From positions 29,237 through 93,236 of the forward strand of contig WJMK01000039.1 in the NCBI GenBank assembly GCA_014727975.1: a stretch of 64,000 bases of DNA. The letters are read 5' to 3'. The DNA comes from Candidatus Micrarchaeota archaeon (GTDB lineage Archaea > Micrarchaeota > Micrarchaeia > Anstonellales > Bilamarchaeaceae). The translations under genes were made by a program, and so were the position numbers. Below are positions 1-64,000 of this stretch, piece by piece (position 1 is the first letter of the stretch; each line of letters starts with the position of its first letter). The notes beneath the pieces are model-generated. The model ran no database searches, had not been told where the DNA came from, and saw only the letters and a program-made list of their open reading frames with translations.

Positions 1-249
1 CTTCCTTAATGGTTTTGAGCTGGGAAGTGAATTCCCCTTCCACCTGCTTTATTGCAAACTCAAGGTGCTCCATGGACGGGGAAGAGGCGATAGAATAAGC
101 GCGCTTGGTGCCGGAGGGTGAAGTAAGCAGCATAAACTGACCTGGAGAATACTGGATGGGTTCCCCTGATTCCGGGTCAAGCTCCAGCTTTACGATATCT
201 TCCGCAATCTCGCTGATTGATTTTACAATGTAAGTCTTGGATTCCATAT
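1..249 (-). CDS. FNR-like FAD/NAD(P)-binding oxidoreductase, 5' part (gene continues beyond the window start)
   Basis: Reverse-strand ATG at 247-249; translation MESKTYIVKSI...SPGQFMLLTSPSGTKRAYSIASSP carries the RxYS FAD-binding motif of the ferredoxin-NADP reductase family. Absent from the ORF track because it is truncated. Confidence 0.5.
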
Positions 250-942
250 TCAATCCCACGGCTCGGTGCTTATTCTCTTCTTTGGAATCTTCAGTTCCTC
301 CAGAATTGCAAGCATCCTGTTCACAAAAGTTGAGGGGCCGCAAATATAATATTCCTTCTTCCTTGGAGAGGGGACAAAATCTTCAAGCATCTCTGCGGTT
401 ATCGGACCGATTTTTCCTGGCCATTCCATGGGCCGCTCGTTCAGGAGCGTCATCAGGAGGTTTACCTGCTTGTGCTTGTCAAATTCAAGCAGCCGCTCTT
501 CGTTCAGGATTTCCTTCCGGTCCATATTTTCATAGAGAAGGTAGATATTCAGCTTCTTCCTTTTTTCAATGAGTGATTTGCCTATTGAAGAAAGAGGAAT
601 TAGGCCAAGCCCCCTGCAAAGCAGGACTGAATGGTCGGGCTTCTTGGAAATTGTAAAATCCCCGTATGGCCCTTCAATATAAATCTTGGAGCCTTTCTTC
701 TTTTTTGAGAGCTTTTCCTTGAACAGGGTTGAAGTATTGAACATAAATTGGAGGCCTTTTTCTTCAGGTGCGGAAAAAAACGAGAATGGCTCGAACTCAT
801 TGGATTTCCCATCAAGGTAGAGCTTTACGAACTGCCCGGGCTTGAACTTGAAACGGGTCGGGCGCTTTGCTGTGAGAAGATAGAAATTCCCTTCCTGCTC
901 CAGTGAAGAAACAGTGCACGCAACAGGCTTCTTTTTCTTCAT
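250..942 (-). CDS. FNR-like oxidoreductase (FAD-binding barrel plus NAD(P) Rossmann half)
   Basis: 230 aa; PGQFVKLYL...PFSFFS (FAD site) and VLLCRGLGLIPLSS (GxGxxP NAD(P) site); tandem with the preceding partial FNR-like gene. Confidence 0.6.
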   Translation of the reverse strand: MKKKKPVACTVSSLEQEGNFYLLTAKRPTRFKFKPGQFVKLYLDGKSNEFEPFSFFSAPEEKGLQFMFNTSTLFKEKLSKKKKGSKIYIEGPYGDFTISKKPDHSVLLCRGLGLIPLSSIGKSLIEKRKKLNIYLLYENMDRKEILNEERLLEFDKHKQVNLLMTLLNERPMEWPGKIGPITAEMLEDFVPSPRKKEYYICGPSTFVNRMLAILEELKIPKKRISTEPWD

Positions 943-1001
943 ATCCCCGTATCAAAAAAGAAGGTTATAAATGTTTCGCTGGAACTCCATACGGGAGCCC
1001 T

Positions 1002-2477
1002 ATGGCAAAAAGAAAGATGCCCAGATGCATGAGCACGCAGCACCCGGACAATGCAACTACCCCTTTTTTCAGCCAGGGGCAGGTGATGGGAGGAGAGGAC
1101 GAAATCAAGGAAGCATTTTATGCATATTCTACCCTGGGCTGCACTGAACAGATGTGGGATTCCGAAGGAAAGGAAGTGGACAATTATGTTGTGAAAAAGC
1201 TCCTGAATAATTATGGCTATTATTTTGCAAAGAATAAGCTTGGAAAGGACCTGTTTTTGACCGTGCGTGTGCCTAATCCTGAAGTGGAGAAGACTGAGGG
1301 GAAGATTTTGCTTGAGGCCCTGGATGCGATTCCGCGCAATTTTGATGCAGCGGGCGCATTCTACGGGGAGGAGGTTGCACCCATCTTTGAAGTTATTTTG
1401 CCTATGGCTACGAGCACGGTTTCGCTGGAAAGGGTGCGGAACTACTACGACAAGTTTGTGGTTGGCAAAGCAGGAGAGAAATTATCCCCTAAGGATATTA
1501 CGCTGGAAAAGTGGATTGGGAAGTTTGGGCCCAAGGAAATAAACGTGATTCCGCTTGTGGAGGATTTGGATTCAATGGAAAGGATTGGGGGGATTGTAGG
1601 GGACTTTGTGCATGGGAGGAAGCAGGAATACCAGCGTGTGTTCCTGGCGCGCAGTGACCCTGCGCTTAATTATGGTTCTGCTGCATCCGTTCTGATAATA
1701 AAAAATGCATTGCAGCAATTGCATACTGTGGAGGAAAAAGAATCCATGGAAATTTACCCGATTCTTGGGGCGGGGAGTGCGCCTTTCCGCGGGAACCTGC
1801 GCCCGGACAATATCCACACCTTCTTGAGCGCATACCCGAGCATGCAAACCTACTCCATCCAGTCCGCATTCAAGTATGATAACTCCCCTGGGGAAGTGAT
1901 GAAGGGTGTGGAAGAGCTCAATTCCACAAAGAAGGGAAAGCCTGTGGAGGTGGATGAAAAGAGGAGTTCGGAGATTGCAGCAAAAATTTCCAGGGAATAC
2001 AGGTCGCAGCTTACTGTGCTTGCGCCCCTGATTAATACTGTTGCTAAATTTACCCCAAACAGGAGGAAGAGGAAGTTGCATGTTGGGCTCTTTGGATACT
2101 CCAGGAAAACGAGTGGAGGGGTTAAGCTGCCGCGCGCCATACGGTTCTGCTGCTCGCTTTACTCTGCGGGAATTCCCCCGGAGATGCTGGGGCTAAATGC
2201 ACTGGATGAGAAAGATTTGGAGTATATGCGGGACGTGTATGCAGGGTTTGATTCGGACCTGAAAGATTCGCTACGCTATTTGAATGAGGACAACCTGGCA
2301 AAATTCCCTGCGCTTTACAAAAAGCTGAAGCCTGTGCTTGGGCTTGTGGACTATGAAGTGGACAGGGAGCACAGGAGATGGAGCAAGCACATTCTGAGGA
2401 AGGTGCATGACAAGCACCCCGGGCCGATTGAAGAAGAAGTCCTGGAAGCGGCAATGAGGAGGAAGTTCCTAGGATAA
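1002..2477 (+). CDS. ppcA: archaeal-type phosphoenolpyruvate carboxylase
   Basis: N-terminal MSTQHPDN signature of archaeal PEPC; ~490 aa from ATG 1002 (the track ORF begins at an upstream GTG at 903). Confidence 0.85.
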   Translation: MAKRKMPRCMSTQHPDNATTPFFSQGQVMGGEDEIKEAFYAYSTLGCTEQMWDSEGKEVDNYVVKKLLNNYGYYFAKNKLGKDLFLTVRVPNPEVEKTEGKILLEALDAIPRNFDAAGAFYGEEVAPIFEVILPMATSTVSLERVRNYYDKFVVGKAGEKLSPKDITLEKWIGKFGPKEINVIPLVEDLDSMERIGGIVGDFVHGRKQEYQRVFLARSDPALNYGSAASVLIIKNALQQLHTVEEKESMEIYPILGAGSAPFRGNLRPDNIHTFLSAYPSMQTYSIQSAFKYDNSPGEVMKGVEELNSTKKGKPVEVDEKRSSEIAAKISREYRSQLTVLAPLINTVAKFTPNRRKRKLHVGLFGYSRKTSGGVKLPRAIRFCCSLYSAGIPPEMLGLNALDEKDLEYMRDVYAGFDSDLKDSLRYLNEDNLAKFPALYKKLKPVLGLVDYEVDREHRRWSKHILRKVHDKHPGPIEEEVLEAAMRRKFLG

Positions 2478-3773
2478 TATTTCTGCCGCCTGAAGCGCGA
2501 GTATTGCAAATGGCACTATGTATTTTACCATTAAGTAGACAGGCGTTACTAGCGGTTCCGGGATGTTTTCCTTGAGCGCTTTTTTGCAGCCTTTCCAGCC
2601 CCAGGTAAATGCTACTAATGATGCAACCACTATGAGAGGGGCGAACCTTCCGATTATGTGTGCATCCATGAATTCAAGGAACGGGACTCCGTCCAGAACG
2701 AAATCTGAAGCAAGGGGGCTGTAGCTCAGCGCTGATGGAATGAAGAATATTAACAGGAGGAAAAGCATTGCCCATCCTGCCCTTGCGCGGGAACCCATCT
2801 TACTCCTTAGATTGTCTACAAGCACTTCGGAAAGAGACACTGCTGAAGTAGTCGCGGCGCTGAACAGGAGCAGGAAGAACAAGAACATTGTTACTGCCCC
2901 GAAGGGCAGGGAAAGAAAAGCAAGCGGGAGGGATTCAAATGCAAGTTCTGCTCCCGAGGTTGTGGGTATTGCAAAAGTGAATGTAACGGTGAAAACAACT
3001 ATTGCGCCGATTATTGCGATTATGCTGTCTGCTGCTGCAATTGCAAGGGAGGAATGGAAAATTTCCTCCTTCTTTTTCAGGTAGCTCCCAAAAGTGAGCA
3101 TCACCACCATGCCTACGGAAATGGAAAAGATTGCCTGGGTGATCGCATTGAGGATATTTATGGGGGAGAAGAGCACATCTGTGTTGACTGTTGTCAGGTA
3201 AGAGATTGCATCGTTTATTCCGGGGAGGGTAAAGGAGTTTAGGAATATTAGGAGGAGAGATGCGAAAAACACCGGGAAAAGGTAAACGTTTATTTTTTCC
3301 AATCCGGATTTGATGTCTGTGCGCGCAACTATCCACACCATGAGCAGGGAGATTGCCCCTCCCATCGGGAGGGCCCAATCCCCCACTGCGGTTTCAAACG
3401 GGATGTATTCTCCTCCCAAGGAAGTGAATGTGTAGAAGAGGGTCCAGCCCATTACCACAAGGTAGTATGAAAGGACGAGAAGGCACAGGCCCAGGGGGAA
3501 TGCAACGAGCCACCATTTTTTCCCGAGCATTTCCCTGAATGCCCTTACTGCGGAAGTATGGAGCTTCTTTCCTACTGTCAATTCTACTAAAAGTGCAGGG
3601 AGGCCAACCAGGAGAACTGCAAGAACATATAGGAGGACGAAGGAGCCTCCGCCATGCAGGCCTGTGATATATGAGAATCTCCAGATGTTTCCTAATCCTA
3701 CTGCGGAGCCGATGCATGCAATTATGAATATGCTGTGGGAAGACCAGCTTTCCCGCTCCGCAATTCTTTGCAT
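2469..3773 (-). CDS. sodium-dependent transporter, SNF/NSS family
   Basis: 434 aa polytopic; GLGNIWRFSY motif in TM1, typical of neurotransmitter:sodium symporter homologs. Confidence 0.85.
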   Translation of the reverse strand: MQRIAERESWSSHSIFIIACIGSAVGLGNIWRFSYITGLHGGGSFVLLYVLAVLLVGLPALLVELTVGKKLHTSAVRAFREMLGKKWWLVAFPLGLCLLVLSYYLVVMGWTLFYTFTSLGGEYIPFETAVGDWALPMGGAISLLMVWIVARTDIKSGLEKINVYLFPVFFASLLLIFLNSFTLPGINDAISYLTTVNTDVLFSPINILNAITQAIFSISVGMVVMLTFGSYLKKKEEIFHSSLAIAAADSIIAIIGAIVVFTVTFTFAIPTTSGAELAFESLPLAFLSLPFGAVTMFLFFLLLFSAATTSAVSLSEVLVDNLRSKMGSRARAGWAMLFLLLIFFIPSALSYSPLASDFVLDGVPFLEFMDAHIIGRFAPLIVVASLVAFTWGWKGCKKALKENIPEPLVTPVYLMVKYIVPFAILALQAAEILS

Positions 3774-3872
3774 GGGGAGAATTCAGGGAATAAGAATAAA
3801 AAGGATGTTCCAAACTTAAGGAATTTTGCAGTAAGAATATAGTAATAAAAATTGTTGCGGAGAGTTGCCTGC

Positions 3873-4916
3873 ATGAAGGAGGCAATGCTGTATACGAAAG
3901 GGGAAAAGGGGGAAGTGCAGTGCTACTTGTGCAGGAGGATGTGCAGGATCAAGCCAGGGGAGAAGGGATACTGCCATGTGCGGGAGAACCGGGACGGGAC
4001 ATTGTATTCTCTTGCTTATGGGAAAGCTGTTGCAGTAAATGTGGACCCGATTGAGAAGAAGCCGTTTTACCATTTCATGCCTGGGGCGGATTGCTTTTCA
4101 TTTTCTACTGTTGGCTGTAATTACCGCTGCAAATTCTGCCAGAACTGGGAGATAAGCCAAGCATATGGGGGGATTGTGGGGGAAGATTGGCCTCCTGAGA
4201 AGATTGTAGAGTACACGCACAAGAACAATATTCCTGGAATTGCATATACGTATACTGAGCCTACTGTGTTCATGGAATATGCACTGGATACTGCAAAATT
4301 GGCACATAAGAAAGAAGTATTCAACGTATTTGTAACCAATGGGTATGAAAGTGATGCTGCAATTTCTGAGATGAACGGCCGGATTGATGCGAGCAGGATT
4401 GATTTGAAGGGATTTCATGATAAAGTTTACAAGGAGCTCTGCGGGGAAGTGGAGCTTGAGGGGGTTCTTGCAAGTATAAAAGGGCTATATAAAATTGGGC
4501 ATATTGAGATAATAAATTTGATAATTCCTGGCTGGAATGATGATGAAGATGATTTGAGAGCGCTTTCCAAGTGGTGCGCGGAACTGGACCCGAATGTGCC
4601 TGTGCATTTTATTGGATTCTATCCTGCAAACAAGATGAAGGATGTGCCAAGCACTAAACTGGATACTCTGCTTAAGGCGCGGGAGATTGCGATGGATGAG
4701 GGGATTAAATTTGCATACTCCGGGAACAGGATGGATGAAAAGAGCGAGAGCACCTACTGCCCAAAATGCGGGGAAAATGTTGTGCGCAGGAGCGGGTTTA
4801 CTGTGCTGGAGAACAGGGTTGAGGGATACAACAGGTGCCCGGAGTGCGGGGAAGAGCTTTATTTTGTGAATGATATTAAGGAATACTGGAAAAGGAATGG
4901 GAAACGGGACGATTAA
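3873..4916 (+). CDS. amrS: AmmeMemoRadiSam-system radical SAM enzyme (PFL-activase-like)
   Basis: CNYRCKFCQNWEIS radical-SAM CxxxCxxC cluster; N-terminal CYLCRRMC...GYCHVR; C-terminal zinc-ribbon CPKCG...CPECG. Confidence 0.8.
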   Translation: MKEAMLYTKGEKGEVQCYLCRRMCRIKPGEKGYCHVRENRDGTLYSLAYGKAVAVNVDPIEKKPFYHFMPGADCFSFSTVGCNYRCKFCQNWEISQAYGGIVGEDWPPEKIVEYTHKNNIPGIAYTYTEPTVFMEYALDTAKLAHKKEVFNVFVTNGYESDAAISEMNGRIDASRIDLKGFHDKVYKELCGEVELEGVLASIKGLYKIGHIEIINLIIPGWNDDEDDLRALSKWCAELDPNVPVHFIGFYPANKMKDVPSTKLDTLLKAREIAMDEGIKFAYSGNRMDEKSESTYCPKCGENVVRRSGFTVLENRVEGYNRCPECGEELYFVNDIKEYWKRNGKRDD

Positions 4917-5692
4917 AGAGGGGCTTCGAGTATTGCGCCCATTGGGTGTGTAGGCGGGATAAGGGCAGAGATGCGGATGCTCTTGTGGTCATTCGGCGCG
5001 AGCGTGCAAAGCACGGGCCCCACCCATTCGGAAGAAGAATGGCCGAATACGAATATTGTAATGTCCGGGGGAGTTTCTTCTTTTGCAAGGTCTGTTCCCT
5101 TGTCCAGTACGGAAAGGTCAAATTTTCCTGGCTGCTCAGGAATCCACACAGGGCGCGAATTTGCCTTGGGGAGGTAGTGCATGTCTTTTTCATCTCTCTG
5201 GTATTCCCATGTTCCTGGCTCATAAATAAGGGAAATGCCTGATGCATTCTCCAGGTCCCTGGGCACATGGAAAACACTGCGGCCCTTGTGCATGTGGCCC
5301 GGGCCCATAACTACCTCGCTGCCGAATTTCCTCTTTGCCTGGCTTACCAGGAGGCCTCCTGTCCAGAATGCAAAGGTTTCCAGTGTGCATGCAGATTTGA
5401 GGTCTACGCCTTCCAGGAGCATTTCAAGCCCTGGGCTGGAAATGATAGCCCCTTCGGGACTTTCTTTTCTCTCAGTGTAAGCATCTGGGTTGGAGAGGGC
5501 ATGGATCAATCGGACCCCTGTGCGTATGGAAATGATGCCTGCATTCTTCTCCTCTGCTTTCCTGTGGGCTGAAAAAAAGGACATCCTTCCGCCTCCCGAG
5601 GAAGTGTATTTTGCAATCCTTATTAGCTTCACTCTTCTTGCGGGGGAGCGCACCTCACCAACTAGCTGAAGCTTTTGGGCAGTGGAATTCAT
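4913..5692 (-). CDS. hypothetical protein, possibly a metallophosphoesterase-like fold
   Basis: 259-aa ORF, the longest in its region; GPGHMH and FGHSSSEW resemble GHxH-type phosphoesterase motifs, but the match is weak. Confidence 0.3.
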   Translation of the reverse strand: MNSTAQKLQLVGEVRSPARRVKLIRIAKYTSSGGGRMSFFSAHRKAEEKNAGIISIRTGVRLIHALSNPDAYTERKESPEGAIISSPGLEMLLEGVDLKSACTLETFAFWTGGLLVSQAKRKFGSEVVMGPGHMHKGRSVFHVPRDLENASGISLIYEPGTWEYQRDEKDMHYLPKANSRPVWIPEQPGKFDLSVLDKGTDLAKEETPPDITIFVFGHSSSEWVGPVLCTLAPNDHKSIRISALIPPTHPMGAILEAPL

Positions 5693-5771
5693 TTGTACTC
5701 ACCACACATACTGGCCAAGGGGCATTCTGCACTAATCCTTATTAATTTAACATGGGATATCTGGCTGCAGA

Positions 5772-6854
5772 ATGGTGAAATGGATGGGAAACGTATTCAG
5801 GCAGCTTGGGGAAGGAGGGAGGATATTCAAGAACGAGCAGGCTTTTGCGCCAGAGTATATTCCTGAAGAGATTGTGAAGCGGGAGAGCGAAATAAAGGAG
5901 CTTGCGTTTGCTCTGCGCCCGATTTCTGAGAACCGGAGGCCGCAGAGCATAGTTATTTATGGGGCCCCTGGCACTGGCAAGACCTGTAGTGTGAAGCATG
6001 TGCTCGGGCAGCTTTCGGATTACACCTCAAGGTGTTTTTCGGTTTATTTGAATTGCTGGAATTACCCGAGCAGGTTTTCGATTCTGAGCAAGATTGCAGA
6101 AGAGCTGGAAATCTTTATTCCGAGAAGGGGGGTTGCGGTGGATGAAGTTTGGGCTGAGCTTGTGGGCGTGCTCAAGCAAACCAAGAAGGTTCCGGTTATT
6201 GTGCTGGATGAGGCAGATGTGGTTGCTGGGGAGGAGCAGGGAATATTCTATGATTTGTTGCGGATGAAGGAAAATGAGGGGATAGATGTGGGAGTGATTG
6301 CTATTACTAACCGCGGGGACGTGCTTTCCCAGCTGGATGACCGCGTGCGGAGCTCGCTTTTGCAGTCATTTATGGAGTTCAAGAGGTATACTCCTGCGGA
6401 GCTGAAGGAGATTGTGCGGGAGCGGGCGCGCATTGGGCTTTTCCCTGGGGCATATAATGAGGAAGTGGTTGGGATGTGCTCCGGGTTTGGGGCAAAAAAT
6501 GGGGGAGATGCAAGGATTGCGCTTAACCTGCTTTGGCTTGCGGGGAGGAATGCAGAAAAGGATGCGCGAGATGAGATTACGCTGGAGGATGTGGAGGCGG
6601 TAAAAGGGAATGTGCTTGGGAGCTTAAAGAAGGAGAAGATTGAGAGCCTGGATGAGCTGGACAAGCAGGTTGTGGAGCTTATTAAGGAAGCGGGGGAATC
6701 CGGGATAAAGAGCGGGGACATTTACTCCAAAGTTGGGAAAAATGAGAGGACTGTGAGGATGCGGCTGGGGAAATTGGAGAGCATGGGGCTCGTGGAGGCT
6801 GTATTTTCGGAAGGGGGAGCAGGAAGGACACGGGTTTTCAAGATACGGAAATAA
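5772..6854 (+). CDS. cdc6: Orc1/Cdc6 replication initiation protein
   Basis: Walker A GAPGTGKT, Walker B VIVLDEAD, C-terminal winged helix; typical archaeal Orc1/Cdc6 length. Confidence 0.9.
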   Translation: MVKWMGNVFRQLGEGGRIFKNEQAFAPEYIPEEIVKRESEIKELAFALRPISENRRPQSIVIYGAPGTGKTCSVKHVLGQLSDYTSRCFSVYLNCWNYPSRFSILSKIAEELEIFIPRRGVAVDEVWAELVGVLKQTKKVPVIVLDEADVVAGEEQGIFYDLLRMKENEGIDVGVIAITNRGDVLSQLDDRVRSSLLQSFMEFKRYTPAELKEIVRERARIGLFPGAYNEEVVGMCSGFGAKNGGDARIALNLLWLAGRNAEKDARDEITLEDVEAVKGNVLGSLKKEKIESLDELDKQVVELIKEAGESGIKSGDIYSKVGKNERTVRMRLGKLESMGLVEAVFSEGGAGRTRVFKIRK

Positions 6855-6864
6855 GGATAGCTGC

Positions 6865-7821
6865 TCATTGCCGCACATAATTGAGCAGTTCCGGAAGTAT
6901 AGTCCGGAACTCCATTTCTGAATAGTCTGCAAACCACGCGCCTAGTATGAAGTATTTTATGAAAAAGTAAAAAATCCAGAAAAAGGCAAATGCAAGCAGG
7001 ATTTTGAAAACGGTTTTTGCATTCTTTGGGGTGGGGCGGAAAGCGAGCCAGATGGAAAGAATCCCGCCCAGGGCAATTCCTGCAGAAAGGAGGTAGGAGT
7101 AGCCCCAGCTCAGGACGAAATTTACGAGGCAGATTAGCACTACTAGGAGGGCGGGGGCGCGGGGCCCATACCCCACTGCAAAAGTAGTGATGCCTGCTTT
7201 CTTGTCTTCCTTGTAGTCCATTATTGTGGCAATTGAGTGGATTGCGGAAAATCCTGCAGAAACAACAAAAAGTTCAGCGTATGGGAAAAACTCCCCTGAA
7301 AGGGTATATGCGAACATGAAGGGGCCGACTCCGTAGCCGCCGCTGAGGAAAGAATCCCAGAAGGGGCGGGCCTTGAAGCGGAAGGGGGGCGCGGAATACA
7401 TGTAGGGAACCGCAATCATCAGGAAGGAAAAGGCGAAGTGCAGGGGCTGGAAGGAAAGCGCGGAAACAAGTATTATTGCAAGGGAAAAAAGCATGATGAG
7501 GGATTTTACCCAGGGGATGTCTCTCTTTTCCAGCCGGGCGCCCCAGAGCCCGCCCTTCCTGGGGCTGCTTTTGTCCACCTCAATATCAAAGAGGTCGTTG
7601 AGCCCGTAAATAATGAATGCGAAGGGGAAGGTAAGGAGGAGCATTTCGGCTGTTTCCAGGGGGCCGCGGGGAATTCCTGCCATGAACAGGCCTGCAAGGT
7701 AAACAAGCATGGGCCCGAGCCAGAAAACCGGGCGGCTTATGGAGATTGCCTTCTTGAGCTTTTCAAGCACTACTTTTCCCTCCGTATAATGTAATCGGAA
7801 ACTTCGGAAAAGAGCCTGCAC
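6865..7821 (-). CDS. UbiA-family prenyltransferase (candidate DGGGP synthase)
   Basis: NDLFDIEVDK aspartate-rich UbiA motif, polytopic, adjacent to a polyprenyl synthase. The annotated start overlaps idsA by 52 nt; the true start may lie further in. Confidence 0.8.
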   Translation of the reverse strand: MQALFRSFRLHYTEGKVVLEKLKKAISISRPVFWLGPMLVYLAGLFMAGIPRGPLETAEMLLLTFPFAFIIYGLNDLFDIEVDKSSPRKGGLWGARLEKRDIPWVKSLIMLFSLAIILVSALSFQPLHFAFSFLMIAVPYMYSAPPFRFKARPFWDSFLSGGYGVGPFMFAYTLSGEFFPYAELFVVSAGFSAIHSIATIMDYKEDKKAGITTFAVGYGPRAPALLVVLICLVNFVLSWGYSYLLSAGIALGGILSIWLAFRPTPKNAKTVFKILLAFAFFWIFYFFIKYFILGAWFADYSEMEFRTILPELLNYVRQ

Positions 7822-8753
7822 TTATCCTCCGGGAGAGCGGAAAGGTGGGATTTTGCTTCGGAAAGCAGGCGCTCGCAAACCGAGTTTGCGTAGTTTATTG
7901 CACCGTGCTCTTTTGCAAGGGAGATTGCGCGGGAAACATCCTCCTGGGTTTTTTCAGGCTTCTTTAGGATTGAAAGGAGCTCCTGCTTTTCCTTTTCGGG
8001 AAGTGTGGAAAGCAGCCTTATGGTGATCAGAGTTCGCTTGCTTTCCTTTATGTCTTCCCCAATCTCTTTTGTATATTCAGACGGGTTGGAAGTAAGGTTA
8101 AGTATGTCGTCCTTAATCTGGAAGGCAAGGCCCATCTTGTTCCCGAATTGCTGGAGGGAAAGCTGGGTGCTTTCCGGGGCATCTGCGGAAAAGGCGCCCA
8201 TCCTGCAGGCAAGGCCAATCAGCGCGCCTGTTTTCCCTGAAGCCATCTCCAGGTATTCCTCCTCTGAAATATCGAATTTCCCTGTGCGCTGCCAGTAGAG
8301 TTCGGTTCCCTGCCCTTCAACAACAGAAGAAAAACCATCCATCATTATGCGCAGGGCACTGAGCTTTTTTTCAGGGAGGGTTTTGCTGGAAAGTAGTATG
8401 GACCACATCACACGGTAGAGCGCATCACCCGCATTTACTGCAGTTGGAATTCCATGCTCAGAATTGATGGTGGGTTTGCCCCTGCGCAGGGAAGAATTAT
8501 CTTCCACATCATCATGAATAAGCGTAAAATTGTGGAAAAGTTCTATTGCAACTGCATAGTCCATTGCATCGGATTCTGTGCGGCCCGCCGCCTCTGCGCA
8601 TGCAAGAACAATTATGGGGCGGATGCGCTTTCCCCCGCGGAAAATGAACTCGCGAAGCATTCCATAAACATACGAGGGGTCCTGTGGGATGCTGTCGCTC
8701 AGTGCCTGGTCGATTTTCTTTTGCCTGGACTCGAGATATTCTTTTGCATCCAT
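7770..8753 (-). CDS. idsA: polyprenyl (geranylgeranyl) diphosphate synthase
   Basis: FARM LIHDDVED and second Asp-rich motif FQIKDDILN; 327 aa. Confidence 0.85.
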   Translation of the reverse strand: MDAKEYLESRQKKIDQALSDSIPQDPSYVYGMLREFIFRGGKRIRPIIVLACAEAAGRTESDAMDYAVAIELFHNFTLIHDDVEDNSSLRRGKPTINSEHGIPTAVNAGDALYRVMWSILLSSKTLPEKKLSALRIMMDGFSSVVEGQGTELYWQRTGKFDISEEEYLEMASGKTGALIGLACRMGAFSADAPESTQLSLQQFGNKMGLAFQIKDDILNLTSNPSEYTKEIGEDIKESKRTLITIRLLSTLPEKEKQELLSILKKPEKTQEDVSRAISLAKEHGAINYANSVCERLLSEAKSHLSALPEDKCRLFSEVSDYIIRREK

Positions 8754-8799
8754 TGGCTCACATTCTCAGGGACAAAAAAGGGAGGCCCTGTCCTCCCTG

Positions 8800-11700
8800 C
8801 TATTGCTTCTTTTTTCCAGTTTTTTTCTTTTCTCCCGCAAAATAGTAAATATATGCTGCTGCGAGCAGGAGCACAATTATTGCAATTGCCCAGTAGTACC
8901 AGCAAAGCCCGAAAAGTTCCATGCAGAGCCCAAAGAGGCAGCAAACAGGTGCAGGCTCTTCTTCCTCCGGGGCTTCTTCCGGAACTGAAGGGGGGATTTC
9001 GACTTCTGCGGAGGGTGCGGGCGGCTCTGGCTCTTGAATTGGCTCAATTGCAAGAACGCATTCACTATCAACACACCAGTAGCCCACGGGGCAATCGGAA
9101 TCTGCTGCGCACCCTGGTTCTTCTTCAGGGATTTCGGGCTCCTCCTGCGGCACTTCCGGCTCGCCTTCAGTAGGCGGGGGGCCTTCTCCTCCTTCCTCAC
9201 ACAGGACAATTGAAATCAAGCCTGCTTTGTACTCATACCCATCTGCTGAAACCTGGTAATGGTAGTTTCCTGGTTCCTCCGGAGCAAATGAACCTTCTCC
9301 GGCTGAATCAGTTTCAAAGGAGCTATAAAGCACAATGGTGCTGTCCGGGCCATAGATATCTGCATTAAGGCCTTCAACACCTTGCCCTGAGTGGATTGCA
9401 GTAAAGTTCACCTGCTCCCCTGCGCATTCCCCTTCAACCTGCAAATCATATTCTGCATCATGCCCATTTCCTGGCGGATTTGGCCCTGGAGGGGTGGCAT
9501 TGGGCGGATACCAAATTGTGTAATTGACTACATATGTGGAGAAGTTCTTCACATCCATCCTTATCTCGTGGTTGGCTTCATCGAATACAATATTATGGCA
9601 CTGGGTGGGTGGGCAGGGAACCCCATTTTCCATTGCCTCTGTTTTGTTGCGCGTGTAGTTCTCGTAATAGGCAATGTTTCCGTCCCAGCTATCCACATTG
9701 TGGAAGATAAGCGAGGTATTGAATGTTTCCATGAATTGCCCGACTGCTCCCCCATATTCGCTTCCATTTACTGAAGCCATTCCTGTTTCAACATAAATGA
9801 AATGGTCAGAAAGCATAATCGGGTTTCCTGCTATAAGAGGGTGGGTGGTGTCGATGTCCCAGATTACAAGGTCCGTGAGTTGGCCGTACGTGGTGAGATT
9901 GAAGGGGCGGGTCTCATTCTGTATGGATATTGAGCTGTCATGGAGAGAAACACGCACTCCGCCGAACTCGTTGCTGAATGTGATATTGTCCATAGTAAAG
10001 TTGGTGTTGTAAAGATTGAAGCGGCAGTTGAGTGATTCGAGCGGCGCATGCGCAACTCTAAGGTCAGCTGCGCTGTCGAATACAATCTCTGCGTCCTCTT
10101 CGCATCCAAAGAATACCCCTGTGTCATTGGAGATGAGAGAAACCCCAAGACCCATGAAATCAGCAAGGTCAAGGGTGCTGCCGAATGTGCCCGGGAGCCT
10201 TGTGCCATTCATAATCATCTGCCCGGAATACAGGGTGAGGTTGTCAACCCGTGCATTGTTGAAATCCGTTGCAACCATTATGGGTATAGTCTTGATGTGT
10301 GAATTGCGCACATTTCCCGCGATCATGAAAACAAATTCAAGCTCAGAGTCCACAACCTCTCCTGAGCAGCCATCAACAACTACATCTCCCAGAATTCCTG
10401 AAATGTCCCCAAGGTACTGTTCTTCAGTATTGTAAATTACTCCGGAGAAGACCATGCGGGAATTGGATATATTTACGCAATCCAGCCTAGAGAGCACAAT
10501 CTCGGAATCGGTAATTGTGGAATTGTATGCAAATGAATTTAGGCGCATATCTGAGTTCTGTATATCGGAATTGATTGCAAACCATGAGAAATCATTGTTT
10601 GGATCTAGGGTGGTTGTGGGGGAAGTGCCTGCATCCCCATAAGAGATAAGGGAGCCATATGTGATGTTGAGGTTGTCCACCTGGACCTTGCCAGAGGTAT
10701 CAGAACTTACCTCAAAATCGAATTCCCTTCCATAAAAGTCCCCTTCTGCATCTTCATCGAATACTATTATGTCTGAATAGATGGAATTGTTGAGGTATCC
10801 CATATATGAAAGGAGGCCGATGTCAAACCACTTGTCCCCATAATACTCTTCTTCATATTCAACTGCGTATAGCTCAAACCTCCCGAATGAAGTGTCTCCC
10901 TGCATCTGGTCTGTAAGCGGGTCAGAGGAAAGTGCTGCATAAAAAGTATCGTTGTGAGGAGAGCAATTTATGGAGATGGGAACCGAATCATAGAGGAAAA
11001 CAGTGGTGTCGTTGGTTGAGTAGTAGGAAAGCTCGTGCCACCCGGTTACCGGTGCCCAACCAAGCAGAGGCGTAACCTGGGTAAGGTTGAATGCGATGCT
11101 CTGGGTAAGGTTGGGGCACATTACTGCAAGATAGTCCTGGAAATAGAAAATCCCTCCGCGCTGGTATTCTGCAGAAGCGGCTGCTGTTGTGGGGGCTATT
11201 GTTCCATTTACAAAGTAAAGGCCGGGGGCAGCATCAAAATCAGATTCATTGAAATAGACGCTTGTTACAACATAAACTCCTGATTCGTTTGTGGTGGGCG
11301 GGCTTATGGGCTGGTCGAAATAAAGTGCATTTGCTGTGTTTGTGCCTCCAGGCGCCGATGGCTGGGAGACGAGTTCTATTTTGCTGAGCGCAGGCAGGTA
11401 ATTGTAAGTTGCAGTTCCCCCAAATACAGAAACGTTGCGCATCAGCCAGCGGGTAGTGTTGAGCGGGTTGTTGAAGTGGTCAAATTCAGCCCAGTCCTGT
11501 GCCCAACTGCCAGGGCCCCCTGAATATGCGGAAACATTGGCCCATTCAGCAGAGATGTTTCCATGGAAAGCATCGGTCAGGAAATCCGAGGAAATCATTG
11601 GGTAAAGGTCTCCTGATGTTTCGTTAAAGCACTGGAATACCTGGACCCCGTCAAGATAATAAGTTGTTGTGTCATTGGTGAGGTTTATCTTGAAGGTGTG

Positions 11701-13077
11701 GTATCCAGCAGAAGTGGGGACTACAGATGCAGGGTTTCCGTCAGGACAGCCAATAAGGGTTGCATTGTTCCCGAAAGCCATGAATCCTCGGAGCTGGGAC
11801 CCTGCAGATGCCATGGGACTCGGATAGGAAGCATTGGTTGTGAATGCAATCATCCCTGCGCCTTCTGGAAGCGGCATAGACATGTCTATTGGGGGCTCTT
11901 CTGCAGTAGAGATGTTTGCCTCGAATACAAATGAGCCTCCGCTCCCATCTACTGTGTGGTTCCTGTAAAAGTACATTGAGGAGCCTGAAGCGTTGCCCTC
12001 AGAGTAAAGCTCTATGGTTGATGAAGCGCTGTTGTCAACATAATATCCAAGCACGCTATTGCTTGTGCCAATGAAAAGCCACTGTGGGTCAAGGCCTGGA
12101 TTGTTGAAATCATCTGAGAAGGAGATTGTGGGCACCGGACCCGTGTAATTTGTAAGAGTGAAAAGCATCCTGCGCACCTGGGTGCGGTATTTGCCCGGAG
12201 TGCCATAAGCAGGGCAGGGAAGCTCGAAAACAGTTGCATTCATTACTACAGTGCCATTTGGCACATTAAGGCCGGGGATTAATGAACTAAGGTTGATTCC
12301 TGGAACTGATAGCTGCACCGGGTAAACCTCAGAGGAAGAAGTAACTTCCCGGACCTGGTCCCAGTCGTAGCAGGTATATGAAAGCCCGGAAAGGCGAGCA
12401 TCAAGAAGAAGGTCAAAACCTGGTGGAAGTGCGGTTCCGCTCAGGTCCACTATCTGGGCAATAAGGTCATCAGGGACACTTGGCTCAATTATGAGGAGCT
12501 CGTAAGAAACAGGCACATCAACATCATGCATCTTGGGATTCTTCTGGCTTATCCCCCACTCAAGTGCAAGCCCGGTGCCGCCCCCTGAGACAGCTGCAAA
12601 AAGATAGGTTGCAAAATTGGCCATTGAAGGCGCCTGGTGGACAAACAGATATTCATTGAATACTGAAGCATTTACCTGGACCTGCTGGCAGGAAGTGAGG
12701 GTGCCCGGGTAAAAGAGGGTGGAACCGCCCGTGGGCCAGTGCATCGTTAAGTTAGAGGCATTTGACCCCATGTGCTCTATCGGGCAGATGCGCATTGAAA
12801 AATTCTGGATTACCCCTGAGTTGTTTGGGCCGGGGCGCGAGGAGTTCCCAACCGTTGTGTACCTGGAGATATTGAGGCTGAATTCATCACTGTCCCCGGG
12901 GGAATCAAACGTGAGGTTCTGCCCTGTGGAGAGGTCTGCAAACGTAGTGAGCTCCACGGGTATGGGAGGCTCAGGGATAATTATGCATCCGAATATGAAA
13001 AAGAAAACCGCCAAAAGAACAAAAAGCTCGTCCATGTGCCTGAAGCTGAACGAGCCCTTACTGGTTTTGCCTCGCAT
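8800..13077 (-). CDS. giant secreted surface protein with signal peptide, parallel beta-helix-like repeats, PE-rich stalk and C-terminal TM anchor
   Basis: 1425 aa; N-terminal hydrophobic signal (MDELFVLLAVFFFIFG); dozens of N-x-S/T sequons; C-terminus CPVGYWCVDSEC, PE-rich linker, then TM LCWYYWAIAIIVLLLAAAYIYYF followed by a KKK tail. Confidence 0.7.
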   Translation of the reverse strand: MRGKTSKGSFSFRHMDELFVLLAVFFFIFGCIIIPEPPIPVELTTFADLSTGQNLTFDSPGDSDEFSLNISRYTTVGNSSRPGPNNSGVIQNFSMRICPIEHMGSNASNLTMHWPTGGSTLFYPGTLTSCQQVQVNASVFNEYLFVHQAPSMANFATYLFAAVSGGGTGLALEWGISQKNPKMHDVDVPVSYELLIIEPSVPDDLIAQIVDLSGTALPPGFDLLLDARLSGLSYTCYDWDQVREVTSSSEVYPVQLSVPGINLSSLIPGLNVPNGTVVMNATVFELPCPAYGTPGKYRTQVRRMLFTLTNYTGPVPTISFSDDFNNPGLDPQWLFIGTSNSVLGYYVDNSASSTIELYSEGNASGSSMYFYRNHTVDGSGGSFVFEANISTAEEPPIDMSMPLPEGAGMIAFTTNASYPSPMASAGSQLRGFMAFGNNATLIGCPDGNPASVVPTSAGYHTFKINLTNDTTTYYLDGVQVFQCFNETSGDLYPMISSDFLTDAFHGNISAEWANVSAYSGGPGSWAQDWAEFDHFNNPLNTTRWLMRNVSVFGGTATYNYLPALSKIELVSQPSAPGGTNTANALYFDQPISPPTTNESGVYVVTSVYFNESDFDAAPGLYFVNGTIAPTTAAASAEYQRGGIFYFQDYLAVMCPNLTQSIAFNLTQVTPLLGWAPVTGWHELSYYSTNDTTVFLYDSVPISINCSPHNDTFYAALSSDPLTDQMQGDTSFGRFELYAVEYEEEYYGDKWFDIGLLSYMGYLNNSIYSDIIVFDEDAEGDFYGREFDFEVSSDTSGKVQVDNLNITYGSLISYGDAGTSPTTTLDPNNDFSWFAINSDIQNSDMRLNSFAYNSTITDSEIVLSRLDCVNISNSRMVFSGVIYNTEEQYLGDISGILGDVVVDGCSGEVVDSELEFVFMIAGNVRNSHIKTIPIMVATDFNNARVDNLTLYSGQMIMNGTRLPGTFGSTLDLADFMGLGVSLISNDTGVFFGCEEDAEIVFDSAADLRVAHAPLESLNCRFNLYNTNFTMDNITFSNEFGGVRVSLHDSSISIQNETRPFNLTTYGQLTDLVIWDIDTTHPLIAGNPIMLSDHFIYVETGMASVNGSEYGGAVGQFMETFNTSLIFHNVDSWDGNIAYYENYTRNKTEAMENGVPCPPTQCHNIVFDEANHEIRMDVKNFSTYVVNYTIWYPPNATPPGPNPPGNGHDAEYDLQVEGECAGEQVNFTAIHSGQGVEGLNADIYGPDSTIVLYSSFETDSAGEGSFAPEEPGNYHYQVSADGYEYKAGLISIVLCEEGGEGPPPTEGEPEVPQEEPEIPEEEPGCAADSDCPVGYWCVDSECVLAIEPIQEPEPPAPSAEVEIPPSVPEEAPEEEEPAPVCCLFGLCMELFGLCWYYWAIAIIVLLLAAAYIYYFAGEKKKTGKKKQ

Positions 13078-13279
13078 GGCGTAAAGGTCCTACTTAATGC
13101 TTATAAAATATTGATAATGTATTGATTTTTTGCATTCTTTGGGGTGGGGTGTGTTAGAAAGGGGAAAATGGAGGGTTTAAAAGCCTTCTTGTGCATAAAC
13201 TAAACTAAGCGAACGAGTGAAGAACGACGAAAAGAAAGGAGAGGTTTGTTTTAAAACCTTTCCAGCAAAAAGAAGAACT

Positions 13280-13705
13280 ATGGGTTCGGAAATACGAGTA
13301 GGAGACATAATGAAAAAAAATGTTATTTCCATTGAAGAAGATGCACCCATAACCGAAGTTGCAAAACTAATGAAGATTCACGACATTGGCTCAATAGTGA
13401 TTTCAAAGAACAAGAAAGCTGAAGGGATTATTACAGAGAAAGATATGATATGCCAGGTCGTGGCAAAAGGTGCAGACGCTTCAAAAATAACTGCAAAGGA
13501 AATCATGAGCAGGCCTTTGAAAGTAGTAAGGCCGCACACAACTGTTGAAGAAACTGCAAACCTGATGCAGAAATACAGTGTGAAAAGATTTCCAGTGGTA
13601 AATGAGAATAATGAACTGGTGGGAATGATAAGCGAGGGGGACATAACAAGTTTGTTCCCTTCGATAGTAGACCTGCTGGAAGAAAGGGCCAGTGCTGGCC
13701 GATAA
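13280..13705 (+). CDS. CBS-domain pair protein
   Basis: Two CBS modules (DIMKKNVISI...; EIMSRPLKVV...FPVV); start at ATG 13280, although the track ORF begins at an upstream GTG. Confidence 0.75.
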   Translation: MGSEIRVGDIMKKNVISIEEDAPITEVAKLMKIHDIGSIVISKNKKAEGIITEKDMICQVVAKGADASKITAKEIMSRPLKVVRPHTTVEETANLMQKYSVKRFPVVNENNELVGMISEGDITSLFPSIVDLLEERASAGR

Positions 13706-13890
13706 AAAACCTGGACGTGCGCACAGGTGCTCCCGGGAAACGCCGGAAGGCGTAATGCTCACGCTGTGCACAGGATGGCCGCGGTAGCCCCGAGCGATGA
13801 CCGTTGCGTCAACAGTGCACAGCTCACTTTCATGTCTCCTTCTCATTTTCTGTAATCCATAAAATGCAAAGCAAATGGCAAGTGTAATGC

Positions 13891-14157
13891 ATGAGAATAC
13901 AGATGCGTGTGGTCCCAAATGCAAAAGCTTTCAGGATTGAGCAAAGCGAAGCAGGGTGGAAAGCATACGTAAAGGAAAAGGCAGAAGACAACAAGGCAAA
14001 CCTTGCACTCCTGAAAGGGCTGAAGAAGCTCCTTAAGCGGGAAGTGCGGCTGGTTTCAGGCGCAAAAGCAAGGAACAAGGTGCTTGAGATTGACGGAACA
14101 GAGGAAGAGGTCCTTGGCGCCCTCAGAAAGGAAGGCACAGGAAAAGGAACTCAGTAA
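13891..14157 (+). CDS. DUF167/YggU-family small protein
   Basis: 88 aa; IQMRVVPNAKAFRIE matches the conserved 'V.PnAk' opening of UPF0235/DUF167. Confidence 0.55.
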   Translation: MRIQMRVVPNAKAFRIEQSEAGWKAYVKEKAEDNKANLALLKGLKKLLKREVRLVSGAKARNKVLEIDGTEEEVLGALRKEGTGKGTQ

Positions 14158-14161
14158 ACTG

Positions 14162-14503
14162 ATGGAAAAACTGGAGGAATCGGTTGTGCTCGTGGAAGGG
14201 AAAAAAGACGAACGGGCGCTGGCCCCCTACATAAAAGAGGGCAGGATTCTCCAGGCATCAGGAAAGCTCCGCACAGCCTGCGAAAGGGCTTCCGGGGAGC
14301 ACGTCAAGGAAGTGGTTGTGCTGACAGACAGGGACAAAGCAGGTGAAGAGCTGGCAAGGATGGCAGAAGAAGAGCTCGGCCGCTATGGAATACGTGCAGA
14401 CCTGGAAACAAGAAAGAGGCTCCTGGCAATTCTCAGGATTACGCATGTAGAGAACTTTGCAAAAAAATATGAGGAAAAGAAACAGGAACTTGAAGAAAAC
14501 TGA
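14162..14503 (+). CDS. small Toprim-domain protein
   Basis: ATG at 14162 immediately after the DUF167 stop; VVLVEGKKDERAL...VVVLTDRDKAGEEL are the Toprim E and DxD motifs. Confidence 0.55.
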   Translation: MEKLEESVVLVEGKKDERALAPYIKEGRILQASGKLRTACERASGEHVKEVVVLTDRDKAGEELARMAEEELGRYGIRADLETRKRLLAILRITHVENFAKKYEEKKQELEEN

Positions 14504-14574
14504 ACAAAAAAGAAAACAAAAACAGAAAACAAAGAAAAACAAAACGAAAACAAGAATGAAAAAAGGTGAAAACA

Positions 14575-16017
14575 ATGGCAAAAACGTACATTGATACAGT
14601 AAAGTACCTCATCTATGCAGACGTTGATGTGGATGGGATGGTAGATAAACCCGATGTGGTTGGCGCAATTTTTGGCCAGACCGAAGGGCTACTTGGAGAA
14701 GACCTCGACCTGAGGGACCTCCAGAAAAACGGCAGAATAGGGAGGATTGAAGTTGACCTCCGCTCAAAAGGAGGGAGAACACGCGGAGTGATCAAGGTGC
14801 CGAGCTCCCTGGACATGGTGGAAACCTGCATAATTGGTGCAGCCATTGAAACTGTTGAGCGCGTGGGCCCCTGCGAGGCAAACATAAAAATCAGCCAGGT
14901 GGAAGACACCCGCAACATAAAGAGGGACAAGCTCATCGAGAGGTCTAAGGGCCTCCTTCGCACGCTCATCAATACGGAGCTCCCGGAAAGCCAGGAGATT
15001 TCAGACATGGTGAGGGAAGAGGTAAAGGCAGCAGAGATTACTACCTACGGAAGGGACAAACTGCCATCAGGGCCCGGAATAAGCAGGGCAGAGGCAATAA
15101 TCCTTGTTGAAGGAAGGGCAGATGTTGTGAACCTCCTCAAGAAAGACCTTGCGAATGTGGTTGCAATCGGAGGGGCGAAAATCCCGCCTACCATAAATGC
15201 ACTTACCAGGGAAAAAGAAGTGACCGTATTCCTGGACGGGGACCGAGGAGGAGACATGATACTCCGGGAGCTTGTCCAGGCAGGGGCAGACATCGATTTC
15301 CTTGCAAGGGCGCCAGCTGGAAAAGAGGTAGAAGAGCTCACACGGAAAGAAGTGATGAAATGCCTCAAGAACAAGCTCCCTTTCGAGCAGGAAGCAAAGG
15401 ATGTTGGCGCACCCATCCCCTCCAGCAGGAACACGATTATGCCTTCATCCGCAAGGCCTCCGGCCCAGCCTGCACCCCGACAGGAGCAGAGGGAGCAGGA
15501 GCCAAAGCCTGAGCCCAGGAGAGAGCAGAGAAGCGAGCAAAGGAATGAGAGGAAAAAGAAACGGGAATCAATAGTTGAACGCGTGGAAAGGGAAGCCGCA
15601 AAAGTAAAGGCATCCATAAAGGAAGACTCCTCCCCTGTTTCCCCGGAACTTGAAAAAATAGTCGAGAAAAAGCTGGAAAAGGCGAAAAAGGAAGAAATGC
15701 CTGATGAAACAGAAGCGCCCCCTAAAAAGCTGAGCAAAGAAGAGCTCAATGATGAGCTAATTGCACTTTCCAAAAGCCTGAAGGCGCGCTTCTACAATGA
15801 GCAGTATGAAATGATTAAGGAGCTGCCTGTGCGTGAAGTGATTAAGTCTCTCGAAGAAGTGAAGGGAATACATGCGATAGTGTTTGACGGTATTGTTACC
15901 CAGAGGCTTGTGGACCTTGCGGAAAGCAAAGGCGTGCAGGTCCTTGTGGGCGGCAAGATGGGGAACGTAAACAAGAAACCCACAAAGCTTGAGCTTGTAA
16001 TTCCCTCCAAAAAATAG
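14575..16017 (+). CDS. dnaG: archaeal DnaG-type primase (Toprim) with a long charged C-terminal extension
   Basis: TVKYLIYADVDVDGMVDKPDVVGAIFGQTEGLLG is the archaeal DnaG N-terminus; Toprim ILVEGRADV...FLDGDRGG; about 150 aa of K/E/P-rich tail. Confidence 0.85.
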   Translation: MAKTYIDTVKYLIYADVDVDGMVDKPDVVGAIFGQTEGLLGEDLDLRDLQKNGRIGRIEVDLRSKGGRTRGVIKVPSSLDMVETCIIGAAIETVERVGPCEANIKISQVEDTRNIKRDKLIERSKGLLRTLINTELPESQEISDMVREEVKAAEITTYGRDKLPSGPGISRAEAIILVEGRADVVNLLKKDLANVVAIGGAKIPPTINALTREKEVTVFLDGDRGGDMILRELVQAGADIDFLARAPAGKEVEELTRKEVMKCLKNKLPFEQEAKDVGAPIPSSRNTIMPSSARPPAQPAPRQEQREQEPKPEPRREQRSEQRNERKKKRESIVERVEREAAKVKASIKEDSSPVSPELEKIVEKKLEKAKKEEMPDETEAPPKKLSKEELNDELIALSKSLKARFYNEQYEMIKELPVREVIKSLEEVKGIHAIVFDGIVTQRLVDLAESKGVQVLVGGKMGNVNKKPTKLELVIPSKK

Positions 16018-16028
16018 GTGCTGCATGG

Positions 16029-17282
16029 ATGAAAAGGGTATTCATTGAAACATATGGATGTACCCTGAATCATGCAGACTCAGACATAATGAGGGGCATT
16101 CTGGAAGAAGCAGGGTACGCAGTTTTCCCGGATGCCCCAATCTTTATTCTTAATACCTGTGCAGTAAAGGAAACCACGGAAAACAAGCTTATTTCCAGGA
16201 TTGAAAAACTTAAGGCCGAAGGAAAGAAACTGGTGGTTGCAGGCTGCCTGGGGATGGAGCCGAACCAAAAAAGGGTTAAGAAAGCGGACCCGGATGCAGT
16301 TATCGTGCTGCCTGATGCAGTTTCGCATATAGTGGAGGCAGTTGAGTGCGCAGAGAGGGGAGAATCACGGATTTTCAGTGGAGGGACCCTTAAGGGGAGC
16401 CTTCCAAGGGAATACACTGCGCCGATACTGCGCATAGGGGCACAGGACGGATGCGTAGGCAACTGCTATTTCTGCCAGACCAAGATTGCAAGGCCGAAGC
16501 TTGCGAGCATTCCGCTGCGCGAGATAAAGCGCTGGGTTGAGGAAGGAGTGAAGCGGGGGGCAAAGGAAATACAGATTACCGGGCAGGATACCGGAGCATA
16601 TGGAATAGACATAGGATCCACTCTCCCGGAAATGCTCCGGGAAGTGCTTGATGTAGAGGGAGACTTCAGAGTAAGGCTGGGGATGATTAACCCTGGGCAT
16701 GCAAAGCGCATGCTCCCTGAACTGCTGAAGTTGCTGGGGCACGAAAAATTCTACAAATTCCTGCACCTCCCTGTGCAGACAGGGAGCGAAAAAGTCCGGG
16801 AAGAGATGAACAGGATGCACTCTGTTGGGGATTTTGAAGACGTTGTCCGCAATGCCCGGAAGAAGTTCCCGGACCTGAGCGTTTCCACAGACATAATAGT
16901 AGGATACCCCACAGAGAGTGCGGATGACTTTGAGGAAAGCAAAAAGCTGCTGGAGAGGGTAGAGCCGGACACTGTAAACATTTCCAAATTCTCTTCAAGG
17001 AGGGGGACAGAGGCAAGCAGGCTGGGGAAAATAGATACCCTGGAAGTGAAGAGGCGCACGGTTGAAATGAGTGGGCTCGTGAAAAAGCTGGGGAAGAAAA
17101 GGAACTCCAGGTACCTGGGGAGAATTGCGGATGTGCTTATTACCGAGATGCAGAAAACCCCTACAGGAAGAATGGAAAACTACAAGCAGGTCTGCATTGG
17201 TGGGGATGCAGGGGTTGGGGAATGGAAAAAAGTAAAGATAGTGGATTGCAACCATGGGAGCCTGTTTGGAGAACAGGTTTAG
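16029..17282 (+). CDS. MiaB-like tRNA methylthiotransferase (archaeal e-MtaB/CDKAL1 type)
   Basis: N-terminal MTTase domain ETYGCTLNHADS; radical SAM CVGNCYFCQ; C-terminal TRAM domain. Confidence 0.85.
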   Translation: MKRVFIETYGCTLNHADSDIMRGILEEAGYAVFPDAPIFILNTCAVKETTENKLISRIEKLKAEGKKLVVAGCLGMEPNQKRVKKADPDAVIVLPDAVSHIVEAVECAERGESRIFSGGTLKGSLPREYTAPILRIGAQDGCVGNCYFCQTKIARPKLASIPLREIKRWVEEGVKRGAKEIQITGQDTGAYGIDIGSTLPEMLREVLDVEGDFRVRLGMINPGHAKRMLPELLKLLGHEKFYKFLHLPVQTGSEKVREEMNRMHSVGDFEDVVRNARKKFPDLSVSTDIIVGYPTESADDFEESKKLLERVEPDTVNISKFSSRRGTEASRLGKIDTLEVKRRTVEMSGLVKKLGKKRNSRYLGRIADVLITEMQKTPTGRMENYKQVCIGGDAGVGEWKKVKIVDCNHGSLFGEQV

Positions 17283-17773
17283 TTGCTGTAGGGATTGTAT
17301 ACGTAAATATCCACGTAGCCCAGCTCTGTTGTGCCATCATCGAAAAGATATGAGCCAACCCTGCGCACGCGGTAAATCTCATTTGAGTAGATATAGTCTT
17401 CCCCCTCTACTGCCCCTTCGTCCGGGTTGGAGGAATACCACCAGCACTCATTGTCTCCTTCCTTGTCCGTGAAATAGATTGCAACTCCATATTCAGAGCC
17501 CAGGGCATCCTGGGCATTGGTATCCCCGCTGCATAACCCTCCCACTTTGTCCCATACAATGTGCCTGTCGCTCCAGTTTACAGTTGTTCCATAGGGAACT
17601 TCAGTGGGGGAATAAAGGATATCTGCAATGCGGATTGCCTCTTTTGCAAGAGTGGACTGCTGCTGCTCGATTGAGTTGCTTACTCCATACCAATAGGAAA
17701 AAATTGCAACAAGGGTAAGGATGAATATAGAAGCGCCGACGATTGCATCAAAGCTGAAATACTGCCCTTTCAT
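17279..17773 (-). CDS. secreted pilin-like protein (class III signal peptide)
   Basis: MKG|QYFSFDAIVGASIFILTLVAIF: a [KR]G cleavage motif followed by a hydrophobic helix. Confidence 0.5.
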   Translation of the reverse strand: MKGQYFSFDAIVGASIFILTLVAIFSYWYGVSNSIEQQQSTLAKEAIRIADILYSPTEVPYGTTVNWSDRHIVWDKVGGLCSGDTNAQDALGSEYGVAIYFTDKEGDNECWWYSSNPDEGAVEGEDYIYSNEIYRVRRVGSYLFDDGTTELGYVDIYVYNPYSN

Positions 17774-17774
17774 T

Positions 17775-18323
17775 TTAGTCCTCCTCCAGCTCGCAGTAGA
17801 GCTCTATTGTGGGATATTCCTCCCCTTCCTCAATCCCTGTGTTTTTGAAGTAGATGTGCCCATCTGACTTCCCGGGTGTCAGGAGCAATGCAACATCCAC
17901 ATCCGAGCTTGAAGAAATGTCATCTATGCAAATCTGCCCGGGGGCACGCTCATAATTTGCGGGGGCGATTACATATGGGTAAACAAATTCCTGGTAGGTG
18001 CCTGCCCATGCAAACTGGATATAGCATCTCTTATCCTCCCCTGGTTCCTCATTGCATATGTATGTTACATTATAGTCCCGGGCTTCGAGCTTCTTCGGGA
18101 AAGAGGCATCATAGGTGAAGCCCTCCCCTCCCTTGTACGTGATTGTAGGTGCGGAAGCGAATTTGTATCCAAAAGCGTTTACAAGCTGCGATTCCCTGAG
18201 GCTGATTTCGCCGCGCTCAGTGAATGAGGTCAGCACATATGCTGCAATTGCAATAATCATGAATAGCCCTGCATACATCAGGAACTCGATTGCAACCTGC
18301 CCTTTCCTAGCCGCCATGCTCAA
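17775..18323 (-). CDS. archaeal type IV pilin-like protein
   Basis: MSMAARKG|QVAIEFLMYAGLFMIIAIAAYVL class III signal peptide. Confidence 0.6.
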   Translation of the reverse strand: MSMAARKGQVAIEFLMYAGLFMIIAIAAYVLTSFTERGEISLRESQLVNAFGYKFASAPTITYKGGEGFTYDASFPKKLEARDYNVTYICNEEPGEDKRCYIQFAWAGTYQEFVYPYVIAPANYERAPGQICIDDISSSSDVDVALLLTPGKSDGHIYFKNTGIEEGEEYPTIELYCELEED

Positions 18324-18783
18324 TCACCACTTCTCCATTGTCCATTGCATGAAACTTCATTGGGTAAAGCCCGGAAGGCGCAACCCCGTTCTCATTTGTA
18401 ACCAGGCCCACTGAACTCTGGTTAAGCTCCCCAAAGAAAGAGGTAGCAACATCAGTGGGGCCGCTGCTTGTTTCCAGCCGGATCACGACCTCGTTTTCAG
18501 TAATGTTTATGTATTGCGCATTGGTTGGGATATTGACCATTATCACCTTGGAGGCCTGCGGGCCCTCAATATTTACTTCATTTATTGAGTCTGCAATGAT
18601 GCGGACCACTGAGCTTGCCTGTACGTGGGAGAGGGACTCAAACCTTGCCTGCGCGCCTACCAGGAGGAGGAGGAGAATGGGCACCACAAAGATTAGTATG
18701 ATGCCTATCGTAACGAGCATCTCGGTTGCTGCCTGCCCTTTCCTAGTCTGCTGGTTCACAGTTTGCCACCTCATCGTTGTCAC
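18307..18783 (-). CDS. archaeal type IV pilin-like protein
   Basis: ...TRKG|QAATEMLVTIGIILIFVVPILLLL class III signal peptide. Confidence 0.6.
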   Translation of the reverse strand: MTTMRWQTVNQQTRKGQAATEMLVTIGIILIFVVPILLLLLVGAQARFESLSHVQASSVVRIIADSINEVNIEGPQASKVIMVNIPTNAQYINITENEVVIRLETSSGPTDVATSFFGELNQSSVGLVTNENGVAPSGLYPMKFHAMDNGEVVIEHGG

Positions 18784-20491
18784 AGCCTATGTTGTCCTCA
18801 TCCCCGTTTCCGGTCTCTATCCAGTAAATGTCATCGTATTCTTCCCTGTCCCACTGGGCCCAGTCACTGAGCCTGAAGTGCCCTACGTGCTCAAGGTCAG
18901 GGTCGAATACCATGTTGCACATTATGCGGTTCTTATCCCCGGGCATTCCCTTAATCATCTGCACCTCATTTGAAGGAGAATCCTCAACCTCTGAGAAGAA
19001 TTCCATGTCCACGCGACTGTATTCGTCCCAGGTTGTATCAGGCACTATGTTTCCGCCTGCCCACCTTCCAACTGCAAGGGTTTCCATTCCCCAGGAACTC
19101 TCGGGCCAGTTCCAGTAATCCGGGGAGCTGGAATCGAACATTCCCTGGAGGTCGAACATGCGGTGGAGGAAGGAGGGGCTGCTGTTGCGGGGCATATAGT
19201 AGCCGCACATCGCAAAATCCCTCAGGTGTTCAATATCATAAATTGAAACATCATGTAGCTTCAGGTCTGGCTCATTTTCGACTTCCTCGGGATTTGCGCG
19301 GGCAACAAAAAGGAGCTTGTGGGCTTCCTCGTCCCAATCAGACTGGAAATCTACTCCAGTGAAATCCTCGATATCAAAATTATCATAAACCATAAACGGC
19401 CGGGAAGTTATCGAAGATGAAGGGCCATCTATGCTTGGCTCGCACTCATCATCATACTCTATTGGGTTGAAGGTTTCTTCCTGGTTGTCTTTGGATGTGC
19501 AGGGGGAATCTTCAAGCACAGGCTCATTGGTAAGGATGTATGCCCCGAACTCCCCATAACCAGGCACTGCAATTATTTCTGAATAGTTGCCTGCAAGGAT
19601 GTAATTGTAAGTTGCATTTTCAGAGATCTCGGATGCATCCTCGGCCATTACCACAGGCCCATAGAACCAGCCCTGGCCTTCGCTTCCTTCTGCAACTTCA
19701 TAGCATCCGTCCCCTGCATCATGGTCTTCGCAAAGATATTCAAATCCGTCCTCCCAGTAGGGCGCAAGGAATATGGGCTTCCCTACGCGTACGCTTTCGG
19801 TCCCTTCAGTCAAACCAAGGCGGGAGGATTCCCTTGCGATATATGGGTCCACCATACCGGTGCCGTCTACAAGCCTGCGCACCTCATAGCTGCGCACAAT
19901 GGAGGTTGCGGAGTCCGCCTGGGTATCCACAATGGTCATATTCATTTCAAATACGAGCTCGAAATGGGTAAAATTCACCTGGTTGAATTCAAAGGAGCCC
20001 TCATCTATGGTGAGTTCAGTGAGCTCGAACCCGGCCGCCTCAAGCGATGCATTGAGCTGGCTTGCCCAGCCCTCAAGAGTATAGGTGGTCTTCTCTTCAG
20101 TGGTGTACTCAAGCCCATCCCCTTCAAAATAATCCCCGGACGCAGTTCCGGAAAGCACAAGCTCGCGCATTGCAAGGCGGATGTTCTCAAGCTCGGAGCC
20201 ATCCAGTGACTCTGCTCCTGCAATATCCACTCCATCCGGGACCTTCACCGGGTTGGTGATGGAGTGGTGGTTGAGCCTGTAGAATGCATAGTGTGCGGAG
20301 AGGTCTGCATAATTGCCGATTGTTTCCCCGTTTACCTGGGCAAGGAGCATCTCCATTGAAGTGGTGCGGAAAGACTCGGAATACCTGTTCTCCTCCATCT
20401 CTATCGCACGCACCCAGAAATATGTGGAAGTGAGGATATAGGTAAGGAGAATAAATGAAACAATTATGAAAAAGAATCCTTTCCTGTTCAT
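18743..20491 (-). CDS. large acidic pilin-like/pilus-associated protein with N-terminal class III-like signal
   Basis: 582 aa; MNRKG|FFFIIVSFILLTYIL; highly acidic extracellular region; overlaps its neighbours within the operon. Confidence 0.45.
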   Translation of the reverse strand: MNRKGFFFIIVSFILLTYILTSTYFWVRAIEMEENRYSESFRTTSMEMLLAQVNGETIGNYADLSAHYAFYRLNHHSITNPVKVPDGVDIAGAESLDGSELENIRLAMRELVLSGTASGDYFEGDGLEYTTEEKTTYTLEGWASQLNASLEAAGFELTELTIDEGSFEFNQVNFTHFELVFEMNMTIVDTQADSATSIVRSYEVRRLVDGTGMVDPYIARESSRLGLTEGTESVRVGKPIFLAPYWEDGFEYLCEDHDAGDGCYEVAEGSEGQGWFYGPVVMAEDASEISENATYNYILAGNYSEIIAVPGYGEFGAYILTNEPVLEDSPCTSKDNQEETFNPIEYDDECEPSIDGPSSSITSRPFMVYDNFDIEDFTGVDFQSDWDEEAHKLLFVARANPEEVENEPDLKLHDVSIYDIEHLRDFAMCGYYMPRNSSPSFLHRMFDLQGMFDSSSPDYWNWPESSWGMETLAVGRWAGGNIVPDTTWDEYSRVDMEFFSEVEDSPSNEVQMIKGMPGDKNRIMCNMVFDPDLEHVGHFRLSDWAQWDREEYDDIYWIETGNGDEDNIGCDNDEVANCEPAD

Positions 20492-21195
20492 GTGTACACC
20501 GTAAGCCTCACTATGCGAGTGTATGCATCTCCAATGATGTCAGCATTGTCCTCATGGTCATAATTATCGTAGTAGATGAATGGCTCGGGCCAGTCGCAGA
20601 TTGTGTAGTCCCCTCCGCATGTCATGTAAAACAGCGGGGATTCTTCCCCTCCCTCCGGAACCCCCTCATATCCAAAGTAGAGGGCGTGGGCTGCTGCCTT
20701 GAGCTTGTGGTATTCCTTCTTGTTCGCGGAATGGGAATCGGTTGCAGTATTGTAGAGCTCAACCCAGTCCCCCTCGGAAAAATCTATTTCTCCTTCTTCC
20801 AGTTCATCAAAATCCATGTATTCAAGCTTGTAGCCGAACTGGGCAGGGACAAGGGCGCTTTCATCATAAATCCCTTCAGTGCCCTGTGATCCGATATAGA
20901 TGCGGGCTGCAACATCATTCTCATCCATTCCTTCGGGGTCAGAATCCGAAATTATGCAGGAGAGGTAGGTCTGCCCTGCATCGCAGATGCCTTCTGTGTC
21001 TGCATCGTCCTCTCCAATAGTTGTGGTTGCAAGGGTGAGCAGGGTATCCTTTGCAAGGTAGTTTGCCTGCATAAGGGAAGAATAGTATGCTGAGGGGACT
21101 GTTGAGAAAAACAGGAGGGAATAAAGGGCTGCAACAGTCAGAACGAATGCTACAAACGAATCAAGCGAGAATATAAACGCCTTGCTGGTTCCCAT
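20488..21195 (-). CDS. pilin-like secreted protein
   Basis: MGTSKA|FIFSLDSFVAFVLTVAALYSLLFF N-terminus; acidic mature region. Confidence 0.5.
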   Translation of the reverse strand: MGTSKAFIFSLDSFVAFVLTVAALYSLLFFSTVPSAYYSSLMQANYLAKDTLLTLATTTIGEDDADTEGICDAGQTYLSCIISDSDPEGMDENDVAARIYIGSQGTEGIYDESALVPAQFGYKLEYMDFDELEEGEIDFSEGDWVELYNTATDSHSANKKEYHKLKAAAHALYFGYEGVPEGGEESPLFYMTCGGDYTICDWPEPFIYYDNYDHEDNADIIGDAYTRIVRLTVYT

Positions 21196-21237
21196 CGATA
21201 TAATTCTAGAATAAAAGCTTTTAAATGCAGCGGGGGG

Positions 21238-21600
21238 CTACTGGGGAACGCACTCGGACCACTGGCCGCACCGGTCGCATGTTTGGATCCCGCTTATGCA
21301 GCCTGGGGTGGGGCAGTACTGCTGCCCACCTGGTTCGCATTCCCTCGGGGCAATGCATGCAGACCATTTCCCATGCGAACATGTTTTGGTGCCCGGGCAC
21401 CCCCTCTCATCCAGGCAGGATTCCTTCGTTCCTGAAGTGCATCCGCCTGCTCCTGATGTAGTGGGCGCAAGCTTGGTTGGCTCAAAGCTGGAGGATGGGT
21501 CAGGTGGAGAAAAAAGAGTTATGAATGCCGCGAGCACCACGAAGCCCACGAGCAGGAAAACCACTATTGTTGCAATGGTGCCTGCATCCAAGCGCCTCAC
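21238..21600 (-). CDS. small membrane-anchored cysteine-rich protein
   Basis: 120 aa; N-terminal TM, then about 12 Cys in 80 residues (CTSGTKESCLDERGCPGTKTCSHGKWSACIAPRECEPGGQQYCPTPGCISGIQTCDRCGQWSEC). Confidence 0.5.
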   Translation of the reverse strand: MRRLDAGTIATIVVFLLVGFVVLAAFITLFSPPDPSSSFEPTKLAPTTSGAGGCTSGTKESCLDERGCPGTKTCSHGKWSACIAPRECEPGGQQYCPTPGCISGIQTCDRCGQWSECVPQ

Positions 21601-22559
21601 CTGTATTCAAGGGAGGGTGTAGACCCAGATGCGGAAATTCCATCTATGAAGGATGCCATGTCAAAAAGCCCTGCGGGCTCTGGGCTGGTGCGGACCATGC
21701 ATACTTCTATGTCCGATGCAGATTCATATTCCATGCCTGCAAGCTCTGCTGCCTTCAGGAGAGCATCGTCCCTTGAACCAAGCTCATCCACGAGCCCTGC
21801 CTGGAGGGCCATCCTGCCTGAAAGCACCCTTCCGTCAAGAACTTCATTGAAGTATGGGTATTTGAGCTTGTCTCCGCGCTGGTCTGTTATCTTGGACTTG
21901 AAATCCTGGAAGGATTCCATTACCAGGTCATAGAGAAGGTCGTGCTCTTCCTCTGTAAGGTTGCGGAGGGGATTTCCAATATCCTTCATCTCTCCTGATT
22001 TTACTACTACGTCCTTTATCCCTGCCATTTTGGCAAGCTCGCTGAACTCGGTAAGGTACATAACTGTCCCTATTGAGCCTGTCATTGCATTCGGCTCAGA
22101 AATTATGTAGTCGGAAGGCACGGAAACATAATAGCCTCCTGAAGCTGCAACCTCCCGGAAGTATGCGACAGTAGGCTTTTCCAGGGAATCCACAGCACGG
22201 TAAACTTCATCCGAAGCGACTACTGAGCCGCCTGGGGAATTTACCACGAGCAGGACTGCCCCAACCTCCTCCCTCCCATTCAAATCCTTTATTTTCTGGG
22301 AAAGCTCATAGGAGCCGTAACTGCCTTCGGTGAACATGCTTGCTGAGGCAGAGGTGGTAGTAATTTCCCCATTCAGCTCCACAACTGCGACACAATCCCC
22401 GACCAGGGGCCCCTCAAGCAGAAGGGAGAAAAGCGCAACAAGCAGAAGGGAGAGAAACCCAAGCCCAAAAAATGCTAGCACAATATAGGGGAGCTTTGTG
22501 CCGTTGCCTTCCCTGCCTTTGCCTGAGCGCATATATTTTTTTTCAGCCATTGATCCCAC
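21597..22559 (-). CDS. sppA: signal peptide peptidase SppA (S49 family)
   Basis: N-terminal TM, then LLVVNSPGGSVVASDEV...GGYYV...SIGTV; 4-nt overlap with the downstream Cys-rich gene. Confidence 0.85.
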   Translation of the reverse strand: MGSMAEKKYMRSGKGREGNGTKLPYIVLAFFGLGFLSLLLVALFSLLLEGPLVGDCVAVVELNGEITTTSASASMFTEGSYGSYELSQKIKDLNGREEVGAVLLVVNSPGGSVVASDEVYRAVDSLEKPTVAYFREVAASGGYYVSVPSDYIISEPNAMTGSIGTVMYLTEFSELAKMAGIKDVVVKSGEMKDIGNPLRNLTEEEHDLLYDLVMESFQDFKSKITDQRGDKLKYPYFNEVLDGRVLSGRMALQAGLVDELGSRDDALLKAAELAGMEYESASDIEVCMVRTSPEPAGLFDMASFIDGISASGSTPSLEYR

Positions 22560-22615
22560 CGTATTCCTGGAATAGAAAAAGGAGAATTAAATACCTATCG
22601 ATTATGAGTTATGGG

Positions 22616-23743
22616 TTATGCCTTTATTGTCGGGGGCCTGAACCATGGGAGGGAAACGCGGCTGGAGGGATGCTTCATCCTGTGCGGCCTTGCCCCAGGC
22701 TTTCCGCTCTTCACCCTGCGCCTTTGCGGAACTGGGATTTTGAAGCCTGCCTTTTTTGGGGCAGGCTCCATTAAGTTGGACCCAAGGGCACATGATATTC
22801 CTTCGGGCCTTGAAAGGATTTCCTGCTCCCTGCGGAGCTGGCGGATTTTCCCCTTAAGCCCATTCCTGCGCCTTTCAAGCTCTGCCTTTCTTCCTTCAGA
22901 AGGGCAGTTTGCCAGGGCGCATTCTGCGTACCTGTCAATTTCCTGTCCCGAGAGAAGATAGCGTTCAGCAAGCGCATCAGAAAAAACTTTCCCGTTCCGG
23001 ATTCCGCGCAGGAATGAAACTACTGAGAACTCCTTGAAAGCATCAAGCTCACCATGCGGAAGTTGGCTCCTGCCGAGAAAACCATGCACTGCTGCCTTTG
23101 CTTCCTTGGCTTCGCAAAGCAAAGCCGGGCGGAGGAAGTGTCCCCTGGAAATCTTCATGTATGTCTGTTTGGCCTGGTTCCTGACTTCCAAATCCCAGTC
23201 TAGCATGGCAAATGCGGCTTTTTGGGCTGCTTCAGGCTCAGCTAGCTCAAGGTCCAGAATTGCTGCAAGCCCAAGCAATCTCTCCTGCTTTTTTTCAGAA
23301 GAAAGAGAAAAAAGAAGCACACCAAGGACTGATGTGCGGGGCTCCTTTCCTGCAATGTTCCTTATCGCCTTTATGCATGGTATCAGGATGTCCTCTGTTC
23401 TCCTGAACTTGGCCTTGGGCCATTCCAGGGAGGAAAGCTCAATCAAGGTGCGTGCCACATCCTTTTTCCTGAGGGGGAATTCTTCTGTTGCATAGGCAGG
23501 CATCTGCTGTGAGCCAAGGCACCCTATCGCGTGAATCCCAAAAATAAATTCATCTTGTTCGGAACCTTCACGGACCATTTCTGCCAGTTTAACAATGAGT
23601 GATGCGCGCTCTGAAGGGAGCAGTTTCCCCGCATGCTGGGCAAGCTGCTCGGCAGCCTGGGCGCGGACAGCCGGTGATGTGTCTGAAAGTTGCCTGGAAA
23701 ATGCACCTATTGCTTCCCGCATATGCGGGATGTGGGAATTCAT
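22616..23743 (-). CDS. hypothetical alpha-helical (HEAT/ARM-like) protein
   Basis: 375 aa, helical repeat character (AVRAQAAEQLAQHAGKLL...), basic coiled-coil C-terminus; no catalytic motif seen. Confidence 0.35.
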   Translation of the reverse strand: MNSHIPHMREAIGAFSRQLSDTSPAVRAQAAEQLAQHAGKLLPSERASLIVKLAEMVREGSEQDEFIFGIHAIGCLGSQQMPAYATEEFPLRKKDVARTLIELSSLEWPKAKFRRTEDILIPCIKAIRNIAGKEPRTSVLGVLLFSLSSEKKQERLLGLAAILDLELAEPEAAQKAAFAMLDWDLEVRNQAKQTYMKISRGHFLRPALLCEAKEAKAAVHGFLGRSQLPHGELDAFKEFSVVSFLRGIRNGKVFSDALAERYLLSGQEIDRYAECALANCPSEGRKAELERRRNGLKGKIRQLRREQEILSRPEGISCALGSNLMEPAPKKAGFKIPVPQRRRVKSGKPGARPHRMKHPSSRVSLPWFRPPTIKA

Positions 23744-23832
23744 CAGTAAAATGTGTTAATGCTTGTTTAAATAATTAACTATTTGGTAAAAAATGACTAT
23801 TTAAGCGCGGGGATTGAGTTTAAAAATATTGG
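23744..23832. promoter_or_regulatory. AT-rich divergent promoter region with TATA-like boxes
   Basis: tttaaataat and tttaaaaatatt elements lie between divergent genes. Confidence 0.3.
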
Positions 23833-24363
23833 TTGGGAATGGGTTGCGAAATGGTTTTTCTTGAATTGCTTGCATTCATCCTCCCCTGCTATGTTGCGAA
23901 TGCCGCACCTGTATTAGTTGGAGGGGGGATGCGGCTGGACATGGGCATAAAGCTCGGGGACGGGATGGGCCTGCTGGGAAAAACAAAAACCATCAGAGGA
24001 TTTCTGGGGGGGGTTGCTGCAGGCGCGATTGTTTCCGGGATTGTTGCAGCCATATGGCCAGGGCTGCTTTTCGGTAACCAGCAAACTCTTTTCCTGGCAG
24101 GGGTGATGCTTGCGGTGGGGGCGCTTATAGGGGATGCTGCAGGCAGTTTCATAAAAAGAAGGATGAGGATGAAACCGGGGAAGCATTTCAACTTCCTGGA
24201 CCAGATGGATTTCATAATCGGGGGATTGTTGTTTGCGTACCCTTTTGCAAGCAGAATATATAGCTTAGAGAATATCGTGTTCATAGTGGTTGTCTCGTAT
24301 GTGCTGCATGTGGGGGCGAATGTAAGCGCGAATAAGCTGGGGCTGAAGAAAGTCCCGTGGTAG
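23833..24363 (+). CDS. carS: CDP-archaeol synthase
   Basis: LPCYVANAAPVL...GKTKTIRGFLGG...GDAAGSFIKRR match the CarS (DUF46) family; 176 aa polytopic. Confidence 0.8.
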   Translation: MGMGCEMVFLELLAFILPCYVANAAPVLVGGGMRLDMGIKLGDGMGLLGKTKTIRGFLGGVAAGAIVSGIVAAIWPGLLFGNQQTLFLAGVMLAVGALIGDAAGSFIKRRMRMKPGKHFNFLDQMDFIIGGLLFAYPFASRIYSLENIVFIVVVSYVLHVGANVSANKLGLKKVPW

Positions 24364-25755
24364 GTGAAAATGGCTCTTGAAACACTTGTTGCATTTGCAA
24401 TTATTGCGGGCATAATCCTGGTGGGTTTCTTTGGGGAGCTGATATTCAGGAGGTTCCGCATACCTTCGGTGCTCATCCTCCTTGCAACAGGATACATGCT
24501 TGGGCCGGTAACAGGGATTGTGGATGTGGACATGATGGTGGGGCTCCAGTACCTTTTCGCCCCGCTTGCGCTGATGATACTTCTTTTTGACGGAGGGATC
24601 CAGCTCAATATCTACAGGCTGGTGCATGAAAGCAGCAGGGGAATACTCCTGGGAGTATTCGGGCTGCTTTTCTCCATTGCTGCAGTTGCAGGAATCTGGA
24701 TGATGCTCGGGAACGATTTGATTACCGGGCTGTTGATAGGGGCGATTGTTTCTGGAACCGGCTCTGCAATCGTAATACCTATTGCAAGGGGAATGGACCT
24801 CAGCGAAAAGGCTAGGCAGACGCTGACAATAGAATCATCAGTTACGGATGTGGTGAGTGTAGTTCTCGTGCTTTCGCTTACAGGCGCGCTTATTTCCGGG
24901 CATGCAACGATTGAGGGAACCACCCAAAACGTGGTTGCAAGCTTTTCAATAGGGGCTGTTCTTGGAGGAGTATTTGGAATGGCATGGATAAACCTGAGCG
25001 ACAAGCTGCGGAAGCTGAATTTCTACTATATGCTTACCCTTGCAATAATGCTGGTGCTCTACATAGTAACCGAATTCATGGTTGGGAGCGGGGCAATTGC
25101 TGTTCTTGTGTTCGGGATAATGCTGGGAAATATGGGGGAAATAGGGAAGATGCTGAGGTTCAGGGATGTGATGGAAGAGCCAAAAATGGCACAGTTCCAG
25201 GACGAGATTTCATTCCTTGTGCGCACATTCTTCTTTGTATTCCTCGGGATAATCGTAAGCATAAGCAGCATAGACGTGGTGGTGCTGGGGGTGGGGATAA
25301 CCTTTGTGCTGCTTGCCGCAAGGCAGGTTTCGGTCTGGCTCTCAACAGCCGGAAGCGACCTTGCAGAGTACAGGAAGGAGATAGGTGTGCTGATGCCAAG
25401 GGGGCTTGCAACTGCAATCATGGCAACTTACCCTGCAACGGTGCTGCTGGAAAACGCAGGGATTATTGGATACTCCCAGTTTGGCACGCTTTACAGGGAA
25501 GTCTCTGTGTTCCCCCAGGTAGGCTTCGTGGTGATTGTGGCAAGCATAGTTATAACTACGCTTGGGGTGATGATGGCAGGGGGAGAGGGAAGGCATGCAG
25601 GAAGCAGGGGTGAGGAAAGGGAAGATGGGCTGGATGAAGAGGTTAAAGAGGAGGCAGCAAAAAAAAGGAAGCTCAGGGAAAGGATAGAGCAGGAAAAGAA
25701 GAGGGTTGAAATCCAGGAAACCGTTGAAGAGGGTGAAGAAGATGAAGGAGCTTAA
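24364..25755 (+). CDS. Na+/H+ antiporter, CPA1/NhaP family, with a charged C-terminal tail
   Basis: Polytopic; LFDGGIQLN motif; C-terminal E/K/R-rich tail. Confidence 0.8.
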   Translation: MKMALETLVAFAIIAGIILVGFFGELIFRRFRIPSVLILLATGYMLGPVTGIVDVDMMVGLQYLFAPLALMILLFDGGIQLNIYRLVHESSRGILLGVFGLLFSIAAVAGIWMMLGNDLITGLLIGAIVSGTGSAIVIPIARGMDLSEKARQTLTIESSVTDVVSVVLVLSLTGALISGHATIEGTTQNVVASFSIGAVLGGVFGMAWINLSDKLRKLNFYYMLTLAIMLVLYIVTEFMVGSGAIAVLVFGIMLGNMGEIGKMLRFRDVMEEPKMAQFQDEISFLVRTFFFVFLGIIVSISSIDVVVLGVGITFVLLAARQVSVWLSTAGSDLAEYRKEIGVLMPRGLATAIMATYPATVLLENAGIIGYSQFGTLYREVSVFPQVGFVVIVASIVITTLGVMMAGGEGRHAGSRGEEREDGLDEEVKEEAAKKRKLRERIEQEKKRVEIQETVEEGEEDEGA

Positions 25756-26809
25756 GGCGGAGATCCGGAAAAAAATCCTTGCATCAATGCGCAAGGGGAA
25801 AATAGAGGAGAGGGATGGAGTTTGCCGGTTCTCTGAAAAAATAGGGAGCATACCGCGGGGGACAGTTGTAATCAACAAAAGGGTGATATACGGGTACCCG
25901 AAAATAAGGAGGATTTTCTCGCTCATGGAGGGCGCAAAAAAGAACCTCAATGAGGGGGAGATATGGGCAGAAGAGAAAATAGACGGTTTTAACCTGCGCG
26001 TTGTACACGAAAGCGGGAGAATATACTGCATCTCAAGGGGGGGCTTCCTGGATTTCTTTGCAACTGAAAAAATCTCTGATGATGAGAACGTGGCAAAATT
26101 TTTCAGGGAGCGCCCCGGGGACGTCCTGTATATGGAGATGGTTGGGAATACGCCCTATACTGCACCTACCCGGAAGTACGATGTCAAGTATTTTGTTTTT
26201 GACATAGGGAATGGGAAGGGCAGGTTCATGGGGCCGGAGCAGCGAAGGAAAATCTGCAGGGAATTCGGCCTGGAGTGCGTTCCCCTTCTGGGAAAATTCA
26301 GCAAAAAGGAGATAAAAAAGCTCAGGCGCATTGCAATTTCTGTAGACAAAAGAGGGAAAGAGGGCATAGTGATGAAGCAGCACCTCCCCAGAAAAGTGGC
26401 CAAATACGTAGTCCCTTCTTCAGACATCCAGGACCTGGAGGAAAACTCCCACATGGTTTTTGATATGCCTGCAGGGTTCATGAAGCAAAGAGTCATGAGG
26501 AGTGCGCTTTCCGTGCTTGAGCTGAAGCTCAGCAAAAAGAAGTATGATAAGAAACTGGGTGAGGCGCTGCACAAAAACCTCTACAGTGCGCTTAAGGCAG
26601 GGGGGGAGGTGAGCGAGAAATTTGAGGTGCTTGTGAAAAAGAAGGCAACCTGGGATAAGGTTCTTGAGCACATGTCTGGTGAGGTAATGGTGAAAGTGGA
26701 TTCAGAGAAAAAAGACCGGGGGGGCCTGAGGATCAAGTTCAGGAAAATATATAAAAAAGGGAGCAGGAAGCTGCGGCGGGCAGTGGAAGGCTATGCACAG
26801 GCGGACTAG
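25742..26809 (+). CDS. ATP-dependent RNA ligase (archaeal Rnl3-like)
   Basis: Nucleotidyltransferase motif I EEKIDGFNLRV (KxDG lysine); start at ATG 25742, which overlaps the antiporter stop by 14 nt. Confidence 0.7.
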   Translation: MKELKAEIRKKILASMRKGKIEERDGVCRFSEKIGSIPRGTVVINKRVIYGYPKIRRIFSLMEGAKKNLNEGEIWAEEKIDGFNLRVVHESGRIYCISRGGFLDFFATEKISDDENVAKFFRERPGDVLYMEMVGNTPYTAPTRKYDVKYFVFDIGNGKGRFMGPEQRRKICREFGLECVPLLGKFSKKEIKKLRRIAISVDKRGKEGIVMKQHLPRKVAKYVVPSSDIQDLEENSHMVFDMPAGFMKQRVMRSALSVLELKLSKKKYDKKLGEALHKNLYSALKAGGEVSEKFEVLVKKKATWDKVLEHMSGEVMVKVDSEKKDRGGLRIKFRKIYKKGSRKLRRAVEGYAQAD

Positions 26810-27285
26810 GCAGACCTCTCTAGATTTTCCCTTCCGGGAACCGAATCGCTTTTCCAGGAATGGAAAACTGAATCAGGATGGTTTGGGCGGGAAAGCTCGA
26901 ATTTTACCAGCTCAAGCGGGGCCCCTGCCCACAATGCATCTGCAACAAGGGGGGAAAGGTCGGTTCCTCTTCCCCGCATTATATTTTCCTTGAGTGTGGC
27001 AAGGGATTCTGCAATCCCTGCCTCTTCCCTGGAAAGGAAAAGGCCTGCCCAGGTTGCTGCGGTCTCGTACTCCCCGTGCTCGAGCGCAGCCATGTACGCT
27101 TTTCTCCTCCATTTTTCTGCAGCGCCCTTTTTACCTATCTCTTCTGCAACCTGCCCTAATTTGAAATACTTCTTCCATCTGGGAAGCTCCTGCAGGGCGC
27201 TCATGCCACCTGCCTTCCTCAGGGCTTTGCTTCTTTCTGAGAGGGGCTGTTTTCTATGGATATTTCTGGGCTTCATACAAATCAC
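26806..27285 (-). CDS. hypothetical protein
   Basis: 159-aa ORF with coding-like composition; no recognisable motif. Confidence 0.3.
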   Translation of the reverse strand: MICMKPRNIHRKQPLSERSKALRKAGGMSALQELPRWKKYFKLGQVAEEIGKKGAAEKWRRKAYMAALEHGEYETAATWAGLFLSREEAGIAESLATLKENIMRGRGTDLSPLVADALWAGAPLELVKFELSRPNHPDSVFHSWKSDSVPGRENLERSA

Positions 27286-27326
27286 TGGTTGGGGAAGTTA
27301 GCCAGAGAAATGTTTTTAAAATTAAT

Positions 27327-27884
27327 CTAGAGGGCCTTGAGGAGAGCGCCAAATTTCTCTGCCTCTATCCACTGCACCCCAATCTTGTTTGCCATGGCTA
27401 TCATCCCTTCATCTGAAGTGACTACTGTGGCGCCCAGCTCATAGGCAAGAAGCAGGATTTCAAGGTCTTCGCGGGAATCCACCATTCCTTTCCGCATTGC
27501 TTCCCTGTACTTTGCCCGCAGCTTGTTGAGCTTAACTTTGTTGTCGGGCTTGTTGTCCTGGGCAAACTCCTCTGCCACGCGGAGGCCTTTGTTTATGCGG
27601 TGCCGCACATCCTCTATGAATGTATAAAGGATGGGTGCAGGGATGTATATTCCATAAAGATTGGGTGCGCGCTTTTTCACAATGGTTGAAAGCTTTGATG
27701 CGCCTTTTTCTGCGAAATGCGAAAGCTCCTTGAACACAAGTGGGGGCATGTAAAATTCTGCTTTCTTTTTCTTGGGCTTTGCTTTTTTCAGGAAACCGGC
27801 AATTGCAGAATCAGATGTCTTTCCGAATTGCTTCCTGCATGCGGGATTTACAAAGAGGCAGGTGTCCAGTATGAACTGCTCCAT
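27327..27884 (-). CDS. PIN-domain protein (putative ribonuclease)
   Basis: N-terminal ILDTCLFVN (first PIN Asp) and VVTSDEGM (distal Asp), separated by a basic insert. Confidence 0.5.
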   Translation of the reverse strand: MEQFILDTCLFVNPACRKQFGKTSDSAIAGFLKKAKPKKKKAEFYMPPLVFKELSHFAEKGASKLSTIVKKRAPNLYGIYIPAPILYTFIEDVRHRINKGLRVAEEFAQDNKPDNKVKLNKLRAKYREAMRKGMVDSREDLEILLLAYELGATVVTSDEGMIAMANKIGVQWIEAEKFGALLKAL

Positions 27885-27892
27885 GCCCGTAA

Positions 27893-28906
27893 ATGGAAGG
27901 CATGCTTATTATTTGTTTCGGAGCAGGAAATGAGCGCATGGAAAACATTGAGAACCTGATGGAGCGGACCAATACTGCATATTATTCAGGGAGGGGAAAA
28001 AACATCTACCATGACTTCAAGACATTTGCAGCATCCAGGAAGCTGGGGAAGGCATGTGCAATCGAGTTTCTTGAAAGGGCGCAAAAAACAGAGGGGGAAC
28101 TGAGGGTTTATGAGTTTGGGGTGGGGGACGGGTGCTTTGCAGGCAACTTCCTGGAAAGCCTGGAGAAGATGGATTCTGCGGTTGCAAAGCGGGTGAGCTA
28201 TGTGCTCTGGGACATCAGCAAAAAAATGCTGGACGGGGCGATGGAGAAGCTGCATGGGCATCCTGTGGAATGCATATGCGAATCCGCTGAAAATCTTTCA
28301 GGGATGAAAGAAGCATTCTGGGTGCGCGGGAACGAAATACTTGATGATATTCCTGCACGCGTATTTTTGAAAAAAGGGGAAAAAATTTATGAGGTGGGAT
28401 GGAACAACGGGGAATTTGCTGCATGGGAAGAGCCCGGTGCGCCTGCGGAAGTTAAGGAGCGGATGCAGGAAGCGCCGGAGGGATATTGGGTCCCGGTTAA
28501 TTTGCGCGCAAAAAATATTGTGGAAAGATGGAGGGAAAGAGTTGTGCAGGGAGGGGGAATAAGCGTATTCGAATATGGGTTTTATTCAAATAAAGAAATG
28601 GTGGGGACCACCCCGGAAATCTGGAATGATTCTGTTGTACGTGAATACGGGGGGCAGTATACTGTTGATGTAGATTTTGGATGGCTGGAGAGAAGATGCG
28701 GAGGGAACGTGGAAAGGCAGGATGATTTTGTGCGCAGGTCTCTCGGGGAGGAGGTGTTTGCAGTCGAAACTGAACGCCTGGATTACCTGGGAGCCAAAGA
28801 GATTGAGGGAAAAAGGAAACTGCTGGAAAAAGAGGGGTATGACATTGAGCTGCTGAAGCGGGGGGCGGAAAAAAGCCCATTCTACCATTATGCCTGGCTC
28901 AGATGA
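27893..28906 (+). CDS. class I SAM-dependent methyltransferase-like protein
   Basis: VYEFGVGDGCFAGNFL resembles Rossmann motif I (GxGxG); 337 aa. Confidence 0.45.
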   Translation: MEGMLIICFGAGNERMENIENLMERTNTAYYSGRGKNIYHDFKTFAASRKLGKACAIEFLERAQKTEGELRVYEFGVGDGCFAGNFLESLEKMDSAVAKRVSYVLWDISKKMLDGAMEKLHGHPVECICESAENLSGMKEAFWVRGNEILDDIPARVFLKKGEKIYEVGWNNGEFAAWEEPGAPAEVKERMQEAPEGYWVPVNLRAKNIVERWRERVVQGGGISVFEYGFYSNKEMVGTTPEIWNDSVVREYGGQYTVDVDFGWLERRCGGNVERQDDFVRRSLGEEVFAVETERLDYLGAKEIEGKRKLLEKEGYDIELLKRGAEKSPFYHYAWLR

Positions 28907-29948
28907 GCTTGACAAAGCCACGGCCTATTTCCGGAAGATATGCCCCGAAAAGGTTTGTGGTTGAGAGGACGAAGCTCATTGTGATTACCATTGCAAGAAA
29001 AGGGAGGCAGCAAAGATTGATTGAGAATCCTGCAATCCTCCCCCCTGCGACTTCGGCCGAATCCGGTATCACCCCAAGCGGGTCAGTATTGAAGCCTGCA
29101 AGCTGGCTGGAAAGGGCACTAAGGGTCCCCATAAAGCCGCTCTGGTGGGCGTCGGTCCAGAGCATCGCCTTGAATGCGGTGTTGGGATTGCCGATTCCCT
29201 GGGTTGTGAACTGCTCCAAGCCTTCAAATTCAGGAAGCAGTGGGCAGGCAAATGTCTGGGGAGTAACGTTAGAAACAAGGATGAATGCGAAGGGAAAAAC
29301 AAGGTAAAACCCTATTGCAAAGGCAAGGATGAATGCGCCTGAACCCCTTGTGGGGGGGAACTGCCTGAGCACTATCCCCAGTGGAAGGAAGATGGTGAGC
29401 GCAGTTGCCTTTATGAAGCGGAGTATGTGGACGAATATATAGTAAATGAAGAGAGTGAATGTCATGTAATTGGTGATGTTGCGTATTGTCTGCACAGGGC
29501 CCTTGTATGCCCAGCCGCCAACAACATCAAACATGAAAACATCAACAGAAAAAGATGATGCAAGCTCAAGCGGGAAATTAAGCTTGAGGAGCAGCCTGAA
29601 GATGGAGTCTATGCACTGGTACACTGAATTCATGTATGCAAGCATATAATCTATCAGGGTAGCGCCATCTGCGCTGGTTGCAAGGGCAGGGACATAGCCG
29701 GTCTGCTGGCCAAAATTGGCCTCAGTCATAGGCAGAACAACCTGGTCCACAAGGAGGGGCTCAATCCACCCTATCAGGACCATCAGGAAAAGGAGGAGGA
29801 AAACCGTGGAAAGTGAAAATACCAACTCTGCCTTGGCCCACTGCTCCAGGGTGGGCAGGCCCATAAGCCTGGAAACCATTATCATTATGGCGGAGAGTGC
29901 TGAAGAGAACATTACCGCTATAATGCATATTATCTCCCAGTCTTGCAT
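28899..29948 (-). CDS. polytopic membrane protein, paralog 1 of a 6-gene array (unrecognised family)
   Basis: Core motif FLPLGIVLRQFPPTRGSGAFILAFAIGFYLVFP; TM1 followed by WAKAELVFS; C-terminal tail ...EIGRGFVKLI. Confidence 0.6.
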   Translation of the reverse strand: MQDWEIICIIAVMFSSALSAIMIMVSRLMGLPTLEQWAKAELVFSLSTVFLLLFLMVLIGWIEPLLVDQVVLPMTEANFGQQTGYVPALATSADGATLIDYMLAYMNSVYQCIDSIFRLLLKLNFPLELASSFSVDVFMFDVVGGWAYKGPVQTIRNITNYMTFTLFIYYIFVHILRFIKATALTIFLPLGIVLRQFPPTRGSGAFILAFAIGFYLVFPFAFILVSNVTPQTFACPLLPEFEGLEQFTTQGIGNPNTAFKAMLWTDAHQSGFMGTLSALSSQLAGFNTDPLGVIPDSAEVAGGRIAGFSINLCCLPFLAMVITMSFVLSTTNLFGAYLPEIGRGFVKLI

Positions 29949-31096
29949 CAGATCATCCTCGAAAGGTTGCTTATGTCTATTTCCTCCCCGAATGTTTTGG
30001 TCAGGTACCGTACTACAGTTACAAGTATAAGCATATTAAGGGCAGGGAAAAACAGGCCTATCAGGAACCCGACTGCAACCGTGCGCATCATCAGTGCAAG
30101 GTAAAGGCCGAATACTGTGCCAACAATTCCCCCTATCACTATTTCAAAAAAAGTAAAGAGCGTAAGCACTCCGCCGCTCAGGGAGAGTGACTGGCTCTGG
30201 AACTCAGTAAGCGCTTCCCAGTCCCATGCAGAGCTGACCAGGCTGTCCATGCTGGAGGTATAGTAATCCAACTGGAATGGGTGCATCGGGAAAATCATGT
30301 ATCCATTGAGTACAATGAGGTATGGGTAAACAAGCACAAGTCCGACAACGAGCCCTATCAGCGTTCCCCCTATCCTGCGTGTAGGGCTGAAGGAACGCAT
30401 CAGTATGCCAATGGGAAGGTAATACTTTATCATTGCAAAGCTGAGGAAATCCAGTATTATGAGCTGTGCCCTCACTACAATGAATGCGACGGTCAGCGAC
30501 TGCAGGCCATTTACAAAAATCGGGCGCAGAACTGCGCCAAATCCTGCTGTGGGCTGCAATGAAGTACCCATCCCAAGAGGATGCTGGCTGAGAGTAGTTG
30601 TTGTAATGAAATCCATGGGTATGTAAAGCGTATGGAGAATCGTGGAGACGATTACCAGGCTGTCCGAAAAGTCGTCAAGCACATAAGCTGCAGCATCAAA
30701 AAGATTCATGTCTGCAGTTTCTTCAGGGGAGATGAGGGAGCCCATGGGTACTGCACATGATGAATTCATGAGGGCAATCACAATGATTATTATGAATATG
30801 GTGGTGAATAGCTCAAAAATCTCCAGTTTTACTGTTGCCTTCCCCGTATCATTATTGAAAAAATGGTAGAACAGGTAGAGGAAAGCAAGTATTGCGGAGG
30901 ATGCTGCAACTGCTGCGGCCACATAAGTCTGCCAGTCCGGAATGAAAAATGCTTCCTCAGAAGATGGGCATATTTCGGTGGTTGCAAGGATGGGGTATGC
31001 ACCTTCATCAGAAGGGGTTGTGGTGCCCATTGAAGCACACCCCGAAAGGAGCAGGGCAAACAGGGCAAACATCCAATACCTATTCATCTTGATCAC
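29948..31096 (-). CDS. polytopic membrane protein, paralog 2 (lipobox-like signal LLLSGC)
   Basis: YLPIGILMRSFSPTRRIGGTLIGLVVGLVLVYP; C-terminal FGEEIDISNLSRMI. Confidence 0.6.
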   Translation of the reverse strand: MIKMNRYWMFALFALLLSGCASMGTTTPSDEGAYPILATTEICPSSEEAFFIPDWQTYVAAAVAASSAILAFLYLFYHFFNNDTGKATVKLEIFELFTTIFIIIIVIALMNSSCAVPMGSLISPEETADMNLFDAAAYVLDDFSDSLVIVSTILHTLYIPMDFITTTTLSQHPLGMGTSLQPTAGFGAVLRPIFVNGLQSLTVAFIVVRAQLIILDFLSFAMIKYYLPIGILMRSFSPTRRIGGTLIGLVVGLVLVYPYLIVLNGYMIFPMHPFQLDYYTSSMDSLVSSAWDWEALTEFQSQSLSLSGGVLTLFTFFEIVIGGIVGTVFGLYLALMMRTVAVGFLIGLFFPALNMLILVTVVRYLTKTFGEEIDISNLSRMI

Positions 31097-32311
31097 TCAT
31101 ACCAGTTTTGCAAATGCTGCGATGTTTATCTCGGTCCCAAAATACTTTGCAATCTCCCTTGCAAATGTGAATGTAACAAAAATATTGAACAGGGGGAGGA
31201 ATATGCTGAGCACGAACACAGTATAAATGACATCAGTATACAGGTCGAAGAAAGCAGTCAGCACCCAGGAGAGGGCGATTATGCCTGCAATTTGCTTTAC
31301 TGCACCCAGCAGGAAGATAGAATATATCGAAAGAGTGAGGAAGCCTCCGCTTCCGAGGAAATCAGAAACTATTGCCTCCACCCCGCTGCGCTCATGTAGA
31401 AGGCCGTAGTTGTAGCTATATGCCTGGTAGTTCATCACAAGCATCAGGGGGTAAACCATGAAAAAGGCAATTGAAAGCGCAATAAGCGCATTCCCCCCTC
31501 CCCTGGTTTGAGGGAAGGACTTAAGCAGAACCCCGATTGGGAGGAATATGCTCAGCATGTATTTCTTTATGAAACAGAGGATTATCAGGTTCACAATCCA
31601 CTCAGTCAATGCAAAGGAAAGAAGGGACGCCATTGTCCCGATTCCGTCCACAAGGGGCTTCAGGACTCCGCCGAGGTTGAAGTGGATGGCCATGTGGAGG
31701 GCCCCCCCAATGCGCAGCGGGGCGCTGTAAAGCATGTAGATAAGGGAGTTGAAAGCTCCGAGCCAAAAAATGTCATTGCTTATCTTCTGGACCATAAGCA
31801 TGGAATAATCCATTGCGGTCCCGAATACCCCATCAGGGTCTGTCCCTCCAAGTCCCATGATGTCGTATGCAATCAGGTAAAATGAAAAGAAAAGGGCAAC
31901 TATCAGGAGCGTGTGGATAAATTCAAAAATCTCCTGCTTTGACATTGCAACCATCTGGGGGGAATTGAAGAGGTTGCCTGCCATGTAGAAAATTGCAATC
32001 CCTATTCCGATTACCATAAGGGCGATTGCTGCGGGAATTGTGTAGTCCAGGGGGGAATGGACATCGCATGTGTTGCTTGTAACCCCCATGTCCTCCACTG
32101 TGGACTGCATCTTGTCCTTTGTTTTTTCTGCACCCTCCTGCACCATGGCTATCGGGTCCTGCCCTTCAGCTTCCGTATCTGAGTCTGTGTCTGTTGAAGC
32201 GTCTGCATCAGCATCTGCATCCAAATCAGGGCTCGCATCCACATCAATTCCCGGACTCGCAAATGCATAAAGGCAGAAAAGCAGCACCAGCAAAATAAAT
32301 TTCATTTTCAT
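31097..32311 (-). CDS. polytopic membrane protein, paralog 3 (signal peptide plus acidic D/T/S-rich N-terminal region)
   Basis: FLPIGVLLKSFPQTRGGGNALIALSIAFFMVYP; C-terminal FGTEINIAAFAKLV. Confidence 0.6.
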   Translation of the reverse strand: MKMKFILLVLLFCLYAFASPGIDVDASPDLDADADADASTDTDSDTEAEGQDPIAMVQEGAEKTKDKMQSTVEDMGVTSNTCDVHSPLDYTIPAAIALMVIGIGIAIFYMAGNLFNSPQMVAMSKQEIFEFIHTLLIVALFFSFYLIAYDIMGLGGTDPDGVFGTAMDYSMLMVQKISNDIFWLGAFNSLIYMLYSAPLRIGGALHMAIHFNLGGVLKPLVDGIGTMASLLSFALTEWIVNLIILCFIKKYMLSIFLPIGVLLKSFPQTRGGGNALIALSIAFFMVYPLMLVMNYQAYSYNYGLLHERSGVEAIVSDFLGSGGFLTLSIYSIFLLGAVKQIAGIIALSWVLTAFFDLYTDVIYTVFVLSIFLPLFNIFVTFTFAREIAKYFGTEINIAAFAKLV

Positions 32312-32321
32312 GCATTATCCC

Positions 32322-33584
32322 TCATATCAGGTGGGTAAGGCCCGCAAGCTCTATGTCTCCCCCGAATATTGGAGAAAGGCTGCGGATTGCTCCTACAGTG
32401 GAGAACACGGAAAGAAGGCCGAAGAACATGGAGAAAAACACGAACCTGGCCGTGGCGTCTATTACGCCCCCTGGTCCTATAAGTGAATCAATATAGCCGT
32501 CATCATCAACAATCTGCCCTGTGAAGTCTATGGAATAAAGGAACATGTCGAACCAGTCTGAAAGGAGGTCTGCTGCATCGGCTTCCCCAAAATCAGAAGT
32601 CTGCTGGCAGTAGTTTACAGTCTCCGGATAGAGCTCCTCTGTAAGGTATTTTTCATTGTCATCCGGCATATCCTGTCCGGGCACCTCCCCAGACACAATG
32701 GAATCTTCCTCCACAAAGCCTACTTTCCCGTAGAACTCCTCCGGGTCGAAATCCAGGGAGGTTATCACTTCGGGCATCCTCTTGCTTGGGTCTGGCTGTG
32801 AAGAATCATAATAAGGGCTCTGCATTGCTACGTTTTTGAAGATTATTGCACCCAGCACATAGAACATTGGAAAAATAAAAAACAGGGATATTCCTATCGC
32901 CATGAGCTGGCCACCAAGCCTCCGGCTGAAGGGGAAAGTGCGCAGTATCAGCCCAAGCATTACAAGAACAGGGTAAAGCGAATAATTTATGAAATTCAGG
33001 AAAAACTGCTGGAAGCGAACAATGACCATGGATTTCATGCCGAATTCAAACATGTAGGAATAGATAGAGGATGGAAGGGAGAATGCAGAGCCAAGCGGGG
33101 AATAGTTCACTGAGCCGCTTGTGTGCTCATGGAAATCAGCTGAAACGCCTATGTTCTGGAAAAAGGAATACCACATGTGGATTGAGAGGAGCTCATAGTT
33201 GAAGAGCTTTCCTTCTGAGTAAAGGGTATCCAGATAATAGCGGGCCATCCTCATGTGGCAGGGGAACTGGTTTTCAAAATCATTGAAATAAGGGTCAAAT
33301 GTAGGGCCGCATATCTGCGCCCCCAGGCCTGGGTCAGGGTATACCCCTTTGATCAAGCTCGCTGCTGCTTCTGTTGCAGTTGCAAGCACGAGCAGCACCA
33401 CCACGATTAATGCTGCTGAGTAAAATGCCTCAACCAGCTCCAGCTTTGCAAATGCAATCATCTTGTCGTTGTTAAGGAACTGCCCGAGCATATAGACAAG
33501 GGCAGCAAACACAATAGCAAGGGAAATTGCAAGAACCGCAATCATTTCCCATTGCTGCCAGAGGTTGCTAACTACATCAAGCAT
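32322..33584 (-). CDS. polytopic membrane protein, paralog 4 (large acidic loop insert)
   Basis: LGLILRTFPFSRRLGGQLMAIGISLFFIFP; C-terminal FGGDIELAGLTHLI. Confidence 0.6.
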   Translation of the reverse strand: MLDVVSNLWQQWEMIAVLAISLAIVFAALVYMLGQFLNNDKMIAFAKLELVEAFYSAALIVVVLLVLATATEAAASLIKGVYPDPGLGAQICGPTFDPYFNDFENQFPCHMRMARYYLDTLYSEGKLFNYELLSIHMWYSFFQNIGVSADFHEHTSGSVNYSPLGSAFSLPSSIYSYMFEFGMKSMVIVRFQQFFLNFINYSLYPVLVMLGLILRTFPFSRRLGGQLMAIGISLFFIFPMFYVLGAIIFKNVAMQSPYYDSSQPDPSKRMPEVITSLDFDPEEFYGKVGFVEEDSIVSGEVPGQDMPDDNEKYLTEELYPETVNYCQQTSDFGEADAADLLSDWFDMFLYSIDFTGQIVDDDGYIDSLIGPGGVIDATARFVFFSMFFGLLSVFSTVGAIRSLSPIFGGDIELAGLTHLI

Positions 33585-33585
33585 G

Positions 33586-34518
33586 CTATCCCTTCCCTGT
33601 AATAAACTTGGTCACTGCGTTTACAAACGCGATTGTCAGCGTCATGGTAAGGGCAGGCAGGAAAAGGCCCACCAGGGAGATTTGGGATATGCGGTCCATA
33701 AATGGCACAAGCGCCATGAAGGAGAGGGGCTGAAAAATTGGCAAAAACCACGAGGAGAAATAAGTATCCGTAGTTGAGGTTGCAACCCCAAGTGCATCGT
33801 CCATGCTATTGAAATAGTTGGTTTCCTCTATGTTGGGAGTATACGAATCCGCCCAGCCATGTAGTTGCCACATATCGCTAAGCGCGATATAGTTGATGGA
33901 ATAAAGCAGGGGAAAAAAGCACTGGAAGGCTATGGCTAACACTATCAGGTACACCCCTGCATCACGGGTGGGCGGGAAAAACCTCAATATGATTCCTGCA
34001 GGAAGCAGGTAGTAATAGGCAACTGCATCAATAAGGTAGAAAAGTATCACCTGGACGCTCATTGTCCCGTAAAGGGCAGTAAAGCTGAATACGAGCATGC
34101 GGACGATGGAGATTAGGGGGTCAAGGCCGGGAACAGCTTTTGTAATCCAGTTCCATGGACCCGGCCCCATCCTGTATTCAACTGCATTAAAGTAAGTAAG
34201 GAGCACTTCCATCCTTACCAGCTTAAGGTAAATTGGAAGGATTCCTTCATTTATTACTATGTTGAGGAACTCTATGGATATATCTATGGGGTTGCCTCCT
34301 GCAAGTGCAGTGGATGCCATGTCTGCAAAGTTCCATGCAGCAAATGCAATCACAAGGATTATTGCTGAAAGAAAAAGCTGGCTGAGCTCAATCTTGGCAT
34401 ATGCCTCAAGCTGCGGGCGCTTAAGTGCATAAGAGAGCATGAAAACAATCGAGATGTACCCTATAAGGGCAAGCACGGTTATTCCGATTATTCCCATGTA
34501 TGATTCAAGGTCCATCAC
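33586..34518 (-). CDS. polytopic membrane protein, paralog 5 (shortest; lacks the C-terminal tail motif)
   Basis: LLPAGIILRFFPPTRDAGVYLIVLAIAFQCFFP; after TM1, PQLEAYAKIELSQLF. Confidence 0.6.
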   Translation of the reverse strand: MMDLESYMGIIGITVLALIGYISIVFMLSYALKRPQLEAYAKIELSQLFLSAIILVIAFAAWNFADMASTALAGGNPIDISIEFLNIVINEGILPIYLKLVRMEVLLTYFNAVEYRMGPGPWNWITKAVPGLDPLISIVRMLVFSFTALYGTMSVQVILFYLIDAVAYYYLLPAGIILRFFPPTRDAGVYLIVLAIAFQCFFPLLYSINYIALSDMWQLHGWADSYTPNIEETNYFNSMDDALGVATSTTDTYFSSWFLPIFQPLSFMALVPFMDRISQISLVGLFLPALTMTLTIAFVNAVTKFITGKG

Positions 34519-35753
34519 ACCACCTTAGTGAGCCCGAGGATTTCAAGCTCTCCGCCAAGGGCTGCCGCTATAGCGCGGTATCCTGTAATCGTTATTATTA
34601 TCTCTATCACGAAAGTAACTGCAATCATTACTGAAATCTGTGCAAGGCCCTGGAATCTCTCAAGGACCATGAAATAGAAGAAATATGCAAAAGTTGTGGG
34701 CTTTATTATGTCTATAAATGTATGAAGGGATACTTTCCCCCCCACAAACTCCCATAAATCAGAAAGCAGGCCCCCGAGCAGCCCCTGTGCAGAGCCTATC
34801 AGTCCTGAAACCTGGTACCAGTTGCTTTCATAGGGAAGCGGATTGCTGAGGTCGGTTGAAAGCTGCTCCCTGATCTCCGCATTTGACTGGTTGAGATAAA
34901 AAAGCGACTCGTTGATGTCTGCCCCCTCTGGCTCACATATTCCGAGGGGTGTTGGGGCGATTGGGATATATGCAGGATGGGCCTGGGGCCCGAACATCAG
35001 GTAATGGGAAAAGAGGATAGACGCAGGGAATATAAAGAAGCCTGCAAAGGAGATTGCAATGAGGCTGGAGCCTGTTGTACGGGTAAAGGGAAGCGAGCGC
35101 AAAAACAGCCCAAGGGGGAGCAGGAAGCCAGGGGTTATGTCAAAAAGGAATTCGAGGAGCTGCTGCCTTCCCACAACAAGCCCCACAAGCATACCTATGC
35201 TCTCGATTATGCTTACCACCGCATTGCTGAGCATGGCCATTCCGCCATATGGCGAAAAGCTGAGCCACTTTACTGCAAGGATAGGGGTTCCCATGGAAAG
35301 GCTGAACCCAATACTGGAAAGGACCCCGATAAATATTTCAAGGGAAAGAAACCCCACATATGCGCTAAGGATCTCATAGAAAACAGAATCAAGGGAATAG
35401 AATGCAAGCGTCACCAGGGAACAGGACTCTCCTCCGCAGATTGCAGCTGAGACGATTCCGCTTGTTGCCGCATATACTGCAAACCAGGATGCTGCGATAA
35501 AAACAGAAATCATCCATTGGGAAAGCTCCTCCTTTGCAAAAGCGTCAATCTGGGGGGAGCCTAGGAACTTCCCAAGCAGGTAGTACAGAATAACTATGAA
35601 CCCTGCAGAAAGCAGGGCAATCGGGAGAAGCTCTGCAACAAAGGGGTGGGACACTGCTTCCCCAAGCCGCAAAACATCGGTGGATTGGAGCAGAGGGGGT
35701 GCGTACATCATGATAGGCGTCCCGGTCATACGGGTATTTGTTACGACTAACAA
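34515..35753 (-). CDS. polytopic membrane protein, paralog 6 (first gene of the array)
   Basis: LLPLGLFLRSLPFTRTTGSSLIAISFAGFFIFP; after TM1, SPQIDAFAKEELSQW; C-terminal LGGELEILGLTKVV. Confidence 0.6.
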   Translation of the reverse strand: MLVVTNTRMTGTPIMMYAPPLLQSTDVLRLGEAVSHPFVAELLPIALLSAGFIVILYYLLGKFLGSPQIDAFAKEELSQWMISVFIAASWFAVYAATSGIVSAAICGGESCSLVTLAFYSLDSVFYEILSAYVGFLSLEIFIGVLSSIGFSLSMGTPILAVKWLSFSPYGGMAMLSNAVVSIIESIGMLVGLVVGRQQLLEFLFDITPGFLLPLGLFLRSLPFTRTTGSSLIAISFAGFFIFPASILFSHYLMFGPQAHPAYIPIAPTPLGICEPEGADINESLFYLNQSNAEIREQLSTDLSNPLPYESNWYQVSGLIGSAQGLLGGLLSDLWEFVGGKVSLHTFIDIIKPTTFAYFFYFMVLERFQGLAQISVMIAVTFVIEIIITITGYRAIAAALGGELEILGLTKVV

Positions 35754-35804
35754 ATATAAATATATAGTCTCAAAGGAAAACTATTCTGAATTCGGGTAAT
35801 TTGC

Positions 35805-38564
35805 ATGGATTTGCGTGAAATGGAAAAAAAATGGCAGGAAACGTGGGAAGAACGGCATATTTATGAGCCAAAGGACTCGGGGGGAGAAAAAAGGTTTTAT
35901 ACTGCAGCATTCCCTTACCCCAATTCCCCGCAGCACATCGGGCACGGGAGAACATATACGCTTCTGGATATCCATGCCAGGTATGCAAGGCTTGCAGGAA
36001 AGAATGTGCTGCTGCCAATGGCATTCCATGTGACAGGAACGCCTATTCTCGCAATGGCCAAGAAAGTGAGGGAGAAAGACCCTGAGCTTCTCAGGATTTT
36101 CAGGGACATTTACGGGATTCCTGAGGGGGAGTTTGGGGAGCTAGGGGACCCGGAAAAGCTGGTCATGTATTTTTCGCGCGAGATTGAGGAGGGGATGAGG
36201 GAAATGGGCTATTCCATCGACTGGAGAAGGAAATTCTACACATTTGATGCACATTTCAACAAGTTTGTGCAGTGGCAGATGAAGAAGCTGCACCAGATGG
36301 GCTACATAAGCAAGGGCAGCCACAGGGTTGCATGGTGCCCCTCGGACAAGAACGTAGTGAGCTCACACGACACAAAGGGAGATGTGGACCCGGAAATTGA
36401 GGAAGTTACCGGAGTGAAGTTTAAGCTTGGAGAGGGAGAATTCCTTGCGGTCAGCACCTACAGGCCCGAAACGATTTATGGTGTTACGAATCTCTGGGTG
36501 AACCCGGAATCAACCCTGGTGAAGGCAGAAACAAATGAAGGGCTTGTCTATTTTGGAAAGGAGGCCTGGGAAGCTCTTTCACTGCAGCTGGAGGGGAAGG
36601 CCCTGGAGGAGATAAGCGGCAAAGAGCTTGTCGGGAAGGAAGTGGAAACTCCGCTTGGAAAAAAAGTTCCTGTGCTCCCTGCTTCATTCGTGGACCCTGG
36701 GGCAGGAACAGGGATCGTTATGAGCGTACCCGCGCATGCGCCCTATGATTATGCTGCTTTGAAAGATTTAGGGAAATTGGACCTGTTGCAGGACCAACAT
36801 TACGTGATTGGATATCAGGGGGGAGTGGTGCACAAAATGGAGGAGGAGTATAAGAGATATGGGATAGAGAACCAAAATGACCCAAAATTAGACGAAATGA
36901 CAAAGGCTGTCTATAAGAAAGAAGCCCACAAAGGAAAAATGACAATCAAATCGGGAGAATTCAGGAAAGATCTTGGCATAGAAGGGATATATGGGATGCC
37001 GGTGATGGTTGCAAAAGAAAAGGTTGCGGAAAAGCTGGTTTCTGAAGGGAATGCTTTTCGGTTTTATTTGATTGCAAATGGGCCTGTGCACTGCAGGTGC
37101 GGGGCAAAAATTACAGTAAATATGGTGCGGGACCAGTGGTTCATAGATTACGGCAACACGGAATGGAAAGAAAAGGGGAAAGAATGCCTTGCGGAAATGA
37201 AGCTAATTCCGGAGAATACGCGCAAGGATTACCTTGCAACAATAGACTGGCTCAAGCAGAAGGCATGCACCCGCTCCACAGGCCTGGGAACTCCCTTCCC
37301 ATTTGATGAAAGCAAGATTGTGGAGCCGCTTTCTGATTCCACAATATATATGGCGTTCTACACGATTGCGCATGGGCTGGAGGGAATGGGCCCTGAAGAG
37401 CTTACTGAGGAATTTTTTGATTATGTGTTTTTGGGCAGGGGGGATGCGGGAATGCACCCCAAAGCAAAAGAGCTGCGTGCAAAGTTTGAATACTGGTATC
37501 CTGTGGACGCAAGGCATTCGGGCGCGGACCTTGTGCGCAACCACCTTCCTTTTTTTGTGCTAAACCATGCAGCAATTTTCCCGGAACAGGATTGGCCAAG
37601 GGGAATAATAGTCAATGGGTTTGTGCTAATGGAAGGCAAAAAGATGAGCAAATCCCTTGGGAATATCCTCCCCCTGCGGAAAGCAATACGGGAATACGGG
37701 GCAGACGTGATTCGCTTTTCTGTGGTTGCCGGGGCAGACCTTGTACAGGACACAAACTTTGAAACAGGTGTTGCGCAAGGGGTAAAAGAAAGGGTTGAGC
37801 ACCTGCTTTCCTTGCTGGGGAGCTCGCGTGGAAACGATGAGACACGGGCCGGGAAATGGCTGCTTTCCAGGCTCAACCGCAAGCTCAGGGAAGCGCCAAT
37901 GCTTTATTCAAATATGCAGGCAAGGGAGCTGGGGCAGATGCTTTTTTACGAGAGCCTGCAGGAGCTGCAGTGGTACCTAAAGCGGGCGGAGAAGCCCGGG
38001 CTCGATAGATTCTTTGAGAAATGGTGCATTGCATTCTCACCATTTATGCCCCACCTTGCAGAAGAGATTTGGGTTTCTCTGGGGAAAGAGGGGCTTGCGG
38101 TTGAGCAGGAATTCCCTGAAGCGGATGAATCTCTGGTGGATGATGGGTTAGAAATTGGGGAGAAATTGCTTTCCGGGATTGTTTATGACGTAGAAAAAAT
38201 TTCTGAAAGGATGGGGAAAAAGCCTTCAATGATTTATGTGTACGTGGCTTCTGGCTGGAAACGCGGGATTTATGATGAGATGAAGGACAAAAAAGACCTT
38301 AGGGCAGGGATTGAGTGGGCGAAAGCGAATGGGGCAGAGATGGGAAGTGCTTCGGGCTTTGCTAAATCCCTGATGAAAAAAGTGCATTCACTGCCTCCTG
38401 TGCTGGGAGAGGAGGATGAGCTGGAGGCCTTGCAGGATGCTGCGGAGTTCCTTGCTAAGGAAACAGGTGCAGAAGTGCTTGTGCGGAAGGAGGATGACGC
38501 TTCTGGGGGGCATGAAAAGGCATCTGCGGCTGCTCCGGGCAAGCCCGCACTCATCCTTGAGTGA
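35805..38564 (+). CDS. leuS: leucyl-tRNA synthetase
   Basis: HIGHGRTY and KMSKS class I motifs; 919 aa, archaeal-type editing domain. Confidence 0.95.
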   Translation: MDLREMEKKWQETWEERHIYEPKDSGGEKRFYTAAFPYPNSPQHIGHGRTYTLLDIHARYARLAGKNVLLPMAFHVTGTPILAMAKKVREKDPELLRIFRDIYGIPEGEFGELGDPEKLVMYFSREIEEGMREMGYSIDWRRKFYTFDAHFNKFVQWQMKKLHQMGYISKGSHRVAWCPSDKNVVSSHDTKGDVDPEIEEVTGVKFKLGEGEFLAVSTYRPETIYGVTNLWVNPESTLVKAETNEGLVYFGKEAWEALSLQLEGKALEEISGKELVGKEVETPLGKKVPVLPASFVDPGAGTGIVMSVPAHAPYDYAALKDLGKLDLLQDQHYVIGYQGGVVHKMEEEYKRYGIENQNDPKLDEMTKAVYKKEAHKGKMTIKSGEFRKDLGIEGIYGMPVMVAKEKVAEKLVSEGNAFRFYLIANGPVHCRCGAKITVNMVRDQWFIDYGNTEWKEKGKECLAEMKLIPENTRKDYLATIDWLKQKACTRSTGLGTPFPFDESKIVEPLSDSTIYMAFYTIAHGLEGMGPEELTEEFFDYVFLGRGDAGMHPKAKELRAKFEYWYPVDARHSGADLVRNHLPFFVLNHAAIFPEQDWPRGIIVNGFVLMEGKKMSKSLGNILPLRKAIREYGADVIRFSVVAGADLVQDTNFETGVAQGVKERVEHLLSLLGSSRGNDETRAGKWLLSRLNRKLREAPMLYSNMQARELGQMLFYESLQELQWYLKRAEKPGLDRFFEKWCIAFSPFMPHLAEEIWVSLGKEGLAVEQEFPEADESLVDDGLEIGEKLLSGIVYDVEKISERMGKKPSMIYVYVASGWKRGIYDEMKDKKDLRAGIEWAKANGAEMGSASGFAKSLMKKVHSLPPVLGEEDELEALQDAAEFLAKETGAEVLVRKEDDASGGHEKASAAAPGKPALILE

Positions 38565-38606
38565 GATTTATGCCTGGATTGGAGGGAATTTTGAAAGTGC
38601 TGGGCT

Positions 38607-39017
38607 TCAGGCTAATCTGATTCTTCTTCCCTTGGGGAGCATATTTTCTATTTTTTTATCCCGGTAGAAACCTATTCCCAGGCTTGCGCCATTGTGCGTG
38701 AGGATTACGTATCCTGTTTCTGCAGGAATGGTGGCCTCCGTATCTTTCCCCTGAAGATAATCCAGTGCAGATTCACGGCTTAACTCTATTGTGTTCCTGG
38801 TTGCAAGATGGCCAAAAAGCTGGATAAAATTAGTGGAGGGCTTTGGGAATTTGCCTTTCATTTTTGATGCAGGAAAACCCTTGGGCGTAGTTGTTTTGAA
38901 CTTCTTTAATTCTGTGTTCATTACGCGGAGTGATTTCTCCCCTTCAAATCCCACTCCTTCGGGAAGCCTGATTCCAAAACGCTCATAGAGGTAATCCCTG
39001 AATCTTTGCTCCTGCAT
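38607..39017 (-). CDS. PUA-domain RNA-binding protein (Nip7-like)
   Basis: C-terminal GYVILTHNGASLGIGFY...GRRIR resembles the Nip7/PUA glycine-rich strand. Confidence 0.4.
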   Translation of the reverse strand: MQEQRFRDYLYERFGIRLPEGVGFEGEKSLRVMNTELKKFKTTTPKGFPASKMKGKFPKPSTNFIQLFGHLATRNTIELSRESALDYLQGKDTEATIPAETGYVILTHNGASLGIGFYRDKKIENMLPKGRRIRLA

Positions 39018-39070
39018 TGTAAGGGTGTTGGTGCAGAAAAAGTAAAAAGGGGCGCAGGAGAGGGATAGGT

Positions 39071-39793
39071 ATGGCAGAAATAAAGGAGATGCTTGGGGGA
39101 ATTGTAGTGTTTGTCCTTTTTTTGGCTATTGTATGGGCTATCTGGAGTGGTAGCTCTGAAGAGGAGGTTGTTGGAGTGGAATGCAGTTCAAACCCGGCAC
39201 AGTCAGAGATAAACCTGCCTGAGCCGGATTATTCTGGAATAAATGTGGAAGAAGCGATTAAGGGAAGAAGGTCTGTGCGGGAGTATACCAGGGAAAACAT
39301 TACCGTGGAAGAGCTCTCAATGCTGCTATGGGCAGGTCAGGGGATTACAAGCGAATGGGGAGGGCGTGCTGCGCCCTCTGCAGGTGCGCTTTACCCTATC
39401 GAGCTCTATGTTATGCCGAATAAAGTGGCGGGGGGCAGTTGCGGCATATACAGATATATCCCCGATGGGCATAAGCTTGTGCTGGTAAGGGAGGGAGACT
39501 TCAGGGAGGAGGTGGCTGCGGCTGCACTCGGCCAGGAATGGATAAAGGATGCTGCAGTTGTAATCATTATGACTTCGGTAAGGGAGCGCACTGCTGGAAA
39601 ATATGGGGATGCTGCAGATAGGTATATTGCGATGGAGGCAGGGCACATAAGCGAGAACATACTGCTTGAGGCTGTTTCGCTTGGGCTTGGGGCAGTTCCT
39701 GTTGGGGCCATTGATGGGGAAGCAATGGATGAATTGCTCGGGGCAGAAGAAGGGGAAACTGCAATCTACATAAATGCAATTGGAAGGGTCTAG
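39071..39793 (+). CDS. membrane-anchored nitroreductase-family (SagB-type) oxidoreductase
   Basis: N-terminal TM, then RRSVREY...ELYV...nitroreductase-fold motifs. Confidence 0.65.
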   Translation: MAEIKEMLGGIVVFVLFLAIVWAIWSGSSEEEVVGVECSSNPAQSEINLPEPDYSGINVEEAIKGRRSVREYTRENITVEELSMLLWAGQGITSEWGGRAAPSAGALYPIELYVMPNKVAGGSCGIYRYIPDGHKLVLVREGDFREEVAAAALGQEWIKDAAVVIIMTSVRERTAGKYGDAADRYIAMEAGHISENILLEAVSLGLGAVPVGAIDGEAMDELLGAEEGETAIYINAIGRV

Positions 39794-40659
39794 GGTTTCC
39801 TGATTTTTGCAAGGAAGAAGCCCTCGCTGTTGAATTTGTGGGGGTAAACCCTTCTTGCTTTTTTGAATTCTTTTCCGAACTCCTGGATTCCTGGCTCGGA
39901 GTTGGGGATTTCAACTGCTTCCAGTTTTGCGTTTGGGTTCTTTTCTAGGAGCCTGGAAACAGGGCGCTCATTTTCATCCGGGGGATATGTGCAGGTAGAG
40001 TAAACTAATGTTCCTCCTGGCTCCAGGTGGGAAAATGCTGTGCGCAGGATTGCGGTCTGCAGCGCGGAGATGTTTCTTGAGTATTTTTCCTCCCACCATC
40101 CATAGGCTTTTTCGCTGCTTCCGAGCCCGGAACATGGGGCATCCACAAGGATTTTTTGGAATTTGTGCGGGGAAGTGAAGCGGGCGCCATCCTGATTCAT
40201 TGTGGATGTGTTGATTACGCCAAGGCGCTCTATGTTGTTTGCAAGTGCGCTTATCCTTCCCTTGTTTTTGTCGTTGGCAAGGATTATGCCTTTGTTTTGC
40301 ATGAGGGCTGCGCACTGTGTGGTTTTGGAGCCTGGGGCCGCGCAGATGTCCAGCACATTCTCCCCTGGTTTTGGGTTGAGGAGGTGGGGCGGAAGCATTG
40401 AGGAAAGGGACTGGGTGTGCATCCAGCCTGTTGCGTAATCTATTGTGTTCCCTAAGCCGTTTGGGGGGAGTTCTTTTACTTGGAATGCATAGGAAAGGAA
40501 AGTTTTTTCGAGCTTAAGGTTTGTCCAGTTTAGGTATTCTTCAGCAGTGGTTTTGAGAGAATTTACTCTCAGGTAATAGGGAAGGGATTGTTGGGAACTG
40601 GTGCAGGCTTCCGCATCCGTGTATTGGTTCAGCCAGTCCAGGTATTCGGGCTTTTCCAT
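39790..40659 (-). CDS. NOL1/NOP2/Sun-family RNA cytosine-C5 methyltransferase
   Basis: DICAAPGSKT (SAM motif I), DAPCSG (motif IV Cys) and a second catalytic Cys in TCT. Confidence 0.85.
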   Translation of the reverse strand: MEKPEYLDWLNQYTDAEACTSSQQSLPYYLRVNSLKTTAEEYLNWTNLKLEKTFLSYAFQVKELPPNGLGNTIDYATGWMHTQSLSSMLPPHLLNPKPGENVLDICAAPGSKTTQCAALMQNKGIILANDKNKGRISALANNIERLGVINTSTMNQDGARFTSPHKFQKILVDAPCSGLGSSEKAYGWWEEKYSRNISALQTAILRTAFSHLEPGGTLVYSTCTYPPDENERPVSRLLEKNPNAKLEAVEIPNSEPGIQEFGKEFKKARRVYPHKFNSEGFFLAKIRKP

Positions 40660-40714
40660 TGGATTTCATTTGGGCGGATATGATTTAAAGAGTGGAGGGA
40701 CAAAAAATTGAACA

Positions 40715-41755
40715 ATGAAGATTAAGGGGAAGGCTGTACGCGCAAAGAAAAGTAAGGGGCAGAGAGTGAAGAATGAGCTTAAGGCGCTTGGGCTAATTGA
40801 TGAGGGGCGCATGGTTGGAAGTGATGAGGATTATGTTTATGTTCCGGTTTTGGAGAGGGTTCCGGATAAATACGAAGTGGTGGAGAAAGAGCTTGAAACA
40901 AGGGAAAAAAGGAAGGGGTTCAGGGAACTCCTCGTAGAGCGTTTCGGAGAGAAGGGAGCCAAGGGGGTTTTGTCCTCATATGATGTGGTTGGGGATATCG
41001 CGATTGTGCAGGTTCCGGAGGGGCTTCGGGCGCATGAGGCAGAAGTTGGGGAACTGTTGTTGCGCGGAGAAAAAAAAGTAAATGCAGTATGGAAAAAGGC
41101 AGGGGGAAGGGAAGGGGAATTCCGGGTTACTAAGCTTATGCACCTTGCAGGGGAGGAAAGGAGCGAAACCGAGTATGTGGAGAATGGAGTGCGGATGAAG
41201 CTGGATGTAAGGAAAGTTTATTTTTCCCCTAGGCTTAGCCATGAGAGAAAGCGCGTCCTTGGTGAGGTGAAGGAAGGGGAAAACGTGCTTGTGCTTTTTG
41301 CGGGGGTGGGCCCGTTTGCGCTGGAAATAGGAAAGGCCTGTCCTCATGCAAAGGTGGTTGGGGTAGAGCTGAATCCTGAAGCGATAAAATATTTTGAAGA
41401 GAACATTGTGCTGAATAAACTGGGGAATGTAGAGGCGGTTCTGGGGGATGCGCAGAAGGCTGCGGAGGGGGAGTTTTCAGGATGGGCAGACCGGATTGCA
41501 ATGCCGCTTCCGATGGGGGCAGAAGAGTTCCTTGGGGCTGCATTTTCTGCTGCAAAGCCAGGATGCATTGTGCATTTCTACAGGATGGTGGACAGGAAGG
41601 GAGGAGTAGAAGTGCTAAAGGAAAGGATTAGAAAAGCGGCGGAGAAAGCAGGAAGGGAAGTGGAGTTTATTTTTGAGAAGGAAGTAAGGCCTTATTCTGC
41701 GGCAACCATGCAAATTGTAATTGATTTCAGAACCAGGCAATCAGACAACCCCTAG
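40715..41755 (+). CDS. tRNA (guanine37-N1)-methyltransferase Trm5 / Taw2 family (Met-10+ like)
   Basis: VLVLFAGVGPFALEIG...VVGVELNPEA matches the archaeal Trm5b/Taw2 SAM-binding core. Confidence 0.8.
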   Translation: MKIKGKAVRAKKSKGQRVKNELKALGLIDEGRMVGSDEDYVYVPVLERVPDKYEVVEKELETREKRKGFRELLVERFGEKGAKGVLSSYDVVGDIAIVQVPEGLRAHEAEVGELLLRGEKKVNAVWKKAGGREGEFRVTKLMHLAGEERSETEYVENGVRMKLDVRKVYFSPRLSHERKRVLGEVKEGENVLVLFAGVGPFALEIGKACPHAKVVGVELNPEAIKYFEENIVLNKLGNVEAVLGDAQKAAEGEFSGWADRIAMPLPMGAEEFLGAAFSAAKPGCIVHFYRMVDRKGGVEVLKERIRKAAEKAGREVEFIFEKEVRPYSAATMQIVIDFRTRQSDNP

Positions 41756-42568
41756 GAGCAGTGCTGCAATCGTGAACATGAATATCCCTGCAGTTATTGG
41801 GGGGAGCGCGGGAAGGACTGTATGGTGCTTCCAGGCAATGAAAAGGACGAACAGGGTGCCAAGAGTGGCGCCTGCAAGCGCAAAAAGAGAGAGAAGGGGG
41901 CTGATAGTGTAGGCAGCAACTTCAACCATTATGGGAAGGGAAAGGTCACCTGTGCCTAAATCCAGGCGGGATTTCTTCCCCTTTGGTAGTGTTTTTTCAG
42001 CGGAGATGGTAAATGCCATGTCCCTCTGGACTATCTCGTTTGCCATTGTAACCATGTGCTTGGTTTTGAACACTGAGATATAGTCATAAATTGCCAGGAA
42101 GAAAAGGAAAACAAGCGAGGTTGTAAAACCAAAGGTAAAGCCAAAAACTGCTCCGGCACCTGCACTGGATATGATGGCTGCGATATTTTTGAGGCGGTGG
42201 TGGAAGAGCTGCTTGAGGACAGAAAAAATCATTGCGATCAGTATGGCAACTACCATGGACTCAAGAGTGGCATGGAACAGGGGCTTAATCAGGGAATAGA
42301 AAAAAACTGAAGAGGTTGCTGAAATTACTGCAAGCTCAAGAAGGGTGAATAAAAGGGAGATATGGAGCCGGTGCAGGATTATGAATAAAAGAGCGCCGAA
42401 AAGGACTGCAAAAATGAAATATAGCAGGGAGGGGGCTCCGGTTTCCACTGTCATTAGGCTGCTTATATATTCATTTGAGCGTGCGTCTTCAATAATATAT
42501 GATCCGGCATACATTCCCATAAATTGGGTTGCCAGGAACATTATGAGCAGAGTAAAGTAAAGGCGCAT
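41741..42568 (-). CDS. presenilin/signal-peptide-peptidase-like intramembrane aspartyl protease (A22 family)
   Basis: YD motif (LAIYDYISV), GxGD motif (LGTGDLSLP) and a PAL-like LPALPP motif in successive TM segments. Confidence 0.65.
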   Translation of the reverse strand: MRLYFTLLIMFLATQFMGMYAGSYIIEDARSNEYISSLMTVETGAPSLLYFIFAVLFGALLFIILHRLHISLLFTLLELAVISATSSVFFYSLIKPLFHATLESMVVAILIAMIFSVLKQLFHHRLKNIAAIISSAGAGAVFGFTFGFTTSLVFLFFLAIYDYISVFKTKHMVTMANEIVQRDMAFTISAEKTLPKGKKSRLDLGTGDLSLPIMVEVAAYTISPLLSLFALAGATLGTLFVLFIAWKHHTVLPALPPITAGIFMFTIAALLLGVV

Positions 42569-42601
42569 CAGGAGAGATATGGAAAGGAGAAAATAAAAAG
42601 G

Positions 42602-44653
42602 CTACTTGTTTCCCACAAGGGCAATCCATCCCGGCTCCTTTTCATAGACTTCCCCCTTGCGCATCAGCTCAGTAAGGACGCGCTTTGCGGTTGCAGCATC
42701 AAGGCCTGCTGATTCTGCCTCATCAAGGACTTCCTGCCTGGGAACGGCTTCCTGCTCGCGGGTTTTTTCCCTGAGTATGTCCAGGAGCGTTTCTATTTTT
42801 TCTACCTGGGAGCGTGCCTTTCCGGTAGTTATTATGTCGACATCGAATCTTCCTGTTTCCTGGTCCGTGAGCACTTTCTTGAGAACATAGTCCAGCAGCC
42901 CCACAGAGACTTCAGCATCAACAAGCTCAACTGTTTCGGAAAGTCGCATTTTTGCGTGTGCCTCTGAAAGGCGCACAAGGCCTTCCAGGTAACGGGGAGT
43001 TATGGGCACTGAGCCGCTGGATTTCCCGCGCCTCCTCAAGTCAAGATAGAATTCCTTTATGCGGTCTTTTGCAGAATCGGTCAGTACAGGGCGGACATAC
43101 CTGCGCGCATATGCAATATACTTTCTCAGGATATCTCTGTCCATTACCTTTTCATCTTCACCGATAATCATTCCTTTTGCGGCACCTATGTGGGAAGAAA
43201 GGATATGCTCCGCAAGGCTGAGGTCCTTTTCCTCATCAAGCACATCCAGGATAGGAAATAGCAGGTCAAAACGTGAAAGGAGCGAGGGAGGGACATCGAA
43301 CTGGTCTGCGAGGTTTTTGGTCTGGTTAAATCTTCCGTGCTTTGGGTTGGCTGCTGCAACTATTGCAGTTTTTGCTCGGAATTTTGCAACAATGCCTGCC
43401 TTCGCTATTGAAACCGTTTGTGATTCCATCACTTCATGGAGGGAGGCACGGTCTTCATCATCAATCTTGTCAAATTCATCTATTGCGCCTACTCCTCCGG
43501 ATGCGAGAACAAGGGCTCCGGCCTTGAGGGTCCATCCGCCATCTCCAAGCTCGTCCTTCTCTGCAGAAGCAGTAAGGCCGACACCTGAAACGCTTTTCCC
43601 GCTTACATACATGGACTTGGGGGCTAATGCTGCTGCAGAGTTCAAAAATCTCGTCTTGGCTATTCCAGGGTCTCCGATAAGCAGGATATGGATGTCGTCC
43701 CTTACTGCAGCATCCCCACGCATCATTTTTCCTTTTGTGCCCCCAAAAAGCTGGAGGGCGAGTGCTTTCTTTACTTCTTTATAGCCGTAAATTGCGGGTG
43801 CGATTGAGGCAAAAATGCGCTCGGTTATGTCTTTTTGCCTGGACATCTCCTTTATGCGCTGGACGTCTTCTTTTGTGAGGGTTATTTCCTCGAAATCGCG
43901 CTTGAGGCTCTCCACATGGAGGACCTCCACATAGCGGTTGAAAACGAGCTCTGTTTTCTGTCTTGTATTCTGGGAAGGCTTAATTCGCATTATACCTGTA
44001 ACCTGGATATTCTCCCCGGGTGTGATATGGTTTACAAGGTCGTCTTCTATCCAGAGTTCCATTTTTGCTGCAGGGGCGCCCCCGGAGACCTTTTCAAGAA
44101 GGTCCTGCACCTCTGCTTTCTGCATGTCCGTAAATTCGGATTTTTCCTCATTTGGAACAAGGGCAAGCTTCTTGCAGGCGGTGCACATCCTTGGGGGCTT
44201 GAAATTCCGAGTTACCAGGACATTGTACTGCTCTCCGCAGGCCTGGCAGGTGTAATGTGCTTTTTTCACTTTGTGCATTACATCCGTGCGCTTTGTTACT
44301 ATCCCTTTGAAGCAAACAAGCTCGTTCAGCCTTTTTGAGCTCAGCTTCTCAATCATTACCTCTGCATTGGGGGCGTTGTAGAAGCGCACATGGGGGCGGA
44401 AGTCCCCAACTCCCGGTGGAAGGCTGAGCTTCATCTGCTGAATTGCTTCTTCCGCTGCCTCTGTTACCACTTCAGGCTCGGAAAGAAGCTGGTCAGCAAC
44501 AGTTGTGTCGAACTTGTCCAGGTCCTGGAAATCCACATTTATGCTGCGGACCGTGGGGTAAGAAGCGAGCACAATATTTATTTTGTCTTTATAGATGCTG
44601 GTGAAGAAGTCTTCGAACACAGACACTAGAGAAGTAAGATCCTGCTCACCCAT
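42602..44653 (-). CDS. mcm: MCM replicative helicase
   Basis: Zinc finger CQACG...CTAC; Walker A IHILLIGDPGIAKT; Walker B/arginine finger region; 683 aa. Confidence 0.95.
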   Translation of the reverse strand: MGEQDLTSLVSVFEDFFTSIYKDKINIVLASYPTVRSINVDFQDLDKFDTTVADQLLSEPEVVTEAAEEAIQQMKLSLPPGVGDFRPHVRFYNAPNAEVMIEKLSSKRLNELVCFKGIVTKRTDVMHKVKKAHYTCQACGEQYNVLVTRNFKPPRMCTACKKLALVPNEEKSEFTDMQKAEVQDLLEKVSGGAPAAKMELWIEDDLVNHITPGENIQVTGIMRIKPSQNTRQKTELVFNRYVEVLHVESLKRDFEEITLTKEDVQRIKEMSRQKDITERIFASIAPAIYGYKEVKKALALQLFGGTKGKMMRGDAAVRDDIHILLIGDPGIAKTRFLNSAAALAPKSMYVSGKSVSGVGLTASAEKDELGDGGWTLKAGALVLASGGVGAIDEFDKIDDEDRASLHEVMESQTVSIAKAGIVAKFRAKTAIVAAANPKHGRFNQTKNLADQFDVPPSLLSRFDLLFPILDVLDEEKDLSLAEHILSSHIGAAKGMIIGEDEKVMDRDILRKYIAYARRYVRPVLTDSAKDRIKEFYLDLRRRGKSSGSVPITPRYLEGLVRLSEAHAKMRLSETVELVDAEVSVGLLDYVLKKVLTDQETGRFDVDIITTGKARSQVEKIETLLDILREKTREQEAVPRQEVLDEAESAGLDAATAKRVLTELMRKGEVYEKEPGWIALVGNK

Positions 44654-44695
44654 AGGATTTGATATATGTATGCGGAGGGATTAATAAAGGTTTTT

Positions 44696-44815
44696 GGAGT
44701 GGCTTTCCGGTGGGCAGGCGCCTGAAGGGCGGCAATTTCTGCTCACCAGGGAGACGGCAGGTTTCCGGTGATGGGGGTGTGTGGGGTTGCACCGGAAGCC
44801 TCGCATAGGCAGGTT
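44696..44815. ncRNA. candidate structured small RNA (unclassified)
   Basis: A GC-rich island in an AT-rich intergenic region; ggctttccggtg (44701-12) is complementary to caccggaagcc (44790-800), and tttccggtg recurs directly at 44762-70. Confidence 0.2.
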
Positions 44816-44883
44816 TAATAATAGATATTGTCTTAAATTAGCCAGCCGGGTGCAATCCCGGACTAAAAAATAGGTGAATAAAT

Positions 44884-45033
44884 ATGGATGAAGAAGGCGG
44901 AAGGCCTGAAAGGGAAATGCACGAAGCAGTGTGCTCCAAGTGTGGGAAGCCCTGCAAGGTGCCGTTCAAGCCTACCGAAGGCAGGCCCGTGTACTGCAGG
45001 GACTGCTACAGGCCAAGGAGACCTAGGTTCTAG
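44884..45033 (+). CDS. small zinc-ribbon protein (CxxC...CxxC), 49 aa
   Basis: MDEEGGRPEREMHEAVCSKCGKPCKVPFKPTEGRPVYCRDCYRPRRPRF; below the ORF-track size cutoff; followed by an oligo-T tract. Confidence 0.5.
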   Translation: MDEEGGRPEREMHEAVCSKCGKPCKVPFKPTEGRPVYCRDCYRPRRPRF

Positions 45034-45074
45034 AGAGAATTCTAATTAGTTAGAGTGTTTCTGGATTTAGATTC

Positions 45075-45110
45075 TTGCTTTATTTTCTTTTGATTTTTTT
45101 GTTGTTTTTT
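45075..45110 (+). terminator. oligo-T archaeal terminator-like tract
   Basis: ttttcttttgatttttttgttgttttttcg lies directly downstream of the zinc-ribbon ORF. Confidence 0.3.
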
Positions 45111-45168
45111 CGGGTTAAGTTTGGGAAATTGATTAATTTTAAAAGGATTAAGCGGCAAAAACAATGCA

Positions 45169-45819
45169 ATGGCACTGCAAACAAGGGAAGCACGGCTTGG
45201 CAGGACAAAAAAATTTGGCATGCTCGTCAACCGTGCGGCCACAAAAATTTTCAGGAACAGGAGGCCGCTTGGCGTCTTTGCAACAGGGGCCGCTACTGCC
45301 GTAGGTTATCTTGCCACAGGCACTGCAAGGCCTGAGCTTGCATTGCTTTTCAATACATGCTGCTCAATGGACAATGCAAGGACTTCAATGGAAATCTCAG
45401 ATGGGCTCAGAAAGCATGGGCACAGGCGCTCTGCACAGACAGTTTCCTATGCAGGGAGCATAGACCTTGCAAACATGGTGCTTTCATTTATCCCTTTTGT
45501 ATCCTGGCTGCATAATTCCCCAAACTACACTAAAAACGCGTTTGTATATATGGGCGTGCTTGCTGTTACCGGCCTTGCAGCACAAAAAATCGAGAAGAGG
45601 GCAAGGTTCGTGCTTCTTAAGGAAAAATTCGGCAGCCCGTTTCATAATATGGGCATGGGGGAATGCATAGAGTATCTTTTGGGCCTTGAAAAAATGGAGA
45701 AATCCTGGTGGAGGAGGCCATACTGGATGTTTAGGCCGGAAAAGCTAGAGGCCATTATAAGCGAAAAGGAAAAAATACAGGGGTATGTGAAGGACAGGAT
45801 GCGGAGCAAAAGCCTTTAA
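45169..45819 (+). CDS. hypothetical protein
   Basis: 216-aa ORF; one hydrophobic segment; no recognisable motif. Confidence 0.3.
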   Translation: MALQTREARLGRTKKFGMLVNRAATKIFRNRRPLGVFATGAATAVGYLATGTARPELALLFNTCCSMDNARTSMEISDGLRKHGHRRSAQTVSYAGSIDLANMVLSFIPFVSWLHNSPNYTKNAFVYMGVLAVTGLAAQKIEKRARFVLLKEKFGSPFHNMGMGECIEYLLGLEKMEKSWWRRPYWMFRPEKLEAIISEKEKIQGYVKDRMRSKSL

Positions 45820-45841
45820 TCCTTATTTTAGAGGTATTGGC

Positions 45842-47038
45842 ATGGAAAAGGGAATATTGCTTATTATGGATGGGCTCGGGGACCTTCCGGACTCTAAGGG
45901 GAAAACCCCTCTTTCTGCTGCCAAAACCCCAAATATGGACAGGATGGCAAAGGAAGGCATTCTCGGGATGCTTTCGCCCATAGGGAAGGGGAATGTTCCG
46001 GGTAGCGATACTTCTCACCTTACGCTTCTTGGATACCCCTACTGGGAATTTTACTGCGGGAGGGGACCGCTGGAGGCACTCGGCTCCGGGATTAAGCTTA
46101 GGGAAGGGGATGTTGCATTCAGGGCAAATTTTGCAACTGTGGAAAAAGGGAAAATAGTGGACAGGAGGGCCGGGAGGATTTCCACTGCGCTTGCCCACAA
46201 ACTTTCCAAGCGGCTGGAAAAGGTGAAAGTGCCGGGCGTTAAGATTATTTTTGCAAATACTGTTGAGCACAGGGGTGTGCTCATACTTCGGGGCGAAGGG
46301 CTGGGGGCATATGTTTCTGGCACCGACCCGCATGAGCTTGCCCATCTGCCAAAGAGCAAAGCTCTGAAGAGAGGGAGTGCCAAGACTGCGCGGGTGCTGA
46401 ATGCATTTACAAAAAAGGCGATGGAAGTGCTTGGGAAAGCCCCTGAAAACGAGGGAAGAAAAAAGCCTGCAAATGCAGTGCTGTGCAGGGGCGCGGGGAC
46501 ATATAGGAAGGTGGATGGTTTTGCAAAAAAACACGGGGTTACCGGTGCATGCGTGGCAGGGGGGGCGCTGTACAAGGGGGTTGCGGATTACATCGGGATG
46601 GATGTGCTCTATGTGAAGGGGGCAACCGGGAGTGTGGATACGGACCTGAAATCCAAGGCAAAGCATGCAGCTGCTGCACTTAAGAACCATGATTTTGTTT
46701 TTGTGCATGTTAAGGGGACGGATAGCTGCGCCCATGACAAGGATTTTGCATGCAAGCAGAAGATGATTGAGCGCGTGGACAGGGAGCTTGTGCCTGCGCT
46801 GAAGAAAACCGGGGCGAATATTGTGATTACCGGGGACCACTCGACTCCGTGCTCGATTGGGGAACATACGGGCCATGAGGTTCCTTTGCTTTGCTGGGGT
46901 GACGGATTCAGGAAGGATTCCTGCAGGAAATTCAGCGAATCTGCGTGCATGGACGGGGGGCTGGGGCACGTGGACGGATGGGACCTGTTCCCGATAATTG
47001 TGAATGCGATGGGCAAGGGGAAGAAAGTTGGGACGTAA
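45842..47038 (+). CDS. apgM: 2,3-bisphosphoglycerate-independent phosphoglycerate mutase, archaeal type
   Basis: LLIMDGLGD...TPNMD...GSDTSHL matches archaeal iPGM; 398 aa. Confidence 0.9.
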   Translation: MEKGILLIMDGLGDLPDSKGKTPLSAAKTPNMDRMAKEGILGMLSPIGKGNVPGSDTSHLTLLGYPYWEFYCGRGPLEALGSGIKLREGDVAFRANFATVEKGKIVDRRAGRISTALAHKLSKRLEKVKVPGVKIIFANTVEHRGVLILRGEGLGAYVSGTDPHELAHLPKSKALKRGSAKTARVLNAFTKKAMEVLGKAPENEGRKKPANAVLCRGAGTYRKVDGFAKKHGVTGACVAGGALYKGVADYIGMDVLYVKGATGSVDTDLKSKAKHAAAALKNHDFVFVHVKGTDSCAHDKDFACKQKMIERVDRELVPALKKTGANIVITGDHSTPCSIGEHTGHEVPLLCWGDGFRKDSCRKFSESACMDGGLGHVDGWDLFPIIVNAMGKGKKVGT

Positions 47039-47092
47039 TTTGCTGCTTAATTGCACTGAAAAGGAGGAAATAAAAGAAAAAGGAATAAGGAA

Positions 47093-47623
47093 CTAGATTG
47101 TGTCCTCGCCTTCAACAACAACTGAGATAACGTTTGCCTGTGCTTCGTGCTTTATGTTTTCGCTGAGGTCATCCTCGTAGTTGTACCAGACAATCAATTT
47201 TCCGCGGAATTCCACGTTTGGCTGCATCTGTATCTGGTCGCCATCTGAGTCAATACAGTCTATGTTGAAGAAATCATCTGAGCTTCCGGTTGGGATTGTT
47301 TGGTCCAGCTCAAATTCGCTTGTGAGCTCAACCTCTGTTGCCTGCGCATTTGTACAGACAATTCCCTTGATTTCCACAGTCTTTCCTAGCTTGTTCCAGA
47401 TACGAACATTCATGCTTACGTCGCCTCCATCAGAATAAATCTGCGGATTCGGCTCGCTGCAGGAGAATCCCTGCTGCTGGAACAAGCACAGCTCAGGAGC
47501 ACTGAACGGGTTCAAATAAATGAGCGCGGCAATCACGATTACGATTGCGAGGAGCGCCCACCCATAAGTCATCAGGTATTCCATCGCCGCTTGGCCTTTT
47601 CTGTAATTTTTCATCATCATCAC
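47093..47623 (-). CDS. archaeal type IV pilin (class III signal peptide)
   Basis: MMMMKNYRKG|QAAMEYLMTYGWALLAIVIVIAALIYL. Confidence 0.7.
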   Translation of the reverse strand: MMMMKNYRKGQAAMEYLMTYGWALLAIVIVIAALIYLNPFSAPELCLFQQQGFSCSEPNPQIYSDGGDVSMNVRIWNKLGKTVEIKGIVCTNAQATEVELTSEFELDQTIPTGSSDDFFNIDCIDSDGDQIQMQPNVEFRGKLIVWYNYEDDLSENIKHEAQANVISVVVEGEDTI

Positions 47624-48694
47624 CTAGAAGAACATACTTGCAAAGAGCGAGTCCAGGAATGAACCCACTACAAAGTAAATTATGTAGGATAGTGCCAGCA
47701 GGAACGGGAAGTACTTCATTCCCTGGGTCTTTGAGCCCGCCCTTATTATTCCAAGCAGGAGCGAGGAAATAAGGGAGGTTATAAACACCAGCGCCATGCT
47801 GAACCAAAAGAACTCATCAGTGCTTACTGAGGGGGATGTAGGCGTTACCAGGAAGCTTGCAGGCATCCCTCCTGCTGCCATGTCCACGCCTCCTGCAGGC
47901 ATGTATGCAAATGCCATTGAGAGAACGCTTATGAGGTTTGTTGAAACAGAGAAGAGGAAAGGTGCCCCTATTGTAGCTGCAAATACCAGGAAGATTACAT
48001 ATACAAGGAGGGTTGCCGCAATATCCTTTTTATGCATTGCAACGTCCCTTGCATCCTGTGAGGTTTCCTCAAGTATTTCTGCGATTTCCCCTCCGGTTGC
48101 AAGGGCCTGCTTGAGGAGGAGAATTGTCCTGTGGAGAACGCGGGAATTGAAGCGCATGTCCAGGCGGTCCAGGGATTTCTCGATTGGCTCACCGGAAAAG
48201 GCGCTCTTGATTACGCGCTTCACTTCTACGGAAAACAGCCCGTATTCAGGCTTTGCAGCATACCACATTGCCTGGTCCAGGGTCATTCCTGAGCGGACGT
48301 TCCCTGCCACCAGGGTAAGGAAATCCGGGAGGACCTCCTCCACTGCATTCTTCCTCGCTTCAGTCTGGAGCAGGATTACTGACCAGACAAGCACATAGGT
48401 TAAGAGGAATGTAACTACGAATGCGGCAACGAAGCTGATTATGATGGATACAATGTCCGGGAGTATGAAGGAAGTGCCGGCAATTGCATAAATGAACTTG
48501 GGGATGGCTGAGGTGTTCAGGAAAACAAGGAACAGCAAGAGGCCCACAAGGACGTTCAGCACTATGAAGAATCCCATGAAAGACTCTGCAGGAACCATGA
48601 TGCCTGCCCCTGCAAGGGACTTTTCAATAGCCCTTATGCGCTTCCTTGAAAGAAGCCGCCCGATTGTTTCGTAAAAACCCATGAGTGCGCTCAT
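47624..48694 (-). CDS. type IV pilus assembly platform protein, single T2SSF domain (TadC-like)
   Basis: T2SSF domain LTLVAGNVRSGMTLDQAMWYAA...LKQALATGGEIAEILE flanked by TM helices. Confidence 0.75.
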   Translation of the reverse strand: MSALMGFYETIGRLLSRKRIRAIEKSLAGAGIMVPAESFMGFFIVLNVLVGLLLFLVFLNTSAIPKFIYAIAGTSFILPDIVSIIISFVAAFVVTFLLTYVLVWSVILLQTEARKNAVEEVLPDFLTLVAGNVRSGMTLDQAMWYAAKPEYGLFSVEVKRVIKSAFSGEPIEKSLDRLDMRFNSRVLHRTILLLKQALATGGEIAEILEETSQDARDVAMHKKDIAATLLVYVIFLVFAATIGAPFLFSVSTNLISVLSMAFAYMPAGGVDMAAGGMPASFLVTPTSPSVSTDEFFWFSMALVFITSLISSLLLGIIRAGSKTQGMKYFPFLLALSYIIYFVVGSFLDSLFASMFF

Positions 48695-48703
48695 AATAAT
48701 CCC

Positions 48704-49600
48704 TCAGAATGCATACCTCGGCCTGGAAGTCTCCACCATTGACAGGAACATGAACTGTATTACCCCTACCATAAACAGGAAGAGGAGCAATACGGGCGCA
48801 TCGAGAGCAAATCTCCCGGAACCGATGAATGAGAAAAGTATTATTGCAAAAGCAAGCCCCAGAGAAGGGAAAATAATGCCGAAAATCATGTAGAACATGA
48901 TGAGGGGGTTGAGCTTCTGCCCATAGGACTTCAGCTCGATTATCTGCTCCTTGAATACCTGGTTCAGGACCACTTCAAGGGAATCCGCAACATCCGCACC
49001 TGATCCGACTGCGTTTGCAAGCTGTACCATAATCCTGCGGAATGCAGGTGAAGGGTTGGTTTGCACTACCTCCCTTATTGCCTGGCCTATGGGAGTGCCC
49101 AGGGTAACCTTTTCAACAATCCTGTTGAATTCCTTGCTTACTTCACCGTAGCCGCGGGAAACACCGACCATTGCATCGAAAAGGGGCATCCCTGAGCGGA
49201 GCCCTATAAGCAGGTGCCTCACTGCAAAAACAAGCTCATAGTCTATTGCCTTCTTCCGCTTCAGCACCATTACCGAAGGATACATCATATAATAGAAAAA
49301 GGAAAAAATCATGTATACAAAGAACAGGAGCACCACAAAGAGGGTGGCCATCTGGACCGCTGCCATATCCAAGACTATGAAAGTGAGTATGGAGAGGGCA
49401 AGCGCTGAAAAGAATGCGGAAAAAATCACGCGGTCCATGAAGGTTTCCGGTGAATCCTTCATGCTTGCAAGAACCATCTTCTTCCTGAGAGTTGGGAAAT
49501 AAGGGATTATGAATTCAGAAAGAGAGCGGATTGGGCCTCTCTTTCCAGAACCCCTCGCAGGGAGGGCAACAGGAGTCACCTTTTTCTTCGGGCTTGCCAT
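48704..49600 (-). CDS. type IV pilus assembly platform protein, single T2SSF domain (TadB-like)
   Basis: VRHLLIGLRSGMPLFDAMVGVS...VQLANAVGSGADVADSLEVV. Confidence 0.75.
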   Translation of the reverse strand: MASPKKKVTPVALPARGSGKRGPIRSLSEFIIPYFPTLRKKMVLASMKDSPETFMDRVIFSAFFSALALSILTFIVLDMAAVQMATLFVVLLFFVYMIFSFFYYMMYPSVMVLKRKKAIDYELVFAVRHLLIGLRSGMPLFDAMVGVSRGYGEVSKEFNRIVEKVTLGTPIGQAIREVVQTNPSPAFRRIMVQLANAVGSGADVADSLEVVLNQVFKEQIIELKSYGQKLNPLIMFYMIFGIIFPSLGLAFAIILFSFIGSGRFALDAPVLLLFLFMVGVIQFMFLSMVETSRPRYAF

Positions 49601-49624
49601 ATCTTCACCATTAAATATATATTA

Positions 49625-51274
49625 CTACTTTCGACCAAAACGTTTATTTATGGTATCCTCATCGAGGCCTGATTCCTTTGCCATAAGCTTCCTTGCAGTG
49701 AGGAGTGCCTCAGAGCGTTCAATTTCCCCCCTTGCGTACTTGTTGTATGTGCGCGAATCCTTTGCCTGCAGGAGGTTGAAAAGGGCCTCATCCGAAGCTC
49801 CGGCTACCTGTGCAAGCTTCATTGCTTTGGGGTCTCCTGCCTTTTCAAGCAGGAGCTCTCGTTTTGTTTCAATCTGTGAGTGGATTGCCTCCCCTATTGA
49901 ATTCTTGAGGGCGGAAAAGTCATGTGAATATTCATCTTTAAGTGAGGACCTGAGCTTTTCAGAATCCGGAGTGGACTGGCCCTTTGCCTTGAGTTTTGCA
50001 AGCTCTGCACTGTGCTTTGCAGTAAGGAATGTGTGGTATTTCTCTATTATCTCCATAAGGGCATGCTCAAGCTCCACCATGTTTTTGGAAAATGCCTCCA
50101 GTGCAGGGCCCCTGTGCTTGACTGCCCGCTGGGCCTCAAAAGCAGAGAGGGCCTGCTTTGCGTTTTTTTCATAGATGGACTGGATGCGGCTCTTTGCTTC
50201 CTTCAGCTCAAGCTTCTGCTCATTTGAAAGGGCAGTGAAAAGGGCGCCTTTTGGAAGTCCTCCTGCTTCTGCCTTTCCCCCTTTTCCCTTAAGGAGTTCC
50301 TTGAGTGTGACAATTTCTTTCTTGATCTCTGCGCGCCTGTCCTGGGAACGCTCTTTGAAAAGTTCCCTTGTGAGTTCAAGCATGCGCTTTTTTGTGTCTT
50401 CAACATCAACTTTCTTGGTTTTCTTTCCGGTCATCTGGGCGCCGAGCTGCGCCTCCAGCCTGTTTAGGCTCTTCTCTGCTTCTTTAATAGGGGATTTGCT
50501 GAGTGCTTTTGGCTGCACAACATCTAGTACAGGCCCTTCTGTTTCAGGGGGACCGGAAACAATTTCCTCCTTTGCCGGTTCATAAGGAGCTGGCTCTTCT
50601 GCAGGAAGAGGCTCCTCCGGCTTCTCCGGAACTGGCATTATCTTCTTTTCCGGGGCAGGCCTGAGCTTTGGCTCAGGAGAAGGCTTGATCTTTTCTTCAG
50701 CTTCAGGAGGCTTCTTTTCCGGGAGCGGGGGAACTTCCAGTTCTGCCTCTTTCTCCTTTTCTTCAGGTTCCGGGGGAAGCGTCTCCTGCATTTTTGGAGT
50801 TTCCGGGAGCTCGGGCAGCCTGGCTGCTGCCTCCTCTGCTTTTCTCCTTTCCAGCTCAGCAGGAGAAGGGACCTTTGGTTCAGGGGGGGCCTCCCCAGGT
50901 TCCTCAGCAGCTTCTGCTTCAGGAGCAGGTGCAGGGACTTTGGCGGCCTCCCTTGCGCTCTCTACGCTTATCTTTTTCATCTCTTTTTCTACTTCGGACG
51001 CCTCCTTCTGGACATGTGTGGGGGCAGGGGTTGCAGGCTCCGCAGGCTCAACCTTTTCTGCCCCGAACATCCCAATGTCCATCCTGGATGCCTTTATTAT
51101 TTTGTCCATCCGGTTGTACTGGTTTATAATATCCACATAATCCATCTCATGGATATCCGGGGGAGAAAGCTCAAGCGAGCGCTTTACTTTCTTCTCCTTT
51201 ATCTTTGCAGGGGAGTATTCAGATGCTGAATCCTCCACCCGGGAAACTTCACTTATGGCGTCCCTGAAATCCAT
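49625..51274 (-). CDS. coiled-coil protein with a Pro/Glu/Lys-rich repeat region (pilus-locus accessory)
   Basis: 549 aa; central PEPK/EPEK low-complexity region; C-terminal helical region; operonic between the ATPase and the TadB-like gene. Confidence 0.5.
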   Translation of the reverse strand: MDFRDAISEVSRVEDSASEYSPAKIKEKKVKRSLELSPPDIHEMDYVDIINQYNRMDKIIKASRMDIGMFGAEKVEPAEPATPAPTHVQKEASEVEKEMKKISVESAREAAKVPAPAPEAEAAEEPGEAPPEPKVPSPAELERRKAEEAAARLPELPETPKMQETLPPEPEEKEKEAELEVPPLPEKKPPEAEEKIKPSPEPKLRPAPEKKIMPVPEKPEEPLPAEEPAPYEPAKEEIVSGPPETEGPVLDVVQPKALSKSPIKEAEKSLNRLEAQLGAQMTGKKTKKVDVEDTKKRMLELTRELFKERSQDRRAEIKKEIVTLKELLKGKGGKAEAGGLPKGALFTALSNEQKLELKEAKSRIQSIYEKNAKQALSAFEAQRAVKHRGPALEAFSKNMVELEHALMEIIEKYHTFLTAKHSAELAKLKAKGQSTPDSEKLRSSLKDEYSHDFSALKNSIGEAIHSQIETKRELLLEKAGDPKAMKLAQVAGASDEALFNLLQAKDSRTYNKYARGEIERSEALLTARKLMAKESGLDEDTINKRFGRK

Positions 51275-51284
51275 CCGGATACCC

Positions 51285-53201
51285 TCAGAACTCCCATGCC
51301 TTGTTCTTCTTCACAGACGAAAGCACTTCCTCAGGTGTCTGGTAGTAATTGGAGACAATTGAGCCGACCTCGTTTACTGCCTCGTAGCCGTGCTTCACCA
51401 TCCAGTTGAGCACAGAAACCTTCTCTGCAACATCCTGGTCTATTTCTTTGGCAGTAAGGCCGGAATAAAGCTCGATTGTTTTTGCAATGCTGTCCAGCTT
51501 CCCTGATTTTACAGTGACATCGCGCTTGGAGTCCCACCTGTAAATCATGTTCAGGTCACCCTGGTTCTGCACTTCTGCAAACTCAAGGGTCCTGCGGATA
51601 TTGAGCCTCCTCTGCCTGTACTGCACAACAATTCCTGCGAGCGCGTCCAGGTTCTCTTCAGGCACATTGATTGGCGGATTCACCAGCCTGCTGATTGTCT
51701 GGGATGCATTGTCCGCATGCAGGGTTGCGTATACGGAGTGCCCTGTGTGCATTGCCTCGAAAAGGACCTCGGCTTCCTTCTGCCTCCTTACTTCTCCGAC
51801 AACAATGCGGTCCGGCCTCTGCCTCAGTGCATTAACCATGAGGTTGAGCATTGAGACTTCTCCTTTCCCTTCAGGGTTGGGCTCCCTTGTAACCATGGGT
51901 ACCCAGTGCAGGAATGATGGAAGGGTAAGTTCCCTTGTGTCCTCAATGCTGATTATGCGCTGGTTTGCAGGAATAAGGCCTGCCATTGCATTCAGGAAAG
52001 ACGTTTTACCGCTTCCTGTACCTCCGGAAACAAGGAGGGAAAGCTCGCTCTGCACGCAAAGCCAGATTGTGGCTGCAACTTCAGGGCTTATTGTCTTGCT
52101 CCTGATCAGGTTGGTAATTGTCCAGGGGTTCCTGGAGAACTTCCTGATTGTCATGGTGTTCCCATAGTTGGAAACAGGGAACAGGGTTGCGTTTACACGG
52201 TCCCCGTTGGGGAGGTGTGCATCCAGGAGCGGGCTCAGTATGTTTATCTGGCGCCCTACTTTGCGCGCGACGAGTGCGGCATAATCATAGATGCGCTCTT
52301 CGTTCTTTAGGCGCAGGTTGGTCTTGCACCAGCCGTATTTCTTGTGGTAAACCCATACCGGGTCCCTTGAGTTATTTACTACAACTTCTTCCAGGAACTC
52401 ATCGTGGAGCGGAGTTTCCAGCTCGCCCATCCCAAGAGTATTCTGGATAAGGTAGGATGCAAGTATTTTCCTCTTCTCCGGGGGAAGCTGGGGGAAGTTC
52501 CTGCCCAGGACCCTCATGGCCGAATCCTGGAACTTTGCCTTCACCATCTCCTGCTTCTTCGGGTCAAGGATTTCAGTAATGTCAAGCTTTACATCGGAAA
52601 TGAGCTCTGCGCGGAGCTTGGTTTCCAGAAGGAGCTTGGTCCCCCCTGCAATTCCAGGGATTGAGATGCTGTAGACAGGCACAAAGTCTTCCTTTTGGAC
52701 TATGGCGACTTCCACTGGAATTGATTCGCTCAAGAAGGTGTAGGAATCCAGGACCTTGGTCTTTTTTGGCTCCCCTTCACGCTCAGGCAGGGGCTCGAAT
52801 TCCTGCTCTTTTTCAACAACTGCTGCAACCTGCATTTCTTCCGGGACCTCTCCTGGCTCTCCTTCTCCCCCTTCAGGCTCTTCAGGCTCTCCGGAACCGC
52901 CCATGGCTCTGGGCTTTTCCTCTTCCTCCCCGGGCTCTTCGGGTTCCTCCTCTTCTTCGTATTCTTCCTCCTCAAGCTCTTCCTCTTCCTCAGGGATTTC
53001 CTCTTCTATTTTCTCTGGCTCTTCTTTTGGTTTGGGCTTGGGGGGTTTCTTTTCCTCATCTTTTTTTGAACGCGAGTTCTGCCTTGCGGCAGCAGCCTTC
53101 TGGGATTCTTTTATCCTCTTAACAATGTCCCTTACCGTCTTTTTGGACGGGGCTTTCTTTTTCGAACCCTTTTTTCCGGATGATTTTTTTGGTTTTGCCA
53201 T
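51285..53201 (-). CDS. type IV pilus/secretion ATPase (FlaI/TadA/VirB11 superfamily) with a disordered N-terminal extension
   Basis: Walker A LLVSGGTGSGKTSFLNAMAGLIP; Asp box and His box; N-terminal ~130 aa of K/E-rich low complexity. Confidence 0.9.
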   Translation of the reverse strand: MAKPKKSSGKKGSKKKAPSKKTVRDIVKRIKESQKAAAARQNSRSKKDEEKKPPKPKPKEEPEKIEEEIPEEEEELEEEEYEEEEEPEEPGEEEEKPRAMGGSGEPEEPEGGEGEPGEVPEEMQVAAVVEKEQEFEPLPEREGEPKKTKVLDSYTFLSESIPVEVAIVQKEDFVPVYSISIPGIAGGTKLLLETKLRAELISDVKLDITEILDPKKQEMVKAKFQDSAMRVLGRNFPQLPPEKRKILASYLIQNTLGMGELETPLHDEFLEEVVVNNSRDPVWVYHKKYGWCKTNLRLKNEERIYDYAALVARKVGRQINILSPLLDAHLPNGDRVNATLFPVSNYGNTMTIRKFSRNPWTITNLIRSKTISPEVAATIWLCVQSELSLLVSGGTGSGKTSFLNAMAGLIPANQRIISIEDTRELTLPSFLHWVPMVTREPNPEGKGEVSMLNLMVNALRQRPDRIVVGEVRRQKEAEVLFEAMHTGHSVYATLHADNASQTISRLVNPPINVPEENLDALAGIVVQYRQRRLNIRRTLEFAEVQNQGDLNMIYRWDSKRDVTVKSGKLDSIAKTIELYSGLTAKEIDQDVAEKVSVLNWMVKHGYEAVNEVGSIVSNYYQTPEEVLSSVKKNKAWEF

Positions 53202-53211
53202 GGATTCACCA

Positions 53212-54936
53212 TCAGTCGCTCTCCCATAGTTTACGTATGAGTCCTTTTAATTCCTTTCTCTTGCGCTCGAATTCTTCCTGCTCTTTGGAAGTCAGGGAGA
53301 CTTTGTCTTTTACTTCTTTTTCCTTTTTGCCTTCCCCTTTCCCTTCCTCTTTGGAGGGGGCGGCCTCTCCGCCCCTAAGGGCGATGAGCTTTGCTTCCTT
53401 GGAAAGGAGCTTTATGTTCTTCTCGATCATGCCCGAGCGGGCATTAAGGTCCGCAATCAGAGAGCGGATTTTCTGTAGTTCTTTTTTCTTGGTCTTGAGT
53501 TGCGAAACAAGCTCCTTTGCTTCCTTGAGGGACTTCGGGGTTGTTTTTTCAGCCAGTTCCTTTGTCTTCTTGGCGGATTCCTCCCTTGTGGCCTTAAGTT
53601 CTTTTTTTAGCTGGGAGGTTTCCTCCCTTATTTTTGCAAGCTGGGCAAGGTAGGCATCTATTGCCATCTTGGTCTTGGACTTGATTTTCTGGAAAGTTGC
53701 GTAATTTGCTGTTTCCTCTTCTATGGAAGCAAGGATTTCGTCTGCATCTTCTGTAAGCTGGCTCCTTGCCGCTTCAATCTCTTCCTTCATTTCCTCGAGC
53801 TCTTCAATAAGCTCACCGATTGATAGGACATTGCCCGGGACCCCTGCAAGGGAGGACTCTATTTTCTTGAAATCCTTTGAGATGCGCTCTTCGTCCTTTT
53901 CAAGGGCTTCCAGCTTGGAGAGGATTTCTTTTTTTGTGGGCACATTCTCCAGCACTTCCTGGGCAATCCCTATCGTTTCAGAGTACTGGTCAGCTACTGC
54001 AAGGTCGTCCACTATCTGTTTTTCTAGCTCGGGCAGCTCTTTTTTCAGTGCCTCTATGTGCTCATATTCTGACTTGAGCCTATTGCGGGTCTTCTCCGCA
54101 CTCTTTGAAAGCTCGCTTATGTGGGAAACTGCATCCTGGATTGTGTCTGCGTTTGCCTTGAATTCTGAAATCATGGAGCGGAGGTATTCTGACTCCTCAT
54201 GCATTTTCTGGAAATCGTCGCTGAGCGAGTCAAACTCATCCTTCACTTCCCCTATTTCCACTTCCTCCTTTGGGGCATTCTTCTTTATCTCGTCAACCCT
54301 GGAAACAAGCTCGTTGAACTGCCTGTCCAGGCCATTCATGTGCTCTTTCGCTGTTTCCACCTTGCTGAGCTTCCTGTCAAGGTCTTTTTCCTCAAAAGTC
54401 TTTCCGGTTTTTTCAAGCTGGAGCTCCAGGCCCTTTATGGAGCCCTCTATTTCGCTGAGCTTCTCGCTAAGGGATTTTACTTTGTCCATGGACGCCTTGG
54501 AAACTGCTGTTTTCTTTTCCTTTGCAGCCTCTATCTGCCGGGAAAGCTCCTCAACCTTTGCAAAATCCTCTTCGAACTTCTGTGAGAGGTTCTCGATTGC
54601 TTCTGTATACTCGCGGAGGTCCCTTTTTCCGGTTTCCTGTATTTCATCGAGCTTCTGGATCTCGCCTTCAACCTTGGTTTTCCTTTTCCGGAAAACCTGC
54701 TTTTCCTTTTCCATCTGCTCAGGGGTTGCGGGCACCCAGACAAAGTAGACTTTTGTGAGCTGATAATCTATGCGGATTATGCCTTCCTCTTCCAGTATGT
54801 GTGCCCAATCCTCGACAGTTGTTTGGGGGAGGTTGAGGAGCTTGGAAGCCATTGCAAGGTCGATTTTCTTCTTCTCTTTTATAAGCCGTATGAGTGAATC
54901 TACTCCAGTGCTGATGAGGAGGTCCTCCATTTCCAT
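53212..54936 (-). CDS. winged-HTH-like N-terminal module plus long coiled-coil protein (first gene of the pilus operon)
   Basis: N-terminus ISTGVDSLIRLIKEKKKIDLAMASKLLNLPQTTVEDWAHILEEEGIIRIDY; ~450 aa of heptad-rich K/E sequence. Confidence 0.5.
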   Translation of the reverse strand: MEMEDLLISTGVDSLIRLIKEKKKIDLAMASKLLNLPQTTVEDWAHILEEEGIIRIDYQLTKVYFVWVPATPEQMEKEKQVFRKRKTKVEGEIQKLDEIQETGKRDLREYTEAIENLSQKFEEDFAKVEELSRQIEAAKEKKTAVSKASMDKVKSLSEKLSEIEGSIKGLELQLEKTGKTFEEKDLDRKLSKVETAKEHMNGLDRQFNELVSRVDEIKKNAPKEEVEIGEVKDEFDSLSDDFQKMHEESEYLRSMISEFKANADTIQDAVSHISELSKSAEKTRNRLKSEYEHIEALKKELPELEKQIVDDLAVADQYSETIGIAQEVLENVPTKKEILSKLEALEKDEERISKDFKKIESSLAGVPGNVLSIGELIEELEEMKEEIEAARSQLTEDADEILASIEEETANYATFQKIKSKTKMAIDAYLAQLAKIREETSQLKKELKATREESAKKTKELAEKTTPKSLKEAKELVSQLKTKKKELQKIRSLIADLNARSGMIEKNIKLLSKEAKLIALRGGEAAPSKEEGKGEGKKEKEVKDKVSLTSKEQEEFERKRKELKGLIRKLWESD

Positions 54937-54975
54937 GAGACGATATCCTACGCGTATATTTAAAATATTTCCGTA

Positions 54976-56646
54976 ATGGAGAATTTCTGCACGAAAAGAA
55001 TATGCTTAATAAAGATTGTGGAAAAATTAAGTGCAATGGCGGAAGATGCAGAGCTTGGCAAGGAGATACGGAAGGTTGAGAAGAACTCACTCCAGAAATT
55101 CAAGAACCAGAATAAGGTTCTCAAGAAGTTCGGGAAGGTGGGGCTCAAAGTCTACCGCTCCATACGGAAAAAGGGAATCAGCATAGAGGAGCTGATGGGG
55201 AAGGCCAAGCTTGAGCAGGAAAAGCTTTTCGAAATTCTGATGTTCCTCAAGGAAAAAGGCATGATTGAAACTGTTGTGGAGGCAGGGCCCGGGAAGATTG
55301 AGGTTGAGGAGGAGGCTGCAATGGCCAAGCCTGAAGGGCCGATAAAAGCAAGGCCAAAGGGGAAGAAGAAAAAGAAGGGCGTGAAAGAAGAGAAAGGAGC
55401 TTTGGAGAAGAAAGGAGAAGAGGAAGAAAAGAGGAAGCCTGGGAAAAAGGTGAAAAAGGAAAGGCAGCCTGCCCCTGCAACTATCGCCCCTGAGGAAGAG
55501 ACAGAAGAAGGAGAAGAGGGGAAGATTGAACCAGTGCGCGAAGAAGCCCCTGCAATTGCGCCCGAGGCTGAAATAAAGCCTGAGGAAGAAGAGGAACTAA
55601 CCCCTGAGGAGGAATTTGGCATTGGAAAAGGCCCAGAAGAGAAAGAAGTGGAGATTCCTGAGGTTGAAGAGGAAGGGGGCATAGTCCCGCTTGAGCTTAA
55701 GGAAGAGGAAGAAGAGGAGCCTGAGCAGGAAGAGGAGGAAGGGCCGGAAAAGCCCGAAGAGCCTGAGGAAGAGAGCTACGATGACGAAATTTCCCCCTCA
55801 GAACGCAAAGAAGAGGAAGAAGAGCCCGAGGAGGAGGATGAGGACATCTTCCTTACCCCGGGGGAGAAGAAAATCAAGGCAAAATACGGGCAGGTGGGAA
55901 TTGACGTTTATAATCTTATTGACGGCCAAAGGACTGCAGAGCAGATAATGAAAAGCACCGGGGTAACTGAAACCAAGCTTATTGAAATGCTGGATTTCAT
56001 GGAGAAAAAAGGCATAATCAAGCTTGAGCACCCCGGAACAAAAAGAAAGAAGAAAAGAAGGGCCCCAAAAATGCCAAAGGTAAAGGAAGTGGGCTTTGCG
56101 CCAATGCTTGAGGAAGGCGTGTCCCCGGAAAAACCGCTTGGAGGGGAACTGGGGAAGGAATTTACCCTTGATGTGCCTTCAAAGTTGCCGGGCAACATGC
56201 TCAGGGAAATACAGATGAAGGCAAACCTCATGATTAAATTCAAGAAGCCGGGGGCAAAGGCATTTGAGCTAATGAATGGGAGCAGGGATGCGGTGGAGAT
56301 TGCACTCAAGACCGGGCTCCCGCTTTATAGAGTATATAAGGTCATGGCATACCTGCAGAGGGAGGGAATGGTTAAGCTTGAGCCCTCCACCCGGGAAGAG
56401 ATTAAAAGAAAGTACGGGGAAGACGGTTATTCCGTGTACAAAAGATACGGGAGGGACGGGGTAATGCTCTACCAGCTTATCGGGAAGGACATGGATTTGA
56501 AGCAGATGGCAGACCTGACTTCAGAAGACAAGAAGAGGGTTGTTGAAATCTTCATGTTCATCCACCGGCTCCTCGGGATTGAGCTCCCGATTGATGAGGA
56601 TGTTCTTCTTGAGAGGATACAATCCGCCGGGCCTGTCCCTAAATAA
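54976..56646 (+). CDS. protein with four repeats of a ~55-aa wHTH-like module separated by E-rich linkers
   Basis: Repeats KFGKVGLKVYRSI...; KYGQVGIDVYNLIDGQRTAEQIMK...; AKAFELMNGSRDAVEIAL...; KYGEDGYSVYKRYGRDGVMLYQLI... Confidence 0.5.
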   Translation: MENFCTKRICLIKIVEKLSAMAEDAELGKEIRKVEKNSLQKFKNQNKVLKKFGKVGLKVYRSIRKKGISIEELMGKAKLEQEKLFEILMFLKEKGMIETVVEAGPGKIEVEEEAAMAKPEGPIKARPKGKKKKKGVKEEKGALEKKGEEEEKRKPGKKVKKERQPAPATIAPEEETEEGEEGKIEPVREEAPAIAPEAEIKPEEEEELTPEEEFGIGKGPEEKEVEIPEVEEEGGIVPLELKEEEEEEPEQEEEEGPEKPEEPEEESYDDEISPSERKEEEEEPEEEDEDIFLTPGEKKIKAKYGQVGIDVYNLIDGQRTAEQIMKSTGVTETKLIEMLDFMEKKGIIKLEHPGTKRKKKRRAPKMPKVKEVGFAPMLEEGVSPEKPLGGELGKEFTLDVPSKLPGNMLREIQMKANLMIKFKKPGAKAFELMNGSRDAVEIALKTGLPLYRVYKVMAYLQREGMVKLEPSTREEIKRKYGEDGYSVYKRYGRDGVMLYQLIGKDMDLKQMADLTSEDKKRVVEIFMFIHRLLGIELPIDEDVLLERIQSAGPVPK

Positions 56647-57034
56647 CCCTTGAGAGGGAGATTCTCTCTATTTCCAGCGGGGAGGCCTTCTTCTTTAAAT
56701 TTAAGGGTGCTTCCCTAAGCTGGAAAAGAGAGAGCATCCTGGGCTTTGTTTTGCCGGAGGAGACAAGCAGGATGTCTTGCGCAGACTGGAAAGAATATGC
56801 TTTCAGTGCAGATGTGATGTCTTTTTTTGCTGCAAGCCAGAGCAGAAACTCCTTTTCCGGCTTTTTTGCAATATTTCTTTTTTCCTTTGTTGCGTTTTTT
56901 GCGAGCTGTTCTGCAAGAAGGAGCTCTTCCTCTGAATTTATTTTTTTTGGGTTAATGAGGAGCGTGTTGGTTTTTTCTGCCAGGCTTAGGAGCTTTTCTT
57001 TGGGCAATGGGGAGCTTCCCCTGAGGAAAATCAT
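56639..57034 (-). CDS. possible KEOPS subunit Cgi121-like protein
   Basis: NIAKKPEKEFLLWLAAKKDITSALKAYSF resembles the Cgi121 core (IAKS.FWMEILVRASGQRQIHEAIKI); N-terminus MIFLRG. Confidence 0.35.
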   Translation of the reverse strand: MIFLRGSSPLPKEKLLSLAEKTNTLLINPKKINSEEELLLAEQLAKNATKEKRNIAKKPEKEFLLWLAAKKDITSALKAYSFQSAQDILLVSSGKTKPRMLSLFQLREAPLNLKKKASPLEIERISLSRVI

Positions 57035-57109
57035 GAGAGGAATGGGAGGGGACAGATATTAAAACATTACCATTCTATAAAATGAACTCACTATTCATTT
57101 TCCAGGTGA

Positions 57110-57499
57110 ATGATTATGGAAGAATATCACGAAGGCAGAAAGAAGAAAGTCTCCTCCGGGAGCGGGGGAAGAAGAGGAAGGTACCGGGACAAGAAAAAGG
57201 CCCACCTTGGAGGAGTATTCAGCTCCACCAAGGTTTCTGATGAGCCAAGAAGGGAAACCAAGAGGCTCAGGGGGGGGAGCACCCGCGCAAAAGTAAAAAG
57301 GTCTGCATTCGTGAACGTTGTTTCTGAAGGGAAAACGCAGAAGGTGAAGATTGAGGGTGTTGTGGAGAGCCACAACCCGCACTATGCGCGCCAGAACATC
57401 ATTACAAAGGGAGCAGTGCTGAATACTGCGCTTGGGAAGGTGCGCGTTACCAACCGCGTTGGGCAGGACGGGGTTGTGAACGGAGTCCTTGTAAAGTAG
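57110..57499 (+). CDS. rps8e: 30S ribosomal protein S8e
   Basis: Basic N-terminus with GRKKK...SGG; C-terminal RVGQDGVVNGVLV, an S8e signature. Confidence 0.8.
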   Translation: MIMEEYHEGRKKKVSSGSGGRRGRYRDKKKAHLGGVFSSTKVSDEPRRETKRLRGGSTRAKVKRSAFVNVVSEGKTQKVKIEGVVESHNPHYARQNIITKGAVLNTALGKVRVTNRVGQDGVVNGVLVK

Positions 57500-57585
57500 G
57501 TTCTTGTTTTTATTTTTTTCAGCTTCATTTTCTATTCCTTATTTAAAATCTTGTTTTTCAATTACACCCATCCAGGGTGATATAA

Positions 57586-59664
57586 GTGGAAGGGAAATTT
57601 TACACTACTACTGCGATTCCTTATGTGAATGCTGCCCCGCACCTGGGGCATGCGCTTGAGTTTGTGCAGACAGATGTAATTGCACGGTACCAGAGGCTGC
57701 GCGGGAAGGATGTTGCGCTTGTTACGGGCGCGGATGAGAATTCCCTGAAGAACGTGCAGGCTGCAGAAAAGCGCGGGATTTCCGTGGAGCAGCTCTGCGA
57801 AGAGAATGCTGCAAAATTCAGGGAAATGGCAGATGCAGTAGGGCTTTCCTACACCTCTTTCCAGAGGACTTCGGGCAAGGAAAAACACTGGGCAGGAGTG
57901 CAGAAGCTCTGGGAGCTCTGCAGCCAAAACGGAGACCTTTACAAAAAGAAATACAGGGGGCTTTACTGCGTGGGGTGCGAGGCGTTCCTGGAAGAAAGTG
58001 AGCTTGTGGATGGAATGTGCCCTGAGCACAAAAAGGCACCGGAGCCGGTGGAAGAGGAAAACTATTTCTTCAGGCTTTCGAAATACCAGGAGAAGCTGGA
58101 GCAGCTTATTGAGAGTAATGAGCTTAAGGTGGTGCCGGAAACGCGGAAGAATGAGGTGCTTTCCTTTATACGTGGGGGGCTGAAGGATTTCAGCATCTCC
58201 AGATCTGTGGAGAGGGCGCATGGGTGGGGGGTTCCTGTGCCCGGGGATTCCGAGCAGATTATGTATGTTTGGTTCGATGCGCTCGGGACTTACCTTACCG
58301 GTATTGGGTATGGGGCGGATGAAGCGGAGTTCGGGAAATACTGGCCTGCTGATGTGCACGTAATCGGGAAGGGGATACTGAGGTTCCATGCGGTTTACTG
58401 GCCTGTGATGCTGCTTTCTGCAGGGCTCCCCCTTCCAAAGAATATTTTTGTGCACGGGTACATTACGGTGGAGGGGCAGAAAATGAGCAAATCGCTCGGG
58501 AACATCGTGGACCCGTTTGCACTGGTTGAAAAATTTGGGGTTGAACCGGTGCGCTACTGCCTGCTGAGTGAAGTGCCTACATTTGAAGATGGGGATTTCT
58601 CCGAGCGGGTGCTGGTTGAGAAGAACAATAATGAGCTTATTGCAAACATTGGAAACCTGGTTAACCGTACCATGGTTTTCATAAGGAACAATTTTGAGGG
58701 GCGGGTTCCCAGGGGCGAGCTGAATGCGGAGGATGAAAAATTCCTTGCGGGGCAGAAAGAGGTCATTGGAAAGATTGGGGCCGCAATGGATGAAATGAAG
58801 ATTAGGGAAGCGCTCCAGCACGTGATGGAATTCGGGAAAAATGCGAACAAATACTTCCAGGACAATGCGCCTTGGGAGCTGGTAAAAAGCGATAAGGGGA
58901 GGGCAGGGGCTGTGCTTTACCTGCTTGCAAACCAGGCAAAGGACCTGGGCATACTCTGTGCGCCCTTCCTTCCTGGAACCAGCGCAAGCATATTCAAGCA
59001 GCTGGGGTTGGAAAGCCGGGGATGGGAAGACTTGGGCTCCCTTTCAGTCAAGGAGGGGCATGGGCTTGGAGAGCCTGAAATACTTTTCAGGAAGATTGAG
59101 GGGAAAAAGGAGCAGCAGGGCCCGGCCCCTGCTTCGGACCAAGAGGCGAAGCCCGCGGAGAAGCCCCTGGAAAAACCCATAGGGGATAAAGAAAAGATTT
59201 CTTTTGCGGGTTTGGACCTGGAAGTGGGGGAAATTGTCTCGGTTGAGAAGCACCCTGATGCAGACAAGCTTTATGTTGAGAAAGTGAGGCTGGGGGATGG
59301 GGAAAAACAGGTTGTCTCCGGGCTCGTGGAATATATTTCTGCGGAAGAGCTTAAGGGGAAGAGAGTGGTCATTGTGAAGAACCTTGCTCCTGCAAAACTG
59401 AGGGGTGTGGAATCAGAAGGGATGCTCCTTGTTGCAGAAAGCAGGGAAGACGGAGTGGAAGTGCTTGAGCCGGATGCGGAAGTTGGGGAAAAAATAACCA
59501 TGGTGGGAGTTGCGCACAGCCCAAAAGAAGAGATAAGCTTCAAGGAATTCAGCAAAGTAAAATTCAAAGTCAGGGACTGGAAAGTCTCTGCAGAGGGGAA
59601 ACAGCTCTTTTCAGGCAACAAACTGCTTAAAACCAAGAGAGTGAGTGATGGGAAAGTCTCCTGA
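57586..59664 (+). CDS. metG: methionyl-tRNA synthetase with C-terminal tRNA-binding (EMAP/Trbp111-like) domain
   Basis: HLGHALEF (HIGH) and KMSKS motifs; CxxC knuckles; C-terminal OB-fold LDLEVGEIVSVEKHPDADKLYVEKV; GTG start. Confidence 0.95.
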   Translation: MEGKFYTTTAIPYVNAAPHLGHALEFVQTDVIARYQRLRGKDVALVTGADENSLKNVQAAEKRGISVEQLCEENAAKFREMADAVGLSYTSFQRTSGKEKHWAGVQKLWELCSQNGDLYKKKYRGLYCVGCEAFLEESELVDGMCPEHKKAPEPVEEENYFFRLSKYQEKLEQLIESNELKVVPETRKNEVLSFIRGGLKDFSISRSVERAHGWGVPVPGDSEQIMYVWFDALGTYLTGIGYGADEAEFGKYWPADVHVIGKGILRFHAVYWPVMLLSAGLPLPKNIFVHGYITVEGQKMSKSLGNIVDPFALVEKFGVEPVRYCLLSEVPTFEDGDFSERVLVEKNNNELIANIGNLVNRTMVFIRNNFEGRVPRGELNAEDEKFLAGQKEVIGKIGAAMDEMKIREALQHVMEFGKNANKYFQDNAPWELVKSDKGRAGAVLYLLANQAKDLGILCAPFLPGTSASIFKQLGLESRGWEDLGSLSVKEGHGLGEPEILFRKIEGKKEQQGPAPASDQEAKPAEKPLEKPIGDKEKISFAGLDLEVGEIVSVEKHPDADKLYVEKVRLGDGEKQVVSGLVEYISAEELKGKRVVIVKNLAPAKLRGVESEGMLLVAESREDGVEVLEPDAEVGEKITMVGVAHSPKEEISFKEFSKVKFKVRDWKVSAEGKQLFSGNKLLKTKRVSDGKVS

Positions 59665-59713
59665 TCAGAAATAAACAAAAGTAAATAAAATAAGAAAAAG
59701 GAAAAAGAGGGAA

Positions 59714-60844
59714 TCAGCACTGGCCGTCCGGACCTTCCTGTTCTTCAGAAAGCCCTACAGTGCAGTCCTCCGGGGCTGAATCAAATGCGCTGCAGATTGC
59801 CTCCTTGTAAGATTCAGCTGACCTTGACCCTGAATAATCCACTCCATTTATTGTGAGTGCAGGGGAACCGAATTTCTGTGTGCTGAACGTTAGGTTCTTC
59901 TCCCTTGCGAGGATTGTGAACTTCTCAGTTTCGAAATTGCCCTCAATCTCAGTTGTGTCAATTCCAAGGTCGTCTGCAACAAGCTTCCAGCAGTTTTCGA
60001 TGTCCTGCCCTCCTGAGAAGCAAACTTCATTTACTGCTGCGGCATATTCTGCCCACATTGCTTCCCCATAACGGTTGTAGACCATCTTCTCCCTGATGCC
60101 CTGCTCAAGCTCATACATGCCGTGCATTGAGCAGTAGGTTACATTGTTTTCATCTACAAGGCATTCGCCGCTCTCTGCGCTGTATGAGGGATGGATAGAC
60201 TCATCATAAATGATGTAAACCGGCTCAAAGGAAATGTCCTCTTCCAGCAGGCTTACTACATCCACGATTGCGTTCTCTGCAATGTTTCCGTATGGGCAGT
60301 TGCTCATGACATGGAGGTAAACCTCGGGTTCTTCTGAGGTTGGGTAGCCCTCGGGCTCCATCTCAGTTTCCTCTGGCTGGTTTTCAAGTGCCTCAAGGTA
60401 CTGTGCCTTCGCAGCTGCAAGGTCTGTTTCCATTGATTCCCTTTCAAGGGCACTTGGGTAGATGTACTCGTAATCCTTTGATACATAGAGGGGCATTTCC
60501 TGGCCCATTACACTATAGTAGAGTGCAATGTGGTTGGGGTTTTCCTCGTATCTTGCAAAGGTCACTTCTACGTCCTGCCCTGTGTTCAGGAGATAAGTGT
60601 CTGCAAGGAGCTGCCTTATCTCTTCCACTTTTACTTCATCAAGCGTGAATTCTTCCTCTTCCTCTGCTTCGGCTGAAGGCTCTTCAGCTGGTGCTGTCTC
60701 CGTTGGGAACAGAGCGGGCATTGCAAGGTACATTACAAGCAGGCCCACAAGGAACCCAAGGAGAGCAATGAGCCACACTTTGCCTTCTCCCGTGCAGGAG
60801 GAAGCAGGTTCTTGAGCTTTTTTAGGCTCTTCCTTATTTGTCAT
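59714..60844 (-). CDS. membrane-anchored acidic extracytoplasmic protein (hypothetical)
   Basis: N-terminal TM LIALLGFLVGLLVMYL, an E-rich linker and a ~280-aa Cys-containing domain. Confidence 0.4.
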   Translation of the reverse strand: MTNKEEPKKAQEPASSCTGEGKVWLIALLGFLVGLLVMYLAMPALFPTETAPAEEPSAEAEEEEEFTLDEVKVEEIRQLLADTYLLNTGQDVEVTFARYEENPNHIALYYSVMGQEMPLYVSKDYEYIYPSALERESMETDLAAAKAQYLEALENQPEETEMEPEGYPTSEEPEVYLHVMSNCPYGNIAENAIVDVVSLLEEDISFEPVYIIYDESIHPSYSAESGECLVDENNVTYCSMHGMYELEQGIREKMVYNRYGEAMWAEYAAAVNEVCFSGGQDIENCWKLVADDLGIDTTEIEGNFETEKFTILAREKNLTFSTQKFGSPALTINGVDYSGSRSAESYKEAICSAFDSAPEDCTVGLSEEQEGPDGQC

Positions 60845-61010
60845 ATTTGCTCACCAAATGATTAGTTTGGAATACAAAGAGTGCAGCTTATTTATAAGGG
60901 TATGGGTTTTGCTTCGGCTGCGTCCCTGGAGACACTTGGGAGTTGGTGCTTTGGAGCGGCGCTGGCAAAATTTCAGTTATGCTTATATTGGTTGCAGGGA
61001 TATTTGTTTT

Positions 61011-61376
61011 ATGGACATGAAAATCAAGCAGGAAATAAAGGACCAGTTGGCGATTGAGAGGACGAGGCTGGCTGAGGAGCGTACAGACCTTGCATATATC
61101 CGGACAGGGTTTAGCCTGCTTCTTGGGGGCATCTTCTTTATTGGGTACTTCCTTCCCGGGACCGTGTTTATGTATGTGGGCTACATAACAATACTTGCAT
61201 CCCTTGTTTTTGTCAGCTATGGATTCTACCACCACAGGAAATCAACTGTTTTCCTTAATGAAGTGCTTAATGTGCCGCGGAGGGGCGTATTCAAGGCAAA
61301 ATGGTTTGGGGAACAGCTGATAAGGGCAGGGGGAAGAAAAGTTAAAGGGAGGGGGAAAAACAAGGAAAAGGAATAG
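61011..61376 (+). CDS. DUF202/YidH-family small membrane protein
   Basis: LAIERTRLAEERTDLAYIRTGFSLL followed by two TM helices; ATG at 61011. Confidence 0.6.
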   Translation: MDMKIKQEIKDQLAIERTRLAEERTDLAYIRTGFSLLLGGIFFIGYFLPGTVFMYVGYITILASLVFVSYGFYHHRKSTVFLNEVLNVPRRGVFKAKWFGEQLIRAGGRKVKGRGKNKEKE

Positions 61377-61421
61377 GGCTGCTGATTTTTTTGGGTCCAA
61401 TTCAGAAACAGGGGCACCTGA

Positions 61422-62537
61422 CTATTTCCATCCCCTGAATCCCATTGCATCTTCCACGCGCTCGCGGGCGATGCCCATTGCTGCTTTCCTTGTATCGTTG
61501 TCTTCCTGGGCGCGTTCCATCATCACTTTTGTGTTTGCGGCAACCTTGTCTGTTACCACCTTGAACATCGTGTCTGCATTCCAGCCCATTGTTTCACAGT
61601 AGGAAGAGATTACTCCTCCTGCATTTGCAACAAAATCAGGGAGGACTACTACGCCCTTTTTCATGAGGATTTGCTCGATTTCGTACTTTGCAGGGAGGTT
61701 TGCGGCTTCTGCAACGTATTTTGCCTTTACATTTTCTACATTTCCTGTGGTGATTACGTCCGGGCGCGCCCCTGGGATAAGGATGTCTACGTCCAATTCG
61801 AAAAGGTCCTTTCCTTCTTTCTTTTCGCCCGTGTGCGCGGTTACGGTGCGCTGCTCCTGCTTGGTTTTCATAAGTTCCGCGTGCTTCAGGCCTTCTGGGT
61901 TGTATATTGTTCCCTTTGAATCTGAGGCTGCGATTACTTTTGCACCCCATTCCTCAAGGAACTGGTGGGCAAATGTTCCTACGTTTCCATAGCCTTCAAT
62001 TGCTACTGTTTTTCCTTCTAGGGATTCGCCCTTGAATTCAACTGCAACTTTTGTGCAGAGTGCGACTCCGTAGCCTGTGGAGCCTAATTCGTGGGGAAGG
62101 CCGCCCATCTGGGTTGGCTTTCCTGTGGTTACCATGGGGTCCTGTAGTTCATCTGCGATGTATGCCATTTCACGCTCGGTCATGTTCATGTCCGGACCTG
62201 CAATGTAATGCTTGGGCATTATTTCAGCGAGCTTTTTTGCGAATGCGCGTACTACTGCTTCTTTCTGCTCTGGTGAAAGGGCGCGCGGGTCTGCTTTGAT
62301 TCCGCTTTTTGCGCCCCCAAAAGGAATATCTGCCATTGCGTTTTTCCAGGTCATTGCACGGGCAAGGCCCATAACTTCGGAAGTAGTGAGGTCGGGAACC
62401 ATTCGGATTCCTCCTTTTCCCAGGCCCCTTGCAGTGTTGTCGACTACTGCGACTCCGTGCATTCCAGTTTTCTGGTCGTAAACTTCGAACACTCTTTCTG
62501 GGCCAATCTCATCGATCTCGTACATGAAAAAACTCAC
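61422..62537 (-). CDS. Glu/Leu/Phe/Val dehydrogenase family enzyme
   Basis: GLGKGGIRMVP catalytic lysine motif; NAD(P) Rossmann GYGNVG. Confidence 0.85.
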   Translation of the reverse strand: MSFFMYEIDEIGPERVFEVYDQKTGMHGVAVVDNTARGLGKGGIRMVPDLTTSEVMGLARAMTWKNAMADIPFGGAKSGIKADPRALSPEQKEAVVRAFAKKLAEIMPKHYIAGPDMNMTEREMAYIADELQDPMVTTGKPTQMGGLPHELGSTGYGVALCTKVAVEFKGESLEGKTVAIEGYGNVGTFAHQFLEEWGAKVIAASDSKGTIYNPEGLKHAELMKTKQEQRTVTAHTGEKKEGKDLFELDVDILIPGARPDVITTGNVENVKAKYVAEAANLPAKYEIEQILMKKGVVVLPDFVANAGGVISSYCETMGWNADTMFKVVTDKVAANTKVMMERAQEDNDTRKAAMGIARERVEDAMGFRGWK

Positions 62538-62608
62538 CTTGGGGTGATTTTCTAGGATAAGGAATTTAAACGTGAGCTAGCTGTAGGGGGAGGTGATGAG
62601 TTTTTGCA

Positions 62609-63595
62609 CTATTGATTTGAAGGCCGCGGCGGAAGGAACTGGAATTTGTATTCCTGCTGGAAGGTTACTACTTCCTGGTCCCGGATAAGGTTCCCGAATT
62701 TTTCCCTTATTTCAGCAAGCTGCTTGAGGAAGGTCTCTTCCTTGTTTACCTGGAATTCGAGCTCTACGTCCCCGCCCCCAAATGCTTCATCAATGTAAAC
62801 GACATATGGGTTTTTCCGTATGTGGTCCAGGAGTTTTTTGCGGCTTGCCTTTGTCTGGCCGGAAAGGCGCAGGTAAACTTTGTGGTACTTTATCCCAAGC
62901 AGAGAATAGTTGGGGGAAAGCCTGAATCCATGCAATACCTCCTCCTTCATAAGGCTGTTGAGCAGGGAATCTATTTTTGAGGGGGGCTTTTTCAGGATTC
63001 TTGCAAGGGCCTGCGTGTCCATGCGCGAATTTATGGCAAGGAGCCTGAGCAGGCTCCAGTCCTCTTCGCTCAACTCAATGGGCTTGCCTTCGCTGATTAT
63101 TTCGCTTTTCTTTGCAGTTTGGGCTGCTTCGTCTCCCAGGAGGCAGGCCCTGGAATATACATAAAGGCGGTGGACCACCGCAACCTTTTTCTTTTCCACA
63201 TGCTTCCCGTACTCCTGGAGAAACTCGGAGAGGAACTCCTGGAATTCATGTGTGTCCTTTGCCCAAACAACTGCGCTAAGGTCCCACCTCCCCCTGCAGG
63301 AAACAAGCCAGCCAATATCCTCCCTGGAATTAAGCACTTCGAAAAGTTCAAAACGCTCTTTCCTAGAGATATCCTTAAGGCGGACGCTGAGCCGGTAGGG
63401 GGAATACCCTAATTTATATACATTTATTATAGGATTGAAGCCAAGGATTACCCCTGAATCCACGAGCTCTTTTATGCGGGAAGAGACCTCTGTTTCATCC
63501 ATGTTGAGTTTTTTTGCAATTGCAGAATCAGTCTGGCGCGAATCAATGTCCAGTTCATACAGGATTTTCCTGTCCGGGCTATCCAGAGCCTCCAT
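62609..63595 (-). CDS. tandem-duplicated Lrp/AsnC-family transcription regulator
   Basis: Two HTH plus RAM-like halves (DRKILYELDIDSRQTDSAIAKKL...; WSLLRLLAINSRMDTQALARILK...); start taken at the internal ATG 63595. Confidence 0.7.
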   Translation of the reverse strand: MEALDSPDRKILYELDIDSRQTDSAIAKKLNMDETEVSSRIKELVDSGVILGFNPIINVYKLGYSPYRLSVRLKDISRKERFELFEVLNSREDIGWLVSCRGRWDLSAVVWAKDTHEFQEFLSEFLQEYGKHVEKKKVAVVHRLYVYSRACLLGDEAAQTAKKSEIISEGKPIELSEEDWSLLRLLAINSRMDTQALARILKKPPSKIDSLLNSLMKEEVLHGFRLSPNYSLLGIKYHKVYLRLSGQTKASRKKLLDHIRKNPYVVYIDEAFGGGDVELEFQVNKEETFLKQLAEIREKFGNLIRDQEVVTFQQEYKFQFLPPRPSNQ

Positions 63596-63699
63596 AGTCC
63601 ATATTCGGGTGAGGAAGGGTTTAAAATTTGTATTATTGTAAATTGGTGCGTATACTTTAGAAGCTTTTTTGCATAGTGCGGGTAGAAACACGAAATATC

Positions 63700-63763
63700 A
63701 TAATTAGGAACAGATTTATAAATACAATGTTTCAAAAAATATATTGGCATTTGCTTGGGGAGT
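63700..63763 (+). promoter_or_regulatory. archaeal promoter-like tttataaata box upstream of a partial ORF
   Basis: TATA-like gatttataaatac sits ~40 nt upstream of ATG 63764. Confidence 0.35.
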
Positions 63764-64000
63764 ATGATGAATAGGATAAAGGAAGAACAAGATGCAAGAC
63801 CTGCGCGCGGGCGCCAAACAAGGGACCTGCCCCGGATTGGCGGCTTTTCCGGAAAGGGGCAAAGAAGAGGCCCATTCAGGAGAGCAGGTTCGCTGGACCT
63901 TCATCTTGGGATGGAAGGCGTTAAGGAGGAACTCAGGCAAGATTTGAGAAGGGCCCTTAATGCAAATGGAAATAACCCCTCCAGAAGAAAATATGTCCAG
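63764..64000 (+). CDS. partial ORF for a basic protein (runs off the window end)
   Basis: MMNRIKEEQDARPARGRQTRDLPRIGGFSGKGQRRGPFRR... has no stop before the window end and is preceded by a TATA-like box. Confidence 0.3.
   Translation, partial: MMNRIKEEQDARPARGRQTRDLPRIGGFSGKGQRRGPFRRAGSLDLHLGMEGVKEELRQDLRRALNANGNNPSRRKYVQ

Follow-up and report, generated by a model that had tools for sequence, protein, structure and literature searches.

In the VirB6/TrbL family of type IV secretion system (T4SS) components, TrwI of R388 forms an oligomeric base for VirB2 pilin assembly and has been described as 'seven long helices, five hydrophobic' (PMC9259494), and a weak similarity of the VirB6 N-terminus to pilin has been reported (PMC9905601). 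The membrane proteins CedA and TedA also have N-termini homologous to pilin, the relation reported for CedA1/CedA being the same as that for VirB2/VirB6 (PMC9905601). In the Rickettsiales rvh system and in Anaplasma, T4SS genes lie in several loci, and the exposed regions vary and in many cases carry extensions (PMC2653234, PMC7648143). A conjugation-derived T4SS (VirB4, VirB6, VirB3 and VirB2-like) is retained across the Patescibacteria (CPR), a phylum of ultrasmall episymbionts, and has been reported to be essential for epibiotic growth of one cultured strain (PMC12102498). It has long been asked how DPANN archaea attach to their hosts and exchange material with them, and annotation is lacking for most of their membrane proteome. 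No description of a conjugation-type apparatus in Micrarchaeota was found in full-text literature searches on the question or in term-searched Micrarchaeota genome papers.

The minus strand of the window (the whole 64-kb stretch of Micrarchaeota DNA that was analysed) carries, at 28899-35753, six co-directional ORFs coding for homologous membrane proteins with five predicted transmembrane (TM) helices. The initial annotation had described their co-directional packing and left the strand unstated; the packing is indeed tight, with intergenic gaps, from position 1 to position 6, of -4, +1, +10, 0 and -1 nt. Position 1 (34515-35753) encodes 412 aa when read from a TTG codon and ends with the tail GGELEILGLTKVV; its true start is probably the ATG at 35729, which gives 404 aa, matches the NCBI protein P0001 and is located 31 nt downstream of a TATA-like box, TATATATTTATAT (35754-35766). 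Position 2 (33586-34518, 310 aa) is the minimal member and has no C-terminal tail. Position 3 (32322-33584, 420 aa, tail GGDIELAGLTHLI) contains an acidic loop of ~130 aa, predicted to face outward, between TM4 and TM5. Position 4 (31097-32311, 404 aa, tail GTEINIAAFAKLV) starts with a signal-peptide-like N-terminus followed by an acidic, D/T/S-rich, presumably outward extension, and position 5 (29948-31096, 382 aa, tail GEEIDISNLSRMI) has a lipobox-like LLLSGC at its N-terminus. Position 6 (28899-29948, 349 aa) has a one-residue insertion in its tail, GAYLPEIGRGFVKLI. The TATA-like box lies within the 51-nt intergenic region (35754-35804) that separates the array from the divergent leuS gene (35805-38564, plus strand) and that is presumed to be the promoter of the six-gene unit. 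A methyltransferase/PIN_5 pair flanks the array on the other side.

Pairwise identity of the six paralogs is ~20%, and the family HMM matches every ORF with E values of 1e-55 to 1e-93. Since orthologues with ~40% and ~27% identity retain all six genes in unchanged order, the ORFs are real genes, and the tandem array of paralogs proposed from the sequence is borne out. The three motifs said to be shared by the proteins were found as stated. The K and E of the 'AKxEL' motif following TM1 are retained in the family; the core block G-x3-R-x5-R-x2-G ... P (LPxGxxLRxFPxTRxxG) is present in all six; and the C-terminal tail GGExExxGLxKLI is present in five of six, the 310-aa protein alone being devoid of it. 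The variable elements that had been pointed out at positions 3, 4 and 5 (the acidic loop, the acidic signal region and LLLSGC, respectively) were also seen.

Among 107 family members, loop 1, loop 3 and the tail have a K+R density of 0.10-0.13, versus 0.04-0.07 in the remaining loops. AF2 modelling gave long helices (pLDDT 78 and 73), in line with the description of TrwI/VirB6 (PMC9259494). Hydropathy, the AF2 helices and these positive-inside statistics predict polytopic subunits with five TM helices, an N-out/C-in orientation and, following TM2, a large loop on the outside. As was suggested earlier, a conserved TM core is combined with diversified loops: the core and the cytoplasmic motifs are kept, while the outward loops and N-termini are strongly variable and acidic, and in other lineages some array positions enlarge to 700-1600 aa.

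The family had been called unrecognised, and no match to the six genes or to 107 diverse members was retrieved from Pfam-A, NCBIfam or PDB sequences. Fold searches of family models returned nothing robust, and a match of the SEDS, Wzy or MATE type did not appear. Identity with the T2SSF/PilC/FlaJ platform was rejected, as none of the six genes matched PF00482 (T2SSF), while the genuine T2SSF gene pair in the window (47624-49600) was detected with E values of 1e-15 to 1e-18. The family comprises 3181 cluster representatives (50% identity, E<=1e-3) among 1.84 billion clusters, and a motif scan placed it in at least 120 genome loci, almost all from Micrarchaeota among the matches listed. A very large unannotated protein family is thereby defined.

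Family members occur in three genomic contexts, in two of which synteny links them with an apparatus of the conjugation type (VirB2 pilin and VirB4 ATPase). Type I, that of the window, is a stand-alone six-gene array divergent from leuS. In Type II, two or three VirB2/TrbC-like pilin genes are followed by six members, two genes for 240-430-aa membrane proteins (hereafter tm240) and a gene for a VirB4/CedB-like ATPase; the operon is complete in L071+L012 and partially visible in L027, L076, L034, L041, L097, L110 and L117. In Type III, a single member is located in a conjugative-element-like module with the order pilin, member, ~240-aa membrane protein, ATPase, HTH protein, ~150-aa TM protein and second ATPase. 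A profile of the solitary subfamily aligned with that of the window's six genes over 308 columns (probability 99.75%, E 2e-27). Among the Type III small ORFs, PF04956 (TrbC/VirB2) was matched in 9/15 (best E 4e-6) and PF18895 (T4SS_pilin) in 8/15, these pilin matches scoring below gathering thresholds. The Type III ATPase aligns full length to the VirB4 C-terminal domain 4ag5 and also matches F-type TraC on plasmids. The best NCBIfam models for ATPases adjacent to the family in relatives were CedD (1e-18), CedB (3e-17) and VirB4-like, all under curated cut-offs, and DUF87, AAA_10 and P-loop_TraG were matched as well. The tm240 proteins always adjoin the ATPase, and the tm240 starts inspected have a single hydrophobic N-terminal region.

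As can be seen, a VirB2-type pilin and a VirB4-type ATPase are encoded in one cluster with a family member in Type II and Type III loci of other Micrarchaeota. Because the relatives' copies sit between conjugation-type pilins and a VirB4-like ATPase, the six proteins probably make up the membrane platform of a type IV secretion-like machine in archaea, which fits the secretion or assembly role considered in the initial annotation. Its suggested link to nearby pilus systems did not hold: the type IV pilus locus (47-55 kb, T2SSE/T2SSF) never adjoins the family in the relatives' loci listed, where its partners are conjugative, VirB2/TrbC-type pilins and the VirB4/CedB-like ATPase instead.

Each position of the window's array best matches the same position of other Type I arrays, with diagonal scores of 134-432 bits. 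In comparisons with Type II, the diagonal is clearest for L027 (71, 93, 77 and 92 bits at positions 2-5). With the complete L071+L012 operon it is the row maximum throughout (61, 58, 63, 61, 61 and 105 bits), off-diagonal scores at positions 3-5 reaching 57-58 bits; position 6 is the one best conserved between the two types.

Pilin, tm240 and VirB4-like genes are absent from the 64-kb window, and none is visible in the flanks of Type I arrays among the loci listed. These arrays occupy a core-genome setting, divergent from leuS in at least 15 loci and upstream of PIN_5 in at least 10, and some MAGs contain a Type I array and a separate Type II or Type III locus (L087 with L112; L018/L070 with L108), which leaves room for a division of labour. 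The leuS-linked array might be T4SS-related by ancestry but uncoupled, and function as an independent housekeeping membrane complex in which neither a pilin nor a VirB4-like protein takes part; a channel, an envelope-assembly scaffold or a conduit for lipids or solutes would be examples. We consider this unlikely, since Type I and Type II arrays have retained similar cytoplasmic loops and position-specific tails, positional orthology across both types argues for the same assembly with the same cytoplasmic partner, and T4SS genes are often scattered, as in the Rickettsiales rvh system (PMC2653234).

A pilin HMM matched family members at their N-terminal hairpin, with a best full-sequence E of 4e-7. 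When all ORFs of the loci were searched, it retrieved family members at 5e-6 and no other membrane protein. Alignment of pilin and family profiles by hhalign gave the same register, weakly (E 0.011), and among the window's six genes position 4 alone was matched by the HMM, also weakly (E 0.03), at its N-terminal hairpin, no better match to the pilin HMM being present in the window. In common with CedA/TedA, family members show homology to their cognate two-helix pilin in the N-terminal region and, in relatives, have a partner ATPase of the CedB/VirB4/HerA type.

No match to PF04610 (VirB6/TrbL) was found among the six genes or 107 family members, and hhalign comparison with a shallow (Neff 3.2) profile of 30 TrwI-subfamily sequences gave probabilities of 0.4% for the family profile and 0.2% for the solitary-subfamily profile. 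Fold searches with TrwI/VirB6 (R388 stalk, 7o3v chain F) as the reference produced no robust match to VirB6, and NCBIfam yielded no match linking the family to CedA/TedA. The missing VirB6 match would suit a different T4SS-like membrane part, involved in pilin processing or chaperoning or serving as a lineage-specific scaffold, with the VirB6 role held by an undetected protein or by tm240 proteins, which are likewise uncharacterised membrane proteins next to the ATPase. We find such an assignment improbable: within the module the family alone is polytopic, with 5 TM helices (tm240 being judged from starts with one hydrophobic region), its gene directly follows the pilin gene, like tedA and cedA (PMC9905601), and its N-terminus is pilin-like, as reported for CedA and VirB6.

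Where an array is bounded at both ends, it contains six members (10/10 cases), and bounded single copies are Type III in 12/12 cases (both among the loci listed). The C-terminal tails are position-specific, and position 2 is tail-less in 10/10 bounded arrays examined. The six genes are six old, separate orthologous groups whose number and order are fixed across the phylum, which is the signature of an obligate multi-subunit complex. Six-fold bounded arrays and position-to-position matching therefore make the array a fixed set of six different subunits and not the variable surface repertoire that had been envisaged. A set of interchangeable or variable surface paralogues for antigenic or host-range variation, as proposed for Anaplasma/Bartonella VirB6 or VirB2 paralogues, would agree with the variable acidic outward regions, with the positions enlarged to 700-1600 aa and with published interpretations of tandem T4SS paralogues in obligate symbionts (PMC12102498, PMC7648143), but is highly improbable given the constant six members, one-to-one positional orthology and position-specific tails over deep divergence, no copy-number variation, pseudogenes or signs of recombination seen, and overlapping or abutting stop and start codons, which point to co-expression of all six.

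We therefore favour, with some confidence, the reading that the array is the VirB6/CedA-equivalent membrane platform of a domesticated T4SS-like apparatus, direct VirB6 homology not being detected by profile. Its functional counterparts would be VirB6/TrbL in bacteria and CedA/TedA in Crenarchaeota. Each subunit would begin with a two-helix hairpin like that of the cognate VirB2-like pilin, its long helices would reach outward bearing the variable acidic loops, and its cytoplasmic side would expose the conserved Arg-rich loop (LRxFPxTRxxG) and, in five of six subunits, the conserved tail. The tightly coupled operon would supply the six subunits in equal amounts that assemble in the cytoplasmic membrane as a single heteromeric platform or channel; we infer both its heteromeric nature and the stoichiometry from how the genes are ordered and conserved. 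The conserved cytoplasmic face may dock a hexameric VirB4/CedB-like ATPase, while at the outward face VirB2-like pilins would be recruited and polymerised and the substrate passed. By analogy with conjugation and Ced/Ted, the substrate would be exchanged with a partner cell and may be DNA or a macromolecule of another kind. In the window's lineage, the six-gene module would stand apart from the presumed pilin and ATPase genes, at a conserved housekeeping site beside leuS. More tentatively, and with the odds rather against it, the six proteins could constitute a heteromer that is obligate and pseudo-symmetric, built as a ring of six or as five subunits with tails plus the tail-less position-2 subunit, and serve as the central membrane base of a T4SS-derived machine. 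This would be the first heteromeric VirB6-type translocon, and the phylum-wide Micrarchaeota-host conduit for DNA or other macromolecules would be this machine instead of type IV pili. The six proteins, their conserved cytoplasmic motifs, the partner pilins and the ATPase are concrete targets for cultured Micrarchaeota-host pairs.

Like VirB6/TrbL, a polytopic inner-membrane T4SS component of long, mostly hydrophobic helices encoded with a VirB2-type pilin and a VirB4 ATPase, the family is found, in relatives, at the equivalent genomic position, is predicted to share the gross topology and has a hairpin resembling pilin at its N-terminus. It differs in that sequence or profile similarity is undetectable and no robust fold match was found. 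The LRxFPxTRxxG loop and the GGExExxGLxKLI tail are seen in this family, the only sequences examined for them. The architecture is unusual: TrwI is a homo-pentamer made from one gene, and known systems use a single-gene homo-oligomer for this component, whereas here there are six distinct paralogues in fixed order.

The Ced/Ted systems are likewise archaeal, chromosomally domesticated T4SS derivatives composed of a VirB2-like pilin, a polytopic membrane protein and a VirB4/HerA-like ATPase, and the highest NCBIfam scores of the neighbouring ATPases in Micrarchaeota are those to the CedB and CedD models. CedA/TedA, however, are single-copy proteins with 6-7 TM helices, compared with five predicted TM helices and six paralogues here, and Ced/Ted hosts are crenarchaeal rather than DPANN Micrarchaeota, the comparison being made by description and NCBIfam models. 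Several co-directional VirB6-type paralogues in a reduced-genome symbiont are also found in Rickettsiales rvh (RvhB6a-e) and Anaplasma; those are bacterial, recognisable VirB6 proteins in 4-5 copies with huge C-terminal extensions, and the parallel is an analogy only. The Patescibacteria T4SS is of the bacterial monoderm type, its VirB6 is recognised by existing HMMs, and its pilins are expanded rather than a fixed six-fold VirB6 set being present. It is nevertheless the bacterial counterpart of the apparatus proposed here for DPANN Micrarchaeota, whose array parallels a system reported to be essential for epibiotic growth.

The array consists of six co-directional genes on the minus strand, numbered here from the leuS side: position 1 (34515-35753, a 412-aa ORF), position 2 (33586-34518, 310 aa), position 3 (32322-33584, 420 aa), position 4 (31097-32311, 404 aa), position 5 (29948-31096, 382 aa) and position 6 (28899-29948, 349 aa). 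The successive intergenic gaps are -4, +1, +10, 0 and -1 nt. Despite a mutual identity of only about 20%, all six ORFs carry the motifs listed in the initial annotation (an AKxEL motif after TM1, an Arg-rich core loop and, except at position 2, a C-terminal tail), and the six-gene paralogous array that it described is real. The product of gene 1 matches the NCBI protein GF412_04460 [Candidatus Micrarchaeota archaeon] at 100% over the stretch compared, and its start is most likely the ATG at 35729, as in the NCBI call, which yields a protein of 404 aa rather than the 412-aa ORF opened by TTG. A TATA-like box, TATATATTTATAT (35754-35766), lies 31 nt upstream of this ATG, in the 51-nt spacer common to the array and the divergent leuS; this spacing points to an mRNA with a short leader or none and to the 404-aa product. 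A promoter/terminator scan returned counts at chance level; the consensus it uses is bacterial and does not apply to archaea.

The array is surrounded by archaeal housekeeping genes (MCM, Cdc6, LeuRS, MetRS, Pab1020-type RNA ligase, PIN_5). A type IV pilus-like locus is located at 47093-54936 of the minus strand, with a T2SSE ATPase (51285-53201), two T2SSF platform genes (47624-48694 and 48704-49600) and ORFs of 549 aa and 574 aa (the latter coiled-coil) that belong to no family. The array had been tentatively linked to this nearby pilus system, but in relatives such a locus never adjoins the family, and the link is not upheld. Also on the minus strand, region 17279-23743 contains an S49 peptidase gene (21597-22559) and, after it, small TM ORFs, of which one matches DUF7287 weakly (E 1.7e-4), and a 582-aa ORF without a family; an S49 gene and small ORFs are also found a few kb from the array of a distant relative, L004 (relatives' loci with family genes are designated L plus a number). 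A 1425-aa ORF in region 8800-13077 (minus strand) has no Pfam match.

When 1.84 billion cluster representatives were searched exhaustively with an HMM, 3181 homologues of the array proteins were retrieved at E<=1e-3, including 2605 at <=1e-10. A hand-made degenerate motif, which describes the core loop at the DNA level, was checked on known loci first; applied to one genome for each GTDB species, it revealed at least 120 stretches. Nearly all of the matches listed are labelled Micrarchaeota (Micrarchaeia, Micrarchaeales, Micrarchaeaceae, Anstonellaceae, Bilamarchaeaceae, Burarchaeum and Fermentimicrarchaeum), and a few are labelled “ainarchaeum”, “Marsarchaeota”, “archaeon” or “bacterium”. No match was found by the motif scan in IMG/VR viral contigs or by tblastn with a solitary family member in 72,556 plasmids. 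The family is thus large and essentially limited to one phylum, throughout which it is present and unannotated; the feature is real.

HMMs of the family and its neighbours, run over all loci fetched, define three genomic contexts. These loci contain 441 family ORFs, which belong to fewer than 100 arrays. Type I, to which the window belongs, is a stand-alone six-gene array, divergent from an adjoining leuS in 15 loci (LeuRS identity 41-68%) and followed by PIN_5 in 10 loci. In L004, a 1.37-Mb Micrarchaeota contig, an IS605 OrfB/TnpB (Cas12f-like) gene (6431-7567) is inserted between leuS and an otherwise intact array. Type II is a single co-directional operon of 2-3 small ORFs, six family members, two membrane proteins of about 240-430 aa (hereafter tm240) and an ATPase. 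The whole of it is found in L071+L012, and its pilin end is seen in L027 and in L076, the complete genome of “Ca. Fermentimicrarchaeum limneticum”. Two paralogous tm240 genes, with products of about 275-430 aa, lie 3′ of the array in L012 (2370-4497) and in five loci where this end of the operon is visible (L034, L041, L097, L110 and L117), and a VirB4-like ATPase gene comes next in all of them except L097, in which no such gene is visible. In Type III, the order is small ORF, single family member, one tm240, ATPase, HTH protein, TM protein of roughly 150 aa and second ATPase, a layout that resembles that of a conjugative element. The tm240 proteins, which match nothing in Pfam or NCBIfam, could be VirB3- or VirB8-like parts.

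The products of the small ORFs of Types II and III begin with a signal peptide, after which two hydrophobic helices flank a short basic loop. Nine of 15 match PF04956 (TrbC/VirB2 pilin; best E 4e-6) and eight of 15 match PF18895 (T4SS pilin), Type II ORFs giving the same matches at E 1.6e-4 to 9e-4; all of these matches are below Pfam gathering scores, yet they are consistent. The neighbouring ATPases contain DUF87/HerA, AAA_10 and P-loop_TraG domains, resemble the VirB4 C-terminal domain (4ag5) over its whole length (E 1e-8), match F-type TraC on plasmids and have CedD, CedB and VirB4-like conjugal ATPases as their best NCBIfam matches. Together, such genes make up a minimal T4SS or the archaeal Ced/Ted systems, which arose by domestication of a T4SS (PMC9905601). 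Compared as profiles, the Type III members and the six window genes align over 308 columns with a probability of 99.75% (E 2e-27); the window genes are therefore homologous to a protein embedded in a T4SS-like operon. We consider it highly likely that the family is part of a T4SS-derived apparatus.

The main rival explanation is that the leuS-linked array is by now an independent housekeeping membrane complex. Pilin, tm240 and VirB4-like genes are absent from the 64-kb window, and they never occur in the visible flanks of Type I arrays. In some MAGs a Type I array is found together with a Type II or III locus (L087 with L112; L018/L070 with L108), so that co-occurrence is possible in individual cases. 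Several family loci, or two six-gene arrays, lie on different contigs in some MAGs, such as L084 and L119 in WY4.bin88 or L018/L070, L042 and L108 in MEGAHIT-group-0.296; either the second copies are genuine (Type I plus Type II) or the bins are mixed.

Runs of family genes with at least 600 bp of other sequence on both sides were taken as bounded; ten of them are arrays of six members and the remaining 12, all of Type III, contain a single member, with no other size occurring. Each window gene best matches the gene at the same position of other Type I arrays (323-432 bits against L014+L056; 134-181 bits against L078+L081). The same diagonal is observed with Type II, most clearly in L027 (71, 93, 77 and 92 bits for positions 2-5). 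Against L071+L012 it amounts to 61, 58, 63, 61, 61 and 105 bits, the row maximum at every position, with a narrow lead at positions 3-5, for which off-diagonal scores are as high as 57-58 bits. The C-terminal tails also differ by position, consistently across the phylum: GGExEIxGLTKVV at position 1, none at position 2, GGDIEIAGLTHLI at position 3, GTEINIxAFxKLI at position 4, GEEIDVxNLTRLI at position 5 and GAxLPEIGRGLVKLI at position 6. In a crude NJ tree, unlike in the best-hit matrices and tails, the six positional groups did not come out as clades. The positional matches and position-specific tails indicate that the six-fold paralogy and the gene order are older than the split between Types I and II. 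From these comparisons, such a fixed set is what would be expected of six non-interchangeable subunits of one complex. A variable surface repertoire would not be expected to look like this, and the surface-variation role proposed initially is not supported; an antigenic-variation array is rejected on the fixed positional orthology. Position-3 paralogues reach 700-904 aa in Burarchaeum, Fermentimicrarchaeum and “ainarchaeum” (L045+L104, L076, L012+L071), and L042 has one family member of 1604 aa; these enlarged proteins contain large outward insertions.

Five hydrophobic helices are predicted. Across 107 diverse members, the density of K+R is high in loop 1 (0.134), loop 3 (0.125) and the tail (0.102) and low in the N-terminus (0.041), loop 2 (0.039) and loop 4 (0.070), and positions 4 and 5 have signal-peptide or lipobox-like N-termini ahead of TM1. 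Both features predict an outside N-terminus and an inside C-terminus, which would place all three conserved motifs in the cytoplasm and the variable acidic loops outward. The N-terminal hairpin (TM1, AKxEL, TM2) is pilin-like: a pilin HMM matches family members there with a best full-sequence E of 4e-7 and matches no other membrane protein of the loci. In the window, position 4 alone was matched (E 0.03). Position-2 paralogues of 520-550 aa, present in some lineages (L052, 5460-7058; L058, L118, L103, L077, L025), carry two tandem pilin-like hairpins at the N-terminus (E down to 4e-7). A like resemblance between pilin and membrane protein has been reported for the pairs CedA1/CedA and VirB2/VirB6 (PMC9905601).

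The initial statement that the proteins fit no characterised family stands. The six genes have no match in Pfam-A or NCBIfam, the 107 members yielded only scattered chance matches and no consistent family in Pfam, and profiles of 6 and 107 sequences matched no PDB sequence. AF2 models of position 2 (pLDDT 77.8, pTM 0.68) and position 6 (pLDDT 72.9, pTM 0.69) are long-helix bundles with disordered outward loops, and Foldseek against PDB gave a best E of 0.26, noise of the Tweety/TAS2R/BAR type. Membership of VirB6/TrbL failed every direct sequence test run: there was no PF04610 match, and hhalign was negative against single TrwI and gave probabilities of 0.4% and 0.2% against a profile of the TrwI subfamily, which is shallow. 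Fold comparison gave no robust match. The lack of a T2SSF domain rules out a type IV pilus platform protein. SEDS, Wzy, MATE and other transporters or glycosyltransferases are rejected for lack of any match.

The best explanation is that the array encodes, in a new form built of six subunits, the VirB6/CedA-type membrane component of a T4SS-derived apparatus. Functional equivalence to VirB6/CedA is suggested by the family member being apparently the sole polytopic protein of the module, its location directly after the pilin genes, its VirB6-like gross topology and its pilin-like N-terminus. Family members would form a membrane base that recruits and polymerises pilin and through which substrate may pass, and their conserved cytoplasmic loop and tails would be the docking site of the VirB4-like ATPase. 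The array could assemble as a six-membered ring or as five subunits with a tail plus position 2, which has none. We infer the steps from T4SS-like operon member to VirB6 equivalent, heteromer and ATPase docking, and on balance we lean towards the full mechanistic reading, with its VirB6/CedA-equivalent base, heteromer and ATPase docking.

Full-text searches of the literature on Micrarchaeota or DPANN with T4SS or conjugation turned up neither the family nor a Micrarchaeota T4SS-like system nor a six-paralogue array, and Micrarchaeota genome papers searched for pilus, secretion and conjugation wording mention type IV pili at most. In R388, a VirB6 homo-pentamer lies beneath a five-start pilus, within a six-fold VirB4 assembly (PMC9259494); there VirB6 is the product of one gene, whereas the array has six genes in its place. 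According to published descriptions, tedA and cedA directly follow pilin genes, as the family does here. The closest analogues are found in Rickettsiales and Anaplasma, with their tandem VirB6 paralogues (PMC2653234, PMC7648143), and in Patescibacteria epibionts, across which a T4SS is kept (PMC12102498).

Follow-up and report, generated by a model that had tools for sequence, protein, structure and literature searches.

Organization of the Pilus Assembly Locus

The 64-kb stretch of DNA analysed here (the window) belongs to a MAG of the Micrarchaeota and carries on its minus strand a tightly packed operon of six genes, which encode, in the 5' to 3' direction, CC574, a secretion ATPase, PEK549, the platform proteins TadN298 and TadC356, and a pilin, as listed in Table 1. 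The intergenic gaps along the operon are 10, 10, 24, 9 and 0 nt, and SD-like motifs (GGTG or GAGGG) precede four of the five internal starts, with the pilin start abutting the TadC356 stop. A preliminary description of this DNA had presented the ATPase, a P/E/K-rich protein, two single-T2SSF proteins and a pilin as an archaeal type IV pilus (TFF) assembly locus; all five minus-strand ORFs and this general identification were confirmed, each platform gene matching a single Pfam T2SSF domain. The operon reaches one gene further upstream, to CC574, whose stop is separated from the ATPase ATG by 10 nt that include GGTGA. On the opposite strand, apgM ends at 47038.

Table 1. Features of the pilus assembly locus and of the distant pilin-like genes in the 64-kb window (a slash marks the predicted cleavage site).
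Feature	Position	Strand	Length	Evidence and remarks
Five class III-signal-like (pilin-like) genes	17279..21195	-	235, 582, 158, 182, 164 aa	Signal motif and hydrophobic helix in each
T-rich convergent intergenic spacer 3' of pilin stop	47039..47092	.		Sequence; possible operon terminator
Pilus assembly operon	47093..54936	-	6 genes	
Class III-signal (type IV) pilin	47093..47623	-	176 aa	RKG/QAAMEY, then hydrophobic helix
TadC356, platform protein, C-half type	47624..48694	-	356 aa	Pfam T2SSF 1.3e-15 (one domain); about 7 predicted TM segments
TadN/TadC junction	48695..48706	-		Sequence; TGA stop, 9 nt (GGGATTATT), ATG; in frame
TadN298, platform protein, N-half type	48704..49600	-	298 aa	Pfam T2SSF 2.8e-18 (one domain); 4 predicted TM segments
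PEK549, P/E/K-rich	49625..51274	-	549 aa	ORF between ATPase and platform genes
PEK549 C-domain	49628..50524	-		Conserved, all-alpha
PEK549 linker	~50525..51049	-		P/E/K/A-rich, disordered
PEK549 N-domain	51080..51274	-	~65 aa	Conserved
Secretion ATPase (VirB11/FlaI/PilB superfamily)	51285..53201	-	638 aa	Pfam T2SSE 5e-38
ATPase His box	51714..51746	-		Intact
ATPase Walker B	51789..51818	-		Intact
ATPase Asp box	51927..51950	-		Intact
ATPase Walker A	52002..52025	-		GGTGSGKT, residues 393-400
ATPase N-terminal extension, residues 1-147	52761..53201	-	147 aa	Composition; basic K-rich block, then acidic E/P-rich low-complexity extension; predicted disordered
CC574, first operon gene	53212..54936	-	574 aa	ORF; ~70-aa N-terminal winged-helix-like domain, then long coiled coil; sub-threshold coiled-coil matches
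Divergent protein, TrmB-like winged-helix repeats and acidic linkers	54976..56646	+		Pfam TrmB 1.2e-10

The two platform proteins are paralogous (24% identity, 5e-9). TadN298 aligns to residues 12–248 of 555 of the ArlJ model and 36–250 of 484 of the UpsF model (NCBIfam), with its best match in residues 9–277 of a fused 579-aa Altiarchaeota platform (4e-35 vs 1e-8 for the C half); TadC356 aligns to residues 232–460 of the same UpsF model and best matches residues 336–577 of the fused protein (6e-24 vs 1e-7 for the N half). The gene pair is collinear with fused archaeal platform proteins, TadN298 corresponding to their N half and TadC356 to their C half.

CC574 has no TM segment and obtained only sub-threshold, SMC/Rad50-like coiled-coil matches in the profile databases; it lies directly upstream of the ATPase in about half of the 80 Micrarchaeota loci in which the ATPase was found, and is predicted to be a cytoplasmic accessory or regulatory protein. 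PEK549, with 23% P, 25% E and 11% K in residues 76–250, matched no Pfam or NCBIfam family in the profile search, and HMMs of its N-domain and C-domain match the middle gene, which separates the ATPase from the platform genes, in 51 and 39 loci, respectively. None of the 35 PEK549 homologs has a name beyond 'hypothetical'; where an archaeal organism is given, it is of a Micrarchaeota lineage, and two bear a bare 'bacterium' MAG label. The AF2 model of PEK549 (pLDDT 72.7) is best in helices 256–546 (about 90) and below 50 in residues 155–245, and yielded no significant match among PDB folds. CC574 and PEK549 form a Micrarchaeota-specific cytoplasmic pair, the one modestly new element of the locus. 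The divergent TrmB-like gene adjoins CC574 in many loci, and its position and synteny make it a candidate regulator.

Pilin and Pilin-like Genes

Cleavage of the operon pilin is predicted after G10, giving a mature form of about 166 aa. Residues G10, Q11 and E15–W22 and four cysteines are invariant in 37 homologs, and the N-terminus KG/Q[AS]AMEYLMTYGWA is kept in most loci. The AF2 model (pLDDT 89.9) combines an N-terminal helix with a beta-sandwich that holds the four invariant cysteines, and its best PDB fold matches are the archaeal T4 pilins 8FK7, 8Q30 and 6W8U (probability 0.99–1.0), matches that are weak by E-value (3e-3 to 2e-2) and TM-score; the Pfam Class_IIIsignal match was not significant (E = 0.3). 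The earlier count of one class III-signal pilin stands for the operon and fails for the window, where five pilin-like genes lie 26 kb from the operon with the signal motifs SKA/F, RKG/F, RKG/QAATE, RKG/QVAIE and MKG/Q. Two of them are weakly similar to the operon pilin N-terminus (2e-4) and the cluster includes one sub-threshold DUF7287 match; the products are candidate minor pilins or a candidate adhesin, which might be supplied in trans to the operon machine.

Conservation of the Operon in Micrarchaeota

The ATPase was found in 80 Micrarchaeota loci with core identities of 62–94%, the order CC574, ATPase, middle gene, N half, C half and pilin recurs among Micrarchaeota loci, and apgM and MCM flank the operon in closer relatives, which together indicate inheritance with the core genome and not on a mobile island; the GC content of the operon is that of its surroundings. 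The locus is very probably the type IV pilus assembly operon (TFF superfamily) of a member of the DPANN phylum Micrarchaeota, carried on the chromosome and inherited vertically, and such an operon is ordinary for Micrarchaeota and conserved across the phylum. Mia14 ('Ca. Mancarchaeum acidiphilum'), of the same phylum, has at MIA14_0170-0177 an ATPase, one unlisted gene, TadC, TadC and then a secreted/pilin component (Golyshina 2017, PMC5498576, Suppl. Table 2), a layout that suggests orthology with the window operon. The same paper reports key T4P components as common to many Micrarchaea and a single FlaK-like prepilin peptidase elsewhere in the Mia14 genome, and it leaves the wHTH/coiled-coil gene, the conserved middle gene and the disordered tail of the ATPase undescribed. 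In agreement with the preliminary description, no Peptidase_A24 prepilin peptidase was found in the window among ORFs with at least 3 predicted TM segments, most of which were Pfam-scanned (exceptions 24364-25755 and 31097-32311, the latter being one of six tandem membrane paralogs and searched with NCBIfam only).

Phylogeny of the ATPase and Comparison with Known Systems

Among solved structures, the ATPase is best matched by afGspE of Archaeoglobus fulgidus (PDB 2OAP; 229 bits), followed by FlaI (201 bits) and CpaF (171 bits), and its C-terminal domain aligns with that of afGspE. Relatives at 50% identity match Pfam PilB3_C, a System 2 marker, and the window ATPase itself lies below detection by this model in the Pfam search. 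A distance-based tree, built on a 258-column core with three labelled references and not mappable onto published clade numbering, placed the window ATPase in a 50-sequence clade (198/200 NJ bootstraps) of Micrarchaeota, other metagenomic archaea and one Altiarchaeota sequence; CpaF (196/200) and FlaI with afGspE (198/200) formed further clades. The window clade is distinct from both the CpaF/TadA and the FlaI/afGspE clades, with good bootstrap support. Euryarchaeal System 2 (Haloferax volcanii PilB3/PilC3) differs in that the PilC-type platform of Haloferax is one protein of about 700 aa whereas two genes are found here, and afGspE groups with FlaI, apart from the window ATPase; a separate cluster of pilin-like genes is a feature shared with many euryarchaeal systems.

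The locus had been labelled Tad-like, and it could be read as an Epd-like/System 1 lineage standing, on the archaeal side, as sister or ancestor to bacterial Tad (T4c), its split platform deriving from the same ancient fission as TadB/TadC. Several traits favour this descent or are shared with one or other of these systems. The GGTGSGKT Walker A and a two-residue 'PNPEG' insertion are common to the window ATPase and CpaF and not to FlaI or afGspE, and the four-point condition on core identities pairs the window with CpaF against afGspE and FlaI. The split platform pair, the single ATPase with no separate retraction ATPase and the disordered N-terminal extension of the ATPase recall Tad/Flp systems, and two single-T2SSF platform genes also occur in Epd/System 1 (Methanococcus maripaludis and relatives). 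The pilin Q+1, E+5 and Y+6 agree with the DUF361/Epd and Flp motifs, and some homologs are named 'UPF0333 family' by JGI. The Mia14 locus was placed in the clade-1 group with its ATPase named 'CpaF family' (Golyshina 2017, PMC5498576), and DPANN are among the System 1 holders of a 2026 preprint (10.64898/2026.04.22.720090). [quoted passage not shown] TadZ/MinD, TadV, a secretin and a Flp-size pilin were not found in the window, nor were EppA, FleN/MinD, a KaiC/FlaH-type partner or the set of about 11 genes typical of Epd; the mature pilin with its large globular domain contrasts with Epd/Flp-type pilins of about 50–70 aa (Epd major pilin about 70 aa). Moreover, the window has the N half followed by the C half, whereas the first platform gene of one bacterial CpaF locus is C-half-like (28 vs 3, 25 vs 3.5 and 23 vs 3.5 bits), as is TadB in Denise 2019 (PMC6668835). 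In an Altiarchaeota relative at 40% identity the platform is fused, so that fission may have occurred more than once. The Tad-like label is not sustained on these grounds, and a common descent with Tad is on the whole rather unlikely.

Proposed Machine and Use of the Filament

The mechanism, filament formation, peptidase and biological function outlined here for the Micrarchaeota pilus are what we infer from homologous T4P machines characterised in archaea and bacteria. The pilin precursor would be inserted into the membrane and cleaved after Gly10 (KG/Q) by a class III signal peptidase whose gene would lie in another part of the genome; the hexameric ATPase would dock on a platform of the two half-size T2SSF proteins, which may be a translationally coupled, obligate N-half/C-half pair; and ATP hydrolysis would drive the stepwise addition of pilin N-terminal helices to the growing filament, whose priming or tip may be served by the pilin-like proteins of the 17–21 kb cluster. 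CC574 and PEK549 are probably a scaffold or regulator bound to the ATPase or platform. With the prepilin peptidase, MinD/FleN and a KaiC/FlaH-type partner not seen in the window, the machine may be incomplete. The filament would most likely attach cells of this ectosymbiotic lineage to a surface or to their host.

A short pseudopilus or similar structure for protein secretion, bindosome-like substrate capture, or DNA/cytoplasmic exchange with a host seems improbable. The ATPase has a weak full-length match to the bindosome ATPase BasE model, its 148 bits being far under the cut-off of 1000; DPANN biology would suit such a use, exchange of DNA or metabolites via T4P having been speculated upon (Golyshina 2017, PMC5498576), and the ATPase core (62–94% identity) is more conserved than MCM (55–62% in distant loci), which suggests an essential role. 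Nevertheless, the operon lacks DNA-processing genes and substrate-binding proteins with a class III signal, and the pilin model looks like archaeal pilins that form filaments.

Evolution of the Split Platform

The two platform genes are separate in all 62 related Micrarchaeota loci, and the same layout is found in relatives outside Micrarchaeota. The junction stops are TGA in 35, TAG in 22 and TAA in 5 of the loci, 33 junctions are in frame and 29 out of frame, and the gaps are mostly ≤12 nt, with some overlaps of 1–4 nt. The in-frame arrangement of the window, with TGA and 3 codons between the ORFs, might hint at a single FlaJ/PilC-like gene interrupted through a nonsense mutation or sequencing error or subject to programmed TGA read-through, and a frameshifted single gene had been considered earlier, but the universal separation, the use of all three stops, the out-of-frame and overlapping junctions, the SD-like GAGGG overlapping the TGA and the ATG after it lead us to reject a broken gene. 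The two-gene platform is a genuine, old gene split. It had been thought unusual for Archaea, a view that the literature does not bear out, as the arrangement is already known for archaeal pili: two tadC genes occur in clades 1, 2, 4B and others (Makarova 2016, PMC4858521), single-domain platform pairs in Epd-like systems (Denise 2019, PMC6668835), two platform genes in System 1 of methanogens and DPANN and in DPANN 4A loci (Sivabalasarma and Albers 2026 preprint, 10.64898/2026.04.22.720090), and the TadC pair in the micrarchaeon Mia14.

An archaellum for motility with archaellins elsewhere was also raised earlier. Its ATPase and platform proteins are of superfamilies homologous to those found here, class III signal peptides occur in both, FlaI is the best NCBIfam model of the ATPase (TadA family 200 bits), and JGI labels some distant relatives 'flagellar protein FlaI'. 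This reading is practically dismissed by the 274 bits against a FlaI equivalog cut-off of 550, by FlaI standing in another clade, by ArlJ/FlaJ being a single two-domain protein, by the failure to find archaellum-specific accessory genes (FlaH/ArlH, FlaF/G, FlaC/D/E/X) or archaellin in the operon or window, and by Mia14 and most DPANN having no archaella (Golyshina 2017, PMC5498576).

The long K/E-rich N-terminus of the ATPase, correctly recognised in the preliminary description, has 40–53% K+E and 8–14% hydrophobic residues up to about residue 147. Its significance is smaller than was supposed, since variable disordered N-termini were already described in this ATPase family (CpaF NTD0, residues 1–79; PMC11300603). 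The K/E-rich extension is lineage-specific and confined to the nearest relatives: it measures about 142–151 aa in loci L001–L007, locus L054 has 141 aa without K/E richness, and most other orthologs have 15–50 aa (median 28.5).

Organization and Conservation of the Pilus Operon

Six open reading frames (ORFs) were observed on the minus strand at 47093–54936, separated by gaps of 10, 10, 24, 9 and 0 nt, so that the pilin start directly abuts the stop of the preceding gene. A Shine–Dalgarno-like GGTG or GAGGG precedes four of the five internal starts, and the spacer after the last gene is T-rich. The ATPase, the P/E/K-rich protein, the two proteins with a single T2SSF domain each and the pilin with a class III signal that the preliminary description had reported were all confirmed as ORFs, while the operon includes one further upstream member, CC574, that had been missed.

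Features of the window considered in the text (slash, putative cleavage site)
Feature	Position	Strand	Observation
CC574, 574 aa	53212–54936	-	winged-helix-like N-terminus and long coiled coil; SMC/Rad50-like matches sub-threshold only
ATPase	51285–53201	-	Pfam T2SSE, 5e-38
PEK549, 549 aa	49625–51274	-	without assigned family
TadN, T2SSF protein, 298 aa	48704–49600	-	Pfam/NCBIfam profile match
TadC, T2SSF protein, 356 aa	47624–48694	-	Pfam/NCBIfam profile match
Pilin, 176 aa	47093–47623	-	MMMMKNYRKG/QAAMEY, then hydrophobic helix
Pilin-like cluster, five genes	17279–21195	-	class III-signal-like N-terminus and hydrophobic helix in each
trmB-like wHTH gene	54976–56646	+	winged-helix modules of TrmB type with long acidic linkers between them
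Presenilin-type SPP	41741–42568	-	PF06550, 3e-20
Six tandem paralogous membrane proteins	28899–35753	-	349, 382, 404, 420, 310 and 412 aa; 5–7 predicted TM segments
1425-aa protein	8800–13077	-	predicted TM segments, one at the N-terminus and two at the C-terminus
DnaG-like primase	14566–16017		charged low-complexity stretch
Antiporter	24364–25755		charged low-complexity tail

Of 162 loci, 80 carry the ATPase core at 62–94% identity, and almost all of these 80 come from metagenome-assembled genomes (MAGs) of Micrarchaeota (DPANN); tblastn of the window proteins on these loci revealed the recurring order CC574, ATPase, middle gene, N-half platform gene, C-half platform gene and pilin, followed in the closer relatives by convergent apgM and MCM after the pilin end of the operon. 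The base composition of the operon is the same as that of its flanks, and the window also encodes the housekeeping proteins MCM, Cgi121, ribosomal protein S8e, MetRS and LeuRS. The conserved synteny, the unremarkable composition and the housekeeping neighbours indicate that the pilus operon belongs to the core genome and is no island. The trmB-like gene is divergent from CC574, and the synteny of this divergent pair is kept across many Micrarchaeota loci.

Evolution of the Split Platform

The two T2SSF ORFs share one frame in the window, with TGA and three codons between them. Such a junction could represent a nonsense mutation, a pseudogene or TGA recoding, and a frameshifted single FlaJ-like gene had been named beforehand as the alternative to a true split; all of these were ruled out by comparison of the 62 loci covering the junction. 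The platform genes are separate in every one of them, the first gene ends with TGA (35), TAG (22) or TAA (5), the second gene keeps the frame of the first in 33 loci and leaves it in 29, and usually no more than 12 nt separate the two, or they overlap slightly. Both genes also correspond to halves of two-domain platforms: the first aligns with residues 12–248 of 555 in ArlJ and 36–250 of 484 in UpsF, and the second with UpsF 232–460; against a fused 579-aa platform of Altiarchaeota, the first matches residues 9–277 (4e-35) and the second 336–577 (6e-24); and the 711-aa PilC-like proteins of Haloferax display the same N-half and C-half correspondence. TadN and TadC are themselves paralogs (24% identity, 5e-9), and no sequence relatives of either were found in the PDB. 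The conserved separation and the half-by-half matches indicate that the pair arose by an old fission, is collinear with fused platforms and has stayed tightly coupled in translation.

Beyond Micrarchaeota, other members of the clade that holds the window ATPase have the arrangement ATPase, T2SSF of ~285 aa and T2SSF of ~335 aa; a fused platform occurs in one Altiarchaeota relative (ATPase 40% identity), and a split pair was seen too in one member of the FlaI/afGspE clade. The fission in the window clade, N-half then C-half with the fused form in this Altiarchaeota relative, may be independent of the TadB/TadC fission. Two distant ATPase relatives, in L083 (Altiarchaeota contig JAPKXP010000117.1, fused platform of 579 aa) and L081 (JGI metagenome contig, split pair), adjoin genes for KaiC-like (PF06745) ATPases that recall ArlH/FlaH.

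The split had been regarded as unusual for Archaea, and this view does not hold. Two tadC genes are documented in clade 1, many clade 2 loci, clade 4B and some Sulfolobales loci (Makarova 2016, PMC4858521), single-domain platform pairs in Epd-like and Tad systems (Denise 2019, PMC6668835), and two-gene platforms in System 1 of methanogens and DPANN and in DPANN 4A loci (Sivabalasarma and Albers, 10.64898/2026.04.22.720090). In the micrarchaeon Mia14, an ATPase, an unlisted gene, TadC and TadC form one locus; a further system is listed as well, a single FlaK-like peptidase is encoded elsewhere, and key T4P components are common to many Micrarchaea (Golyshina 2017, PMC5498576). The preliminary description was right in its observation and overstated its unusualness.

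Placement of the ATPase

The ATPase contains Walker A (GGTGSGKT, residues 393–400), Asp box, Walker B and His box intact, and all four motifs align with the reference ATPases afGspE, FlaI and CpaF, as found in the VirB11/FlaI/PilB-superfamily ATPases of archaeal T4P/TFF systems. The NCBIfam models score below their cut-offs, with 274 bits for FlaI (cut-off 550) and 200 bits for TadA (TIGR03819; cut-off 373), and the PDB sequences give 229 bits for afGspE (2OAP), where the alignment runs through the C-terminal domain, 201 for FlaI and 171 for CpaF. Over a common 266-residue core, the window ATPase is 40.8% identical to afGspE, 41.1% to FlaI and 39.5% to CpaF, while afGspE and FlaI are 46.1% identical to each other, and CpaF is 35.7% identical to afGspE and 36.9% to FlaI. 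The window ATPase and CpaF have in common the GGTGSGKT variant and an insertion of two residues (PNPEG). Pfam PilB3_C finds no match on the C-terminus of the window ATPase, and relatives at ~50% identity match it at or near threshold.

HMMER, run exhaustively against 1.8 billion cluster representatives, yielded 2667 ATPase relatives at E ≤ 1e-30, most of them metagenomic proteins. A neighbour-joining tree was built from 95 core sequences, 91 of which come from the best 150 and the Micrarchaeota orthologs. In it, the window ATPase falls in a 50-sequence clade (198/200 bootstraps) together with Micrarchaeota and a single Altiarchaeota sequence, and this clade excludes CpaF (PDB 8RKD) and the named bacterial CpaF/TadA; the latter form a clade with 196/200 bootstraps, and FlaI and afGspE another with 198/200. 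The clustering with archaellum FlaI that had been considered as a contrary outcome was therefore not seen. The sub-cut-off scores and the separate clade argue that the window ATPase is not a canonical FlaI, and not a Tad ATPase either. As for clade 1 (arCOG01819), the window clade stands apart from the CpaF-containing clade, yet carries CpaF-like motif variants, in a tree whose labelled references are afGspE, FlaI, CpaF and the named bacterial CpaF/TadA.

P0049, P0057, P0059 and ~20 more of the best 150 are ATPase orthologs of ~1000–1240 aa with an intein in the core, comprising Intein_splicing and a LAGLIDADG homing endonuclease (Pfam, on two of them). In the two checked, the intein sits in the region from Walker A to the Asp box, as do the query break-points (~231–275) in others, and the window copy is without intein.

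Residues 1 to ~147 of the ATPase comprise a K-rich block and then an E/P-rich block, with 8–14% hydrophobic residues. The long K/E-rich N-terminus reported for this protein is thus present, and the special significance attached to it is not borne out, since it is shared by the nearest relatives only and variable N-termini have been published. The seven loci closest to the window (≥85% identity) have extensions of ~142–151 aa; the distant locus L054 has a 141-aa extension without K/E richness; most other Micrarchaeota orthologs have 15–50 N-terminal residues (median 28.5); and the wider family ranges from 0 to ~570 aa. In CpaF, NTD0 (residues 1–79) is predicted to be disordered, its removal leaves extension unaffected and affects retraction, and its length varies among homologs (PMC11300603), and N- and C-terminal additions are described as specific to subsystems (preprint 10.64898/2026.04.22.720090). 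The tail is a lineage-specific elaboration with clear precedent. Charged low-complexity stretches of a similar kind recur in the window in proteins unrelated to one another, among them the DnaG-like primase and the antiporter (in its tail), and also in the wHTH protein and PEK549.

Pilin and Pilin-like Proteins

The operon pilin exhibits the class III signal, hydrophobic helix and beta domain (predicted fold) of archaeal T4P filament subunits. G10, Q11, E15–W22 and four cysteines are invariant among 37 homologs, and the N-terminus KG/Q[AS]AMEYLMTYGWA is almost unchanged in most loci. Its AF2 model (pLDDT 89.9) displays an N-terminal helix (12–37) and a beta-sandwich, for which the best Foldseek matches in the PDB are the pilins of Pyrobaculum calidifontis, S. 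acidocaldarius (Aap) and P. arsenaticum, with match probabilities of 0.99–1.0 and weak E-values of only 3e-3 to 2e-2 and TM ~0.3–0.4. Pfam Class_IIIsignal (PF04021) reaches a non-significant 11.5 bits (cut-off 23.7), a few homologs carry the JGI label "UPF0333 family", and the protein is 100% identical to the NCBI protein GF412_04515 of a "Candidatus Micrarchaeota archaeon" MAG.

The single pilin described earlier is true for the operon and not for the window, where five more genes with class III-signal-like N-termini lie 26 kb from the ATPase operon, with the motifs SKA/F, RKG/F, RKG/QAATE, RKG/QVAIE and MKG/Q (Q at +1 in three) and one product of 582 aa. Pfam and NCBIfam gave nothing significant for the five proteins and one sub-threshold DUF7287 match. 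The five products probably serve as minor pilins or as an adhesin and may be supplied in trans, as known from many archaeal systems (Makarova 2016, PMC4858521).

Comparison with Known Systems

As in archaeal T4P/TFF systems, two T2SSF proteins corresponding to the halves of a fused platform lie near the ATPase. Bacterial Tad (T4c) has an ATPase of the TadA/CpaF clade, whereas the window ATPase is outside it; Tad has the single-domain pair TadB and TadC, and the window has a single-domain pair in the order N-half then C-half; and the Flp pilin of Tad has ~50–80 aa, whereas the window pilin precursor has 176 aa with a modelled globular domain. In the one bacterial CpaF locus examined, the first platform gene is clearly C-half-like and the second ambiguous; since the first gene is N-half-like in the window, the half-gene order appears to be the reverse of Tad, the Tad side being taken from this locus and Denise 2019. 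No MinD/FleN/TadZ gene was found in the window, nor any Flp pilin, TadV peptidase or RcpA secretin in the operon or the window. With the ATPase outside the CpaF/TadA clade, these components not found and the order apparently reversed, the label "Tad-like" given before is not supported.

The Epd-like systems (System 1) share two one-T2SSF platform genes. Their DUF361/Class_IIIsignal pilins (QxSxExxxL) are processed by the 9-TM EppA, and their major pilin is short; in the operon pilin and its homologs Q+1 and E+5 are invariant, the operon pilin is not short, its PF04021 score is below the cut-off, and no EppA is in the window. The archaellum has a single two-domain FlaJ, whereas the window platform is split and the FlaI score is below cut-off; FlaF/G, FlaC/D/E or FlaX, and archaellins were absent from the operon and window, as was any KaiC/FlaH-type gene.

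Candidate Cytoplasmic Accessory Proteins

Nearly every locus has a gene between ATPase and platform; its product varies from 114 to 1334 aa, with an N-domain of ~64 aa found in 51 loci and a C-domain of ~300 aa in 39. Its database homologs bear no functional name, and the archaeal organism names among them are Micrarchaeota lineages; in the loci examined of ATPase relatives outside Micrarchaeota, the gene is absent. In the AF2 model of PEK549, the C-domain is all-alpha and confidently predicted and the linker is disordered, and the fold has no significant match in the PDB. No TM segments are predicted in CC574 or PEK549, for which operon position, by itself, would suggest a scaffold or regulator role.

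In a speculative reading that we consider rather improbable, Micrarchaeota pili would use a lineage-specific cytoplasmic module of two proteins that is in no described T4P and serves an ATPase clade separate from Tad/CpaF and FlaI/afGspE. One, of PEK549 type, has the ~64-aa conserved N-domain, always encoded between ATPase and platform genes, followed by a hypervariable disordered linker; the other, of CC574 type, combines wHTH and coiled coil and has its gene upstream of the ATPase. The same reading includes a platform fission possibly independent of TadB/TadC. No new question is opened by the split platform, the DPANN T4P locus or the variable ATPase N-terminus, which are all published; only the two conserved Micrarchaeota-specific cytoplasmic partners, which are unannotated, and the possible fission independent of Tad, whereby platforms split more than once, are not already described, and following them up would interest specialists modestly.

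Functional Implications

Type IV pili are prime candidates for the attachment of ultrasmall DPANN to hosts and their interaction with them. Alongside the observed parts list, integrity and conservation of the operon, we infer by homology that the prepilin would be cut after G10 by a peptidase encoded elsewhere, that a hexameric ATPase would engage a TadN/TadC heterodimer, and that ATP-driven movements would insert pilins at the filament base. The role is probably adhesion to surfaces or a host, in keeping with the fact that cultivated DPANN live as ectosymbionts and that pili-like connections have been reported for ARMAN cells (Golyshina 2017, PMC5498576). When compared within the same loci, the replicative helicase MCM is less conserved than the ATPase core, and this, together with the phylum-wide conservation, makes the operon a sensible target in the few cultivable Micrarchaeota.

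Peptidase Search and Other Membrane Proteins

Every window ORF with ≥3 predicted TM segments was accounted for, and the listing of multi-TM ORFs, most of them scanned with profiles, revealed no Peptidase_A24 or prepilin peptidase (PibD/FlaK/EppA) in the 64 kb, in agreement with the earlier reading. The presenilin-type SPP, a GxGD-class intramembrane protease as are prepilin peptidases, adjoins MCM 4.5 kb from the pilus operon; as a stand-in pilin peptidase it was rejected, since nothing links it to pilin processing. The six tandem paralogous membrane proteins share FPxTRxxGG and a conserved C-terminal tail (G-E/D-I/L ... L-x-K/R-L/V-I/V), and those scanned matched nothing in Pfam or NCBIfam. 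The 1425-aa protein, also without a Pfam or NCBIfam match, is possibly a surface or S-layer-type protein.

Follow-up and report, generated by a model that had tools for sequence, protein, structure and literature searches.

The window, a stretch of 64,000 nt from Candidatus Micrarchaeota archaeon, a tiny symbiont, contains two divergently oriented genes, here called A and B, for conserved, uncharacterised cytoplasmic proteins. Both open reading frames of the original prediction, 53212–54936 on the minus strand and 54976–56646 on the plus strand, were confirmed in their coordinates (574 and 556 aa). The frame of B does extend to 54976, but its true start is probably the ATG at 55036, because NCBI annotates a protein of 536 aa (GF412_04545) that is identical to B from this position, M1 is almost invariant and the N-terminal FKNQN motif conserved among 91 homologues, and a TATA-like box ends 22 nt upstream. 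The first 20 codons of the maximal frame 54976–56646 are probably untranslated. All features are compiled in Table 1.

Table 1. Features of the A-B locus and the adjoining operon (positions in the window)
Feature	Position	Strand	Remarks
Pilin-like protein	47093..47623	-	N-terminus …KGQAAMEYLMTYGWALLAIVIVIAALIYL, class III signal-peptide-like (read in translation)
Two half-size TadC/FlaJ-like membrane proteins	47624..49600	-	298 and 356 aa
Protein X	49625..51274	-	549 aa; E/P/K-rich N-terminal half, conserved helical C-terminal half
FlaI/TadA-type secretion ATPase	51285..53201	-	638 aa; ~150-aa K/E-rich N-terminal extension
Gene A	53212..54936	-	574 aa, winged-helix + coiled-coil protein; opens the predicted T4P-like operon
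A C-terminal basic helix	53215..53304	-	LT..EQEEFE.KRKELK.LIRKLWE.D; near-invariant columns, family alignment
A coiled-coil / helical rod	53305..54723	-	aa ~72–544 (~470 aa); several conserved blocks
A N-terminal winged-helix domain	54727..54936	-	aa 1–70; AF2 model + family alignment
A-B spacer	54937..55035		two AT-rich promoter-like boxes
Gene B	55036..56646	+	536-aa tetra-winged-helix protein (probable start); maximal ORF from 54976 (556 aa)
B module 1 (B1)	55120..55287	+	ORF aa 49–104; weak TrmB / MCM_WH matches
B1-B2 linker	55291..55866	+	acidic, disordered; 192 aa, 39% D+E, 11% P
B module 2 (B2)	55873..56040	+	ORF aa 300–355; best conserved of four; acidic recognition helix
B module 3 (B3)	56230..56397	+	ORF aa 419–474; most TrmB-like; pLDDT 95–98
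B module 4 (B4)	56437..56604	+	ORF aa 488–543; degenerate, wing-less, packed on module 3

Protein A had been described as a ~50-aa module followed by a coiled coil, and the AlphaFold2 model agrees with this: aa 3–67 form a canonical winged helix (WH) of the order H1-b1-H2-H3-b2-b3 (mean pLDDT 79; 84–91 for aa 11–70), and from aa 72 onward the helix is unbroken. With this domain Foldseek returned generic ArsR/MarR/PadR/AspA wHTH folds (E ~4e-4). In the family alignment the motifs LLISTGVD and VEDWAHILEEEGII.I.Y stand out by invariant columns. E42, W44 and E49, which contribute to an acidic surface of the domain, are invariant, and the recognition helix H3 has a net charge of -5 both in the window protein and as family median. 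The rod contains just 6 Pro in 449 residues, and among profiles it matched only the coiled coils of MCP, myosin and SMC; searches of Pfam, NCBIfam and the PDB with the protein likewise gave nothing but coiled-coil-type matches. The C-terminal basic helix is moderately amphipathic (muH 0.5–0.57), no TM segment was detected (maximum KD19 = 1.02), and 36 full-length homologues were found. As an SMC protein we would accept one whose coiled coil is flanked by an ABC-type ATPase head (Walker A/B, signature motif) and which scores above the curated cut-off. A is not an SMC or 'chromosome segregation ATPase': it has no ABC-type head, Pfam detected no P-loop domain in it, and the similarity is confined to the coiled coil (NCBIfam SMC_prok_B 48.8 bits, cut-off 567; ASRP 46.7, cut-off 300; Rad50 41.8, cut-off 700).

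According to the ORF coordinates in the window, gene A is separated from the downstream ATPase gene by 10 nt. The ATPase matched T2SSE with 131 bits and the NCBIfam FlaI model with 274 bits, under its cut-off of 550. Its membrane partners scored 66.5 and 57.9 bits against T2SSF, with weak ArlJ/UpsF matches. The pilin-like protein shows KGQAAMEY plus a hydrophobic helix at its N-terminus; PF04021 does not recognise it, and its gene is kept at the same position in most loci. For protein X no family was found in Pfam or NCBIfam, its C-terminal half recurs, conserved, at this place of the operon in the majority of Micrarchaeota loci, and it is missing from the three operons of another family class described below (L091–L093). 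An operon was regarded as T4P-like if it combined a T2SSE ATPase, a TadC/FlaJ-type T2SSF protein and a prepilin with a class III signal peptide. With its T2SSE ATPase, two T2SSF genes and candidate pilin, the operon downstream of A is classed from its sequence as archaeal T4P-like, in line with the pilus operon that had been proposed beside A. FlaH, FlaG and FlaF were not found in it.

The A-family is defined here by an N-terminal WH with the motif TGVD…(E/D)EWA..LEEE, a coiled coil following it, and a gene adjacent to T2SSE; the window protein, the seed of the profile, has all of these. With the N-terminal domain as profile, 2,435 representative clusters were retrieved, of which 926 reach E<=1e-10; each of the 150 matches listed carries the domain N-terminally. 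The predicted family architecture is an acidic N-terminal WH plus a coiled coil of 300–500 aa. Among 62 species-level Micrarchaeota loci, the ATPase is directly downstream of A in 49 and somewhere in the A locus in 55. The search for this association elsewhere, which had been suggested at the outset, was successful in a second DPANN lineage: in another family class (~385–420 aa), the A-like gene comes immediately before the T2SSE ATPase in 3/3 loci examined, 4–53 nt before it or overlapping it, and two T2SSF genes follow. This evidence consists of three genomic contexts (L091–L093); by taxon label, one protein and a fragment N-terminally identical to another are Nanoarchaeota and Woesearchaeota. 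Since these genes precede T2SSE and T2SSF amid different neighbours, the synteny of Micrarchaeota is no explanation there. In the ~490-aa class (Anstonellales-type), A is separated from the ATPase and followed by unrelated genes, e.g. those for Cdc48, an OB-fold protein or a glycosyltransferase, with the ATPase operon still within 6–8 kb. Hence, co-transcription of A with the ATPase is not obligatory. The family to which A belongs is large and unnamed, and in several DPANN lineages its members stand at the head of pilus-motor operons.

In B, the four modules with the pattern K(Y/F)G..G..VY that had been noticed were confirmed and lie at ORF residues ~49, 300, 419 and 488. Smith-Waterman comparisons against 2,000 composition-preserving shuffles gave z-values of 10.9 (B1-B2), 13.2 (B2-B3), 5.5 (B1-B3), 6.5 (B1-B4 and also B2-B4) and 3.9 (B3-B4), and the observed scores of B1-B2, B2-B3, B1-B3 and B1-B4 were reached by 0/2000 shuffles. 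With family-derived profiles, the hhalign probabilities were 99.3% for B1-B2, 98.3% for both B1-B3 and B2-B3, 92% for B1-B4, 94% for B2-B4 and 41% for B3-B4. Profile-profile E-values went down to 1e-20, and the module HMMs cross-detected the B modules down to 1.7e-17. A and B are K/E-rich and contain long low-complexity linkers, and a repeat could therefore arise as an artefact of biased composition. To this explanation we give practically no probability; it is refuted by shuffles that never matched the top scores, by the profile E-values, and by modules which fold at pLDDT 88–98 and are conserved in 91 aligned homologues. Modules 1–4 of B are a genuine internal repeat family. The module of A, however, is not a fifth copy, as had been assumed when all five were taken for one family. 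Its shuffle z was 3.8 for B2 and at most 1.5 for the others, hhalign aligned 32–34 residues of the H2–H3 HTH core only (87/71/43/0.1% probability), module HMMs between A and B gave iE of at least 0.005, and A lacks the N-terminal KYG..G..VY motif. The WH of A is related to those of B at the generic wHTH level only.

Within the best conserved module, B2 (pLDDT 88–94), the family alignment shows G285/G288/Y292/D296/G297/T300/I304/L315/E317/L319/G326/I327/I328 as invariant. B4 is modelled as helices only and has no Pfam match; an additional KYG..G..VY half-motif precedes it at aa 476–489 (partial module-profile match). The E-rich linkers of the original prediction exist only between B1 and B2, where neither length nor sequence is kept in the family consensus, but the B2-B3 linker is K/P-rich and B3 and B4 directly abut, forming one rigid unit by composition and model. 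The family median pI is 4.6. The recognition helices of B1 and B2 are conserved and acidic across the family (median charge -3 and -4), those of B3 and B4 have medians of -1 and 0 and are +2 in the window protein, and in B3 those H3 positions that face the solvent vary among homologues. The modules carry the N-terminal wHTH signature of the TrmB family (PF01978; TrmB, TrmBL1, TrmBL2), …G…VY..L…G..t..ei…g…..vy..l..L…G.v, with 41.6 bits for the whole of B, 26.4 for B3, 18.0 for B2, 13.7 for B1 and none for B4 (cut-off 25.6). Unlike TrmB, B has four modules per chain instead of one, lacks an effector/sugar-binding domain, possesses a 190-aa acidic tether, and shows a predominance of acidic or neutral recognition helices. 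As a TrmB/TrmBL1 sugar-sensing regulator B was rejected, with 17.4 bits against 650 for TrmBL1 and 12.2 against 500 for TrmB (Halobacteria), the match to these equivalogs spanning ~35 residues only. Judged by sequence, B is related to ordinary TrmB-type regulators and is specific to its lineage.

B was found nearly exclusively in Micrarchaeota (137 species genomes), where A and B are divergent neighbours in 65 of 73 species-level loci, with a median spacer of ~75 bp. The suspicion that the modules might match an abundant generic wHTH with no locus association is correct as to TrmB, yet the A-B pairing and the ATPase in 55/62 loci speak for an association. Also the claim that B flanks the pilus operon holds for its place beside A, but the housekeeping genes on the other side, S8e (59/65), Cgi121 (52/65) and MetRS (34/47), served as a control, and their conservation equals that of the pilus genes. 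Because the whole Micrarchaeota region is a synteny block, the adjacency of B carries little functional weight; it may in part be phylum-wide synteny, and adjacency by itself does not connect B with the pilus. At least 8 loci hold B without adjacent A or operon. The A-B pair is kept in 8 species-level loci without an ATPase directly downstream of A, and in several of these the ATPase sits on the far side of B.

The spacer contains one box, TATATTTAAAATATTT, at 54955–54970, 18 nt from the ATG of A, and a second, ATGCTTAATAAAGATTGTGG, at 55002–55021, whose core TTAATAAA ends 22 nt before the ATG of B and whose motif occurs once in the window. In 49 of 60 homologous spacers an element TTAATAAAsATTTTG is found at a fixed distance of 21–22 nt from the start of A. 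On the A strand it reads CAAAAT-TTTATTAA and has exact BRE+TATA geometry, so no operator is required to account for it. A is probably expressed as a leaderless transcript from this BRE/TATA element and B would use the same compact bidirectional promoter region, where we infer which box serves which gene.

A conventional explanation of the locus would be that B is a TrmB-type DNA-binding regulator acting on the spacer and controlling A with the pilus operon as well as B itself, its four WH modules working as a single-chain multimer; A could be a pilus accessory in that case too. Regulators divergent to the operon they control are frequent, and the present genes diverge across 53–100 bp in 65/73 loci. 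B and B3 lie above the Pfam TrmB gathering threshold (41.6 and 26.4 bits), in 49/60 spacers the TATA box is overlapped by a near-palindromic conserved ATGTTAATAAACAT, in the window B3 and B4 have recognition helices of charge +2, and archaeal T4P loci often hold wHTH regulators (PMC4858521). A transcription factor of this class would be expected to combine a cognate operator with a recognition helix that stays basic or polar among orthologues. However, the spacer element fits BRE+TATA, ending 21–22 nt from the ATG of A, the B1 and B2 recognition helices are acidic family-wide (-3, -4) with B3 at -1 and B4 at 0, the exposed H3 positions of B3 vary, the TrmBL1 and TrmB equivalog cut-offs are missed by a wide margin, and B stays by housekeeping genes where A is absent. 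We consider such a regulator rather unlikely, although B may still bind DNA in view of B3 at the Pfam threshold, its +2 helix and the divergent layout.

More improbable still appears an A-B pair for chromosome or cell organisation that is unrelated to the pilus and adjacent to it through conserved gene order. JGI labels several A homologues 'chromosome segregation ATPase', weak SMC/Rad50/ASRP coiled-coil matches exist, the synteny block including Cgi121, S8e and MetRS is phylum-wide, the A-B pair survives where A is not immediately followed by the ATPase, and kleisin/ScpB-type partners typically contain WH domains. Against this stand the missing ATPase head and P-loop in A (SMC 48.8 bits versus 567), the other-class genes before T2SSE+T2SSF in 3/3 loci, the ATPase operon within 6–8 kb in Anstonellales-type loci, and Foldseek matches to ScpB, kleisin or MukE none better than E 1.6.

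Tentatively, and with somewhat less than an even chance of being correct, we read A as an accessory or scaffold protein of a DPANN T4P-like machine and B as a Micrarchaeota-specific four-WH protein, for which a role as adaptor of A is weakly favoured. Starting from gene structures, repeat, folds, family sizes, gene orders and spacer motif, which are shown by the analysis, we infer all interactions and the oligomeric state. A would serve a DPANN-type type IV pilus-like machine as its cytoplasmic scaffold or organiser, and its gene would share a transcript with those for the FlaI/TadA-type ATPase, protein X, the two half-size TadC proteins and the pilin. Its coiled coil may form a dimer or oligomer, the conserved acidic WH surface (E42, W44, E49) may dock proteins instead of reading DNA, and A could tether or position the ATPase/TadC platform, as FlaX/ArlX does in the crenarchaeal archaellum motor. 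B has four diverged TrmB-type modules, arranged as N-terminal WH, acidic tether of ~190 aa, central WH and rigid C-terminal tandem. It may bind proteins multivalently as a partner or adaptor of A, a role that is weakly preferred to that of a classical repressor acting on DNA. The options originally named, 'scaffolds, regulators or organisers', were the right set; in the case of A the evidence points to scaffold/accessory, and B may be any of them. If this reading is true, A would be a previously unrecognised cytoplasmic subunit of T4P-like machines.

Neither A nor B matched the Pfam/NCBIfam models of Tad, archaellum, Ups, Aap or bindosome accessory proteins, as had been expected. FlaX is membrane-anchored and without a WH domain; A, at roughly twice its length, begins with a WH and shows no TM segment, and no sequence similarity between them was detected (Pfam, NCBIfam). 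FlaX/ArlX is proposed to scaffold the archaellum motor of Crenarchaeota by its coiled coil (PMC5019145), and with A it would share a coiled-coil gene in one operon with a FlaI-type ATPase and a proposed role as cytoplasmic-face scaffold of a T4P-superfamily machine. The A operon differs from that of the archaellum in lacking FlaH/G/F and in its ATPase (274 bits < FlaI 550). A is not FlaX/ArlX itself, as membrane anchor and archaellum (arlB…arlHIJ) operon are missing and a coiled coil beside a FlaI-like ATPase is all that they have in common. By description alone, A resembles arCOG07564, which sets a precedent for such proteins in T4P loci: it is an uncharacterised, cytoplasmic coiled-coil protein tied to the T4P ATPase/TadC module in archaeal subclade 4F loci (Makarova, Koonin and Albers 2016, PMC4858521). 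There it is reported as a unique halobacterial component, a WH domain is not mentioned, and the ATPase clade of these loci occurs also in nanoarchaea (PMC4858521).

Several WH domains per chain and protein-protein contacts are known from Pol III RPC3/RPC82 and RPC6/RPC39, GATOR1 Nprl2/3 and MukE/F, which were the weak top Foldseek matches of the C-terminal half of B. These matches were, however, non-significant (E >= 0.35, TM <= 0.23), so evidence of homology stops at the WH fold; among solved structures, Foldseek found none matching the multi-domain arrangement of B (best E 0.35). An independent hint at the proposed role comes from a 657-aa protein of B-like architecture, in which five WH domains of the A type occur together with charged linkers; it gave weak matches to the B1/B2 profiles, and its gene adjoins one with a class III signal peptide.

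In the window, which comes from a Candidatus Micrarchaeota archaeon, six tightly packed genes are read from the minus strand, arranged as one operon. It is headed by the gene for A, a protein with an N-terminal winged helix (WH) and a long coiled coil; the gene for B, with four TrmB-like WH modules (B1 to B4), diverges from it on the plus strand (see the table). AlphaFold2, with 37 homologues, predicts residues 3–67 of A as a winged helix of the order H1-b1-H2-H3-b2-b3, continued by an unbroken helix. In a Foldseek search of the PDB this domain resembles generic ArsR/MarR/PadR/AspA folds (E ~4e-4), and a specific likeness to AspA, PadR or TFE-alpha was rejected as being at the fold level only. 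The remainder of A matches coiled coils only in a sequence-profile search of the PDB, such as MCP, myosin and SMC arms; therefore, the name 'chromosome segregation ATPase', given by JGI to homologues of A, is a coiled-coil artefact. An ATPase head was not detected in A (SMC model 48.8 bits, cut-off 567). Among matches of the A-domain profile, P0122, P0136, P0137, P0208, P0222, P0228 and P0319 are named 'chromosome segregation ATPase' or 'SbcCD ATPase subunit' by public annotation pipelines. These labels are a systematic, coiled-coil-driven mis-annotation of proteins from which the ATPase domain is absent, and the analysis of the family corrects this recurring error. Transmembrane segments were found neither in A nor in B, and as the hydrophobic moment of the C-terminal helix of A is only moderate, no membrane-targeting role is claimed for it.

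Features of the pilus locus and of related loci (window positions unless a locus is named)
Feature	Position	Strand	Length	Description
Synteny block	45842-59664			PGM / pilus operon-A / B-Cgi121-S8e…MetRS (…GDH)
Pilin-like	47093-47623	-	176 aa	KGQAAMEY N-terminus and hydrophobic helix
T2SSF	47624-48694	-	356 aa	half-size, TadC/FlaJ-like
T2SSF	48704-49600	-	298 aa	half-size, TadC/FlaJ-like
X	49625-51274	-	549 aa	no Pfam or NCBIfam family
ATPase	51285-53201	-	638 aa	FlaI/TadA-type; Pfam T2SSE 131 bits; NCBIfam FlaI 274 bits, below cut-off of 550
ATPase N-terminal extension	52750-53201	-	~150 aa	low complexity, K-rich then E-rich
A	53212-54936	-	574 aa	WH and coiled coil
A-B spacer	54937-55035
Second box	54955-54970			18 nt from A ATG
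AT-rich element	55002-55021			22 nt upstream of B ATG; unique in window
B, maximal ORF	54976-56646	+		four TrmB-like WH modules
Half-copy of module N-terminal motif	56404-56445	+	B ORF aa 476-489	KRKYGEDGYSVYK; directly before module 4
Two-unit WH protein	62609-63595	-	~325 aa	AsnC-type/HTH_24; 6 kb from B
Two-unit WH protein	L089 7005-7994	-
Two-unit WH protein	L091 3580-4548	-
Giant repeat protein	L003/L004 1-8036	-	>2,680 aa	NosD/beta-helix; downstream of A
P0225	L174 227-2200	+	657 aa	five tandem A-type WH domains
Neighbour of P0225	L174 2527-2931	+		class III (prepilin) signal peptide

A word-indexed search returned 36 full-length homologues of A, and with the A-domain profile 30 short fragments only. 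An exhaustive HMMER search with the domain-only profile against 1.84 billion representatives (clusters at 50% identity) yielded 2,435 clusters at E<=1e-3, of which 926 reach E<=1e-10 and 65 reach E<=1e-30; among the matches listed, 150 of 150 carry the domain N-terminally. No Pfam or NCBIfam model was found for this family, the members of which form length classes of about 570, 490 and 385 aa. The ~385-aa class bears the motif …TGVDKLV…EEWADFLEEEGII…; two of its members are labelled Nanoarchaeota by NCBI, and a fragment sharing an identical N-terminus with a third is labelled Woesearchaeota. In all three readable loci of this class the A-like gene is located immediately before a T2SSE ATPase gene, which it overlaps or precedes by 4–53 nt, and two T2SSF genes. 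The products have in this order 385, 511, 271 and 376 aa in L091, 419, 529, 271 and 367 aa in L092, and 385, 532, 274 and 391 aa in L093. Since these loci lack B and their flanking genes are unlike those in Micrarchaeota, inherited synteny cannot account for the association of A with the ATPase here. These three loci speak most strongly for A being a component of type IV pili (T4P). In L093, small proteins lie ahead of the block, one of them with a weak, sub-threshold match to a class III signal peptide; a protein of 902 aa weakly matching VWA is encoded there, too.

On the best-supported reading, A serves the T4P-like machines of DPANN archaea as a scaffold or accessory subunit in the cytoplasm. 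FlaX/ArlX is proposed as its functional analogue, from which A differs in having no TM anchor and a distinct WH and coiled-coil architecture. An alternative analogue, likened by description, is the coiled-coil protein arCOG07564, linked by Makarova et al. to T4P loci of subclade 4F, the ATPase clade of which these authors saw in nanoarchaea, too (PMC4858521). The A family, found at the head of T4P ATPase operons in two or more DPANN lineages, is a candidate for a missing scaffold or regulatory subunit.

A metagenome scan anchored on A, covering 80 loci in 53 clusters at 90% identity and without dereplication by species, repeats the same three layouts. Both flanks were available for 29 loci: 10 have B and A divergent, followed by the ATPase; 12, all with A of the ~490-aa class, have the divergent pair and the ATPase not directly downstream; and 6 have A and then the ATPase without B. 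The loss of the ATPase after A in 16 of 39 metagenomic loci is only apparent, these being of the ~490-aa class, whose ATPase operon is found past the 6-kb flank, on the far side of B. One protein matched by the A-domain profile, P0225, consists of five A-type WH domains (each iE 1e-7 to 1e-9), K/E/P-rich linkers between them and the C-terminal end …KRYKKYGK. It has the architecture of B, made from the kind of module found in A, and weakly matches the B1 and B2 profiles (full-sequence E ~1e-6). On its short contig a gene for a protein with a prepilin signal peptide is the neighbour (PF04021, 26.9 bits, cut-off 23.7). This one locus suggests that multi-WH proteins recur beside T4P genes, and the modules of A and B may have common ancestry within the wHTH superfamily.

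Paired with A is B, a tetra-WH protein specific to Micrarchaeota. Its homologues of 440–580 aa number more than 208, and all named ones are from Micrarchaeota or carry the labels 'ainarchaeum' or 'uncultured archaeon'. Relatives turned up in 137 genomes when one genome per species was scanned, and the neighbours of B were tallied by tblastn over 80 retained loci. A is adjacent and divergent in 65 of the 73 loci whose sequence extends 2 kb or more upstream of B; where at least 6 kb are available (62 loci), the ATPase is directly downstream of A in 49 and anywhere within the locus in 55. At least eight loci have glutamate dehydrogenase or another gene, not A, upstream of B (L005, L007, L023, L024, L028, L033, L062 and L088, the named ones being Bilamarchaeaceae). 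In a group including Anstonellales the A-B pair is kept, the genes after A are unrelated and the ATPase-X-TadC-TadC operon is 5–8 kb off on the far side of B. This tally revised an early reading of six contexts, according to which B was tied to Cgi121/S8e and not to A or the pilus. The revision was tempered again by a control for housekeeping neighbours on the far side of B, where S8e lies within 5.5 kb in 59 of 65 loci, Cgi121 in 52 of 65 and MetRS in 34 of 47. The ribosomal protein S8e is as conserved near B as the pilus-side neighbours. Because the whole region, from phosphoglycerate mutase (PGM) onwards, is a phylum-wide synteny block of unusual depth (loci L001-L088), the position of B beside the pilus operon does not in itself argue for a shared function.

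The original prediction was of five related modules, one in A and four in B. The four-module repeat in B is real, as shuffling, hhalign and module HMMs all agree. Smith-Waterman scores, compared with those of 2,000 composition-preserving shuffles, gave z values of 10.9 (B1-B2), 13.2 (B2-B3), 5.5 (B1-B3), 6.5 (B1-B4), 6.5 (B2-B4) and 3.9 (B3-B4). With single modules cut from a 91-sequence alignment of the B family, hhalign returned 99.3% (E 1e-20), 98.3%, 98.3%, 92% and 94% for five module pairs and 41% for B3-B4, and the module HMMs find one another within B down to 1.7e-17. BLASTP of B against itself did not find internal repeats. The module of A cannot be counted as a fifth copy: hhalign aligns only a 32–34-residue HTH core (87, 71, 43 and 0.1%), z is 3.8 against B2 and at most 1.5 against the other modules, and the KYG..G..VY motif is absent from A. 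B, the product of which matches NCBI protein GF412_04545 exactly, had been placed from 54976; its true start is almost certainly 55036, given an annotated product of 536 aa, an M1 nearly invariant across the family and a TATA-like box ending 22 nt upstream. As to the supposed E-rich linkers, the one between B1 and B2 is acidic (192 aa, 39% D+E), but that between B2 and B3 is K/P-rich, and B3 and B4, instead of being joined by a linker, form a single rigid unit (pLDDT 95–98). A half-copy of the N-terminal motif of the module stands in the context …YKRYGRDGVMLY… before B4, with the consensus VRKKYGDDGYSVYKKYGREG conserved family-wide; at the sequence level this suggests an ancient partial duplication.

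The modules show a TrmB-type wHTH signature. Pfam TrmB matches whole B at 41.6 bits (cut-off 25.6); among single modules B3 reaches 26.4 bits, B1 and B2 stay below threshold and B4, wing-less in the predicted model, is unrecognisable. B is no TrmB orthologue, as it scores 17 bits with TrmBL1 (cut-off 650) and misses the effector domain. Its multi-domain arrangement resembles no solved structure in a Foldseek search of the PDB (best E 0.35), the weak matches being only to multi-WH proteins such as RPC3, Nprl2/3 and MukEF; the C-terminal half gave no significant match there, and a PDB sequence-profile search nothing specific (best E 0.084). Analogies to ESCRT-II, ScpB/kleisin, RPC82 and TFIIE were rejected for want of structural or sequence support.

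The spacer between A and B has a median of ~75 bp, typically 53–100 bp. In 49 of 60 spacers (loci L009-L088) it contains a strongly conserved AT-rich element, TTAATAAA(C/G)ATTTTG, which reads CAAAAT(S)TTTATTAA on the strand of A and starts 21–22 nt from the A start codon (interquartile range); its distance to B varies from 30 to 50 nt. Based on established archaeal promoter architecture, we infer a BRE and TATA box for a leaderless A transcript. In the clade of the window the spacer is longer (99–115 bp), the element is beside B and a second box is beside A. Lying next to A in short spacers and next to B in this clade, the element may act bidirectionally in the former; judged from sequence, a shared bidirectional TATA box may have been duplicated in the latter. 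With its ~60–100 bp, this compact promoter region lends itself well to work on bidirectional promoters in archaea.

The recognition helix of the A WH, with invariant E42, W44 and E49, has a net charge of -5, which is also the family median (range -6 to -4). In the window the charges are -1 for B1 and B2 and +2 for B3 and B4, with family medians of -3, -4, -1 and 0, respectively; the median pI is 5.25 for the A family and 4.6 for the B family. Thus, the best-conserved WH surfaces are acidic, a feature more in keeping with protein docking than with DNA reading. The helix charges of B3 and B4 are ambiguous in this respect. In B, a generic TrmB-type DNA-binding module was multiplied and made acidic within one phylum, and these modules probably serve protein binding. 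The acidic conserved helices, together with multivalency, a flexible tether and the persistence of the A-B pair when the ATPase operon moves, weakly favour B as a protein-binding adaptor. Nearly as likely, B is a TrmB-like regulator of the promoter shared with A; the spacer element is no evidence for an operator, since promoter geometry explains it. A role of the A-B pair independent of the pilus is less likely, because the evidence from the other, ~385-aa, class of the A family speaks against it.

Micrarchaeota and similar DPANN archaea are episymbionts of ultra-small size, and we know of no cytoplasmic part of their pilus machines. Pilus-like host connections were seen by microscopy, and T4P loci have been proposed as the host interface (PMC5498576). 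A far-reaching and rather improbable reading would make the A family a hitherto unrecognised core cytoplasmic component of T4P-like machines in DPANN archaea, namely Micrarchaeota and Nanoarchaeota/Woesearchaeota-type lineages. The acidic WH domain of A would be a protein-docking module and not a DNA reader; in Micrarchaeota a dedicated tetra-WH partner, B, would cross-link A dimers by means of its four modules and flexible acidic tether, building from them a cytoplasmic lattice or ring under the ATPase/TadC platform. In other lineages multi-WH proteins of A-type modules, such as P0225 beside its prepilin gene, would take the role of B. If so, a WH-based cytoplasmic scaffold would be a hallmark of the pili which these episymbionts may use for host contact. 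Cytoplasmic coiled-coil accessories and wHTH proteins are already known from archaeal T4P loci (PMC4858521); the architectures of A and B are described neither in Pfam or NCBIfam nor in the literature searched. Current understanding is not overturned, and no surprising mechanism has emerged so far; the results are a solid annotation lead and a source of hypotheses on DPANN pilus biology.

Several neighbouring features deserve mention. X, encoded between the ATPase and TadC genes, has a low-complexity, E/P/K-rich N-terminal half and a helical, conserved C-terminal half. It is kept at the same operon position in most Micrarchaeota loci and missing from the operons of L091-L093, and is a candidate for another lineage-specific pilus component. 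The N-terminal extension of the ATPase is missing from shorter orthologues (511–532 aa) at other loci. In one Micrarchaeota lineage (L003/L004) a giant repeat protein takes the place of the pilus ATPase operon after A. Finally, the window protein with two AsnC-type/HTH_24 units has counterparts of the same architecture in two loci of the other A-family class, L089 and L091, encoded on the opposite strand and one gene upstream of that for the A-like protein; it may be another recurrent multi-WH neighbour.
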